Shown here: piece by piece, positions 1-64,000 of the stretch
Layout of the letters: every line of letters starts with the position of its first letter
How positions within the stretch are numbered: the first letter of the stretch is position 1
Source of the DNA: Klebsormidium nitens
Lineage: Eukaryota; Plantae; Klebsormidiophyceae
Assembly (NCBI GenBank): GCA_000708835.1
Contig: DF237435.1
Location: 5,306 to 69,305, forward strand
DNA: 64,000 bases
Reading direction: 5' to 3'
Program-made: the position numbers and the translations under genes
The notes under the pieces: generated by a model
Told to the model about the DNA's origin: nothing
Database searches by the model: none
What the model saw: the letters and a program-made list of their open reading frames with translations, nothing else

Positions 1-1176
1 TCGACTCGGTTTCAGGGTCACGTAGATGCCTGTCGCAGAAGGTTGGTTGGCTGGCATCTTTGTCAAGGCTTAATTGTACAGATTGATCAGGTATACTTTA
101 TAAAAGCCGGATGGTTCAGATCCGATCTTGTCAACTCGCGTGTAGCTAAAAGAGCGCAAAATTGAGGTGATGAACCTCGATACGGAAAATGAGATTCAAT
201 TTAATTCGATGTTTAGTACACAAACCAATAGAACTTCAATAGTTAATCACAGTAAAACAATGCAAGCATGGCACCACATGGGTTACCAGACCTAAGTTGC
301 AACCGAGAGGACGTTAATGTATACCGTGTCTCATGTGCAATTTGATCAATTGCTGGCACTGCAGCTGCCATAAATCATTATAGTATGCCGTCAATTAGCA
401 ACGGTATGCGCTGCATTAATCGATTTGAACTTAGAAGCGGCCCCATATATGCATGGCGGCGGCCTATATATATGTACGTTTCGACCTGGCACGGGCCATG
501 CATGATACACATGATCATATATAATATAATATTTTCATCAGCTTGCGACGCAGGCATGATAGCTTTTGCAACATGCAATATGATGCATGTCATGCCTGCT
601 CTAACGGCGCGCCGGCGGGCGCATGGCCCACAAGCCATATACATGGGCCTATATATATAGCTCATGTGCATCATGCAGTGGTAGTACGTCGGATACATCA
701 TATCATGTGCGGCTAGATTACTATGAATTATATCGATATCGCGCTTTACGCGTCCATTGGAGTCTGTAAGGTCACTGGAAAACCTAGCTGGACTCGGGAA
801 TTCATGGTTTTGGTAGCGCGCGCTGTGGCGCGGCTGTGAATTGCATGTGCCTGCCCTTTCTGGACCGATGATACAAGGCCGTAGTATCTGGTCGACGGTT
901 CAGTGAAGTTTGATTGATCTACGAAGCGCCGGGCCGCCTCAAAACGTGGCATCCGAGCCCGCGTCTATAGGGCATGAGCCTACAGTTCATGCAGCGTGCC
1001 TGCAAGAGTGACGCACTCGAATGCGTGCGCCGGCTCGGCCACAATTTGCGCAATGCTTTGTGACTTGTACAATTGATCGAGGATTCGCTATTTTGACACA
1101 GAGATCTTTTGACACTCAGATCGGATCACTCGGTCCAAACACATCCGTTGCGCTGCAGTATTATGAAGTTTTGTGG

Positions 1177-4100
1177 TCATGTCCCCTTGGCCGGTAGCTT
1201 TTCCGTCAACTCGGGGACAATTTTGAACAGGTCGCCCACGAGACCAAAGTCGGCGATCTGGAAGATGGGCGCGTCCCCGTCCTTGTTGATGGCCACGATG
1301 ACCTTGGAGTCCTTCATGCCCGCCAGGTGCTGGATCGCGCCGGAGATGCCCACAGCGATGTACATGTCCGGGGCCACCACCTTGCCCGTCTGGCCAACCT
1401 GAGACAGAACGCGCGCGGCCGACGTGAGGCCCTACGTCCTTCCCAGTCTAGAGTCTAGAGGCTGCTCAAGCTTGACGGGTCACCACACACGGAACAGGCC
1501 ATACGTACTTGACAAGTCCGGAAGAGGATCTAGCATGAGGCACTACAGGAGCTAATGGAAGCCGAGTGCCGACGACTTTGGCACCTCTCCTCGAGGGTGG
1601 GCACTAGAGGTATTGGAGATTCAGCATCAGAAGGCGATTGGAATGCCTCACGAACAACTTGCGCCACTGGTGCAGGGGCCTAAAAGGGGGCTCAACTCTT
1701 CCACTTCGAGGACTGTGCGGCAGCGCCAATAAAGGAGAGTTAAGCTGCATCTGAGCGCAGAACGCTTCACCGGCGGCTCACCTGCATGTCGTTGGGCACA
1801 TACCCCGCGTCCACTGCGGCTCGAGATGCGCCGACTGGAGGGGGCGGGGACGATTGGGGACGTCAGCAGACGCAGAGTGCCGAGAAGTCGGGCGCTCCAC
1901 GGGGTCTTGGATACGATACAATCCAGAACATGCAATGGCAGGCTCGAAGAAAGCAGCATGAGTACGAACTGCTTTGAAGCTTACAGGAGAAGTCAATGAA
2001 CAAGTTTTCATACTTTGAACCAAAGCCGTGCCCTTAAGAATGAAAGCAAGTCCTTCCGTTGAAAGTTTTCGCCACTACGGGCGATATCACCAGGGCCACT
2101 TGTCTGCCCTCAACAGATCCACGTGTCCCCACCTGCGCCCCCCAGCTTGTCCGCCAGCTCCTCCAGCAGCTTGAAGTTCTCCGCGGACTTGAGCGCACGC
2201 CCCCCCGAGACGACCACTTTGGCACTCCCCAGCTCGGGCCGCTCGCTCGTGCTCAGCTCCTCGCCCACCCACTCCACCCGCCCCACGCTCTCGTCACAAC
2301 CGGGCACTCCCTCGGGCAGCTCCAAAGGAGAGACGGGTGCCCGGCTGCCATCTCCCGACTGCTTGGCGGGCTCGAAGGCGGTGGGGCGGATGGTTAGAAG
2401 GAAGGGTCCAGAGCCAGGGAAGCGAACCGTGGCCAGAGCGTTGCCAGCGTAAATGGGCCTGTGACGGGAGAGAACTCCTACAAGTATTCAATGAATTGAA
2501 TCGGATAGAGCCTGGACGAGGACCAGTCTTAGTTGGCTATTAGAAGGTCCTGATCGGTGACCAGTCTGCCACATGGTCACGAAGTCCCTGCAATCGTACC
2601 GTTACATCCAACCACACCCGAGCTTGGACGGAGCAGATCGCGCTCGTTGGAAGACAGCCAGGGCTGGAATTACCGGCGTCACACTCTCAAACGTCCGAGA
2701 TCCGCGCGTCCAGAACTTTATTCCCATGTTCAAGCTCGGACAGAAGGCAGCTAGAGAGCAGCTTGCACCATTTCCCGCAAGGAATCGAGCCGACTGGACC
2801 TTCGTGTCCTACATCATGCCCGCTGGAGCAACAACAGAGTTTGTGAGCTCAAGTGTCGAGAAGTGCTTCAAGAAACTCTACCATCAATCGACGGGCCTTC
2901 ATTTCCCTGTCGTTTGATTCTTTCGCATTAGACACCCTGAGATTGGGATACTGCTTCACGAGGACATCAAAAAATCTCGGAACAAGGGCGTCGATCGCCA
3001 GCCTTCTTAGTGGTTTCTAACCAAAACTCTCGCTGTAAGGCCTTCAGCCCTCACCTGACGAACGTCTTGGTGTCTACAATCTGTACAACGTCGCTGACCG
3101 GTGCCACGTCCAGCAGGGCGGCTGCCCGGGGGAGCAGGTTCTTGCCGAAGGTGCTGTGGGGGGCCACGACGTAGTCGAACTGCCGCTGGCCGTGCAGCCA
3201 CACCAGGACCTCCGCCAGCGGCTCCGCCACCGCGTGCGCCAACGCAGCGTGGTCGGCAGTCAACACCTGCAGGCGCCGCAGCAATGGGGCTATATTAGCA
3301 ACAGCTGGCACTGTCGACCACCAGCTCTCAAATCAGATGAGAGGGGGCACGGTGAAGAAGCTCTTGAAAGCCCCTATGGTGTAGCGACCAAAACTGGCAA
3401 TACCAAGGGCCGCAAGCCAGAACTGAATCCATCCCCTCATTTTCCCTGTAAGTGCTGTTTGCTTCTTGGACAGTTTCACAGGTGCTTGTCCAGCCTACCT
3501 GTGGAACATCAGGACGAAAGGGGCACTCAAAAAGTTGTGATCCGGCTGGCTTCACCAAACCACTATCAAAAGAATTGCTTCTGAAGCCTTCAGGCAGGCC
3601 GCAGGAGGGCACGCATGCTGCTGACCAAATGGATTCTGAGAGTACTTCACTCTAGTTCCCCAGCTCGGGGTGTGTCTGACCACTTTGTTTGTCGAACCAC
3701 CTCTCAAGCATACGTAGAGCAGGATGAAGCAGAACCAAGACCTCATTCGGGCTTCGAACCTGCCCTGTGTTGACGGAAAGCAAACAGCAAGAAGAGACCC
3801 CAGGCTCAATGAGCGCTAGCAGTCTTTGTTTCAAGAAGAAAGGCAACTTCAGGCAAGGACTTCCTCTCTGAAGAACCTTCCCTTTGTCACCTTGTTGATG
3901 CACTCACTTCCTTGACCCCTGCTGCCTGGCTGGCTGCCTCTGCCACGGGCGCCACCCCCTGCCCCGCCACCAGCAGCGACACCGGCTGCCCCAGCTGCCC
4001 CGCCGCAGTGACGGCCGCCAGGGTGCCGCTCTTGGGGGCCCGCCCATCGTGCTCCACCACCACCAGAGTGCCCGCCTGGCCAAGCGGGAGAACCATAGAA

Positions 4101-4859
4101 AGGAGCAAGTCAGAGGGGGCAAACGAGCAATGTAAAAGTGCCAGTTATTAGCATGTCATAAGTCCAATCCATGCCAGCAGGCATTCTGCAACAAAGGCAC
4201 TTGACGGCTTATCTCATTTGTTCCTCATTGGACTCTGGAGTATTCTGTGCTTCGACCACTATAGACTCCAACGCGTCAGGACTGGTCTATAGCCGTGAAC
4301 TTTTCAAGAAAAACAACCTCCTCAAGTCATCCGGCTCATTCTCACCGCCATCAAATCAAAGTCAAAATCATTCGAGCAAAGGACTTGACTGCATCAAAGC
4401 TGCTGCGACTGTGCATGCCGGTTTCAACAGATTTTGCAGCTGCGTTTTTGGCGTGTTGCACGCCCAGCAAAAGAAGGGCTGGGACTACAAACAAAGATAG
4501 CTGATTGCTGTAGGGTGAAACATACACGAGTTGGAATGAAAGGCTGGACATCAATCTGTCCTTGAAAGTATCTTCCACCGTTAAACGTCAGAAAGCCAAG
4601 AATTGAGCAATCCAGCTGTTTCGTATGGAAAGCCCCAGCACTTTCGAGCTGATGCAAGGGAGTTCTTCAAAGATACGTCGCCGCATGTACTGGCAGGTCT
4701 TCAGCTGCTGGTGCTCACCCATCTGCACAGGCTGGTAGCACACCCGTGCACCGCGCCCAGCTGGGAGCTGGCCCACCCGCTAGCGCTGCCTTGCACAGAG
4801 GGACGCAGCTGCAGCCCTGCTCGGGCAAGCCCCGCCTGCAGCTGCAAGAGAGCGGCCAT
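1177..4859 (-). CDS. ETFA: Electron transfer flavoprotein subunit alpha, mitochondrial (6 exons, 373 aa)
   Basis: Exons 4859-4719, 4075-3908, 3266-3055, 2458-2133, 1834-1782, 1398-1177; all introns GT-AG with matching phases. Motifs [75 protein letters not shown]-terminal presequence-like [15 protein letters not shown]. Confidence 0.96.
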
Positions 4860-5443
4860 GCCGGCAAGTCGTAACCTGAGAGAAACACTGTGCAACACTC
4901 CAAATCTTCGAAGCTGGAACGACTTGGTGCGCACAACCATCCAACAGTCCATGCGAGAGTGAGAAGCGAGTGCGAGAATTAGGGTTCCGCCAAGCTTGGC
5001 TAGTGGCTGACTTTATTTGGACATATTGGGTACTATGAACTGGCAAATCTGATGAGAAAATTGCGTAAATCTGCTCCTGAAAGCCGTCCGATGCATTCCA
5101 AAGCTGCGATGAAGCGTCCATCATTTGCTCTGATGGTACATAAGCAGCGGGTCAGACGAGCAGCTATGGATAATAGTGCTGACCCCGCTCAAGATATGAC
5201 ATCATGATCAACCTCCAAGCACACCAACTTCAACTTCAAGAACCACACCAAGAACCACACCACAATCTTGTCCCTTCCGGATAGCACTGTTAGCAGCCCC
5301 AACGCCCCCCTGGGGCGGCTACTCTTTGCTTGAATATCTGGGTGGATAGGTGGTGCAGGTTGGAGCCAGGGTTCTTGTTGTCCACTCTCCTATCCAGGTG
5401 GTTGCCAGCCCGCGCTTGCTTTGTTGTTCCTCAGTCAGTCAGC
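4860..5443. promoter_or_regulatory. Divergent (bidirectional) promoter region between ETFA and PRP6
   Basis: Start codons face away from each other 584 bp apart; telo-box-like TAGGGTT at 4980-4986; short tandem repeats at 5225-5262. Confidence 0.55.
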
Positions 5444-8400
5444 ATGCAGGCGGCAATTGGGCAGAAGCCCAAAATTGACCTGAACGCCCGCCCCCCGGCC
5501 AACTATGTGGCGGGGCTGGGGAGAGGTGCCGCAGGGTTCACCACCCGTTCAGATATTGGGCCAGCGAGAGCGACGGTTGACATGCCCGATGCATCACAAC
5601 TCGCAGCCAAGGGGGCGGGCAGGGCCGCAGAGGGGGTGGGCAGGGCCGCAGAGGGGGCAGAGGAGAAGTACGATGAGAACCAGAAGTTTGACGAGTTTGA
5701 GGGAAATGATAACGGGCTGTTTGCGGGGGGCGACTATGACGAGGATGACAAGGAGGCAGATGAGATTTGGGAGAGTATAGACGAGAAGATGGACGAGAGG
5801 CGGCGAGAGCGGCGAGAGGCACGCCTGAAGGAGGAGATTGAGAAGTATCGTGCAGACAATCCCAAGATCACCGAGCAGTTTGCGGACCTGAAGCGGAAGC
5901 TGGGCACGCTGAGCGCGTCGGACTGGGAGGCCATCCCGGAGATTGGGGATTACAGCATGCGCAACAAGAAGAAGCGCTTTGAGAGTTTTGTCCCGGTCCC
6001 AGACACACTGCTGGAGCGTGCACGGCAGGAGAACGAGCGGGTGACAGCGATTGATCCTCTGGGGGGGCTGGAAACGCCCATGGGCAGCACCCCCGTGACG
6101 GACTTGATGGCGGTTGGGGAGGGGCGCTCCAGCGTGCTCAAGATCAAGATGGACAAGCTGTCAGACAGCGTGTCGGGGCAGTCGACGGTGGACCCCAAGG
6201 GCTATCTCACGGACCTCAAGAGCATGAAGATCACGAGCGACGCTGAGATTGGCGACATCAAGAAGGCGCGGCTGCTGCTCAAGTCGGTCATCCAGACCAA
6301 CCCGAAGCACGCGCCAGGGTGGATTGCGGCGGCGCGGCTGGAGGAGGTGGCGGGGAAGATTGGGGCGGCGCGCACGCTGATCCAGAGAGGATTCGAGGAG
6401 TGTCCCAAGAACGAGGACGTCTGGCTGGAGGGCAGCCGGCTGCAGACGCCCGAGAATGCGAAGCTGGTGCTGGCCAAGGGCGTGGCCGCAATCCCGAACT
6501 CGGTTAAGCTGTGGATGCAGGCGGCGCGGCTGGAGCAGGACGACGCGGCAAAGAGCCGAGTGCTGCGGAAAGCGCTGGAGCACATCCCAAACTCGGTGCG
6601 GCTGTGGAAGGCGATTGTGGAGCTGGCGAGCGAGGATGACGCGCGGATCCTTCTGTCCCGCGCAGTCGAGTGCTGTCCGGCGCATGTGGAGTTGTGGCTG
6701 GCGCTCGCGCGGCTGGAGAGTTACGAGAAAGCGAAGCAAGTGCTCAACCTGGCGCGGAAGACACTCCCAACAGAGGCGATCATTTGGATCACGGCGGCGA
6801 AGCTGGAAGAGGCGAACAACAACCCCGCGATGGCCAAGAAGATCATCCAGAAGGCGGTGCAGAGTTTGCCGAGCCACGGGGTGGTGATTGACCGCGAGGC
6901 CTGGATGAAGGAGGCGGAGGCGGCGGAGCGGGCGCAGAGTGTGGCAACATGTCATGCCATCGTAGAAGTTACGGCGGAAGTGGGGGTGGAGGAAGAGGAC
7001 CGCAAGAGAACTTGGATGGCGGACGCGGAGGATCTGAAGAAGCGGGGCAGCGTGGAGACGGCGCGCGCAGTTTACCAGCACGCACTGGGCGTTTTCCCCG
7101 GGAAGAAGTCGGTTTGGCTGCGCGCGGCGCAGCTGGAGAAGAGTGCGGGCACGCGGGAGAGTCTGAACGCGCTGCTGGAGAGAGCGGTGAAGTACTGCCC
7201 ACAGGCGGAGGTGCTGTGGCTGATGCTGGCCAAGGAGCAATGGCTGGCGGGGGACGTCGACGCAGCGCGCAAGGTGCTGGAGCAGGCGTTTGTGGCCATC
7301 CCTGGGTCCGAGGAGATCTGGCTTGCGGCGTTCAAGCTCGAGTTCGAGAACAAGGAGCCTGAGCGTGCGCGATTCCTGCTGGCGAAGGCGCGGGAGAGCC
7401 GCGCGACCGAGCGGGTGTGGATGAAGTCGGCAATCGTGGAGCGGGAACTGGGGAACGCGGAGGAGGAGCGGCGGCTGCTGGAGGCCGGAATCAAAGCCTA
7501 TCCTGGCTTCCATAAGCTATGGATCATGTTGGGGCAGCTGGAGGAGCGGCAGGGGCGGGTGGCGGCCGCACGGGATGCGTACACAAAAGGCGTGCGGCAG
7601 TGCCCGCACAGCGTGGTGCTCTGGCAGTGCGCGGCAATGCTGGAGGAGAAGGAGAAGAATCTGGGGAAGGCACGCGCGGTGCTGGAGCAGGCGCGGCACA
7701 AGAACCCGCAGACGCCGGAGTTGTGGCTGTCGGCAGTGCGGATCGAGGCACGAGCGGGGAACAGGAAAGCGGCGGAGAGCCTGATGGCGAAGGCACTGCA
7801 GGACTGTCCGGAGAGCGGGGTGCTGTGGGCGGAGGCCATTGCAATGTCGCCGCGGCCGGAGCGCAAGCGCAAGAGCGTGGACGCGCTCAAGAAGTGCGAC
7901 CACGATCCGTTTGTGATTGCGGCGGTGGCGAATGAGTTCTGGCGGGACCGTAAGGTGGAGAAGGCGCGCACCTGGTTCAACCGCGCGGTCACGCTCAAGC
8001 CAGACATAGGCGACTTCTGGGCGCAGTTTTACAGGTAAGCGCCGTGTAACATAGGACAACTGCTTGGCACAACTTCATACAAGTTGAGGTCGACGGGTTT
8101 GAGTTGCTCGACTGGGAAGGTTAGGAGTCGAACGCTGCCACCCTGGTTGTGACAGTGGTCCGAATCTGTTTGAGAAGCCGTTTAGAGATTATATGTGCCA
8201 ATTGTGCAAGTACTTGGACCTCAGGTCACATCTGCTACTTAGCCAAGACCTGTCGCCAAAGACATTTATCTTGAAAGGTCGTTGGATTTTCTTAGCTTGC
8301 TTTTCACAATGGTCGAGCTGTATCTTTGTCAAGTACGTGCGCTACTTTCTCCCCCGAACTCACCTTTCTCTATCTTTTTTGATATCGACTCTGTCAGACT

Positions 8401-8663
8401 CGTCCTTCTTTTCCTGGCGTTTGGTATTTGGGACCTGATCATTCCCTCCTTCCTTCCGCAGGTTCGAGTCGCAGCACGGGAGTAAGGAGCAGCAGGAGGA
8501 GGTGGTGTCTCGGGCGGTCGCCGCGGAGCCGCACCACGGGGAGCGGTGGCAGAAGGTGGCCAAGGCCGTCGAGAACGCGCACGAGCCCGTGGAAGCGCTC
8601 CTCAAGAAAGTCGCAAGGTCGTTTGCAACGGCAGAGGCGGCGGCAGCAGCGGAAGGAACTTAG
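5444..8663 (+). CDS. PRPF6: Pre-mRNA splicing factor PRP6 / STA1 (U5-102K), HAT/TPR repeats (2 exons, 930 aa)
   Basis: Exon 1 5444-8034 ([38 protein letters not shown], many HAT repeats); intron 8035-8461 GT-AG; exon 2 8462-8663 ([14 protein letters not shown]). Confidence 0.96.
5609..5660 (+). repeat. 21-bp tandem duplication in PRP6 exon 1 ([14 protein letters not shown])
   Basis: ggcagggccgcagagggg occurs twice in tandem. Confidence 0.8.
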
Positions 8664-9972
8664 TTGAGGAGGGGCAGAAGGGCTAAGGGCTGTGTAAGCA
8701 CGGCAATGAGTGGCTTCGAGGGGAGGTGCACGAATCAAGGGCTGTAGATTGAACGCAGACAAAGTAAGTGGTGCCAAATGTACAGTATTTTAAAGGAAGT
8801 TGAGCTGGAAGCCTCCACTTGGATCACTCGTCGGCCATTTTAAATTTTGCCTGTCAGTTGCAAAGTCAGTCTGCGAATGAATTCATGCAGGCTTCTTAAC
8901 AATTTGGTAACGGCCGACCGTCGATTGCGAATCCATCGAGTGCCTGGGGGTCGGATCCAGCTGTTGTATGTGCGGACTGAACGGTAGGCATGCGACTCAT
9001 CCGATCAACTGAGCGCACGCCGCCATCGTGTCGTCACAGCGCCTGAGTGCATGCCAGCACCGCCACCTGCCACCTGCACATTCTAGTCATTCGGGGATGC
9101 ACACAAGCAATTGCAAATCGATGAGGTCGATCATTGGTTTCATACATACAGCTGTGCTACCTATAGCCGGCGCGGCCCCGTACACGAGTATATTCGTGCA
9201 CCATGCAGCTAGCTAGTATACAAACTGTGATGCACGTGACGTGACGCGTGGCCGGCGGCCGCCACGCGTGTTTATATAATCGTGCGTGCTCTTGGCACAT
9301 TCATGAGTCCATCATTGGAATGTCAGATATGATCCGGGCCTCATTGCCAGGAGAGGTCCATGCACAACTTCCGTCCCGCATCCATGCACGACTCTGATCA
9401 GTGCGAAACTGCCTTTTGAGTCATTGCATCACTAAGAATGCTGTCTTTCAGGCCTTGTTAGTACGTCACGGCATGCATGCAAATTGTTATCATACTGACC
9501 AGAAACAGCGGGCAGCAAAGTGACCAGCAACAGCGGGGGCAACTTGACCTGAATAGGATTCACACATAAGTTTCGCACATTCTATGCTGACCGTCCGTAC
9601 GTAACCCCAAGCCTAAGCGGCCGAGCCAGCCATTATAATTACGCACTGCACAACGTAAGCTGTCACTCGATCATATAAGCAAAGTAATGTTTTTCAGTCA
9701 AGTCAAGATGACCAACGCCCGACCTTGGTCTTGACTTCTTCCTTCCGTTTTAACGAGCTATCAATGACAAGAGGACCTTCCATCAACACCTTTAGCCATG
9801 TCACTACTTTGTTCAAAATCTGTACAGACCGTAGCTTTATGTCGATGGTTCCTGAGCTGGGCATCGTACACCTCAAAATCGTTGCTGCATTTGCCAATGG
9901 ATGTCCCGGATCTGCCGCTTTACCTCCCAAACTTCCGACGCTTCGACTTTCACATTCCGCCTCGCTCCTCCC

Positions 9973-12900
9973 CTACCCCACGACTGCGCCCTCCAGCGCG
10001 GGCTCTGCTGCGTCGCCGCCTTCCTGCTCGCTGGCCGGCTGCTGCCCGCCGGTGTCGAAGGCGACGCGGAAGACGTCCTCGTATGTCTCCGCGAAGTGCA
10101 CCTCCAACCCCGCTGTGACGTCGTCCGCGAGCTCGTCCCACGCGTGTGCGCACTCGGCGGGCAGGATGATCGTCTGCACGCCGGCGCGCCGCGCGGCCGA
10201 AACCTTCTCCTTGATGCCGCCTACCGGCAGCACACGCCCCACCAGCGTGATCTCGCCCGTCATCGACAGATTCGGCCGCACCGGCCTGCACCCAACGCAG
10301 CCGCGGGGGGGCACGTCAGGGCGTGGAGCAAGCAGCGAGGCAGAGGCAAGGCTTAGAGATACACGGCTACAGCAAGACGTCAGCACCACTGCAAAGGAAC
10401 ACGAGCAGCAGAGAACGGTGTGATTAGTCGCAAGTCGCAAGGTCGACGTCACTTCGCAGGACATTCACTCTTGCAACCGACTCGGGGCGCGCTGCCAGCC
10501 CATCGTTTGAAGCAGAGGTGTCAACGTTGTTGCGGTGTGGAAAGTCCGCGCCTCACTTGTCCATGGCGAGCGAGAGCAGCGCGGTGACGAGCGTGACCCC
10601 CGCGGACGGCCCGTCCTTGGGGGTGGCGCCCTCGGGCATGTGCACGTGGATGCGCGCGTGGTCGAAGTAGGCGTTGTCCGGCTGCTTGGCGGCGAGGACG
10701 CGCGCGGCCACGCTGTGCGCGATGGTGGTGCTCTCCTTGAGCACGTCGCCCATCTGGCCCGTCGCCAAGATGCTGCCCTCGCGGCTGCCGGCAGACTTGC
10801 TGATCAGACTGCATCAAAGACAGGGGGCGCGCACAGGATCAGCTTTGAGCCCGCAAGGGTTTGAACAAAGGGAGTGATGATAAGCTAGCTCTAGGAAACA
10901 GCACGGGGCGAAGCAACAACAAACGCTGTTTAGACCAGGGAGAACATGAAGATACCGTTTTGGATTGGGTCCTCGAAGATCGTCAAAGAGATTCAGTCAA
11001 TAGATAGTACCAACGACGCTCTAAAAGGACGCTTTGGGAGCGGTTGAAGCTTGGACTCCGCCTCCGACGCCTAGACTTCAACCCAACATTTCACAGACCA
11101 CAGCCGAATACAAAAAGCAGCCAAGCATTGTCCGGGCCTCTCTTTCCCCCCGGCTTCCCTCACCTGGCCTCGATGTACGCGATCTGGCCGCCTGCCTGCG
11201 TGGTGACGAGGCCCATGACGACCCCGGTGGGCGTCTGCGCGTACCAGCGCTCCTTGCCCCACTTGGGCCGCCCCAGGTACTTGCGCAAATTGTCCAGCCC
11301 CACCACCGTGCGCGTGCTCGCCAGCACAACTTCCGTCCGCTCCGCCTCCACGCGCAGCGCCGCCTCCTCGCCGCCCACCGCCGCGCTCGCCCCACCATCC
11401 GGCCGCGACGCCCCGCTGGCTGCGTCCTTCACGGGCCCTGTCGTTCCTGGCGCCACGTCGAGGGTCTCCCCTTGCCTGTCCGCCGACTCCCCTCTCGATC
11501 CGGCGCCGGTGCGCCCTCCCTCCGCAGCGTTTGCTGCTACTAGCTGAGGCTCGCCCGGTAACGTCCTGCTGGCCGTCGATGTCCCCCTATCTTCCAGCTC
11601 CGCTTGTCTACTGCTTTCTGAAGATGCCCCCCTTTCGCCAGCGGCTACCCCGTGCCTCTCTCTGCCACTCCCGCCTGGCAGCCTCTCCTCTGCGCGCTCT
11701 GGCGCCCCGCGTGCATCGTCGCCCAGCCTGGTCCCCGTGCTTTGCGGCCCGTCCTCCTCCACGACCAGGTTGACGCGCGGGGTGGCACAGCGGACGGGCG
11801 CGGCTCTCTGCCTACGCTGCAGGGCCTCGATGGTGCCGGTCGGTGGCTGCGCTGCGTGCGGGTTGAGCACACCCAGGTCCGCCGCACTCAGCTTCGGATA
11901 AACTCCTGCACAACCGAGCCGTGCACCAGCTTGAGTGACTGTCCGCACAGGCCAGGTGAGAGAGGCAGCACCGCCCTGCGGACATAACGCAGATGCTAGC
12001 ACGAGTTCGTTGACACAAAGCCTCACACCGCCAGTGTAACAGCAGTCGCTTTCTTCTTCGCCCTCTTGCCCCCTTGCTTGCAGCAGGGCTCACCTTCTGA
12101 TCGCTCCTCAAACCAACGATGCAGGCCCCCTTGCTGCTCGGCCGCCCGCGGTGCCTCGGTGCGCTCGCGCAGGTATGCCCACAGCAGCTCGTACAGCTCC
12201 GCCTCCACGTGCGGGTTGCCCCGGGCCCGCTCCTGGGGGGTGGCCTTCGCCCCCTCCTGGCCGCGGGCCGGCTTCTTCAGCTGGAGCAACGGGCCCAGGG
12301 CGCCCCCTTCCGCCCGGTTCAGAAGGCGTCCCGGGACGGCCCTTCTGTAGTTGTCAAACAGGAGCTGTCTCAGGGCCCGCTGCTCGCGCACGTCGCCAAA
12401 GCTCTCCGCAGGAAGCTGCAGGACCCGGGTGGTGTTGAGGAGGGGGCCGTAGAACAATTCCGGAGACCACAGTACGGCCCGGCACGCCTTGAGCAGCACG
12501 GCCCCCTTCGCGTCGTGCAAGTTCTTCTTTCCTTTCGCCACCACCCCGAGGAGCCCCCCCTGACCCGGGCTGCTCCCAAATACCGCCTCGACAACTGCCC
12601 GCAGTGGGCCGGCTGTTTTCGCAAAGCTGTGCATCAGCGCGGCTTGGAGGGAGTCCAGCGCCTGAGAGAACAGCGCGTCGGGCTGCGTGCTGCGCACGGC
12701 GCGCTCGGTGTTCATGTGCAGCAGCGCTTCCAGGAAGCCTGCCGCCGCCTGCGCCCCCTCGTCCGCCTGCCGCTTCCAGCCCCCGGCCGCATCGAAGAGG
12801 CGCCAGCGCTCAAAGAAGGCAGTCGCGGCGCGCACCAACTCCAGGTCCACCTCAGCTGCCGCTGGCAGCGCCTGTCCCGGGAACAGCTCCTCCAGGGGGT

Positions 12901-15900
12901 CCCCCAGGCGCCACCGCTGCCCGCTGGTCCGCAGGGGGGGCTGTTCCCCAAGCGCATCGCGCGTGGCCACGTCCAGGTCGAGCAGCTCGAGGCCGTCGTG
13001 CAGCTCCGCCGAGGGCGGCGCCTTCATCCGCTCCACTGCGTACGCCGCCTGGGCAGAGTGCATCAGCGCCAGCCGCAGGCGCAGCACGTCCCGCGGGGAG
13101 CGCTGCCCCGCGCGCACCGCTGCGTACTGGGCGTGTGCTGCGGCGTCTGCGGCCTTCTTGTGGCCCTCCAGAATGCTCTGTCGGGACGCACCGCTGCTGT
13201 CGCTCTCCAGAAACTTGAGCGTCAGCTCGGCCTGCGCCCCCCGGCCCAGCTCTCCTGGGGACGGAGTCGGCAGTCGGAGATGGGGGAACAGAGGGGGGCG
13301 GGCGTCGGTGGCAGGCGGTGCCCGCTCTAGTTCCGCGGTGCCGCCCTGAAGTTGCTTCAGCACGGCAGGCTCCTCGTAGAGCAGCAGGGGCTCTGCGCCG
13401 CCCGGCGTCGGCTTCCATTGCAGCGGCACCTTGCGCGACACGAGCGCCCACTCCAGCGGGGTCCGCCCCGAGAAGCCCAGCAGCCGGCCCACGTCTTGCG
13501 CACGCCGCGCGTCGATCTCCGTGCCCCAGGAACAACCTTGCGCTGCCAGCTTGTCGAAGAGTGGCGCGTAGCGCGTGCGCTTGTGCTGCAGGTCCGCCAG
13601 CAGGAAGCCGTGCAGCAGCAGCGCGCCCTCGTTGGGGTTGCGCGGCCGCGTTGCCTGCGCGCCGTAGCCGGGCCAGGCAGTCAAGGTGCGGAAGGGCCCC
13701 TCCAGCACGGCCAGCCAGTGCTGCGCGCGCGCACACACCCGCAGCTGCTGCTGTTCCTCCGTGCTCAAACCCGCCACTCCGAACTCAGCCCCCGCTGCGC
13801 CGCTGGTTGCCTCCGTAGACTGCCCCTGGCTCGCAATCGTCTCTGGTCGCAGGGTGGCCCCCTCGCCTGGCCAGCGCATGTTGTACCCGTCCGGCAGGAT
13901 CATGCTCCTCCCATCAAAGACATAGAGCGCCTCGTTCCGCAGCAGCAGTGGCGTGAGCTCGCGCAGGAAGGCCAGGTTCCAGGCGTCCCCTTGCTGCTGC
14001 GTCAGGCGCGGATACGTCAGCCCCTCCAGGCACCCCGGGTTCACCGCCGTGTTGTACAGCACCGCCGCCACGTGCAGCCCCAGCAGCCCGTCCGTGTCCA
14101 GGTCAGCGGGCACGGCGACCCCCGGCCCCGTTTCGAGCGCGGTCCAGTCCGTCGCCAGCCCGAACTCTGCGAGGGCGTCCTTGAAGCCCGCAAATGCCGC
14201 CTTGAGGTCGTCCGTCTGCTCGGGCGGGAGCTGCCCCGCGACCGCCTGCCCCAGCAGGTCCGCAAAGCGCTGCAGCGGCTCCACGCGTGGCGCCTCTACT
14301 GCGGCCGCCAGCCACTCCGCCACCAGCGTCTCCGCCTCCAGCTCGCCCGAGTCCGCCGCCACCGCGTACGCCGCTGCGCGCTGCACCATCTCCCGCGCGG
14401 CCGCCACCACGCCGGCGCTGGGCGGCAGCTGGCCCGAGTACATGTTGCGCAGCACGTGCAGCGCGGGCCACAGGCTCGCCTCCACCTCGCGCCCACGCCC
14501 CTCCAGCGCCGCTCCCCGACCCCCGCCGGGCCTCTTCACAAATGATTGAATTGCCCGCTGCGCATCCTTCGACTCAGGGTTCTGCCACAGGCCCCGGGGC
14601 ACCATGTCTAGGCCGGGCCTCGCTTCCCCCTCGCCCACCATCGCCCCGCTGCTGCTTTCCTCCCCAGCTCGCACATTCGAACGGCCCACCTCCGCTCGCC
14701 AGTGCCGTTCAAGAGCGCGCCACCAGGACCGCAGCAATACCACCCCCTCAGCATTGCCCTGCGGGAAGGCCGCTCCCGCGTGCTGTCGCAATACGGCGGC
14801 CCCCTGGCCCCCCTCCTGTGCCGCGGCTGCCGCCCACGCCTGGCCGTCCACTGCCGCCTTGATGCCGTCCAGCTGTGCCTGCGCCGCCGCAGGCCGCCCC
14901 TCCAGTGCGCGCCCCCACTGGAGCAGCAGCATCTCCACCTCCCCCAGTGCCGCCTCCACCGTGTGCCGCTCGTCGCCCCTGCACTCCGCCCACTCTCCGC
15001 GCACCCCTTCCAGCTTCTCCCGCGCCCACACTGCAATCGCCACCTGCTCCATTGCTGCCACCGCTGCTTCGTTCTGCTCACCGCCCGCCTCGTCCGCCTC
15101 ACCCGTCTCGTCCGCCACGTCTTCTTGCCCCTCCCTCGCGAGCAGCCACAGCGCGGTTTCCCGCGGCTTCCCGCTCAGCTCCGCCATGACGGCCACGTCG
15201 TCCTTGCCCAGCAGCTGCCGCACCTTGCGTGCGTGGTGCTCCACGTCTAGCTCCGCGCGCGTCAGCGGCCACGCAGGGTGGTCCACGGACGGCCCCGCGC
15301 CCGCCTCCACCTCCGCCACCATTTGCAGCTCCGCTTCCAGCAGGTCCAGCTCGCCACCCTCCCCCGTGGGCAACTCCGCATTGGCCAGCAGCGCGGTCAA
15401 GTCTTCTGCCTGATTCGTGTTGGTTGGCCGGAGCGCGTCCCACCGCTGCAATGCCTCGTCCAGCTTGCGCAGCTGGTACTTGAGGGTCCGCACGCGCGCC
15501 GCAAATTGCGGATCGACGCGCGCACCGGCAGCTTCCGTGGCGCGCGCATCCAGCGGCTGTGCTGTGCCCACCACCAACTCCGGAACCTCCTCCTGTGCTC
15601 TTCCTCTTTCCCCGACCACAGCCGTGACGAGCTCCGAACTCAACCCGCCTCCCGAATTGCCTGCAACTTCCAGACCTTGGCGTGTCTCCTCTTTTGAAGG
15701 CGTCGCTTGCCTCGTTTCCCGCAGAACCGCCGCAGCAGAAGTCTCTCCTCCAGTACTGCTTGATGGCGCGTCAGCTTGGCGCCCTTGCGTGGGCCCCTTG
15801 TTACCCGTGACCACCACTTCCATCCCTGGACTCCCCACGTTCCTGCCGCTCTTCTTGTTCCCCCACGGTCGCCACCCCGACCTCCCTGCGTCCCCCACTT

Positions 15901-18900
15901 TGTGCTCTGCCGCCGCTCCTTCCCCTCGGGCGCGCATGCGGTCCAGTAACGTCTCCAGCACCTCCATGCTCGCACCGGCACTCTTACCCGTACCCACCCC
16001 CCGTTCGTTTCGCCCAGCCTTTTGATTGCTGCCCCGAGCTGCCTCCCCATTCAGTGGCGACTTGGCATCGCTTCCTGGTGGCCCTTCCAGGTTCCAAGCT
16101 TCCGTTTCAGAAACCGAGCTCCCGCTCGTGCCAGCTTCGAGTTGCCTCGAACTCAAGTGCTCGCCATTGCCCTCGAATCTTAAGCTTTCTCTCACGTCAA
16201 GCCCTCCAACAAAGGTACTGCTGTCGCCCCCGTCTGCTGTCTGTGCGCTGCCCTCCCCCCGTGATGCTTCAACCACCACCTGCTCCCCGCTGCTCGCACC
16301 TCGCTCGCCCTGTTCCATAACCCCAGGGGGAGTACTTCCATTCGGAAGGCCGCCTGGGTTCGCGGTAGTGTCCGTCGTGGCTAAGGGCGTGCTAGGCGTG
16401 GTGCGCCCTTCCTTGGCCTGCCTGGCGTCCACCAGCTCCAGGGCAATCTGCAGTTCAAGGGGCACACGAGCAGAACATTCAGTCGGTGAAGCTAGCAGCT
16501 CTACGCAAGACCAGCTGTTGGCGCTGGCCGCAGCAGATTGTCCGCAGCTGCTGCGCTCTACCAGAGAAAAACCAAAATGCTCCTGATGGCTTCAGAACTG
16601 CTGATCGTGGCAGACACATGATCGCGCATGACCTGCGCAGGCTGGACAGGCAGTGCATCGGGGCAGCCCAGGGGGGCGGACGTTGTGTCCCCAACAAGCC
16701 TGTTCAGCAGCAAACAAAACCTTGTGCATGGAGTGCAGCCACTGCTAGACCGTGGCTCGCACCTTTCTGCAGATCTTCTCGAGCTGGCGCTCCATGCCGC
16801 GGCACCCCGCTTCGAAGGTGTACTTGGTGGCAATCGCCTCCAGCACGGCGTCCGTGATCTCAACCTGCACCGCTAGGCAGATCCTTGTCAACACAACAAG
16901 GACTTACGGAGGCAGAATCTGTTGACAGAGCTGTTCAGAACAGCCGTCCTAGCCTCGCAAATAGTCGAGAGTTGAACCCTCAGCGATGAAAACGATTGAT
17001 TGAACCGCAAGCTTGCTCTGACAAGCTCAACTTTTGGAAACTGAAACAGGTCTAGGAATGTCGTTCTTCTGCGGGCTTTCTCAGCCACACCAGCACTCCG
17101 CCAAGTCACGTCTGACTCAACAACCTTTTTGGCGGAAGGAAGTGGGCAGCTTTACCTGGTCCGGCGCCAGGCCGACCTTGTCCTTGATCTTGGGCAGCAG
17201 GAAGCGCTTGGCGATGTGCACCTTCTCCGCGGTCGAGTACCCCGACAGCTCGATTGTCTCCATGCGGTCCAGCAGCGGCCGAGCGATCTGGCTGATGTCA
17301 TTCGCGGTGCACACAAACAGCACCTGCGCACCAGCAGGTGGGCCGCTCAGACTTGAGCGGACGGCAGGACAAACCTACATCCGACTTCACTCGAAATGAG
17401 CACGAGAACCCTGTGAGCTTCGAAGGCCGCAATGGTTTTGGAAGGGCCTGCCACCATGGCCTGCCACCAGAAGAACCAAGTTCGATACACGTAGCAAAGT
17501 CTTCCCTGTGTTCTGACAAGTTCCTTGAATCTCCTTCTGTGGGCTTATTACAGCTTATTATCCATCAACTCGACAGATTCTTTCTGCACGTCTAAACGGC
17601 ATACGCGCAATGCACCCACGAGATCAGAGCTACGCCTGTGCGTGCCCGTCTGCCCGTCTGCCCGATGCTTGTGCGCGCTCACCTGCGAGAGGTTGAGGCC
17701 GACCTCCATGTAGTGGTCCTTGAAGTCCTTGTTCTGCTCGGGGTCCAGGATCTCGAGCAGCGCCGCACCGGGGTCGCCGCGGTAGTTGGCGTGCGCCATC
17801 TTGTCCACCTCGTCGATGAGCACCAGCGGGTTCATGACGCCCACCTGCTTCAGCGCGCCCACCACCTTGCCCGGCTCGCTGCCCACGTACGTGCGGTTGT
17901 GCCCCTTGAACTCAACCGGGTCGTTCAGCCCGCCCACGCTGCGCGGCGCAAAGAGAGGCAAGATGAGACAACGCTACCGGAGAACAGAGTACTTCGCCCA
18001 CGGTTCTACACCGCCATGTCAGTTTTAGTAAGGCAAAATCCTTCGACACTGACATATGAATGCTGACGAGTCGAGACTATCAACGAGACACTTCGACCTC
18101 CTTGCAAGCTCTGGAAAGGGCAGGTGGCTTCTCCAGCCGTTCATCAGGTTCGCAAAAGAAAGAGCAGCGCAAGACACATCTTGTGCCTGCCTTCCTCTGA
18201 TCCAATTCAATTTTTCAGACTTATCCGGGGAGGGCCGAAACAGCAAGGAGCGTGCTGACCTCATGCGGTGGAACTTGCGGTTGAGTGCGCGCGCCATGCT
18301 CTTGGCGATGCTGGTCTTGCCCACCCCGGGGGGCCCGTGCAGCAGCAGGATGCGCCCCTGCGTCGTGCCCTTCAGCTGGCTCACAGCAATGAACTCCAGC
18401 AGCCGCTCCTGCCAGAAGAGGAGGCGCACGCGCCTTCAGATCTAGCGCTCACCGTGCGAATGCTCTGTTATTTGAAACTGGTCGTCGAACCTGAAGCAGA
18501 ATTAGAAGCCGAGCGAAGAGAAGCGAACGCGCATGGCAGCAGGCCCCAGGGTGCACAAAACGGCAAGGTGCTGAAAGTGAAAAAGGGACAATGGAAAGTA
18601 AGAGCCACAACGGGGGAGGCAACCGAGGTAGCCGCACTGTGCAGCACGACACACAGTCCAGACACAACCAGGACAGGGCACCCAGGACAGACACCGGTCA
18701 GAAAAGCAAAGCTGCTCGAATCCTCGCATCCTCCTGATTAAAGATCAGACTCCAACTTTTTGGGGCCACGGGTTGTTTGCTGCTGCCCCTCACCTTGACT
18801 TCCTCGAGGCCGTAGTGGTCTTCCTCCAGGATGTTGCGCGCCTCCGCCACGTCATAGCGCTCGCGCGTGGTCTCCCCCCACGGCATGAGCGTCATCCAGT

Positions 18901-21201
18901 CCAGGTAGCGCACCACAAACGCATGCTCCGTGCTCATGGAGTGCATGCGCGCAAGCCGCTCAACCTCGCGCTCAACCGCCTGGACAACAAGGACCGGGAA
19001 GTCAGATATCGGTCAGAAGGGCAGGAAATCCCCTGCCTGCTTTCCAGGGCATTGAGCTCAGACGCCTGCCTGGGGCAGCCGGCCAAGTGGATAGGACCTT
19101 CGTGGACCGTTCTAGGTGACACCAGCATTGAACTTCACAGATCCATCTAGTGTTTTCCACCGTTTCGCCAGCTGCGGACCTGACGACACCACCGTAAGAG
19201 TTACCCCTTCAAAAGACATTTGCACTGGTAGCTGACCGCCATTATGTGCCACAATGCTTTGATCATCGGTCGAGAGTGAAACGCGGGGTTCGCTCTACAA
19301 CCCCAAACAAATCATGCAATCTCCGTTGGCAGGGCTTGAAAAAGTAGTAGCAGGATGCACGAAAGGATCTTCGGAAAAAGGGGCCCTAGACACTCACGTC
19401 AAGCCATTCTGCGGGCATCTTCCACCACTTGGTGCGAAGCCGATTCCAGTACTTGTCTGCAGCTCGCACGTCTTTGCCCATCTTGCCGAAGCGCTCTGTA
19501 CGACACACGAGCATTCAAACGAGGGACAGAAGGTTACAATAGAGAGATCGAAACAATGAAGGCTGAATGAGGAGCAAAAGCCATTCTATCAGGAATGCAT
19601 CCCCACCGCGGACAATGGATCTCCAGTTGGGCCCAGTGGGCTTTGTGTGAGTTGAGCAGTTACCAAAGACTCTCAACCCGCTTTTGCATGCCAATCACTC
19701 TCCAAAAGGTATTGTCACATCTTGATCTTGAACATGTGTCCCCATAAGCGGCGATTCGTTCCTATTGCCAAAAGCCCGCAAGCCCTGGTCAAAAAAGGCG
19801 TGCCTCACCCTGCGTCCAGCCATCTGGAAGCTGCGTCACTGAAATGGGCCGCGTCTTTGAGTCCACCTCATCCTCCCGCACTTCCTCTGGCATCAGAACA
19901 AGGGAAAAACGTTACATGAAGTAAGCCCACAGGCTTTAACAATGGCTCCTCTGAAGGGCTTGCTCGACATTCACAGGATCTCGTCTCCAGACAGCCATGT
20001 GAAAAGGATTGCACCGTCCCTCAGATAAGGAGGGACGAAGTAGTAAGTACGGGCCACCCTTGATTGACCTATGGAACAGCCATTGTGGTGTTTCTTGCCA
20101 GTCACATCATAGCTTGATGGTTCGTGCCCCACAGCCAACCTTTTTGTCTTCATCATTCGCACTTGATGCTGCTGCACCTCCTGTGGCCCCTGTCCCCATC
20201 TTACAGTGTTTTGCGACCTCCTTGCAAATAGATCCCCATGTTGTCGAAGTTACTATGCCACACTCTGTTTAGGAGCTCGACACGTCACGCTTTCCCCAGG
20301 ACTTGGGGGCAAACTCACCGCGATCGGAGGGGGCCCTGACGACCGTCTTCCTGATGACCACCTTGGGCATGCCGCCGGCCTGCGTGGCTGCGGGCCCCTG
20401 TATGCCGGCCGACAGCGGCTTGAGCACGCCCGCGCGCTCCAGCACCATCAGCGACACCGCCACCGAGATGATCGCAGAGCCCCCCAGCAGGAGCACCGAC
20501 GACGCGCCCTTGGTCAGGACAGTCGCCAGGTACATGAACACGGACTGCCGCGGCGGGGCCTGCGTGCGGTTCAATAGCTCCAGCGTGTCCTCGCTCAGCT
20601 GCACCACCACCGGGACAGGCCCACCAGCACCAGCCGGGATAACAATCTGCGACGGCAGCCGCCGCTCATCGAGGCCTCCTGTTGGAATGCTGGCAACATC
20701 CCCGCTGTCGCCCCTCGCCTTTGCCCCATCTTCACCAGAGACTTTGACAGGACCATTGGCGGGCTGCGCCTCTTCACCAACTTCTTCGTCCTCCGGCGTA
20801 AAGCCCGCCGGGAGCCAGGCCCTGAGATCGCCATCGAAGAGGGCGGGCAAGAAGGACGATGGCTCGTCAGTGAAGTGCGGATACGGCTCAGACCGACCGG
20901 CAGTGGCTACAGCACTGCGTCTGGCTGATCGACGGACGGGAAATGTCCTGTTGTTGCCTGTCTTTGATCGCTCTCCAAACAGACTCAAACCAGACAAGCT
21001 GCTGTTGCACTGCTGAAAAAGCACTACTTTGCTTCCAAAAAATGGTGGCTGACTGCGGCTTGCTCTGTAACTGAACCCTGGAAGGGGAGCCGGGGGGAGC
21101 CCAGAGCGCACACCACTTGGGGCCCTGCAATTTCCAGACGGCGCCCCAATTGGGCAGCAGGTAATGGTCCCCCGAGCCAAAAACTTGGCAGCGGCCGCCA
21201 T
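9973..21201 (-). CDS. LON: Lon (S16) ATP-dependent protease, organelle-targeted, with a giant internal insertion (12 exons, predicted 2526 aa)
   Basis: Exons 21201-20319, 19886-19809, 19495-19398, 18979-18794, 18408-18260, 17938-17683, 17323-17156, 16864-16763, 16447-12094, 11905-11164, 10808-10557, 10285-9973 (7581 nt, phases consistent). Walker A GPPGVGKT, pore loop RTYVG, Walker B LIDEVDK, Arg finger LLDRME, catalytic Ser in PKDGPSAG and Lys in GGIKEK. Core domains are certain; inclusion of the 4354-nt exon is inferred. Confidence 0.85.
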
Positions 21202-22426
21202 ACCAAACTTTTCAATGCTGCTCAGAAGCTACCGTCAGTGGACGCTTCTGACCATCGCGCCCAAACCGGTTGACTACTTTTCAAAGAAAGAGGTTCATCA
21301 GCCCTTTAAAATTGACAATGCTGATATCAAAGCTCCTTTGGGTGGAAAGGGCTCCTTTTCTCTCCTCAGAAGCGGTCGCGTCAGAGCTTTGTGAGGAGGA
21401 ATTGCTTTCACTGTCAAAGTTTCAGCTGAGCCTTCAGGCTTCCGACACAGGAAATAGCTGCTTCAATTGTTCAGACGATCTGATTATACCAGCAATCTTG
21501 GACCGTCGGATGCCGGAAGCCCATGATCGACGGCCGCAGCGGCGGCACCGGGGCCGCCCCAGATCATATTAGGGCGGCCGCGCGCCGCCGCCCCGCGGCA
21601 AGCCGCTCTGCCGCGGGCCGGGCGCGCAGACAATGACTCATATGGCAGTCCAGCTAGCTTACTGTAGTACGTACCTATATTTCCGATGAGTCCGCGGCGT
21701 CTCCTAGCTGCATATGATCGTACTAAGCCCAGCTGCTCAAGTTATCATGAATCTTAAGCTTTGACTTCAAGTAATCGAGATCGGCTGCAGGACCCGTGGG
21801 GTCATGATGATCGATTCCGGCAATATTATAAGTGAAACTTGAAAGTTACTTGCAGAGTAAGCTTTGCAATTGCGATAGGATGTCCTATCGGATATTAGTC
21901 CGGGGTCGACGCCCGCCGCATACTAAGGCATGCATGCTGTGTATCATTTTGGCATTCGACACTGGTCGATATAGGCTGGCGCAATACGTGTAAATCATTG
22001 ATTGCGTGTAACTTGCATGACTCAGCATTGGGCAACATGCTAGTGGTTCAAAACGCGGTTTAGTATTCTGGACTCTCCGCTATTATCAAATTTGATCGAT
22101 TTCAAACTTACTAGTTCACATCCACATAAGGATCGAAGCGATGATGTGATACGCAGCCAAAACGAGTCTCAAGCGAGCGAACACTGACAAGGCTAGCTCG
22201 GCAATGGATGATGACAACTGTCTAGAACTTTACACGGCGCCAGAGGCAAACCTGGTCGAGGGGGAGAACCAATCGAGCTGATCAAGAGCCGATCTTCAAC
22301 GACGGCGACCATCATGGCATTTCTGCCAAGCCGGCCAAGTACCATATGTGTGTGCATCCCAGATCGCATGTAACGATTTCCAAATAGACCCACCACTTAC
22401 GTCGCACTTATGTACATATTGAACCG

Positions 22427-25400
22427 TCAAGCAAACTTTCCAAACGTCCGCTGTCCATACAGCACTGCCGCTCGTGCCTCTAGCTTCGCCAAGTCCTCAC
22501 GCAGCAGCGATGCCCGCTGGCCGTCGCTTTGCCCTGACCCCTGGACTAACTTTTGCAACAACCGGAGCAGCTTATCCACTACCACCCGACAGTCCACGAG
22601 GAGAGACTCGAGCTCGCTGACTGCGAACAGCCGCAAAAGAGAGGCCAAAACCCTTCTCCCCCTGTTGACGGCGCTCACCTCTTGATCAAGACCGCTCACT
22701 TGCGCCACACCGGACCCATCCAGATTAAACATCAGCTGTTCTAGCACGGGTGCTAGCAACCACGACTGCCTTCGCAGCAGAAACACACACGGCCGCAACA
22801 TCGGAGCCAACCACCCGGTGCCTCGAGATGTCGCTGACGTCACCTCTAGCCAGTACCTGGCCACAGCCGACGGCAGCAAGGCCGCCAGTTCGGCCGGCAT
22901 GCCGGTCGCTTCCGGCTCCGCTGTTACCCTTTCCTCACTGCACGTGCTCACGGCTCGCAGGACGGCATACACTGCCCAGACGTCCATTCCCCTACTTTCA
23001 GATTCTTGTTCACCGCTCGCGCTTAATAACAGCTTCGCCAGCAGAGGGCCGACCAGGCTCAGGACCACTGCGCCACCCCCCGCCCGCGCCAACCCCGCAC
23101 AGATGCCGTCCAAAAGCGCTTCGGACTCTTTCCCTCCAGGAGCTTCTCTGCTGCCGGACGTTGTCGCTGCGCCCTCCCTGGACTCCGCTTCCTTTCCGGG
23201 GGCTCGACCGGAATCTGAAGCAGCGGGCGCTCCACCTGGGTGCGCCAGGGCCGACCACTTGGCCAGCAGCGTGACGAGGAAGCTCAGGTACGTGGCGACG
23301 GTCAGCGTGTCAGCCGCGGCCGCGCAGTGATGCAGAACCTGCCGCAAGGGGAACGCGGCCGTCAGGCGCGCGATGCAGCCACTTGTTGGCTCAGGAAACG
23401 AGTTGGAGCACTCGCTTATTCATACCGAGCCCGCTTATACCCGTCGACTTGTCAAGACTGTGTGGGTCACGAAACCTTGGGTCACAGAACCCGATTCACA
23501 TGCCCGTGGCTGCATGAAGACCGGAGCTTCACCGTCCAGCCTATTCGCTGAGCTCGAAAGGTGAAGATCGAGCGGGCTAGACGCTCGGGATGAACCTTCG
23601 CAAGCGAGGCTTTTGCGCAATCCCGTCAAGGTTTGGCACTTCTAAAAGCAACGACGGGACGAAAACCACCTCCTGTGAACTCGCGAGTATGTAAACCCGG
23701 CTCTTGCCCATGTAAAGCCACTTCGTCGTTGCGCATGTCCAAAATCAGCCTTAAACGTCAAACAATGAGAGAACTTCGTCGATCATTCTCGCCAAGTATT
23801 CCTGCTCTAGGACCAGATGTCTCGGCTGACGAACACCTCACCTGCAACAACCGCAGAACCACTTGCACGCCCACCCCGGGGGCGCCGCAGCAGTGCGCCA
23901 GCGCGCTGATGAGCGCAGGCGCGAGCGCCCCTAGATGCGGCAACAAGTCAACCGCCAGCGCCTGCGTCTTTTCCGGAAGGCTCACAAACGGCCCAAACTT
24001 GCGCGTTTCCCCGCTGCCTTGCTTTTTCGGGGGGACGGTCAAGCAGACGAAGGGTAGCAACGACGGCTGGAGAGCGGCGATGGTGGACGCGAGAGGGCCC
24101 TCGGGAGAAGCCGCCCGGGCAGAGCGCAGCAGGAGGAGTAACACTTGGTGGGAGGCCGGGGGGGAGGCGGAGCGCAGCTCCCACAGGAGGCGGGGGAGGG
24201 AGGAGAGCCACTGCTGAACGCCGGCAGGGGGGACCAGCGAGAACGTGGACTCGTCCTGCAAACGGACGGAGAAGCGAGGATGATAAATTGAGATAAAACC
24301 CACCAGAGAAGAAGCAAGTGGCGACGAAAGGCGATTCTTCACCGGCGTGAAGGGCGACAGACGAACGCGGGGAGTCAGATTGGGCGTTTGTGAGTGAAGG
24401 CCGACTCGGCTCAACAAGGAACGAGGTGGACAAGGAACGAGGCCCGGTGGCAGAAAACTCGAGGCACGTCCTCATCATGTGCTTCTCAACCAACCTAAGG
24501 GCAAAAGTTTTGTTCGTCAGGGCGCACAATCAAGGCTGCTACACACCTCCGAGTGCAATTCCAACCTCGAAACAGGGGTTTGAGACTTTAGAGATCACCT
24601 GCAGGAGGCCCCCCATGAAGTGGAGCGCCGCCGCCTTGCTCCGCGACTGCGGCCCGCACCCGAGATAGAACCGGGTGAATGCGGCCAGCAGCCCACTCCG
24701 CTCCTCTTCCCCGACCACCCTCAGCAGCTGCCCCAGGCTCGCCAGCACCACCCCGGTCTGCGCCTCGGTTAACGCCCGCTTCTCTAACCCGTGCGCTAAC
24801 CCCTTGCCGCTGCCGGGCAGAACCCGCCCCTCGAGGACTCCCTGCAGGTACTCCACGAGCGCTCCTTCCCAGGGGGGTGCGCCCACCCCCCCGAAAAAGG
24901 GCAGCATCAGCTGGCACACCGCCAGATTCAAGTCTACCAGGTCTTCGATGTCGTGCGCGCTGACTCGGACCCCCGGGGCGGCGACCGGGAACTGCGCCGC
25001 CACCTTGTGGGTCAGCTGGGGGAGGTACTCTTGAGCGATTGACTGCCCGCTTATGGACTCGTGATCCAATAAGAGATGGAGGACGCGGGCGATGCGGACG
25101 AGGCTCTGTGCAGTGGGGGGGTCCGGCTTAACGGCGAGCGCGGCGGGGGTGCACTCGCTCCAGCAGTCGAGCAGGCGAGGGACCAGCCGTGCAGCCAGGG
25201 GGGGAACGGCACCGCGCGCATCACCAGGGCTATCTGCACCGCGCAGAGCAGAAAGAAGATAAGATGCTGAAAGCTTCCCGGAGCTGCGTACGTTGCTTAT
25301 CTGTTGACTTCTTCTCTTCGCTCCTATGCATTAGCCTGGCTTTCCGTATCTGTCCAGAGCTGATCAGAGACAGCAACGTTCGAGCAACGTCCGCTGATTG

Positions 25401-27859
25401 ATGCAGTGGCGGTGGAGTGAGGCTTTGCCAAGCAGTCCTGGAGTGCATAGCGCCCTTTCGTTGGCCTTTAACGACCGTTGAAGGTCCACAACGGGCTTGT
25501 TGAAGCCCACACAGTCGAGCATAACGGATAATATTACATTCCTTACACAACGCCAGTCTTCTTACCTGCTGCACCTTCTCCATCCCTCGGCCACCTGCCC
25601 CCGTCCTTTGGGCCCACAGCGCTCCTGTTTCCGTGCAGGCTGGACGCCCTCGTCCGACCCCACTGCCACATGTCATCCTTTGTCTGGCTGGCCTTCTCCT
25701 GCGATGCAGCTGCGGGCTGCGAGGCTTGCAGGAAGCTGTGCAGGCTGGACAGGACTTTGAGCAGGGAGGCGGGGGTGCGCCCAAACGGCCCCGTGATGGA
25801 CAGCAGCGTCACGTAGTGGTCCTCAATCTGCACCACCAGGCACAAGCGTCAAGCTCTGTTTTGACTGCAATGGCAAGGTCGTAATATGGCTCACTCATTC
25901 TTTGAAAGCTGGAAACGTCCTGGTGTTCAACGCACCACCTTTTTACCGAGGAGTACGAAAGCCTCGACCCAATGAGAAGGTTTTGATCATGATTGCATGC
26001 ACACTCCTAACAGTGCTTGTCATTGAACAAGCGAGACCCTTCCATACATCAGGGACGCCTTGGAAAGACTGACTGCATCAAACCAGCGACCAGACTACAA
26101 TGCGCAAGTCAGACTAACAATCTGAACCCGTTTTCGAAGGTCTAAAATTCTAATCATTGAGCGGACACAAAATTCAATGCACAATTAAGAAGGCGTCTAC
26201 GAAGCTCTAGCAAACACGCCAGCTCATTCAAAAGCAAACTTCCTCGATGCAGAGAACTAACACCACATAAGGCCACACAGCGCCCAGCTTAGAGGCTCAC
26301 CTGTGCGTGCAGAGGGGAGGCCCGCAGGAGGGCGGGGTACCGGGCTATGAGCAGGTCCAGGAACGCCACAGAGGACAGCCGCACCTCCGCTGTCATGTGG
26401 GTCAGCCCATTGCAGACATGCACCGCAAGGACAGGGAAGAAGGGAGCGACAACAGCCTGCCCAGAAAGCGGAGAAGGGGGCTTTAGTCTCTTGAAAGAAC
26501 TACTGTCACTGTACTGGATCGCTGAAAGTCATTGCTTGCTCCTTGCCACCGAAGAAGCAGGTCAGGTGTCATATCCACATGCTTGGCATCTGAATGCATC
26601 TTTCCCCCAGGAGCAGTGACGCACAGTGTTTGATTGCAACATTTCCGTCCTACGTTCAGAAGTCTTTCGAAGCCGGTTACGAGTGCCGCACCTCTGGCAG
26701 AGCGGGCAGCACTGTCTTGGACAGCAGCCCAAGGAGAGCTTCTCGGACGGCGCGGTCGCCGTCCGCAATGCGCGGGGCGATCTTCTCAATGATGGCAGCT
26801 GTGTGGAGGGGCAGCAGCGCAGGGTGGGCTTGGAGCAGCTCCTGGAGGCCACCCAGGGAGTCTGCAAATACAAATTACCCGCTGAACCTCTAGAAACAGA
26901 GGGGATTAGGTGCACAACGGTGGGCTCTTGATCAGAGACAGGCAGTCTATTCCGGAAAGAGAGCGGCCACCTGAAAAGCGGCTCCCTGAAGTCCATACAA
27001 CTCAGCGGGGTGCTGTAAAACTGCACGTAATACCTGCAGTAAACCAATCAGAGACTCTAGGACTGGCTAAGAATGCTGACTGGTGAACTGATGATGGGTC
27101 CTGAATGTCCAGTAGATTTTTACAATCGGTCGGGCCTCCCTCACTTGAACTTCGTTTGGTTGCAATCTCCGGCTACAGATCCAGTCACTGCTGTGTCAAG
27201 AACACATCGGTGCTCCATCAGTTCAGACGTCAAAGCGCACCTTTTCTGGAGTGGGCATTGTAGTGCGACGCCTGCCCCAGCAGCTCCTGCAGGCTCAGGT
27301 TGCGGGAGGTCACTGCCGTGCCCTTGCTGGCCGTCACACTCTGGTCCGGCAAGTGGAGCGCTGCAATGGAGAAGACATTTACGTCCGATTATCCAGTCCA
27401 CCAATGGTCTTTAGCACACCACCACCACCACCATCATCACTGCCAATCATTCCTCGTGTAAGAGATGAGTATATCGTCATATCTCTCCTGTATGAGCAAT
27501 GTGGGCTTTGAATTGAATGTCACAAGGTGGTGCAACGTGATGGTGATGCACCGCTCAAAACCATGTGATAATGGTGGTGACAAGCGCCCACGGATACTTT
27601 GCTCACCTTTGGCCTTAAAGTCGGTCCTGGTGAAGTTGTCTGCCCTGGGCAGCTTCTTGCCCACTTTTGACTTCACTCGCTGCACAACATTTCCATCAAT
27701 TCAGCCAACGAGACAAGTCAATGCGGTAAGCAAAAGCTGCTCATGCTGAGATGAACTTTTGGGCGGGTAAGAACTGTTTGCGTCAGGTTAGCAGCTTACC
27801 TTGAAGTCAATGCCAGGCCCTTTCTTCTTCTTCAGGCGCGTGGCCTTTTGATTGCCCAT
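22427..27859 (-). CDS. TEX10: Pre-rRNA processing protein IPI1 / TEX10 (Rix1 complex), ARM-like; multi-exon
   Basis: 5' exons 27859-27800 (MGNQKATRLKKKKGPGIDFK), 27679-27607 (RVKSKVGKKLPRADNFTRTDFKAK), 27360-27241 (LPDQSV...LSLQELLGQASHYN), 26861-26692 and about 26457-26301 (Ipi1_N-like). Later large exons overlap ORFs 25543-25845, 24539-25069, 23758-24417, 22427-23347; 3' exon boundaries not fully resolved. Confidence 0.85.
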
Positions 27860-28060
27860 GTTGATGGCCCTCACTCAAAGGTGCTCCTGCCAGAACCTAG
27901 CCACAGCCTGCCACAGCCTGGTGAGACGAGCTCGGACGCCCACACTGCACAGCAAACGCAATTTGTGTTTCTGAACGAGCTTTCGTGAAAACACTTCGGA
28001 TCGACATCGTGCAACTTGAAGAAGCAGAAAGAATTGTGATCTCGTGTACAAAGAGAACAC

Positions 28061-28216
28061 GTAAAACCCTAAATTCTTAGGGTTACATAGGGTTGTCAAG
28101 ACTTCCGCGAGGCTTCTGCATCCTTTTCGAGCTTGCAATGAAATACAGCACAACGGCTCCAGGAAGCAATTGCAAAGCCAATTATGATTCTGCAAGGTCG
28201 CTCAAGATAAGGCCCA
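28061..28216. promoter_or_regulatory. Telo-box pair (inverted) plus site II motif in the TEX10 / rhodanese divergent promoter
   Basis: AAAACCCTAA 28063-28072, its complement TTAGGGTT 28077-28084, TAGGGTT 28088-28094, GGCCCA 28211-28216. Confidence 0.5.
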
Positions 28217-28650
28217 GGGCATTATTACAAGACTTTCCCGGGGTTCAACAAGGTCTTTGCTGAGGCAAAGTTCGGCAGGTTCCCGGTTCTGAACTTTTCA
28301 GTAAGTCCATCCTTTCGCAATGAGTGATTGGACCATTGCAAAGAGAGCCATACTTGAAGTTGTTTGCATCTTGACAAAGTCTGGGAGTCTCTTCTTGAAC
28401 ACCTGCATTCGGTATGCCCGCATACATCTTTCGCGGCATTATTATTGTCGTTTGCTCACGGCGCTAATGATCTGTACTAGTTAGAAAGATTGCAGGCTCT
28501 GAAACGGAGTGACCAGCTAAGTTCCACAATTTGATAAGTAGCTTCCTCATCCCGACAGTGGCAACATCGTTCAATCAATCCAGTCTGCTCGCAGGTCACA
28601 GTCACCGGCATTGACACAAAAATCAAGGAGCTTTCCTATTGCGTTCCATC

Positions 28651-30333
28651 ATGTTTTCCTGGCTGCCCTGGAGCTCAAAGGTCGCCGACGATGTACCGGA
28701 CAGCCAGCGGCACTCTGCTTTTCTGAAGCGCTTTGAGGACATTCGGGACAAGAGCAATTGGGCGCAGGTAGATCAAGCAGCCCCCATCCTGAGCTATCTT
28801 TTTCTTCAGAGCAAAGCCTCCCAAGCTCCAGGATTTGCAAGGCCTAAACTGTCATGGTCGCCTCAATATCACCTGAGCTTGTGATTTATTTAGGACTTTG
28901 AGGCAAAACCCAACGGGAATTGACAATCTTTGGGTGAACCACTCTAAAGCACCACCTTAAGTCAAATTAAGCTTGCTTCTGTTCAGCTCACCCATGAGCC
29001 TTCGGTTTGGAGATGTCAGCTGAGACGTTCTTAAGACGACACTATCGGCAGGTTGCTTCACAAAATCTAATTCTTGTCGGCCGTGCGTGCCAGGTTCCAG
29101 AAATCTCAGGAGCAGAGCTGAAAGACTTGCCCAGGGACTCCTACATCCTGGTAGATGTCCGATCGGAGGCAGAGCGCAACGTGAGTATGGGATATACGCC
29201 GCCGCCCGAGGCACTGTCCTCCGGCTGCAGCCCGTACAGGCATTCTGAGCAACTCAGTTCTGACAGGTTTCCTGATGGAGACTGGAACAATAGTCATGCT
29301 TCTTCAAGCGAGTTTCGAGAAGTCTCTGTGCCAGGGTGAAAGGGCATGTAGCTTCAATCAATAGCATATCAGGACAGCAAATCTGACTACCGATGTATCT
29401 CCCATCTTTTATTGTCTCTTTCCGACTTTGATCCCCACTCTGACCTGGCTTACAGCGACAAGGGTCTAACGTATCTCATTACTTCATCATGTGCTGTTCC
29501 ACCTTATTATTCTTTGTCAGGAGGCCTTCCAATGAGTGCACACTTACTTTCACTGTGCAGGTGTCCATGATCCCGGGCAGTATCACAAAAGAAGAGTTTG
29601 AGAAACGGTTTGACGAGCTCAAGGACCAGGACATCGTGGTTTACTGGTGAGTAAAGACAGAGTCTTCAGGCAAAGGGGTTTCGTCTTACTTTTTTTCTCC
29701 ATTCCTTTCCAACCCACTTTGCCCAATTCTGTCCAGAAAAATTGAACTCCTGGCAACGTGTCTCTGTTTCATTCTTGGATAGTTCTTGCCGAGCAATCCC
29801 GACTTCAAGCCAGAACCACAGAAGTCAACCTACTTGCTTCAATAGTTCAAGTCTGGCTGAGTGAACAACCACTATTTTCTGGAGTGAGTCAACTCGTCTA
29901 TGTTGCTTGCCGGATTTGATACGTACTTCCAATTGCAGCTGACCCAAAACGAAGCCGTGAGCAAGAGTGGGGAGTACACTCGATTCACTCAACGTGGGGA
30001 AATCAGCATCGTGTAAAACCACAACCTCATCTGGAACTCTTTGGCCTGTTTCTTGTTTTATCTGGATATCGTTCTTGATTTTTAGCAAAGCTCGAATGGT
30101 TGTTCTTGTTATGCAGTGCAATCGGCGGTCGCTCGGGGACGTACTGCAAGCAGCTGCTGGCGACGCATCCGGGCCTCAAGGTGCGCAACTACGCGGGAAG
30201 CATCATTGACTGGCTCCACGTGCCAGGCGCTCTCGTGGACCACGAAGGGAAGTCGACCAACAAGATCCATCCCGGGGGCAGCACGTGGAAGCAGTACGTG
30301 CCAGCAGCCGGGAATTACATCATTGTGACGTGA
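28651..30333 (+). CDS. Single-domain rhodanese / sulfurtransferase-like protein (4 exons, 168 aa)
   Basis: Exons 28651-28767, 29094-29180, 29561-29646, 30117-30333; motifs LVDVRSEAE, VSMIPGS, active-site loop VVYCAIGGRS, NYAGSIIDW. Confidence 0.88.
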
Positions 30334-31644
30334 AGAGCGGACTTATGGGAAGGCTGGACATAGTATAGAGGGGGCTGGGGAGCAGGTGCCTAGCAAATGG
30401 CACGTGTCGAGCGCTCGGTGCTTTTGATCGCGTTGTTGACAAGCTTCGTAGATAATCTGATAAATTGCAGCGATATGGATGCGGTCTGGTGGTCATATTC
30501 AACTTTCTTGTATACAAGAGCAGTCCAGACGCTTTGGTTGTACATACATATACTCGTTGACGAGACATTAGGGTTTCGATAGCACATTCATGCCGCCAAG
30601 CTGCAGGGCTGATAAATGGGATTTAGAAGTTGATAGCAGGGACTACAATTCAAGAAACCATACGAGGTAAAGTGCCCGGAATTAGATAGATAGCCTGTAG
30701 ATTGTTTTAAGATCGAATGCATCTTCTACCGTTCCTTATGTGATCAAGATAGAGACCAGGCTGGCAAGCTTTTGAAAAGGAATATCGACTCAACTAGCTA
30801 TGAAAAAGACATAAACGTGGCTTGTTAGTAGCGCACTTGGATCTGATCTTGTGCTCATGATCGATGGATGTTAGACATACGTTTGATATACTGATTCGCG
30901 AATAATCGATTGTGTACACTTCATGGCTACGCTCATGCACTGAACTTAATTGCAGCCGCCCGTCACATACATGTACAAATTCAAGGCACGCGTGCAATGA
31001 TGTCACTATACGCTTCACATACGTGCATGACGTGAAGTCTTGCATGCTGAGGTGACCAATCAATTCGAATATGCTAGCTATATTTGCGCGCCGGCAAGCA
31101 TCAACCATCTAGGCTTAGCCTGTAAAGTTACTTAATCTGATCTGTTCTGATTTCGAAAGCCGTGCAGCCAAATGGGCCATAGGCTTCCATATATGCACCT
31201 GCATACATTGTAATCATGTAAGTTCGACTTTTGAACGCCTAGCTACCCTACCGAATCTTGGTGTGCTACATAATCCAAACCTAGTATGTCAGCTTCTGCA
31301 GTTGTTGGTATATCAAGCTGTAGATTGCAGTCGATTTGAGGGTTTATCGATCAATGATACAGCAGGCTATGCCAGCCCGTTGATGATTACTGTATCAAAA
31401 GCAACCACATGTGACAACTTCCCTTAGTCCTTGTGAATTGTACTTGTTCGATCAAGTTTCAAACGAGTAAGGACGGACGGCTACTTGCTCCGGCACCAGC
31501 CGCCTGATCGACTCTCTTATCCTGCTTCCATTAGGGTTCATTTGCGGGCTCCTTTTGACGACCTTTTGGTACAGAACTTTACATATGTTACACGCAGGAA
31601 GCTTGACCTTTCCGACTGAAAGCAGTTGCAGCATACGATCGCAA

Positions 31645-33311
31645 TCATTGCGGCATCTTGAGGGCATCGTAGCCAGGCAAGCTTTCCTCCCCGGGGACGT
31701 GCTCCAGATCCAGCACCCCTGCCGGTGCCATGAAGGGCACAATCCTGAAGAGGAGCTCGGGCGGCAGCCCTGCAAGGCTCACGCCCAGCGGGTTGCTCTC
31801 CTTGCGCATCCGCTTGGCTGCCAGCCTCGCTGACCGGCGGAGCGAGGGCGCACCCTGCAAAAGGCCAGTTGGCTTTGAAAGATGGACATAGCAGATTGTG
31901 CTCAGCATTCATCACCATTCCGTTCAGAAGACCGTTCAGTAGACAATGTCAACGCTTGAGTGGCTGCAGGAACTCACTCGAAAGCAAAGCAATTTTGCCT
32001 TCAGCTGTCGAATGAAGGGGAGTTTGAGCAGTTGAGAAGGTCTTGCAGTCCACAGTAGAGACCCCTGATGATGTGGGCCTCTGCCTTCAGACAGGCTTGC
32101 ATATCTGCCACCGATTGTCACAAGACTAGACTGTTGCAAACGATATAGCTGATACTGGCGGCCAATGTTTGGGAGGTCATGTTGACTATCGCAGCATCAT
32201 CAAATGCCACTCACCTGTGGTTGTGGTTGCTGGCTCCACGCACGGTTGTGAGCAAGTAGGAGTGTCCGAACCGTGCTCTTGAACGAGGAGGGGTACCGAC
32301 TGTGTGTTCCTTGCGACCAGGGCAGACTGGCCGGTTCTTGGATGTCGACCTTCTGGGGAGCCGAACCTGTGGGAATGTGGACCTGGCAAAAGGCGATAGA
32401 GCCACAGGGTGAGGTGACAACTAGAGAAGGCTCCCAAATCTTCTGATAAAAGCGTGTCAGATACTGGCAGACGTTGACAGAAAGTAAACTTTTCTTTCAA
32501 GGCAGCTTCATGGCCAGATTGATACTGAGGGATTAGACCCTGCAAGCGATGTGGTCCTCCGAGACAGGAGCACAATTAAATAGAAAACCAATCCAATGTT
32601 GATGACACGACACGCAAGGCAAGCACAGGCGTGCATGGTGTCTCCAATGACAATAAGTCAGTGAAAGCTGCGACCAAAATTAAGGGCATTGGGAGCGAAT
32701 GCAAGGCTCACCAGTCGCTTGTCAATTGCGAGCAGCTCTCCTGTGGTGAACTTGCATGCTATCCAGGGATGTGACTCAAATGTGTGCTGCCAGTAGGACT
32801 TGCTTTGAGGCTTCAGATTGTGATATAAGATCTGCAGAAGGTGGCGACCAGCTAAGTCACAATATTTTCTTACTTTCTCAGATGATGCCGCTGAAGGAGG
32901 TCACATGAGCTGGTTAGCCTTTTTGAAGTTATGCAACTTCATGAGCATGATTTTGTTCATGAAGAATCATTTGAGCACAATGCAAAATATGTCCAAATCA
33001 AAGCAATGAACGAAATGAGCACGATTGATTGTCAGACTTCGGACGCTCACTTGGCTGCAGCTATAATTATATGGTGCTTAACAAAAAAGTATCATCCAGT
33101 CTGCAGGAATTTGACGTAATCTGCTCACCTTCTCTCCCCCGTAGTTTAGCCAGAAAATGCTCACGTAGTCCTTTGTCATGTTTGTGAATCTCACCCATGC
33201 AGTGACCTTTGAACGCAAGGATTTGATCGTCAGAATGGCCTCAGCATCACTGCTTGAGGCAGCCATTGGAGTTCCGCCCTGCATTGTGCTGTCTTGATGC
33301 TCACCCTCCAT
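31645..33311 (-). CDS. VHL beta-domain protein with C-terminal F-box-like motif (4 exons, 226 aa)
   Basis: Exons 33311-33129, 32831-32712, 32382-32215, 31854-31645, all phase 0. VRFTN...WLNYGGE..LYHNLKP...QHTFESHPW aligns by eye to the VHL beta domain; followed by PWSQGTHSRYPSSFKSTVRTLLL and LAGLPPELLFRI. Confidence 0.82.
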
Positions 33312-34268
33312 TTTTGACTGTGCTCGTCAGAGAGGTGAAGTGGAGGGCCGGACTGACCGTAAGCAGCTATTGCAAAGTCTTGACAGGGCACATTCACGAG
33401 CGACGTTTGCTTGCGAGCTGCAGTCAGCAGCCGTGTAAATGTAGCATGTGCTGTAAGGCCTTGGAGCAGGTCTGCATAGGAGCGCCAGGCAGCGGCAACA
33501 TTCTAGGACTCGTCGATCAGGTACATGTTTCTGAGATTTCGAGACAGCCAGAAAAGGCAGACTCCCCTGAGGCTGCAGTGTGACGTGATTGGAATGACAG
33601 GCAGCCCTGTGAGGACCAGTATCCGTTTGCGCAAACTGTGCTCCAGCTAAATATCAAAAAGCAGCTCCTGACACCTGCTACTATTGCAAGCTGACCAGGA
33701 GTGGCGCCCTTGCTGCGCGGCCCCTTTTCGCGTCCCTTTTCAATCCATGTGGAACGCTCTGCGATTTGATGTCATTGTAAGCTAGCTCTGCTCTGCCACT
33801 TGCTTTGAAGGTCATGAAGTTGTGCCACCCAGCGCCTTCCAGGGATCCCCCTTGCCAAGATTTTAGTGGACGACTATCACTAGACGAGAGTGAACAACTT
33901 AGAGCATCTTTTAGCCGTCGATGTAAATGGATATCACTTTGGGCGGCTTAAAATGGAACGTATTGGAAGCGCTTCTGAAAAAATGTTGCGTATAAGTTAC
34001 GACATGCCGTATTTGCGGAGTGCCCAGCCTGGGGCCCACCTGTACATGTCGCCACTACTGCGCCAGCTAGCGCTGCTGCAGCCTGCATATTGCCATTGGT
34101 CATTGCATGATCCAAAGCTAGCGAGAGCATTTCAAAAGCTTCAGCTTTCAGACATTGTGTGCAAGTTTTTTTGGGCGCGCCTCAAAAGTAAAGAGTTATT
34201 ACATTGCAGCCTGCCAATTTTTACGCCTGCGTGTCCACCTTCGCCTGAAAGCACAAAATTGCAAAAAG

Positions 34269-35792
34269 ATGGACTCCATCCAGAATGAGTTGGTGAAGCG
34301 GTTTGCCAAAAACAAGCTGCAGGAGTTAATGGGAGGGGGGCAGGCGTCCTCCAAGCATGATGCTCAGAGCATGGTGAGCAATGCTTGTACGAAGATGAAC
34401 TGGCTTTATCATTCTTTGGATGACAAGACAAATGTCAGATTGCTGGGCTTATGATTCTTCACTTGCATGCATGGACTCCAGAGTTCTGTGTCAGCTTCAG
34501 TATGCATGACCAACGAGGAATCCACAGGCTAAGAATGAAGAGGTGACCCCATCGCTAGAGGGTTTTCATCCCACGTGCTATATAGCATTTGTAACGTTGT
34601 TGTAAAGCTCAATTGAAACAGGTTATCTGTAACAGGCCAGATGTTTAAACGATTGAGGGGCAGTACTCTATGAGCTGATTTGGTTGCTCAAGTAATCAGT
34701 TCGTTGCTAAGAAGCCTGTTGCATGTCCCAGGTGATTGACATGGTCAAGTCCCAGTTTGGGCTCGGACATGACGATGCCAAGAAAGTCACTCACGAGGTA
34801 AGACAGCAGCGTCCGCATGAAACATGCATGCAGACGTTCTGTGTTGCACTTCTCTCTTCATGCTGCAGTTGACAAACCATCTTGGGCAAAAAGGGCATTG
34901 CTAACCTGCAGTGTTTGTGAGGGGCTCTCAACTCTTCCTGGTGCACCTCACTTTGCATTCTGGATGACAGATACAACAGCAAACTGGTTCATGTCGCTGT
35001 TCAATGCTTTGAATTTGGACGCTTCGTGTTCTCAGATTACAACTTAGTCAATTCTTCTTGATTGCAGATGACAGGTCCAGCAGAGGAGGAGTCTGGAGGA
35101 TTTGGCGGAATGATGGGAAAGGCAGCTAACTTCCTTGGGGGTGGGGATGAGAAGCATCAGATGCAAGGTGGGGCCGGCTATGGCAATCAGATGGGCGGGG
35201 AGTCCTATGGGCAGGGTGGCTTCGGAGGCGGCGGCTACGGAGGCGGCCAGCAGGGAGGGGACATGATGGGACAGGCGGAGCGGCTGGCAATGCAGGCACT
35301 TGGAGGGGGGCAGGGCGGCAACCAAGTAAGGGTCTCTTTCACTGATCTCCTGACCTTGGGTTCCGATGATTTTTAAAACGGTCTGGACAGCCAAAAGCCA
35401 GCTCAGGCAGATTCGTTCAAACTGCTGAGGTGGCTTGACGTCACCAACCGGTGCTTGCATCATGTATCTACTGTTGACCACATGTCAACATTTTGAATCT
35501 GGTCAGCGAGCCTAGACCAAGTCATAAGCCACTGTGTATTCTATTGAGGGAAATAGTTGATTCAAAGGGTGGCTGCCTTGAAAGTCCCGACCATCTGACG
35601 CAATGATCTCGTAGCTGATTACAGGTTGTGGGAATGCTCATGGACAAGTTCGGGTTGGACCATGGTAGTGCGCGGGAAGTCGTCAACAGACAGCAGGGGA
35701 ACATGGACGGAGCTGCAGGGGGAGGGAGTGGGGCTATGGGCGGATTCGCGGAGAAAGCAGAGGGCTTCTTGGAGAGGATGACAGGACAGTAG
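34269..35792 (+). CDS. Gly/Met-rich hydrophilic protein with a duplicated helical motif, function unknown (4 exons, 198 aa)
   Basis: Exons 34269-34373, 34732-34797, 35068-35325, 35625-35792, all phase 0 with canonical splice sites; repeat VIDMVKSQFGLGHDDAKKV / VVGMLMDKFGLDHGSAREV. Confidence 0.75.
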
Positions 35793-37279
35793 GCATGCTG
35801 ATGGTTTCTGGGACAGACTCGGAGGACACTTGCACGCAGTAGGTTAGAGTAGATGGACGTCGCTTAGAGTTCCTTTTGATTTTGAACACCACGCGGGTCG
35901 TGAATAAACTTACCACAGACCAGTGTCGAACGAGTCATTCGTTGAATGTGAGGGATCGTTTTATCACTAGCCTTAAGAGCCATGCATATGATCCTTGACT
36001 GATGCTTGATTTGGATGGCACCGACAGTCAAATCTTCAATGTGGAATTATCAGTACTGAGGCGGTTCTGGCCTAGAAAGCCTCGTACGTACATGCGGAAT
36101 ATATCCATGCCATGCCGATGGCGATGAAATACAATTAACTAAGTTCAATGAGCTCGGGCAGATCGTTAATTTAACAATTGAAGTACGTCTATAGAGCTTA
36201 CATGGTAGCTTGATATGTTTCGAATCATTATGATTGTGTACCCCATGCAATGATGCACGATTCAGTGCATGCGTTGCAATCTGTGGGTTGAGTCCATTGA
36301 ATCAAATGAGTCCGCCCATGCATGAGGGTGGCAGAGCTAGCTAGTCGGCCGCGGCCGGATGCAACCCACGTGTATGTACATATATACAACGCGGCCAGCG
36401 CTTAAGTATATATACTGGCCGGCGGGGCGGCCTGCCCGCGCCACTATATTTAGCGGCACCCGCGTGCAATTACCATTGACATATATCGAGTCCGATCCGG
36501 TGACAAGTACGTGCCAGTCTCCATTAATTAAGCCCATCACTGTAGAGTTGTGTACCAACATAGTGCATGAGTTCACTGAGGGCCACGAGCTAGGGACGAG
36601 TCATGTACAAATGAAGGGATATATTTATGAGGCCCCACAGTCGAGCGGTCCGCGCGGCCCGCAAGCTGAAATCTTGTCATGCATGCATGTACAATCACTG
36701 TTAATTCAATAATACCTAATTACATATGATAGGCAATTGTTGCATGCCATGGCCCTAGTTACTTGTCATCGAAATCAGTGCAAATGAGCATTGGGCCCGC
36801 AGCACTGACTGCCACGTGTAGGATTCAAGGATCGCAATCTTTATCGATATTATAAATGCCTCGACTTTGATGTAACCGCGAGCAATCCAGGCATGTAGGA
36901 CGCTTATCAATCCATCTATGGAGGGTGCTCAAAACCTCACTCTCGACACTACAACACGTGCTACTAGGCTAGGCTGCTACCTGGTCTTCTTGACACTGAA
37001 CCACTAGGTGGCCCTACACGGCGCACAGATCAGCTATCCAGATCGGACTTACCAACAACTCCCGGTCTACCATTTAAAAAGAACGTCTATGATTATTGCG
37101 ACCTCCCACGGGCAGGTGGCGTGCATTCGTAAGGAGCAAATGGTGCTCGACGGAAACACAACAACTAAGTTATGTACAGACTGGGCGTATCGAGGCAGCT
37201 AAACAGACTGCAAGGCGAGAGCCCTTGTGCAAAGGGCGGCCTGGGAGCGCCCCCTTCCGAGGGCTGGCGTCAATGGACC

Positions 37280-40200
37280 TCAGTTCCACCTCTTGGCGTT
37301 CTTCTTCGCCTTGCCCTGCCCTGCGCTGATCTTCTGCGCCTTTTCCTTCTTGGCCGCCTCCTTTTGCTTTTTCTGCACCTCTCGCTCAGCCTGCAGTGGA
37401 AAAATGCATAACCTCGTCGGTTTTCCACAGAGTTTCTCAGAGACTTCTCACGCCTGATAACGAATCCTTACATTCTACGATGAAAGCGTCGAAATGACTC
37501 CGGAAAGGGCCTGGCAGAAATTTCATTCCCCAATCGTCAGCACACTTTGAAGAAAGTCGACCAATCACGGCAGGCCCGAGACGATCGACCCTGAACCAAT
37601 CCGCTGCAACTTCCAACCGACGTATCTCGACAGGGGCATGCCGAGCAACCAGAATCCAGGTTCTAAGAAATGGCAAGTGACTCACCCGGGTCATCTTGGA
37701 CTGCGACTTGATTTTCGGCGCTGCGGCCTCGAGCTCGGCCTCCCGCTCTAGTTCCTTGCGGCGCGCCTCCAGGTTCTGCTCCAGGTAGTAGTTGTAGTCG
37801 CCCACGTAGTCCGCCAGCTTGCGCCCCTTGATCTCCACCACCCGGTTCACGATCTGCCGCAAAAAGTACCTGGGAACAACTGCCACGTGTCAGCACTTCG
37901 ACAGTTCATACGCATAAGGGACGACAAACGGGACACATTCTCTTTCTCGTTCCATGGACTCCTGCACAGTGGCTGAAAGCACTTGTGTGGGTAAAGCTGA
38001 GAATGATAGGGTCGGGCGTCATTCAAGAACAGCTTTAAGGAGGAGGAAGGACGCATAAGGAGCCCCTGACATCCAGGTTAAGAATCGCTCCGAGGAAAAA
38101 CCCCGCCAGAAGCTTGAACTAGGTTGCTTTCTCAAAGAGGGAGGGAATTATTCATCAAAAGTCGTCGAGACGGACAAAACCTCCACCGCCTCTTACCAAA
38201 CTTTCGTCAAAAGCACGTTTCCGCTGTAGCATTCCTGTACTAGGAGTTGCCGCCGTGGATTGGAACGAACCGCAAGGATATAAGGAAAGGTCAGGTCAAT
38301 CAGCGACAATTTCGCCTTTCCGCCTGGAACGGCAAAGAAGCGCGCCGAGAAGCACAAGTCAAGAGGATGCTTGCCTCACAGCTCGCCGTCGAAAGTAAAG
38401 AATGTGTACGTCACATACATGAAAGTTTGACCTTGCAAGCAAAGCTCGAACCTCCAGTCGAACCATCTAATCGCTCCAAACAGATTAAGCCCATGTATTG
38501 AAGATTCAAAAGAGACAAATTGCGCGTGTCCTTGCCATGGCTCAAACGGCTCTCACCTATCGTGAGACACGGCAATGACCGTTCCTTCGAACGCCCGCAG
38601 TGCATCTTCCAGCACTTCCTTGCTCGGAATGTCCAGATGGTTGGTCGGCTCGTCGAAAACTGCACCAGAAGAATGCCGCTTAGACTGGCATGCCTAAGCT
38701 AGCAAAAAGAACAGTGAGGGTCACCCTTCCTAGAAGGTCAAATGCAGCATGCAGGTTCTTGGGGCACAACCCAAAACTGGACCATGGTCTCACCCCAAAA
38801 CGCAGCCGACATTCGGATGCTATGCCAACATATGTGGGCATTTTGTCCACGTTCCAAAAACTGCCAGAAGCGGTAGAGTTTGTCAAGGCACGCACAGCTG
38901 AAGTCCTCAACTGACGAAACACTGAGAGCGCTTTCAAGCTTCCACTCGGGATCTGATACCAACCGATTGCTCCACAGACCTCTTCCCGAACCAAATAAGC
39001 ACTTCTCGGAAAGTGTTTTGAGTAGCAGTCGTGAATCTACGGATTCTACCCGCATATTGGCTGAACGTAACTGCGTATTCATCCATCGACATCTAATACA
39101 CACAAATCCCCAAGCTGATTGTAAAAGGCCAGACCCAGTCAACAATGGTGGTGATGAAAAGCCAATGTCTGTCACCTCTTATTTACAGTACTCTATCCTC
39201 CGGACGAGCACATATTTAAACCGTTCGCAGACATGCCATCTTTAAGCGGTCCTCACAACCAGACCCCGAGGCCCCATCCAAGCGTTCCACCCCTGATCCT
39301 AAAAGCAAATCCCAGAACTTGTCGAAGTCAGAAAGTCCTTCCTCAACGAGGATAACCGATGCTTTGTGCCTCCTTACTTAGCACGGTGGCAGGCGTGACC
39401 ATAAACTTTGCGAGCGCGACACGCGCCTTCTCCCCCCCGCTCAAGAACTCGACCTTCTTGTGGATGGTGTCGCCCTTAAAGTACAGCTTCCCCAGCAGGC
39501 CCTTGATCTCGTTCAGCTTCCAGTCTGTCGCGGCATCCACTACGGTCTGCAGCACCGTTTTGTCCAAATCCAGCGCCTCCGCCTGGAACCCATGGTTAAC
39601 GAGGGTTAGCAATCAACAGGAATTGAGTTCGCACCTGCCAAGGGTTGAACTTCTTGCGTTTTCCAGCAGTTGGAACAGAATTTGTTCTTCTTCTTGCATG
39701 ACGGTGTTTAGAAACAAACCCCCTCTAGGCAAGCGAGGAACTGACTACAGGCTAACACTTGAAACAAGAAGGATGGTATCTCTGTCATTTCTGCATACTA
39801 CGGTGAACATACCACATTGGAAATGACCAGCAAACCCAACATAGAAGGTGCCGCCTGTAAGAACCAGCTATATTCAGTCCCTCATTGGCCCCTGTTGCTC
39901 CCTCCATTGACTTACATGATTTGAACCTCAAGGTGCCCTCCCTCACCCATAACTTCCTGTAGCAACTCTCCAATGCCTTACCCTAACATCCCTTTTCAAC
40001 TCTTTAAAGTCATACCAAGATTATACTTGCTCCCTGCTTGTGTCCAGGCAGTAGTGCGGTTCCCATCCCTACCTCCACCAGGACACCTCAGGCCCTGACT
40101 GACACCCACGCTCAATCTCAACATCACCTAGCTTGCTGTCCCCCCGCTCCCGATCATACCCTCTAAACCCCCTGCTTTGACCCTTAACATCTGTCCTGTC

Positions 40201-43200
40201 ACCCATATCTGTCGTGTCACCCCTCGAATAACCCTTTTGACCTCACCTGGGCCTGCTCATCGCTAACCAGGCGTCACTAATTGCTTTATCAATTCCACCT
40301 TGACCATCTCAAGCCGCCAGAAACCCCAAACCACTGGCTAACCCTGGCTAAACCTTACCTGATTTTGCTCAAAGTAGTTGGGCAGCACGCGATGGCCCCC
40401 CAGGATGATCTCCCCCGCCTGCGGCTGCTCCCGCCCGAGCAGCAACCGCAGCAGCGTGCTCTTGCCGGACCCGTTGGGACCGATGAACGCAAGCTTCTCA
40501 CCACGCTCAATCTGGAGTGACGCCTTATCAAACAAGAGCTGCACAAACAAAAGCGCTCGTTGTCAGGAAGTGACTTCGCCATGAGACTAAGAGGCCACAG
40601 CAGATGATGATGTACATGTGACTCAGGCATAAACCTAGAAACTGGACAATCTAGCACTACCAACAACCATGAGAGGAAGGCAATGTCCCTTGAAAAACAT
40701 CCAAGAACGACTTTCTCACGTTCCAAGAATTCACCATCATGACACCTTCTTTATCGACTTAACCTACTGTACCAGCAGACCTAACCTGCATACTGTTGCC
40801 AATACTACAAACCGGCACAGATCTGGTTAAAATGGTTGGGCGACATTTGACTCGCATGCGTCGCCCCTTGAGTGGAAGCACTAGAGAACAAATCGACAAA
40901 ATCCAATAATCCACTCGGAGGCCTGGTCATCTGGCATACTCGAAGACCCTGGAGTGGCTTACCTTGTCCCCGTACCCGTGCGTCAGATTTTCGATTGTGA
41001 AGACCTCCCGTCCACTCCGCTCCGTCTCAGGGAACCGGAACGGAATCACCTTCCGGTTGAACGGCTTCTCAATCAACTGCTCTGTCTTCAGCTTCTCGAG
41101 CATCTGCACCAAGTTTCGACATGTCAGCCGATAAGAACCACCATCAGATACCGCACACTGATTCTATATCCAGCCCTGGCCTGCGCTTTCCCCTTTCTTA
41201 GATGTGACCACTATCCATTGCCCAACGAATACCTTATTGCAAACTAGCACTCCCTACGACAAATTGAAAATCTTCTACAAGCGACTTGCACCTCAAAACT
41301 TGGATATGTGCAGAGGACCCCGAAAAAGAAACTGACACCTGCCCAGAACTGACAACGCCCCACTGTCCCACGTGCAGACCAATGGAAGACGTTCTGCAGT
41401 GGCCCCAGAAGTCTCTAATCAGACTTGCAGACAAGAAACAAACCCTCTACCTAGATACCAAGGACTCTGGTCCAGTTCTCTCTTGGCTCCACTTCTCTTT
41501 CCAATCGAATCAAAGTTAGCCCTAATTCTAACTTGCAAACCCCAATCCAAACACTATATCTACCCCAGGTCTTGCCCCCCCACCTTCTCCGCCATGGACG
41601 CCCGCCCCGTATTGGCTCCCCCCGCCAGCCTGTCAATGATCTCCTGCTGCCGCTCAATCTCCTTCTGCTGCTTCTCCCACGCCATGAGCTGCGCTTCATA
41701 GTCCGCCGCCTTCTGCCCCACATACTCGCTGTAGTTTCCCGGGAATGTCTTTGCTACCCCCATGTCGGTCTCCACAATCTTGGTGCTCAGCTGGTCCAGG
41801 AACGCTCGGTCATGAGACACGATGACCATCGGCACGTCCTGCTGCTTCAGGTACTTTTCGAGCCACTCGATCGTGTCAAGGTCCAAGTGATTGGTCGGCT
41901 CATCTGTTCAAAGAGATTCTTACGTTAGTGGACGATCAGACCTGATTGGTCAGCCAATTTTATGCAAATAATCGTAGTGGAAGGGGGCTCGGAACTCTGA
42001 ATCTTGGGGGTTTGCAGTAAGAATGGCTTTTCTTTTTCCTGAAGAACGCCTTGGCGTCACTCCAAGCAGGTCAAAGGGCGCACAGAATAGAAGAGGCTAC
42101 AGCCTCACTTGTTGGGACAACTCAAGCTTGAAAAGCTTGAAGAAGTTCGTCGAAGGGCTCAGGCGGTGCTTGGGCGGTGCTTGCGGCAGAATTACACGAA
42201 ATCCTGACTCTTAAGTCTGGCTCTCAGGAATTCAGTCCATAACAAAGGGCGTTGCAAGAAGGCTGGTATGGTAAGTCAAGAAGAGATGGGTAGGAAAAGC
42301 AATATACGGGGAGCAATGCTGCTAAACCTAGGAGAACATGAAAACAAACCCAACAAGCAGAGACAATAAGCTACAAGAAAAGGCACTGAGGCTGAACAGC
42401 TGATTGGACAACCCCCTCTCAAGAGACCCCCAGAACCACTCTAACACCCTATGCACAAAAAAGCACACAAAGACATGGACAACCCTGCTTGAGCCAACAG
42501 AGTCTGCAAAACCCTATGTTTGAAAGAACCTCATTCTACGTGAACTCCAAAAGTGGTGACCGCTTGAGTATGCTCGCAGCAGCAAAGGGGAAGAGATATA
42601 AGGGTTGAAAGACTTTACCTAGCAGCAAGAGGTCGGGGTCCTGCAGCAGAATCTTCCCAAGGCTCATCCGCATCTGCCACCCGCCGCTGTAGCTCGCCAC
42701 CAGCCGGTCATTGTCCTCCGGCGTGAACCCTAGCTCCGGCATCATCTTATCTATCTTTGCGTCGATCGAGTACAAGTCCACCGTCTGCGCCCTCCGCTGG
42801 TACAAGTCCAACTCATCCAGCAGCGCCGACATTCTATCCATGTCATCGGTAGCCTTCTCCAGCTCCTGGTTGATCCACTCGATCCGCTGCTTCACCTCCA
42901 TCTGCTCCTCAAACGCACTCATAAACTCCTCTCGAACCGTCCTCGTTGGAACCACGGTAAATTCCTGGGTCAGGAAAGATATCTTCATGTCCTCCTTGGC
43001 TTTCATAACCACGCCCTCGTCTGGTTCCTCCTCCCCCACTATAATCCGCAGCTGCGTCGTCTTGCCTGCCCCGTTCACACCGACCAGCCCCACCCGTTCG
43101 CCCTTGGTCACCTCCCACGTGACGTTCTTCAACAGCTGATGATTCTTGTATGTTTTAGAAATGCCCTCCAAACGCACCCCCGAGCTCACACTCGACGCCC

Positions 43201-43552
43201 CCCGCATATCCCCGCCTCTCTTCTTTCCCCGCCGCGGCTCGTCCGCAACCGACAGGCCCAGGTCTACGTCCACCGTTTCGTGCACTGCCGCAACCATGAC
43301 CACTGCTTCCCTCCGTACGCCCCTTGCCTTTGCAGGCAACCGTGCGCAGGAAACTCTATGTTGTCCTGTCAGAAAGGAAGTATTTGCGCCCGAAGTAGAC
43401 GCAACTTGCAAGATGTCAGGACGATGTGAAACCATGGCAGCTGAAGAAGGCCGTCTGGGTTCGAAGGAAGAAACGGTTTGTGAGGAGGTAAGGGACATAG
43501 CGGCCATGCCGGCCGCACACCGGCCTGCTTCTGCCAGCGCCATTGCTCCCAT
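37280..43552 (-). CDS. ABCF5: ABC-F family ATPase, plastid ABCF5-like (8 exons, 725 aa)
   Basis: Exons 43552-42619, 41903-41584, 41103-40963, 40538-40359, 39582-39378, 38659-38557, 37869-37686, 37390-37280. Two NBDs ([22 protein letters not shown]; [22 protein letters not shown]), no TM domain, transit-peptide-like N-terminus, C-terminal KNAKRWN as in plant ABCF5. Confidence 0.92.
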
Positions 43553-44869
43553 TAATGGGCAAAATACCTTTCTGAAAATGTAAGAGCCTCCCTAGTACAA
43601 TGCTGGCGCTGCCTTTACCAACCAAGCACTTGCAGCGCAGAGAAACTCAGAAAGGAAAAGGGAAAAGGGCCTACAGGACCACACGATTCACAGTTCTGAC
43701 ACTGACATCAGTCGCCCTGAGTTCAAACAGACAAGGTATGAACATTGAAAGCTTCGCCATCATTGACTCTGAGTAGAATCTTCCTAAGGCATTGATATTT
43801 GACGCTGCCATCACCATCCTGTGGCTCACGGCGGGCCACGGAGCCCAGTTCTACCGTGTCAGGGGATCGCTCAAAAATCGTTGCTCAACTCGCGCCTCCG
43901 TCATCGTCCACGCATTTGTATCGACGGCTTCAAATAGATTTAATACAAGAGACGATCACCAGATCCCAAAGAATTATGAGAGTTCAAAGTTCAGACTTGG
44001 AAGCTTGAAGCTTCAGAGGGCTACACAGCATCGCATATGAGTTACTAACTAGTGCGGTATCTAAGACAGCTTGACAGCGAACTCGGTACCTATCTGTGAC
44101 AGCTTGAAAGGCGAGTCGGCCGGGGGGCCCAGGTTTTCCACGCATGGAGCCCAACGAAACACCTATGCTGCAGGGTGTCATTCGAGCATGGCACTCCTTT
44201 GCAGAATGCTCATGCAGTCGGAAACTCAAAACGGATCCAATACGTGGCTTGGATCTTCCCGGAAACCCCACTAACTAAGATTCTGCACGACATGCGCTTC
44301 AATGAGTGACCGAGTATGAATAATGTAATTCGACCATCGGTAGGCTTGGACTCATACTATGTTCTACCGCGGCATATGGGTACTTTGGACCCAGAACAGA
44401 TGCATTGCCCGGCATTAAACTGAGCCGCCGCAAGAAGCTTCTTTCAATTGCACATCCTACGGTGGAACATTGACTGCATGACCGTAAAACTAATGCGACG
44501 AGCCTGCTATAAAGGATATAAGCCGATTGCGAAGTGCAACTGTGGAACGAATGGGATCCTGATATTTTCAAGTAACAATCAGGCAAGGGTGCACGTACTC
44601 TATGCACACTCTGCATGAGCAATGGTTTGCACAGAAACTGCTAAGCACAAGAGCTGCAGACTGAACATTAGACTTCGTACCTTCCCACCAAACCTTGTTG
44701 GTAGCGCAACAAAGATTGCGGTTGGAAAAACCAAAGAATGAATCCTCCAGATTCCGACTACTGTAACCAACCACTTCGATTGTATTTGCAATTGACTAGC
44801 AGTAACCACTATGCTCATCGATTAGCGGAATGTCCACAATACCAAGCTGAACTGTTGTATATACATGCG

Positions 44870-46646
44870 CTAGCTCTTGCTCTTAGAGTGCTTGACCAGC
44901 CAGTCTAACGTGATATCGATGTTGGTTGCGTTCTTGCACGAGATGGTGTAGCATGCAATCTCCCTGTCCGTTATCAAGCGGAGGTCCCTGCAGCAAGGCC
45001 GTCCAATACGTTCAGATCAACACCCTCAAAGCAAACATGCCGCTAGAACGTGCACCCTGCGCACCAACTCCGAACACCCCTCCCAAAAGGAAGTATGTTC
45101 CTTGCAGTTGTGTCGAGCGCAACCTGCCAACCTTGCAGCGCACACGAGTCCGCTTACAAGCCTTTTGGATTCATGAAATAGGGCGTAACTACTCACAAGG
45201 CATCGATGAGTGCCCCGGTACTGAGGGCCTCTGGCTTGTCGTTCTTGTTCCCCAGCACCAGCAGTGGAATACCCGCGAGTGACGGCTTGCTCAGCAGCTC
45301 GTACAGCTCGTCCTTCGAGGTCTTTATGTTGTCGTGGTCGGCAGCGTCGACAACATACCTGCAATGCCCAAGCAATTGCAAAAATGCAAGGATGTCAGTT
45401 TACTTATGCGGCTTCTCATGGGGCTAGGGAGAAGCGATTCAGAATAAGGATCGATGGAGACCTCTCGAGTGCGCAAACGAACCAGCCACTATTCGACCAG
45501 ATGGTCAACTGGCTTTGGAACTGTTTCTTCTCCGCACAAATCGAGTGAAGGGCAAACCCAAAGAAGTGGTAATTTGCAAAAAGGTCAAGTGCCTCATTGA
45601 GAAGGGAGTTGGACCAAGAGACCATCAACATGCCGCAGGGCTTGAGCTTTGGGACTCACACAATGGCCGACACCCCTCTGCAGTACCTCTCCCACATGCT
45701 TCTAAACCGGGGCTGGCCTCCCAGATCCCACAGTTTGATTGTGACATTTCCCTTTGTAACTTTCCGCATATTGAACCCAACCTGCTCACACGGATTTCAA
45801 ATCGTCAGCACAGGTGGACCGAGGGCGAAGCAATCTGGGGGCAACAGACGAACGGACATAGGACTTCCGCCCCCAGGAGATGAAGGCGAACAGCGGCACA
45901 TCAAAGTTGGCTTCTGGCAATCAGGAAATGCAACACATAAGCTGCCAAGCGAACGCAACACACAAGGCCCAGACTAAACAGTCACATTAGGGTGGGATGG
46001 TGGTCCGACTAACCGTGGGAATCATGTCCTCGTCGTACCCGCCCGTCTGCAGGAAAGATGGCATTGTCTTACATGAACGAGTAAGAGCGGGAAGAGCTTG
46101 TAAACCCTTCTTCTCGAATTCTAACTGATGACTGATTGGCAGTTTGCTTACTTGCTGCTAAACATTCATTTGCACAGTCCTCAATATGAGATAGATGCAA
46201 GACATCACGGCAGCTGCTGCAGATGGATTTGAAAGCTGCAAAAGGAGCCTCCTTCCATGATGTGCAATTCAAACCCCAATAAGCCAAGTTAGGCTGACCA
46301 ACCGAGCAGGAGAGGGTGGCTTACCGCAATAACATTCACTAAGGAAGTTTTTCCGGCATTTTGAAGCCCGATCAATGAAAGCTCCATCTCCTGTTTGAAG
46401 AACAAGCTGGCCAACAAAAATAGGTGCCGTCAGAATTGTGACCGCAGTTGCTTACGCTGGCATTAGAGTCCGCAGATTAGGGTGATGAGAAGCGCCAGGT
46501 TGCTGGCTCACTACCTATAAGAAGCCCAAGAGCATATCCAGCCTCCAAACGCTTTGCTTGCAATTGAAACAGGGCCGGATCAAATCTATGAAAGCCAGCG
46601 GCGCTTACCTTCGTATCCAATTCAAAAAGGTATCCCATAGCCCCAT
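44870..46646 (-). CDS. ARL8: ADP-ribosylation factor-like GTPase ARL8 (6 exons, 184 aa)
   Basis: Exons 46646-46609, 46406-46325, 46046-46014, 45781-45660, 45358-45197, 44987-44870; [42 protein letters not shown]. Confidence 0.95.
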
Positions 46647-47129
46647 CATTGTGCCCAGAAGGTCCTGCCTGGTGCTGTCCACTGCCCTCCAAACAACAGT
46701 ATTCACACGTATGAATCGACTTTCTGTGTCTCTTTCCAACTTCTAGCTTTCCAAATTGTCACTGCATGTAACCTCCCTTGCGCCAAGGACCGTAAAGAAT
46801 CTTTTGAAGGAGGCCACTGAAAAGGTTGAAAAGAAAGCAGATTTTCGTGCAAACTTCCAATGAATGCCCTTCCAACGTTTGCAAAGCGCCGCCTCTCCAA
46901 GAACTTTCGAAAATTGAGTTTTCGTCTCCTTCTATGGCCGCCCACAAATCAGCTCGCCGTCTAAGTTTGGCGTCACGAGCTCCGTTGAAAGTGAAGACGT
47001 CCAAGTCAGCAAGTAGTCGAACTCCTCCAAGCCACGTCACGTAGTTAGATTCACATCTAGCGCATGGTGGTTCTTGTGAATTCTCCAGATGGAGAGCCAT
47101 TGCGCGCAAAAACAACCTAGGCACCTGTT

Positions 47130-47400
47130 CTTGATAAGTAGCTCTTGGGGATTCGAGGCCCTGTTGTGAAACTTGGAGCTTTATTATCGATGTGAGTTAA
47201 TCTGAGTTTGCAACCATAGACCCATACAGGGACCCAAGAGATGACGGTATTACACAAACACTTGATATTAGCGTTTAAAATTTAGATAATACAGGTGGCT
47301 GGTTGAAACCGCATAAAGAACCAGTACCTTGTTGGTCCACAAGTGGACGCCTCGACGTTCTGATCGTCCTCTTTCTGGATTGCCAGGGGCGTGGCTGAGG
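47130..47400. promoter_or_regulatory. Divergent promoter region between ARL8 and RPL26
   Basis: Start codons 46646 (-) and 47457 (+) face apart; both genes appear to have a 5' UTR intron, leaving a short shared core region. Confidence 0.4.
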
Positions 47401-47456
47401 CAAGGGCGCCTCTTTTCTTCTCCGAGCTTTCGCAGGGTTCCTTGGAGGGAAGGACC

Positions 47457-49514
<2,058 letters not shown>

Positions 49515-50755
49515 GCTGCGAGCTTTCGTTCCACTTCCCTTCAATACTTTTGCTGCCAGAAGAACGGATCCCTTGTCCCTCATCAACTTCGGTGTGCATG
49601 GAATGTCCCTGCTCAAGTGGGGTTACTACGCCATGCACATTATTCAAGCATACACAAATCCTTTACGGTTGCACTTTTTTATCTCTGGCGCGTTTTGGGT
49701 GAGGTGAAGTGAGTCGAAGGTGTCCTATGTTTTGGCATTGCCTCGACGCGACGGTTGTCTGCATCAAAGGCTTGATGTAAGACGGTTGGACAATGTGACA
49801 AACACAGAGCGGGCCTGCACTGACTGATGAGCAGTTGTACATATATACATTATTGCAAAGGGCAGCCTGTCATGCTTTTTGTTTGTACTTGGAACTTCTC
49901 TCAACCATTCTCCATATAGTCCGAATTAATATCGTTCTCAAAGTTACACTCTCAGTTTGCGGCAGCGGTCCGAACCGTGCCATATATGTCCCATACGGTC
50001 TGCACCGTCACATGCATATATCGCGCTCAGCTAATGTGCCGCTGGCACATGTATTGGCGCCTGTCTGCAGCCGGCTGACCGAGTAATGTCATGCATCCGT
50101 TCACCCGCATCATTGTGATTGAGCCCCGGCCGGAGCCTGCTATAATTCAAGCCAATTGGCAGCTGTGTGATATTTGCACTCACGATGTACTGCATGTGCC
50201 GGCCGGGCGATATCTGACTCATGCATGTCGCACCAGCGCCATGCTCATATTGAGTCAGTGATGTATCTCTGCGCCGGGGTTGGCGACTACTAACAATGCA
50301 CATGTGGCAGCCCTGGTCAACGACAATTCCACAATGAGACTTGGATCGTTGGACGCGGCAATATCACCTCAGTTGCTCATGCCACTGAGATGTTGGCGAC
50401 AAACTGATTGGAATCAAATTGACTAGGCATGCGGCTAAGCTTCAAAACCTGTTTGTATGCTATTAAAGCGTGGAGTTTTGTAGCCTGGCACCTATACTAA
50501 TGCACAAGTTAAGTTGCTCATGATACAGAGCCGCTTAAGCAGTCGCACTGACCTCTTTACTGGAGGCTCTGTGATGCCTATGATGGCGGCCCCTGGAATA
50601 TTTTACCTGCATCTAAGGCCGCCCGGGATGTACATAGTGACTCTCCTTAGAAAACACTGTCCTTCTGCATTGCAAGGGCCTGCGAAGACTGCTTGCGCAA
50701 ACATCCTTCCGCCCTTCATTCGCCGAGACTGCCAACAAAACATACACTAGATACA

Positions 50756-53535
50756 CTACTCCACACTTCTTCTCAGTGGACCAACCTCGGCCGGCTCCTC
50801 TCCTATCGGCGTAATACCACCCTGCTTATCATGCTCGTGCCCCGTCATATCCTTCCGCTCCGCCACCGGAGGTGCTTCAGTCCCGGGCAGGCGGACCACC
50901 ACGATCGGCACGCCGCAGTGATGCACGCAGTAGTCGCTGACGCTGCCCATGCGCGCATCGCGGCGAGAGGCGCGGCGCGTGGCGCCGAAGCCCTTGCTGC
51001 CCATCACGACCGCGTGGCAGCCGAGGCGCTCCATCTCCAGGCAGATGCGCTCCTTCATGTCGTGGTCCTGCGGGGCAGGGCAGGATGTGAAGAAGGAAGT
51101 GCAAAGACCAAAATACTGAGTACGACAATGTTCGGAGATGTAGAAACGTTGACTGGTTTCGGATACGTCACCTCGAGGGTCCACCATCTTAAAGGGAATG
51201 CGACTCTTCGTGTCAATTCTGACGATCATCGGCGAGAGCTTTCAAAAATGAGATTGTGTCAGAAGAGGCAGCAAGAAAACATGACAAGGATGAACAGAGC
51301 GGCAGTCATGCAGGTGAAACTCTTTATGGTCCACATTTGCCAGGCGTCTTCGAGACGTGGTCTTGGAGATGGCAGTATCGGACAAGGAGGAGCAAGACTA
51401 TTTGGACAGAACGGACAACGAAAAGGCGGGAAGACGACAGCGGGGCGAGTGAATGCACTAAGTTTTGAAACTCGTGCCCAGCTTTTAGATTGAAGTAACA
51501 ACTGACCGCAGCCATACGAGGCACACCTCGTCCGACTGTTTGAAGAGAGCGCAAACGGAGAGGGCTCACTCAGGATCAGGGAGTCGATCAGGTGAAGGAT
51601 GTTCAAAGGCGCCAGAAGCAGACCCGAAGAATAGGGATACTATAGGACCAGTGCAGAAGTGCTTGATTGCTGGTATCGTCGCCTATGAGCAAGTAGAACC
51701 ATGGACATAGAGAGCGCAGCCTGCCTGCAGCCCCGCAGCAGAGAATTAAGAAACGGTTTAGATTCTAAGCTTTTGACTTCGAAACAGGCGAGTACAGAGA
51801 CAGAACTTTCACGTCAAAAGCCTTAGGAAACGGCCCGCACCTTTACAATATGTATCCGGTAGCTTATCCCCGCATCCTTCAGGGGTTTGCTCAGCTCCTC
51901 CGCCTTGCCCTGCATCAAAGAGCGACTACATGAGTAAACTTTGATAAGGCGAATGATCGAGTTATTCAGGGACTTTCGACCTTCAAACCACATTCATCTT
52001 CATCGAATTCTTTCTGGCTTTCATCAACCTTAGTAGTCGATGCAGTAGAAACATCAAATGCAGCGGGCCCTCTCAACAAGTGACAGAGAATTAGTGGAAA
52101 AGGATGGACTACAAGGACAACGAACTTCTGGAGTGAAAAACCCGTCCCCAATTAACACAGTACTTTGGACATGCGTTAAACACATAGAGAGCTTTCACGG
52201 AGGCAGGGGCTCTTGAGGTCATTCTTTGGATGGGGAATCGACCAGGTCTCCTACAGAAATCAGGCCCAGTTAAAATCACAACTTCTGGAGAAGTGTGCAC
52301 TATTGCCATGTTCTCAGCTCTCTCCAAATCATGCATGACAGTTCATGTCTGCTTCATCCGAATCCAGGGCGCGATCCTCCCAGAAGCAGGTCAAAGAGAC
52401 TACAGAACACACATAGGCACGAAATGGAGAGCCAGGTCAAGATTACAGCGCATAAACCTGAAGAACAGGAGCAATGAAGTGGCCCAGTGAACATGCAGTT
52501 TCAAACACTGTCGCACACACAAGTGGGGTCACAACCTAAAGGAAAACTTCCTACCCAGCAGCTATCTCAAATAGTAAAACCAGACCAAACCTTCATGACC
52601 AATGAGTCGAGCCAAGTCCACCTACCAAAGTCAGTGCATCAAACTCCTTCTCAGTCTCCTCCGTATGCCCTCTCCGCCCTGGGTACTGCGGTCCCCAATC
52701 AGCTCCATACAGGCCACTGGTAGGTTGGACATGGAGCACTATCACCTGCCGACATGAACTTCCTCATTTGGGAGGGCTGATTGTTTCCACAAGTTGTGTT
52801 CCTTCACCGAGAGGCCATTTCTCCTCTCACCATGTAGTACAGAAGAAGAGGAGTTCTCCTCACGGCAAACCGCACTCTGCCTGATTAATCTATGGATACT
52901 TTCCTTGGTTTATGTATCGATACTGCACAGTTCAAAAAGACTAACACATCCCAGGTAGTTAGAGAGTAGCTGCGCTGTAAGCAAACACGAGAGTGCTTGA
53001 CCAACTTGACATAGGGCCTTTCTCCTGCTTGACTCTAGATAGTGAAAATTATGAGGAGTGACTGACATGAGGATTGCAAATCAAAATCTCTGCACGCCAT
53101 GACAATATATCGAACTGTTCCTTCATCCCAACATAAAGTGCCAAACCAGATAGACTGGCCTTTACAAAACAAAGCGATGCAGGTTTGCAGTTTCTAGAAT
53201 TTCGCACTTAATGCCACCATCCTTGAATTCTTGTAGTTGCCCCTTCTGCCATTTCAATCTTTGTCAAATATGATTGTAGCCACTGAAGAGCTTTTAACGA
53301 CCTTTCAACATTTCAAAAAGAAAGACATTCAACTTCTCAAGTGTGCTTGTTTTGCGACTCTCAGATGGTTTGCTCTTTGGAAAGCAGAATAAGGTGGGAG
53401 GGCAGAAGCATGATACATGCTCACCTTATCAGTCTTCCTCAAGTAGTTCTCCACGGCCCACTGCAATGCATAAGAACTCTCTTCAGAAAGGTCGACGCTA
53501 ATTGCAATTCTTCGCTCTGTCGGGGGAATTGCCAT
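50756..53535 (-). CDS. Universal stress protein A-like, PHOS32/PHOS34 type (4 exons, 203 aa)
   Basis: Exons 53535-53425, 52745-52626, 51909-51841, 51067-50756; RRIAISVDLSEES, VLHVQPTSGLYGADWG, VKDHDMKERICLE, VMGSKGFG, GSVSDYCVHH. Confidence 0.92.
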
Positions 53536-55178
53536 TGTGTATCACACCATTAGCTACCCTCCTGGGATCCCCCTCAGCATACACACTGTGCCCAGAAGGT
53601 GCACCAATCTTTCGGCACCAATTTGAACGCCTGAGGAGAGTCTAAAAGCGGCTCTTTTGCGCCCATTCACCCATTTCAAGCTGTGCTTTCTTAGGCAACT
53701 TCAACTTCAAGCTCTTGCATGCATGACCACTTGACTTGACTTGACTGGCGCTTCCGGCGCCTCGCGACCACTGGCAGCTGCACCAGCTGCTATCAACCAT
53801 GGACCTCTAGACCACCACTGAGGTAAGAAGTGGCCACCCTCCTCTACCTATGTAGGGATGTCGGAAGAATTTTCGGGGGTATGGCCAGTCTGTTCTGCAG
53901 CAAGTATCATGTAGTGAACGGCCCCCCAGCCAGACCCAAGTCTGTCAGGTTCAGAATTCTTGGCATTCGACGACCCCAGCCAGTTCGAAAAGGGACTTCC
54001 ACAGGTTTCCGTTTGAGCGTTACATCCCGTTGACTTTTCGACGAGGACTGACGTGGCAGGTTAGTCTGAAAACCGATGAACTGGTCAAGCGAGCCTAACT
54101 TCCCTCAGGACTGCGGAACAATGGCTTCCTCCCTGTTCACCATGGTTATGGCTCCCTCAAGCCTACCTCTTCGACATGGTGCACCTGTTGAGTGTAATCA
54201 ATCAGGTGTTTCTTTCTTTTTCTTATAGAGCTGTAATGCTACGGAGTCTTCTGGGCTGAAAGCAGTCAGAGGCTGACTTAGCATTACACTCCAGACTGAA
54301 GACAGGGGGGCTTGGTGTTCTGTCAGGAACCCTGTGGACACAGGCGTCTGCCCACGCCACCTCAGCTAAAGTTGCTTCGTTGTCATCTGGGCAATGATGA
54401 CTTGGACTCTTTGAGACCATTAGGCCTGGATTTGACAAAGGATTGAGACTGCAGTAGTCATCCATGTCTAGTTGCCAGGGGGGAATGCCAGGCAAAGTGT
54501 TCTGCACAAAGCAAGCACAGAACTTAGGCTCTAGTTTCACTAGCGGCGGACGGCACAAGGTTTTCTTTTTCAAATTCGCTGATTGGCTCCGGCTACATCG
54601 GAACATCTCTACCGCGCTTCCACTAGCGGTTGTGCCGGCGGAACTCGAATAAAATTTGATGACGTAAGCGGCACAACAACTAATTAAGTTCGACCCTAGT
54701 GCCACCTTGGGTCGAACTAAATTGTTTTTGTGCCGGCCTCCCATGTGGTCCGATGGACCACTCACATAGCGCCAGGTCCTCAAGTTGGCGGGCACATTTC
54801 GCGCCAGCTACGGTGCACTCCGCAGAGTCTGCACTGGCAGCACAACTGCTCTTGACACATCTGTGGTGAAAGCAGAAGCTCGTCAGCCTTCAGGTGGCGC
54901 GGGAGAGGTTTAGGGGTTTGCCTGCCACCGTGGCACGTTTGGAGACTCTTGTGCCGGCGGTTGTGCCGCGACGCAGTTTCACTGGCGGCCGGCAGAACTG
55001 CAATTTTTTCGCATTTTTTGGACTTCCGGGCAAGTTCCAGGCACCAAATAATTAAATTTAATGTTGTGCCGTCCGCCGCTAGTGAAACTAGAGCCTTAGA
55101 AGGGGATGCTGCCAATACCAATGCCATTGCTGGACACCATGGACGGGCTGTTGTCTTTGCTTTTAGGTTGGGATCACC

Positions 55179-58100
55179 TTGAAAATGCCTAGGAAGAGTG
55201 CAAATCAGAAGAAAGTTGCCAGCGCAAGCGCAGCCAGGTGGAAAGCCCAAAAGCAGGAGAAGGAGCTAGAGGCCTTGCGTGTAGAGGTTGCTGACACTTC
55301 AGTCACACTTGAAGCAGCTGCAGCCTCTCACTCCCTACAACTGACTCAAGAAAGGGCTCTTCATGCTGCTGAGATTGAGCAGGTTAGACTTGAATGTGAA
55401 GCAAAGCTCCAAGAGCAAAGAGAAGAAAAAGCAGAACAGGTTGCTTGCCTGACTGAAACATTGGCAGAGTTGATTGAACTGCATGAAACTCTTCAAGCAG
55501 ATGCTTTAGATTATGAGGCCCTAGAAGAAGAGCGTCTTGATGCAGAACTGCAGATTGAGGAGCTAAAGGGCTGCTTATCGAGGAAAGAGGTTGAAGTTGA
55601 AAGTCTGAACGACCAGATCGCTGTCACAGTTGAGCAGAGACGTTTGCTTATTGAATCACTTACTGCTAGAGAGTCTGGGGGCATAAGCACCGAAAAAGTA
55701 AGGCAGCTTATACTGCTCTTGATCAAGAAATCAAAAACTTGATTCAACAAAAGAATAGGATGGTCAAGAGACTTGAGAAAGCGAGGGAGCAGAGGGAGGC
55801 TGGTCTTCTGCTCAAACTCACTAATACAGAGTTGAAGTTGGAGCTCAAAGCTAAAGAAGCAGATCTGTTTGAACTTGAGGCAACTCATGCAGCCCATGAT
55901 CTTGAACTTCTAAAGCAGGCAAAGCAAGAAGCAGTGGATCAGATTGAGAAACTCGTGCACGAGAATAGACTATCTCGAGCTAGGGAGGCATACGCTAAGG
56001 ACAAGAACTCTGAACTTAGGACTGAAGTGGAAGAGAAAACCCATCAGTTAGACGAAGCTTTGAAGAAACACAAGCAGGATCTAGAAAACCTTTTGAAAGG
56101 CACCAACGTCAACACTAAGCGAGGGCGCATCTTTACTGACTCTGTTAGGACTGTGTATTACAAACTGATCGCCCTCAACGTTCCAACGAACAGAATCCAT
56201 GAAATCATTAGAGCAATATTGGGGGAGTTTGCTCCAGATGTAAAGCTTGGAAACCTGCCTTCAAGAACCACTGCATCGCACTTCAGGAAAGAGTGCGTAG
56301 GACTTGCATATCAGCAGACAGCAGATATCCTTGGAGGGTCCGGCGCGCATAAGTATCAGACTCTAAATGTAGACGAGGCTTCTAAGCAGAAGAAAGGTTT
56401 TCTTGCGACGGTGCAGACCACCATCATTGATGGTCAGCGCAAGTCGTTCGTCTTGGGTTTGAAAAGGACGTTCCACAAGACGGCAGTAGGCGCGTTGGGT
56501 AACTTTGAGAAGTTGCTTGAGGACATTCAGCTTGTCAATAGCAGAAGACTGGGACCTGGGGAGACGCTCAGACTGATCGTCAACATTCTTGAGTACACGG
56601 TGAACTCCCAAACAGACCGGGGCGCTTCTGTGCTCAAGTTTGTCACTGAACTCTTTCCAAAGTTCCGCGCAACTTTCCTTGCAAACTACAAGGAGGGGTG
56701 GGCCGACTTGACTCCTGAACAGCAGAAGCGTCTTTCAACAATTGTTGCGCACGATTGCAACAATCACTTCTGGCACAATGTTGGCGTCGCGGCTCTCAAA
56801 GGTCTGCATGACTTTGAGAACACCTACTTTGCTGAGGCAGCGGCGGCGGTCAGGGGCAAGGGGCATGCTTGCGCGGCTGAAGCTGCCGTCTGGGCGGCCA
56901 TGAAGGACTTTTCTTGGCGCGCTTCCGAACAATCCGGCTTCGGGGCGCAGGTTCTCATTGAGTGGCTGGAGCAGATGACAGACAAGCATTTCGAGGACGC
57001 CGATTTTAAGGCGCAGCTCGGAAACCGCTTCAATGTGGTTTACGAGAATGCTGGTGGGCTCTACCACCTATTGGACGGCATCCTGGGCTTCTATGAAGGT
57101 TAGTCACTCTGGGCAATTATCTTCACTGAAGGATTAAGTGTTGTCCAGACTCATCAGTCAGTGTTCAGTGTTCTTTACTTGGCAATTGTCCGGGTAAGAT
57201 AGTAACTTGGCTGGCGGCATCTCAGTCTGGGGTTGTGTCAGGATGAGTTGGTAAGGCACTGATTGCATTCAGCCAGTTAGGACCAATCAGAAGCGGTGCA
57301 CTTAAAAGCCAAGAAAGTTTGCGTGTTCGTGAGCAACCTGTTTTGGTCAAGGCGCAGTGCACCTTAGTCTGGACAATAATTCTTAGTGAGCATTCTCTTT
57401 CAGTCAAGGTGCGGTGACTGGAGGATAAGGTGCTCTTGTTCTGGACTCCCAGCGCTCAGTTCAAAGATAGTTTCGTTGACAATTTGTTTCCTTCCTACAG
57501 AATCTTCGAGCACCTCAGCCGCAACGGGCGGCTACTTCAACCTACTCCATGTGGCGGTGGCTGCTCAGCTGTCCGATCCTGTCATCCAGGCACAACTCCG
57601 CGTCATGGGCCTCATCAACGCCCAGATCTTTCACCCCTGGTTCAAGAGGATCCACCAGCATGGCAACATTTTGGCGCTGAACGCACTGTACAAGAAGCAA
57701 CGGGAGGACCTGGCGGCGCTGGTGGAAGACCCGTCCCATTTCATGGACGGCTCTTACCAAGCACTGCCGGACCTGCCGACAACCAGAGACAAGATTTTCG
57801 AGTCTCTCATAGCCCCAAGTAAGCTTTTTAACTTTGGTAGTCCTTTGCACTTCACGTGTCCTCTTGGGAAGTGATGACCTGTAGGTGCTAAAAAATAAGA
57901 TGGTGACGGGATCAGCGCGGGCACTTTGTTCAGGACATGTGCAATGAATTTCTCTTCTCGTCAAGCTTACCCCACTTGGCTGCTTCATTTGCGTCATGGC
58001 GTTTTTGTGACGTCACTGTAGGTAGTCCACTGTTGAATTTGCGATGTCACTACAGGGCCACTTTAAGATTCCTTGTCTACTCCTCCAGATCACAACCTTG

Positions 58101-60076
58101 AAGTCAGTTTGGCTCTGGCTATAGGGTGCTCTGATTGGTGTCGTCTTTCAGTCTGTGCGGATTCTCAATTCCGTCCGTACTGGTGATCTTCGTAACCCGA
58201 ACATAATCACCTTTTTTCACGACCTTTCTTCACAGGTGCGAACGACGCGATGGTGAAGGACATGCTCGTGTACAGCCTCGGAGCGGTGCTTGCCTACCTG
58301 CAAGTGGTGAAGGAGCAGTACCTGCCGGGAGGAGACTTGTGGGAGCCGGACGAAGAGACCTTTCGGATGGCAGAATCGGTGCCGCTGCACACGGATAGGG
58401 TAGAGGGGGTTTTCGCTCAAGTCGAGTCGATTCTCCGGAGGTCGCCGCGCATGAGCATGCTGACCGCTGAAGGGCAGGTGCTCGTCACTGCCAACAAGAC
58501 CATCGCTTGGTTGGTGAAGCAGGCGGACAAGGCGGACATCATCACAGCGGCGCGCAAAAGCGTGTCGGGCTTGGAGAAGAGCGCGAAAGACCAGGAGACC
58601 GAGGGGCGTGAAGACCGCCAGGCGGAGCGCGCGCGTGTGCTCGCTCTAGCGGCCCAGAAGCTTCTCGCCGAGCAGGTCGAACGTGCCCGTCTGTGCGACG
58701 CTCTGGAGGAGCTTCGCTGGTGGAAGACTGCGGACGACATCGACGCAGGGCTGGCTCGAGTCGAGGTGAAGCTCCGTGAAGAGAGTCCCGACCTGCACGG
58801 GAGGTCGTTCGATGCTGCTTTGAGGGGGGAAAAGAAGGACGCGTTGATCGTCCAGCTGCAAGGGTTGCAGAAAATTAGGAAACTGGGGGCGCCGGCAGGG
58901 AACCCAAGCGCGTTTCAGAAAAGCAAGGGGGGTAAGGACTTTACAGTGGACGAATTGATAGCGAATCTTCTCAGCGTCCTGACTTCCGGTCGACAGCCAG
59001 CCCCAGCAGTTGGGGAACTAGACGAGAATGGGGACGAGGTTCTTCCTCCGGGGCGGCGGACTGTACGCCCGGTCGAACAGCAACAGCTCTTGCGAGAGCG
59101 AGACGCTGAGACCAGGCGGGTTGCTATTCTGTCAGCGCAGGAGCGGCGGGCGCTTGAGGATGAAGCAAAGGCGAAGGAGTTGGAAAAGAAGGAGGCGGAG
59201 AAGAGGGCAGCGGCAGAGGCTCGGGCAGAAACTTTGCGGCTCAAGACGGAGGCCGCAACGTTGGCTAAAGAGAAACGGGCCGCTGAGCGGGCAGCCGCCA
59301 AGGAGGAGAGGCTTCGACAAAGGAGGGGCCTGGGGGCTCAAACGGGGCAGGGAATGTTAGAGGCAGACGCAAATTTAGAGGAGCAGCCGGGGGGCAGCCC
59401 CGAGCACGAGCAAGAGGAGCGCGCGGGCGCGGAGGAGCAGCCCGGGGGCAGCCCCGAGCGCGAGCAGGACGAAGGCGCCGGGGCGGAGGAGCAGCTCGGG
59501 GGCAGCCCCGAGCGCGAGCAGAACGAAGGCGCCGGGGCGGAGGAGCAGCCCGGGGGCAGCCCCGAGCGCGAGCAGGACGAAGGCGCCGGGGCGGAGGAGC
59601 AGCCCGGGGGCAGCCCCGAGCGCGAGCAGGACGAAGGCGCCGGGGCGGAGGAGCAGCACGGGCAGTACGAAGGCGCGGACGCGAAGGAGCAGCCCGGGGG
59701 CAGCCCCGAGCACGGAGCCCATGTGAGCGCGGGCGCAGAAAAGCAGCCGGGGGGCAGCCCCGAGCAGAGCCAGAACTTAGTCGGGTGCACGGCGCAGGAA
59801 CAGCGTGGGGGAGAAGCCGAGCACGGTCAAGTCGATCGGGCGGAAGGGGGGGGTGAACACAATCAAGGCGAGGTTGTGCGTGCGCCAGACGAGCAGGCGA
59901 CATGGGAAAGCTCGGTATTGGGCGGCGTCGTGGTCGGCCGCAGAAAACGAAGGTCGAACCAGAAAAGGAGACCGAGGAAAGTCTTGCTCGGGTCACCAAA
60001 TGCGGAAGCGGTCACAATTGGCAAACGCAAAAGAGCTCCTACTAGGGATGCAATGTTTGACTATAATGAGCATTAG
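55179..60076 (+). pseudogene. Transposase (RNase H-like DDE with CxxH), two introns and one apparent frameshift, about 1360 aa if repaired
   Basis: Segments 55179-~55680 (coiled coil), ~55681-57098, 57501-57818, 58236-60076; introns 57099-57500 and 57819-58235 are GT-AG phase 1. Putative catalytic D (LNVD, 56372), D (QTDRG, 56615), CNNH (56756), GNRFN, E (DRVEG, 58403). Frames shift near the G5 run at ~55677-55681. Confidence 0.75.
59378..59775 (+). repeat. 54-bp coding minisatellite (EEQPGGSPEREQDEGAGA, five full units plus degenerate copies) in the transposase tail
   Basis: Unit gaggagcagcccgggggcagccccgagcgcgagcaggacgaaggcgccggggcg repeated in tandem with few substitutions. Confidence 0.95.
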
Positions 60077-61385
60077 TTGAGTTGTCAGTTATTTATTGAT
60101 TCTATCATTTGAGTAGCTTCCAACTTTCACATTGCACATTAAGTATTGATCAAACGACCTAGCAAATAAAATGGATGTAGCATTGGCTTTCAATGAATGA
60201 TCGGATCAGATCAGATGCGCTGCGACGGTTGTGTTTCTAGATGCCGGCGCCGTTCTTCCAGATGTATATTGCGTTTTCTCTGCATCGCGGTCATGTATCA
60301 ATATAACGTCAAGCATTGAAGGCTCAATCATGATTCAAAGAAATTGAATACGATCGAAGTTTGAACGATCGAATGGTTGATACGTTGTACAGTTTAACAA
60401 TTAAAATAGCGGACTATGATATAGAAATCGGGGTACATGATATATGAATGCCGTTTATATGAACGCCCAACTATGAATATGATTCTATCAATATCAGTGC
60501 CGTTTATGCCATAAACGCACGGGCGTGATCAATATGTTTTCGGATTCATTGAGGACTTCGGTGTTTATGGTATACATATTGCCATCATGAAAGTTGACAT
60601 GATCTGAACCATTCCGATTTAAAACACTGTGGCCATCATGATTGACTAAATATATCTGGATTTTGGCTTACTAAAATAAGAAATTCCAGTGCACATATTA
60701 AATTCGTAAGTGGTACCGAGCATGCATTGACTCGACGCCATCAATCACATATAAATAATCTAGATTGATTTAGTGGCGGGCCAACTTGCCTACGTTTGGT
60801 AACACATTCAAGAGCAGTCACTAGAGCAGGCTCGTTGCATGGCAAAATGTCGGAAGGCAAACGCCTGGTTGACTATTATATGATGGTCAGCAAGTAGCAA
60901 AATGGGCAGCAAAAATACTGTGTTGACGTGAATCGAACCCGAGTGATCTTGGCAAAGTCGAACCATTGCGCTGCATCAAAGACTTTAAATTCATGAGAAA
61001 AAATATTTATGTACTAAATTGAGCCTACAGCCGAGCTTGCCTAGGCTAGCACGTAAATCGGTCCGATCAAGCAAGTAAATCGGTCCGGTCACTGGTCAGC
61101 CCCCGAATCGGTCTGGATCCTAACCGATCATGCAGTACCGGTCGCGCGCGCATTCCTGCCGGTGCGGACGGTACGATTTGGTCCGGACACAGAAATTTGA
61201 GAGCCGTCCGCAGAAAGTTCGATCGACCAGTTGACCACGGTCCTCAGCCAAGGAAGTCGCGGTCAACGGGCCGGAGCCTCGGAAAGTGAATTTTCGAACC
61301 TGCCGAAACTTGACTTACCTGGGGGTTCGAACTGAGTAAAACGCTTCCCGCGCAGACTGGACCTACCCCCCCGGCACCGTTAAAA

Positions 61386-64000
61386 ATGCTACCGACATCC
61401 CTACTCTATGTGCTTGCCCTCCTAAGTTTCCCCCCGGCCTGTGGTCCCGCCCAAAGTACACATCCTGAGAAGTATGCCTCCTTTATAATAGGCAATGGAT
61501 CCCCCTTGCCGGTGGCGGGGGACCTTTGCTGGCATGTTTCTTCCCTGCCGTCGGCGGGAGAGCATTGCAACAGGACAGGAGTTGCTCAAAACCACACCCT
61601 GCTGGTTGCGGGTGTTGGTGGCGAGGCATACCTATCGGAGCAACCATATGTGTACACCACAATATGCCAAAGCCAAAACATTGACAAGCACCCGGACAAT
61701 CTCTGCTGTGAGTCCATGAGCACACATATGAGGAAGCCCTTCTTTAAAAATTTGCTGAGGATGAGGCCAACTGGACCAGGACCACCCACTTCTCAAAAGC
61801 CATCACAAAAGCTGCTTTTGGTAGCAAATGTTCTTGAAAAAATCTGGAGCAAATTACGAGGCTTGTTTTTACATGCCTTTACAGCCAAGACATACTCATG
61901 TACTGTGCCTGAGCTACAAGGAGCTTTTCCAGCTGCTCCCATGCTAATTGACAACCTCCCCCGTGAGGGCAGCCATTGTGCAGACTCCTTCACCTTCCTT
62001 CAGGCTCAGCACATCACCTCCTCCTTCGTGGAGGGGGGTATTCACACTTTCCGGTTGACTTCGAGCATTCTCCAATCGTACGGTTTCAATCATCGGCGTT
62101 TTGAAAGCTGCCGACTGCCTAACCGATTGGACGGTCCAAACCAAGTTACATGCAGAACTTACGCATCATGCGGTGCCGCCACCTGGCGCGCGAAGCGCGA
62201 CCCAATCATTGCCCGAGCGCCACCTCTTCCACGGCCGATCAAAATCGTACCCAGCTGCACGAGCACCACCCCGTTGAAGTTGCCCACCCCAGGCACTTTC
62301 GCTCCTTCGAACAGGAGCATTACCCAATCGAAGCTGCCCACCCAAAAAACCCAGGAAACCCAGGAAACCCAGAAAACCCATACTGATCTTTGCTCCTTTC
62401 TACAAGCTCTTCTACTAGCGTTCTTCGTTTGGCACTTGGCAGCCTGGCACTCTCGGGCCAATAAGATTTTCCTTAGAATGCAGATATACTACGCCGCAAT
62501 TTCGCTTAGGTTGTCAGGTAGAACCCGACGGATCCGACATCTATGTGCCGTACTGCACAGTCAACAAAAGCGCTTTCGGAAAAGGTCTCGTTCGGTATTT
62601 ACTTTTACAGCACTATTAGTTTCTATAGCAACGTGCAACTGCATTGTGCCAACGTCCTATGTGGTCAGCCGAGTACGGTGGCGCAAACAATCACGAACAC
62701 TGCCGCATCGGATCGGAGAGATTGGGTCATTTATTGACGATGCTATTCGCACGATGCACGCTGCGAATGGACTCACATTGAAGGCTTTTCTACACGAATT
62801 GTATCGGTCACATCCAATGTGCTGGACCGCACGATATCATATTGCACATGCAATACTAGCATCACATTCCATATTGTATGGTATCGCCGAAGCAAATGCT
62901 TTTCTAGGTTCTGTCCTTATTCTGTCGTTCTGCAAACTATTCATTGGTTTCGCGACTAGAAATGTTTCAGTCCTTTCTTATTGCGGTAATCTATTGTCTT
63001 CACTTATTTTTAGCCCAATGAGCTTCTTTGCGACAATCATCTGGGAATATCTTCAAGACGAGTATAGCGCAATTACTCGAAGCCTCCGACCTTGCCGACA
63101 AGTATGTCGCCTTTCCTGTATATACTTCCATCTTCAAAGCTGTTTGCTGCTTGTGTCAATAAAATACACGATCACCAATCCAGCTCATATGTGGTTATTT
63201 ATCTTGCTTCTGATCTGCGGGGATATTCATCCGAACCCTGGACCTGTTGAATCATCCGTGACTGATATGCACATTGACAACAAACATACACCGGTCGCTG
63301 TAAGTGAGTCATTAAAAATTCTAAACTGGAATGCACGAGGCTTAGGTGGCGTGCATGATCACAAGAAAAAAGAACTTTTGAAATACATGGATACGAATAA
63401 CATTCAAATTTCCATTATTACCGAAACGCGAGAAGCGGTTGGAAAATATAGTCAATCTCAAATAATCGAAGATGGTTTCACTATTTTTAAGGCGTCATAT
63501 TATGATAAGTCGCACACCGCCAAATTCCTAAGTCTTGACCAAATGATCTGGGGGGTGTGCCTTATTGTAAAATCAGGTCTTGCGTTCAACATTCAAAAAG
63601 TCAATAATTCTCTTCTTGGCGCTCGTCTAATACACGGAACCCTTACCGTGCCAAACAAATCACATACTGAGACCGAGCCAACCACTATAGACATCATTGG
63701 TATATACGGTCCTGCTTCAAAAGATAATGCCGTCAATGAGCCATTTTGGACCGCTCTCAAGGAATACATTCAAAAATTCCACAAAAAATACATTTCAGAC
63801 TTTGAAAGCGGTACTCGGCAATTGATCTTAGCGGGGGATTGGAACAGTTACCAAGATCCAGGTATGGATATTTATCGAGAGTATACGCTGGCCGGTTCTG
63901 AAAACGTAGATTCCAACCTACAAGATTTTCTAACAAACCTTTATGATGAAGACGGAATCTATCTTACGGATCTAATGGCCGCCTCCAAACTAGGTCCGTA
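61386..64000 (+). CDS. Partial polyprotein (at least 871 aa, runs off window): secreted/membrane-like N-terminal region, 2A-like motif, APE (EEP-family) endonuclease; probable non-LTR retrotransposon ORF
   Basis: Hand translation finds no stop from 61314 to 64000; absent from the ORF track presumably because it is unterminated. LLLICGDIHPNPGP at 63204-63245; APE motifs LKILNWNARG, IITET, IYGP, LAGDWN from about 63310. RT domain not visible in this window. Confidence 0.8.
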   Translation, partial: MLPTSLLYVLALLSFPPACGPAQSTHPEKYASFIIGNGSPLPVAGDLCWHVSSLPSAGEHCNRTGVAQNHTLLVAGVGGEAYLSEQPYVYTTICQSQNIDKHPDNLCCESMSTHMRKPFFKNLLRMRPTGPGPPTSQKPSQKLLLVANVLEKIWSKLRGLFLHAFTAKTYSCTVPELQGAFPAAPMLIDNLPREGSHCADSFTFLQAQHITSSFVEGGIHTFRLTSSILQSYGFNHRRFESCRLPNRLDGPNQVTCRTYASCGAATWRAKRDPIIARAPPLPRPIKIVPSCTSTTPLKLPTPGTFAPSNRSITQSKLPTQKTQETQETQKTHTDLCSFLQALLLAFFVWHLAAWHSRANKIFLRMQIYYAAISLRLSGRTRRIRHLCAVLHSQQKRFRKRSRSVFTFTALLVSIATCNCIVPTSYVVSRVRWRKQSRTLPHRIGEIGSFIDDAIRTMHAANGLTLKAFLHELYRSHPMCWTARYHIAHAILASHSILYGIAEANAFLGSVLILSFCKLFIGFATRNVSVLSYCGNLLSSLIFSPMSFFATIIWEYLQDEYSAITRSLRPCRQVCRLSCIYFHLQSCLLLVSIKYTITNPAHMWLFILLLICGDIHPNPGPVESSVTDMHIDNKHTPVAVSESLKILNWNARGLGGVHDHKKKELLKYMDTNNIQISIITETREAVGKYSQSQIIEDGFTIFKASYYDKSHTAKFLSLDQMIWGVCLIVKSGLAFNIQKVNNSLLGARLIHGTLTVPNKSHTETEPTTIDIIGIYGPASKDNAVNEPFWTALKEYIQKFHKKYISDFESGTRQLILAGDWNSYQDPGMDIYREYTLAGSENVDSNLQDFLTNLYDEDGIYLTDLMAASKLGP
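62340..62381 (+). repeat. 9-bp tandem repeat (ACCCAGGAA-like, TQE/TQK x4-5) inside the polyprotein ORF
   Basis: acccaaaaaacccaggaaacccaggaaacccagaaaacccat read directly. Confidence 0.85.

What the first reader, a model, noticed from the sequence alone, without database searches (positions are those of the whole stretch)
61386..64000. Retroelement-like polyprotein: membrane glycoprotein-like module fused via a 2A-like motif to an APE endonuclease
Seen: one stop-free frame of at least 871 codons. The first 619 aa have a signal-peptide-like start (MLPTSLLYVLALLSFPPACG), 12 Cys before the first membrane segment, N-glycosylation sequons (NRT 61569, NHT 61590, NRS 62310), a furin-type RAKR site (62187-62198), a Thr/Pro-rich stalk, a hydrophobic helix (LCSFLQALLLAFFVWHLAAW, 62388-62447) followed by a strongly basic stretch, and several more hydrophobic segments (62595-62666, 62892-62954, 62970-63044). 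Then GDIHPNPGP and an APE domain. Established: APE precedes RT in non-LTR retrotransposons, whose ORF1 proteins are normally soluble nucleic-acid chaperones; signal peptide, Cys-rich ectodomain, RXKR site and TM anchor is the layout of viral envelope glycoproteins. Inference: a LINE-like element that may carry an envelope-like or captured membrane protein released co-translationally, an arrangement I do not know from non-LTR elements. Caveat: the residues after RAKR are not an obvious fusion peptide.
Basis: partly seen in the sequence, partly recalled or inferred. Interest (0 to 1): 0.88.

Follow-up and report, generated by a model that had tools for sequence, protein, structure and literature searches.

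The report
LINE with conserved hydrophobic-basic leader module
This is a LINE-type jumping gene, interrupted by a second transposon that supplies the apparent start codon, and it shows no sign of a viral envelope; its relatives share an unnamed ~290-residue water-repelling, positively charged module ahead of a ribosome-skip-like motif, which likely holds the element's RNA at a membrane.

Summary
The 871-codon frame and its listed motifs are real, but the envelope reading fails. The ATG and codons 1-6 lie in the right inverted repeat of a 7.55-kb DNA transposon (53853-61403) inserted into the element; the element's own upstream DNA is at 53852 and below, with an in-frame stop four codons before the junction. 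The 'ectodomain' (aa 7-334) evolves neutrally in the differences listed, and its cysteines, sequons and RAKR are not kept in relatives. What is conserved is aa ~335-611: hydrophobic helix, Arg-rich stretch, hydrophobic helix, P-x-S-x-V..R-W-R-K..R..P, more hydrophobic helices, then a 2A-like motif and APE. It occurs in 10 lineages under 60% identical, 282-312 aa before the motif, matches no Pfam family, and relatives continue into RT most like R2 RT (Dualen/RandI-like; second endonuclease not seen). 2A-like motifs before APE are known; the His variant is often weak. Best reading: a single-ORF LINE whose leader module stands in for ORF1, likely membrane-associated and RNA-binding, partly split off or throttled at the 2A-like site. 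New variant of a known kind.

The parts
53536..53852 (+). 5' part of the LINE, left of the inserted DNA transposon; exact 5' edge unknown (bounded by the start codon of a USP gene on the minus strand at ~53535)
   Evidence: Letters that precede 61399 in a contig of run X5 (11 of them also in two contigs of X8) lie exactly at 53816-53836 (0 matches in 100 shuffles); USP exon by Pfam
53824..53826 (+). TAA in the frame of the long ORF, four codons before the junction; overlaps a splice-donor-like GAG|GTAAG
   Evidence: also in the loose end of X5 record 3
53853..61403 (+). 7,551-bp DNA transposon inserted into the LINE; hAT-like by its ends and recalled catalytic motifs; transposase exons 55167-60076
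   Evidence: inverted ends 19 of 21 identical; imperfect target duplication; X5 holds the right end followed by other DNA; no Pfam or PDB hit for the transposase pieces
61383..61403 (-). right terminal inverted repeat; contains ATG 61386 and codons 1-6 of the reported ORF
61404..62387 (+). variable in-frame spacer (aa 7-334), the supposed ectodomain; first own in-frame ATG at 61716
   Evidence: neutral-level amino-acid change, indels mostly in frame, no fold, related only to the closest relative P0002
62388..62738 (+). conserved core of the module (aa 335-451): hydrophobic helix, Arg-rich stretch, hydrophobic helix, P-x-S-x-V..R-W-R-K..R..P..D
   Evidence: 10 cores under 60% identical; R379 and S424 10/10, R398 L410 R431 R433 9/10, K434 P440 D451 8/10
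62739..63218 (+). C-terminal half of the module (aa 452-611): further hydrophobic helices, pattern kept but little identity
63219..63245 (+). 2A-like motif GDIHPNPGP (His in place of the canonical Glu) after a hydrophobic helix
   Evidence: activity untested here
63312..64000 (+). APE endonuclease domain, cut by the window edge
   Evidence: motifs WNARG, ITETRE, YGP, GDWN; Foldseek LINE-1 EN; 70% identical to P0002, 50-54% to P0017/P0018
54527..55095 (.). nested 569-bp element with inverted ends and TTA on both sides (Harbinger/Tourist-like by recall) inside the DNA transposon

Best explanation
This is an interrupted copy of an APE-RT non-LTR retrotransposon whose long frame begins with a family-wide ~290-residue hydrophobic, arginine-rich module that likely stands in for ORF1 by binding the element's RNA and tethering it to a membrane, and is likely split off or throttled only part of the time at the 2A-like motif. 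Shown: the element type, the transposon insertion and false start, the conservation and fixed spacing of the module, RT in relatives. Inferred: ribosomes cross the variable spacer (kept open but free in sequence), make the module, and at the 2A-like helix either skip (free APE-RT), read through (tethered polyprotein) or stall and fall off (excess module, low RT dose); the Arg-rich stretches bind RNA; the hydrophobic helices sit in or on a membrane. Where translation starts is not known (Met111, a spliced upstream exon, or a longer 5' part lost from this copy).
For: Module found by a library-wide profile search (85 proteins E<=1e-3 of 1.84 billion; extension-only hits such as P0066 9e-23, P0072 1.4e-19, P0089 1.9e-9). 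19 of 117 held proteins match the core; 12 of the 19 carry the 2A-like motif downstream, 6 end within 61 aa of the core, 1 (P0091) ends 242 aa after it without a motif; in the 8 with whole module and motif the span is 282-312 aa with 3-5 hydrophobic segments. Held-out P0065 5e-14 and P0036 4e-9 against best shuffles 0.4 and 0.1. 20-24 Lys/Arg against 1-6 Asp/Glu in 100 residues in 4 of 4 lineages. Hydrophobic segments at about -280, -210, -105, -75, -19 from the motif; 1 marginal peak downstream of the motif in 8 proteins scanned. From aa 335 on 9 of 14 listed differences are synonymous (p 0.005); 7 of 10 non-zero net indels in contig pieces are multiples of 3 (p 0.02, pieces not independent). 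8 of 42 motif occurrences in the family have canonical Glu and P0036 has two motifs in tandem. Of 10 tested D(I/V)HPNPGP peptides 5 were active in some way, including all 3 with a hydrophobic upstream helix like this one (PMC13405545 suppl. file 3). 2A correlates with absence of ORF1 (PMC3708506); no ORF1 fits between the USP start codon and the frame.
Against: No experiment, no expression data, no identified start codon. Both AlphaFold models are poor (pLDDT 45 and 43). My approximate insertion energies are marginal (about 0 to +1 kcal/mol with recalled scale values), and a second basic motif right after helix 2 fits badly with a simple two-pass topology. Global identity of the core between distant lineages is only 25-29% against 22-24% for shuffles, and the C-half is at shuffle level. 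Two deeply covered X5 pieces have net +11 and +22 bases and one X7 piece +1, i.e. frameshifts in the extension. The E-to-H motif of Crack-15_BF had very low activity; 5 of 10 tested His peptides did not skip; P0002 and P0018 have broken NPGP. P0089 has 779 aa in frame upstream, which may be a real ORF1-like region, weakening 'stands in for ORF1'. A relative (P0037) has other sequence before APE, so the module is not universal in the clade.
Confidence: 0.5

Rival explanations
1. The module is a soluble helical RNA chaperone or RNP scaffold; the hydrophobic helices pack against each other or form oligomers, with no membrane.
For: AF2 gives long continuous helices across hydrophobic and basic parts (H2-53, H59-97); marginal insertion energies; basic clusters on both sides of helix 2; conserved residues are mostly Arg, Ser, Trp, Pro.
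Against: 37-45% LIVFMW and only 4-6% acidic residues over 290 aa, 3-5 membrane-length segments in each lineage; the model is too weak to show a soluble core.
Confidence: 0.25
2. The whole upstream frame is a regulatory leader: it must be translated, but its product matters only as a hydrophobic/basic signal that stalls ribosomes or sends product to degradation, lowering APE-RT dose.
For: Spacer evolves neutrally yet stays open; leucine-rich 2A-like helices reduce protein output (bioRxiv 10.64898/2026.06.17.732966 section 12); low identity in the C-half.
Against: Position-specific conservation 170-240 aa upstream of the motif is more than a degron needs.
Confidence: 0.17
3. One reading: a viral-envelope-like glycoprotein (signal peptide, Cys-rich ectodomain, furin site, anchor) carried by a LINE.
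For: The motifs are present in this copy; a hydrophobic stretch YVLALL is kept by synonymous changes in two diverged contig ends (read by eye); P0036 also begins hydrophobic.
Against: Start codon is from a transposon end; Cys, sequons, RAKR not conserved; ectodomain neutral, unrelated across lineages, unfolded in AF2; no Pfam family at E<=5.
Confidence: 0.04
4. An unrelated host membrane-protein gene joined to the endonuclease only in this copy.
For: The first six codons are indeed joined only in this copy.
Against: Module and APE are contiguous in P0001, P0002, P0017, P0018, P0036, P0065 and others; no hit places the module in another context among proteins long enough to tell, except P0091, which ends before the expected motif.
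Confidence: 0.02

Closest known systems
APE-type non-LTR elements with 2A-like sequences (L1Tc/Ingi, CR1, Crack, L2, Rex1; PMC3708506, parts 2-3 of 6 read)
   Same: 2A-like motif with hydrophobic upstream helix in front of APE; frequent change of the key Glu (E-to-H in Crack-15_BF); mostly no ORF1.
   Different: There the motif is described in the N-terminal region of ORF2; here at least 600 open codons precede it, with a conserved multi-helix module; RT of relatives is closer to R2 than to L1 in PDB search.
Dualen/RandI LINEs (passages of PMC5029228, PMC9977147, PMC4640811, bioRxiv 10.64898/2026.06.17.732966; original description not held)
   Same: Green-lineage host; single long ORF; accessory domains N-terminal to APE (Josephin, SET, C48, PPR); 2A-like peptides reported in Haematococcus Dualen/RandI; basal position near RLE-type RTs fits the R2 hits.
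   Different: No Josephin/SET/PPR here; the hydrophobic-basic module is not mentioned in the passages read; RNase H and the second (RLE) endonuclease could not be seen.
Envelope-carrying LTR retrotransposons (errantiviruses; passages of PMC13524379)
   Same: Hydrophobic segments and a furin-like tetrapeptide in this one copy.
   Different: No gag/PR/IN/LTR context, module lies before the enzymes, no conserved ectodomain, no own signal peptide, all-helical.
Sea-urchin NLR 2A-like signal sequences (passages of PMC4981915)
   Same: A hydrophobic 2A-like helix giving two fates, membrane-targeted read-through and free downstream protein.
   Different: There a 26-aa N-terminal peptide on a host protein; here an internal motif after a long module.

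Membership tests
APE-type non-LTR retrotransposon (LINE) | APE endonuclease domain | tested here: met
APE-type non-LTR retrotransposon (LINE) | RT downstream of APE in the same frame | tested here: met
   in relatives P0020, P0027, P0028 and start of RT in P0002; this copy's own RT lies beyond the window and was not seen
APE-type non-LTR retrotransposon (LINE) | 3' tail and target-site duplication | not testable with these tools
   window ends inside APE; no genome held
APE-type non-LTR retrotransposon (LINE) | dispersed related copies | tested here: met
   diverged APE pieces on two other contigs of X1; several diverged contigs per position in X5, X7, X8
Dualen/RandI clade | both APE and a C-terminal restriction-like endonuclease | not testable with these tools
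   no held protein reaches past RT
Dualen/RandI clade | RT phylogeny within Dualen/RandI | tested here: inconclusive
   PDB search with P0020: 5 R2 proteins E 3.9e-11 to 7.3e-9, no L1 ORF2p among 9 hits at E<=1; no named Dualen reference, no tree
Dualen/RandI clade | N-terminal protease-like accessory domain (Josephin and others) | tested here: inconclusive
   none in this copy; P0037 has an OTU-like tail by recalled motif, no Pfam hit at E<=5
2A/StopGo element | D(V/I)ExNPGP core | tested here: not met
   DIHPNPGP; family: 33 His, 8 Glu, 1 Pro of 42 occurrences, 29 end in NPGP
2A/StopGo element | hydrophobic, leucine-rich helix at -19 to -10 | tested here: met
   HMWLFILLLIC; criterion
2A/StopGo element | ribosomal skipping activity | not testable with these tools
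   published His-variant peptides split: 5 non-skipping, 2 skipping, 1 fall-off, 2 reduced level
viral envelope glycoprotein | own N-terminal signal peptide | tested here: not met
   ATG and codons 1-6 from the transposon end; in-frame stop upstream
viral envelope glycoprotein | conserved Cys-rich ectodomain with cleavage site | tested here: not met
viral envelope glycoprotein | fusogen fold | tested here: inconclusive
   models of low confidence
hAT DNA transposon (the insert) | short inverted ends starting TAGGG | tested here: met
   hATm ends TAGGGTG in PMC6004678 passages
hAT DNA transposon (the insert) | 8-bp target-site duplication | tested here: not met
   7-base match interrupted by 4 extra bases on the left
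hAT DNA transposon (the insert) | hAT transposase domains | tested here: inconclusive
   no Pfam or PDB hit on unspliced pieces; D, D, CxxH, E motifs read by recall

The most novel reading that the evidence does not exclude
A basal LINE lineage of green algae uses a dedicated multi-pass membrane protein, made from the same frame as APE-RT and dosed by a 2A-like switch, to build membrane-bound replication or export compartments for its RNA, in the manner of RNA-virus replication-organelle or movement proteins, possibly allowing passage between cells.
Probability: 0.12. Interest if true: 0.85.

Novelty: new variant of a known kind. Interest (0 to 1): 0.52.

Why it matters
Non-LTR elements are thought to work as soluble ribonucleoproteins built on ORF1p. 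A conserved, Pfam-less, hydrophobic and basic module fixed in front of a 2A-like site would show a different way to handle the element's RNA in single-ORF LINEs and gives a concrete upstream product for 2A-like recoding, whose purpose in retrotransposons is open. The family is missing from named databases searched here and its RT looks basal, which bears on how APE-type LINEs arose. The case also shows how a nested transposon end can fake a signal peptide.

Tried and rejected
No genome held. Pfam on the 871-aa protein: 0 families; PDB sequence searches with APE and with profile A4: nothing meaningful. Longer-protein search with the APE region: 0 of 1778 candidates. Locus scans: metagenome 1 hit of 229 stretches, a bacterial false match; viral 0 of 26 and 0 of 29; prokaryote genomes 1 of 18, an unrelated CR1/L2-like LINE; so no DNA of relatives and no proper dN/dS. 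No RNA holder listed, which is no evidence on expression. Protein atlas gave no answer. Fold searches with the weak core model: BFVD none at E<=1e-3; VIA best Z 10.0, generic helical hairpins; these absences prove nothing. Rfam 0 hits: the U1-like ACTTACCTGG at 61316 lies in the DNA transposon and was dropped. My first idea that the LINE was simply 5'-truncated at 61399 was rejected when the upstream letters turned up at 53816. Contig depths in X5 (about 52 on the flank, 160-250 on the element) hint at several copies but were not used as copy number. Earlier-findings look-ups by sequence, place and full word list: nothing. A signal-peptide or TM predictor was not available; hydropathy scales were recalled values.

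Full report
Observation. The frame is open from 61314 to the window end, 871 codons from ATG 61386. A stop-free run of 614 codons has probability 1.7e-12 at this composition. A contig of run X1, possibly the source, matches 59751-64000 without a difference. Neighbouring genes are a PRP6-like splicing factor, an ABC-transporter-domain gene, a Lon-like exon, a KOW-motif ribosomal-protein-like gene and a universal stress protein gene; with introns and a transit-peptide-like start this looks like a green-lineage alga. My guess of a Klebsormidium-like host is recall and was not tested.

The start codon is not the element's. Laying contigs of three other runs on 61000-63400 showed one X5 contig following the window to 61403 and then leaving, and another matching from 61399 on (10 differences in 348) but preceded by other letters; two X8 contigs share the last 11 of those letters. 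Those letters lie exactly at window 53816-53836. Between them and 61404 sits a 7,551-bp unit with inverted ends 19 of 21 identical, transposase-like exons and a nested TTA-flanked element. So a DNA transposon, hAT-like by its ends (PMC6004678 passages) though its target duplication is imperfect, has jumped into the LINE. ATG 61386 and MLPTSL are in its right end. In the element's own DNA the frame is closed by TAA at 53824, four codons before the junction, next to a donor-like GAG|GTAAG; the first own in-frame ATG is Met111. The USP gene starts at ~53535 on the other strand, leaving about 290 bases for the 5' end of this copy: no room for an ORF1 here, but the copy may be 5'-truncated.

The family. 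A whole-protein search gave one relative, P0002 (1337 aa, 47% over aa 177-871); a shorter-protein search gave 14 and cluster look-ups longer members. P0020, P0027 and P0028 run from APE into RT (RVT_1). With P0020 the PDB returns five R2 proteins and no L1 ORF2p among 9 hits, a hint of a basal, Dualen/RandI-like position; no held protein reaches the C-terminus, so the second endonuclease is untested. The window's APE folds like LINE-1 endonuclease. A profile search of 1.84 billion representatives returned 85 proteins; the 10 looked up have no informative name or taxon.

What is conserved upstream. Local alignment scores between the extensions of P0001, P0002, P0017 and P0018 exceed window-shuffles (z 6.0-29, 0 of 200); P0009 is weak (z 0.3-5.3). 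A core of ~120 aa aligns in 12 proteins, 10 of them under 60% identical: hydrophobic helix, Arg-rich stretch, hydrophobic helix, then P-x-S-(W/Y)-V..R-W-R-K..R..P..D. An iterated profile hits 19 of 117 held proteins; 12 show the 2A-like motif downstream, 6 end within 61 aa, 1 ends after 242 aa without it; the whole module spans 282-312 aa in 8 proteins. Against this: global identity between distant cores is only 25-29% versus 22-24% for shuffles, and the C-half is at shuffle level; training members score well even when shuffled in windows of 10, so composition carries part of the signal. The region before the core is 210-779 aa in the six proteins that have a long one and is related only between P0001 and P0002; cysteines, sequons and RAKR do not align. 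Of the 40 differences I took from the listed rows (a small part of more than 1,200), 7 of 26 in aa 1-334 are synonymous (neutral 0.24-0.29) against 9 of 14 beyond (p 0.005; Fisher 0.04). Of 21 listed contig pieces, 12 have gaps; 7 of the 10 with non-zero net length are multiples of three (p 0.02, not independent), but two deep X5 pieces (+11, +22) and one X7 piece (+1) shift the frame.

Structure. Both AlphaFold runs are poor (pLDDT 45, 43): aa 1-322 without structure, aa 323-610 all helix, best at 330-400. Fold searches gave only generic helical hairpins. Hydropathy shows 3-5 membrane-length segments at matching offsets in each lineage and almost none downstream of the motif, with marginal insertion energies on a recalled scale.

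The 2A-like motif. 2A-like sequences before APE are known in several clades and go with loss of ORF1; E-to-H gave very low activity in Crack-15_BF (PMC3708506, parts 2-3 of 6). A 2026 preprint reports them in Haematococcus Dualen/RandI ORFs behind Josephin or PPR domains and finds that leucine-rich upstream helices cause skipping or reduced output (abstract, sections 10 and 12, passages). In its supplementary file 3, 10 peptides with D(I/V)HPNPGP were tested: 5 non-skipping, 2 skipping, 1 fall-off, 2 reduced; the 3 with a hydrophobic helix were all active. In this family 33 of 42 motif occurrences have His, 8 Glu, and P0036 has one of each in tandem; many of the 42 are copies of a few families.

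Mechanism. Shown: LINE, nested insertion, false start, conserved module at fixed distance from the motif. Inferred: translation passes a free spacer, makes a basic, hydrophobic helical protein that binds the element's RNA and likely associates with a membrane, and a leaky 2A-like site sets the ratio of module to APE-RT (0.5). Rivals: soluble chaperone (0.25), pure regulatory leader (0.17), envelope (0.04), chance fusion (0.02). This copy, cut off from its 5' end by 7.5 kb, is probably inactive.

Novelty. Searches on 2A/APE, Dualen/RandI, transmembrane or envelope-like LINE ORF2 and algal LINEs (listings, plus passages of PMC5029228, PMC9977147, PMC4640811, PMC3894237, PMC4981915, PMC13524379) showed no description of such a module. 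Repbase, the original Dualen paper and most subscription journals could not be read, and supplements other than those of PMC13405545 were not searched, so the family may already be catalogued.

Noticed in passing
window 53853-61403: Intron-containing DNA transposon with TAGGGATG ends whose transposase pieces match no Pfam family or PDB chain; one stop splits 55167-55742 from 55670-57103 frames; a 54-bp tandem array lies at 59324-59806. Also present in runs X5 and X6.
   Followed up: partly
window 54527-55095: 569-bp element with 97% complementary ends and TTA on both sides, nested in the DNA transposon.
   Followed up: partly
window 50756-53535 (-): Universal stress protein gene whose start codon lies only ~290 bases from the LINE frame, head to head; shared promoter or 5' truncation not resolved.
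   Followed up: partly
window 12023-16591 (-) and 11160-12089 (-): 1522-codon open frame without Pfam match, followed by an exon with Lon_C: a Lon-like gene with a very large unexplained exon.
   Followed up: no
P0036: Relative with two 2A-like motifs 43 residues apart, one canonical (Glu), one His.
   Followed up: partly
P0037: Relative with an OTU-protease-like tail (recalled motif, no Pfam hit) before APE instead of the module and without a 2A-like motif.
   Followed up: partly
P0089: 779 residues in frame upstream of the module, no Pfam match; may hold an ORF1-like region.
   Followed up: partly
window 63112-63114, run X5: A 10-base insertion that reads as a short inverted duplication, like a transposon excision footprint, shifts the frame in that contig.
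   Followed up: no
run X6 on window 57500-64000: Differences almost all C>T and G>A (381 and 338), as in bisulfite-treated DNA.
   Followed up: no
L002 1-3543: Intact-looking eukaryotic CR1/L2-like LINE ORF in a contig of a bacterial MAG, likely contamination.
   Followed up: no
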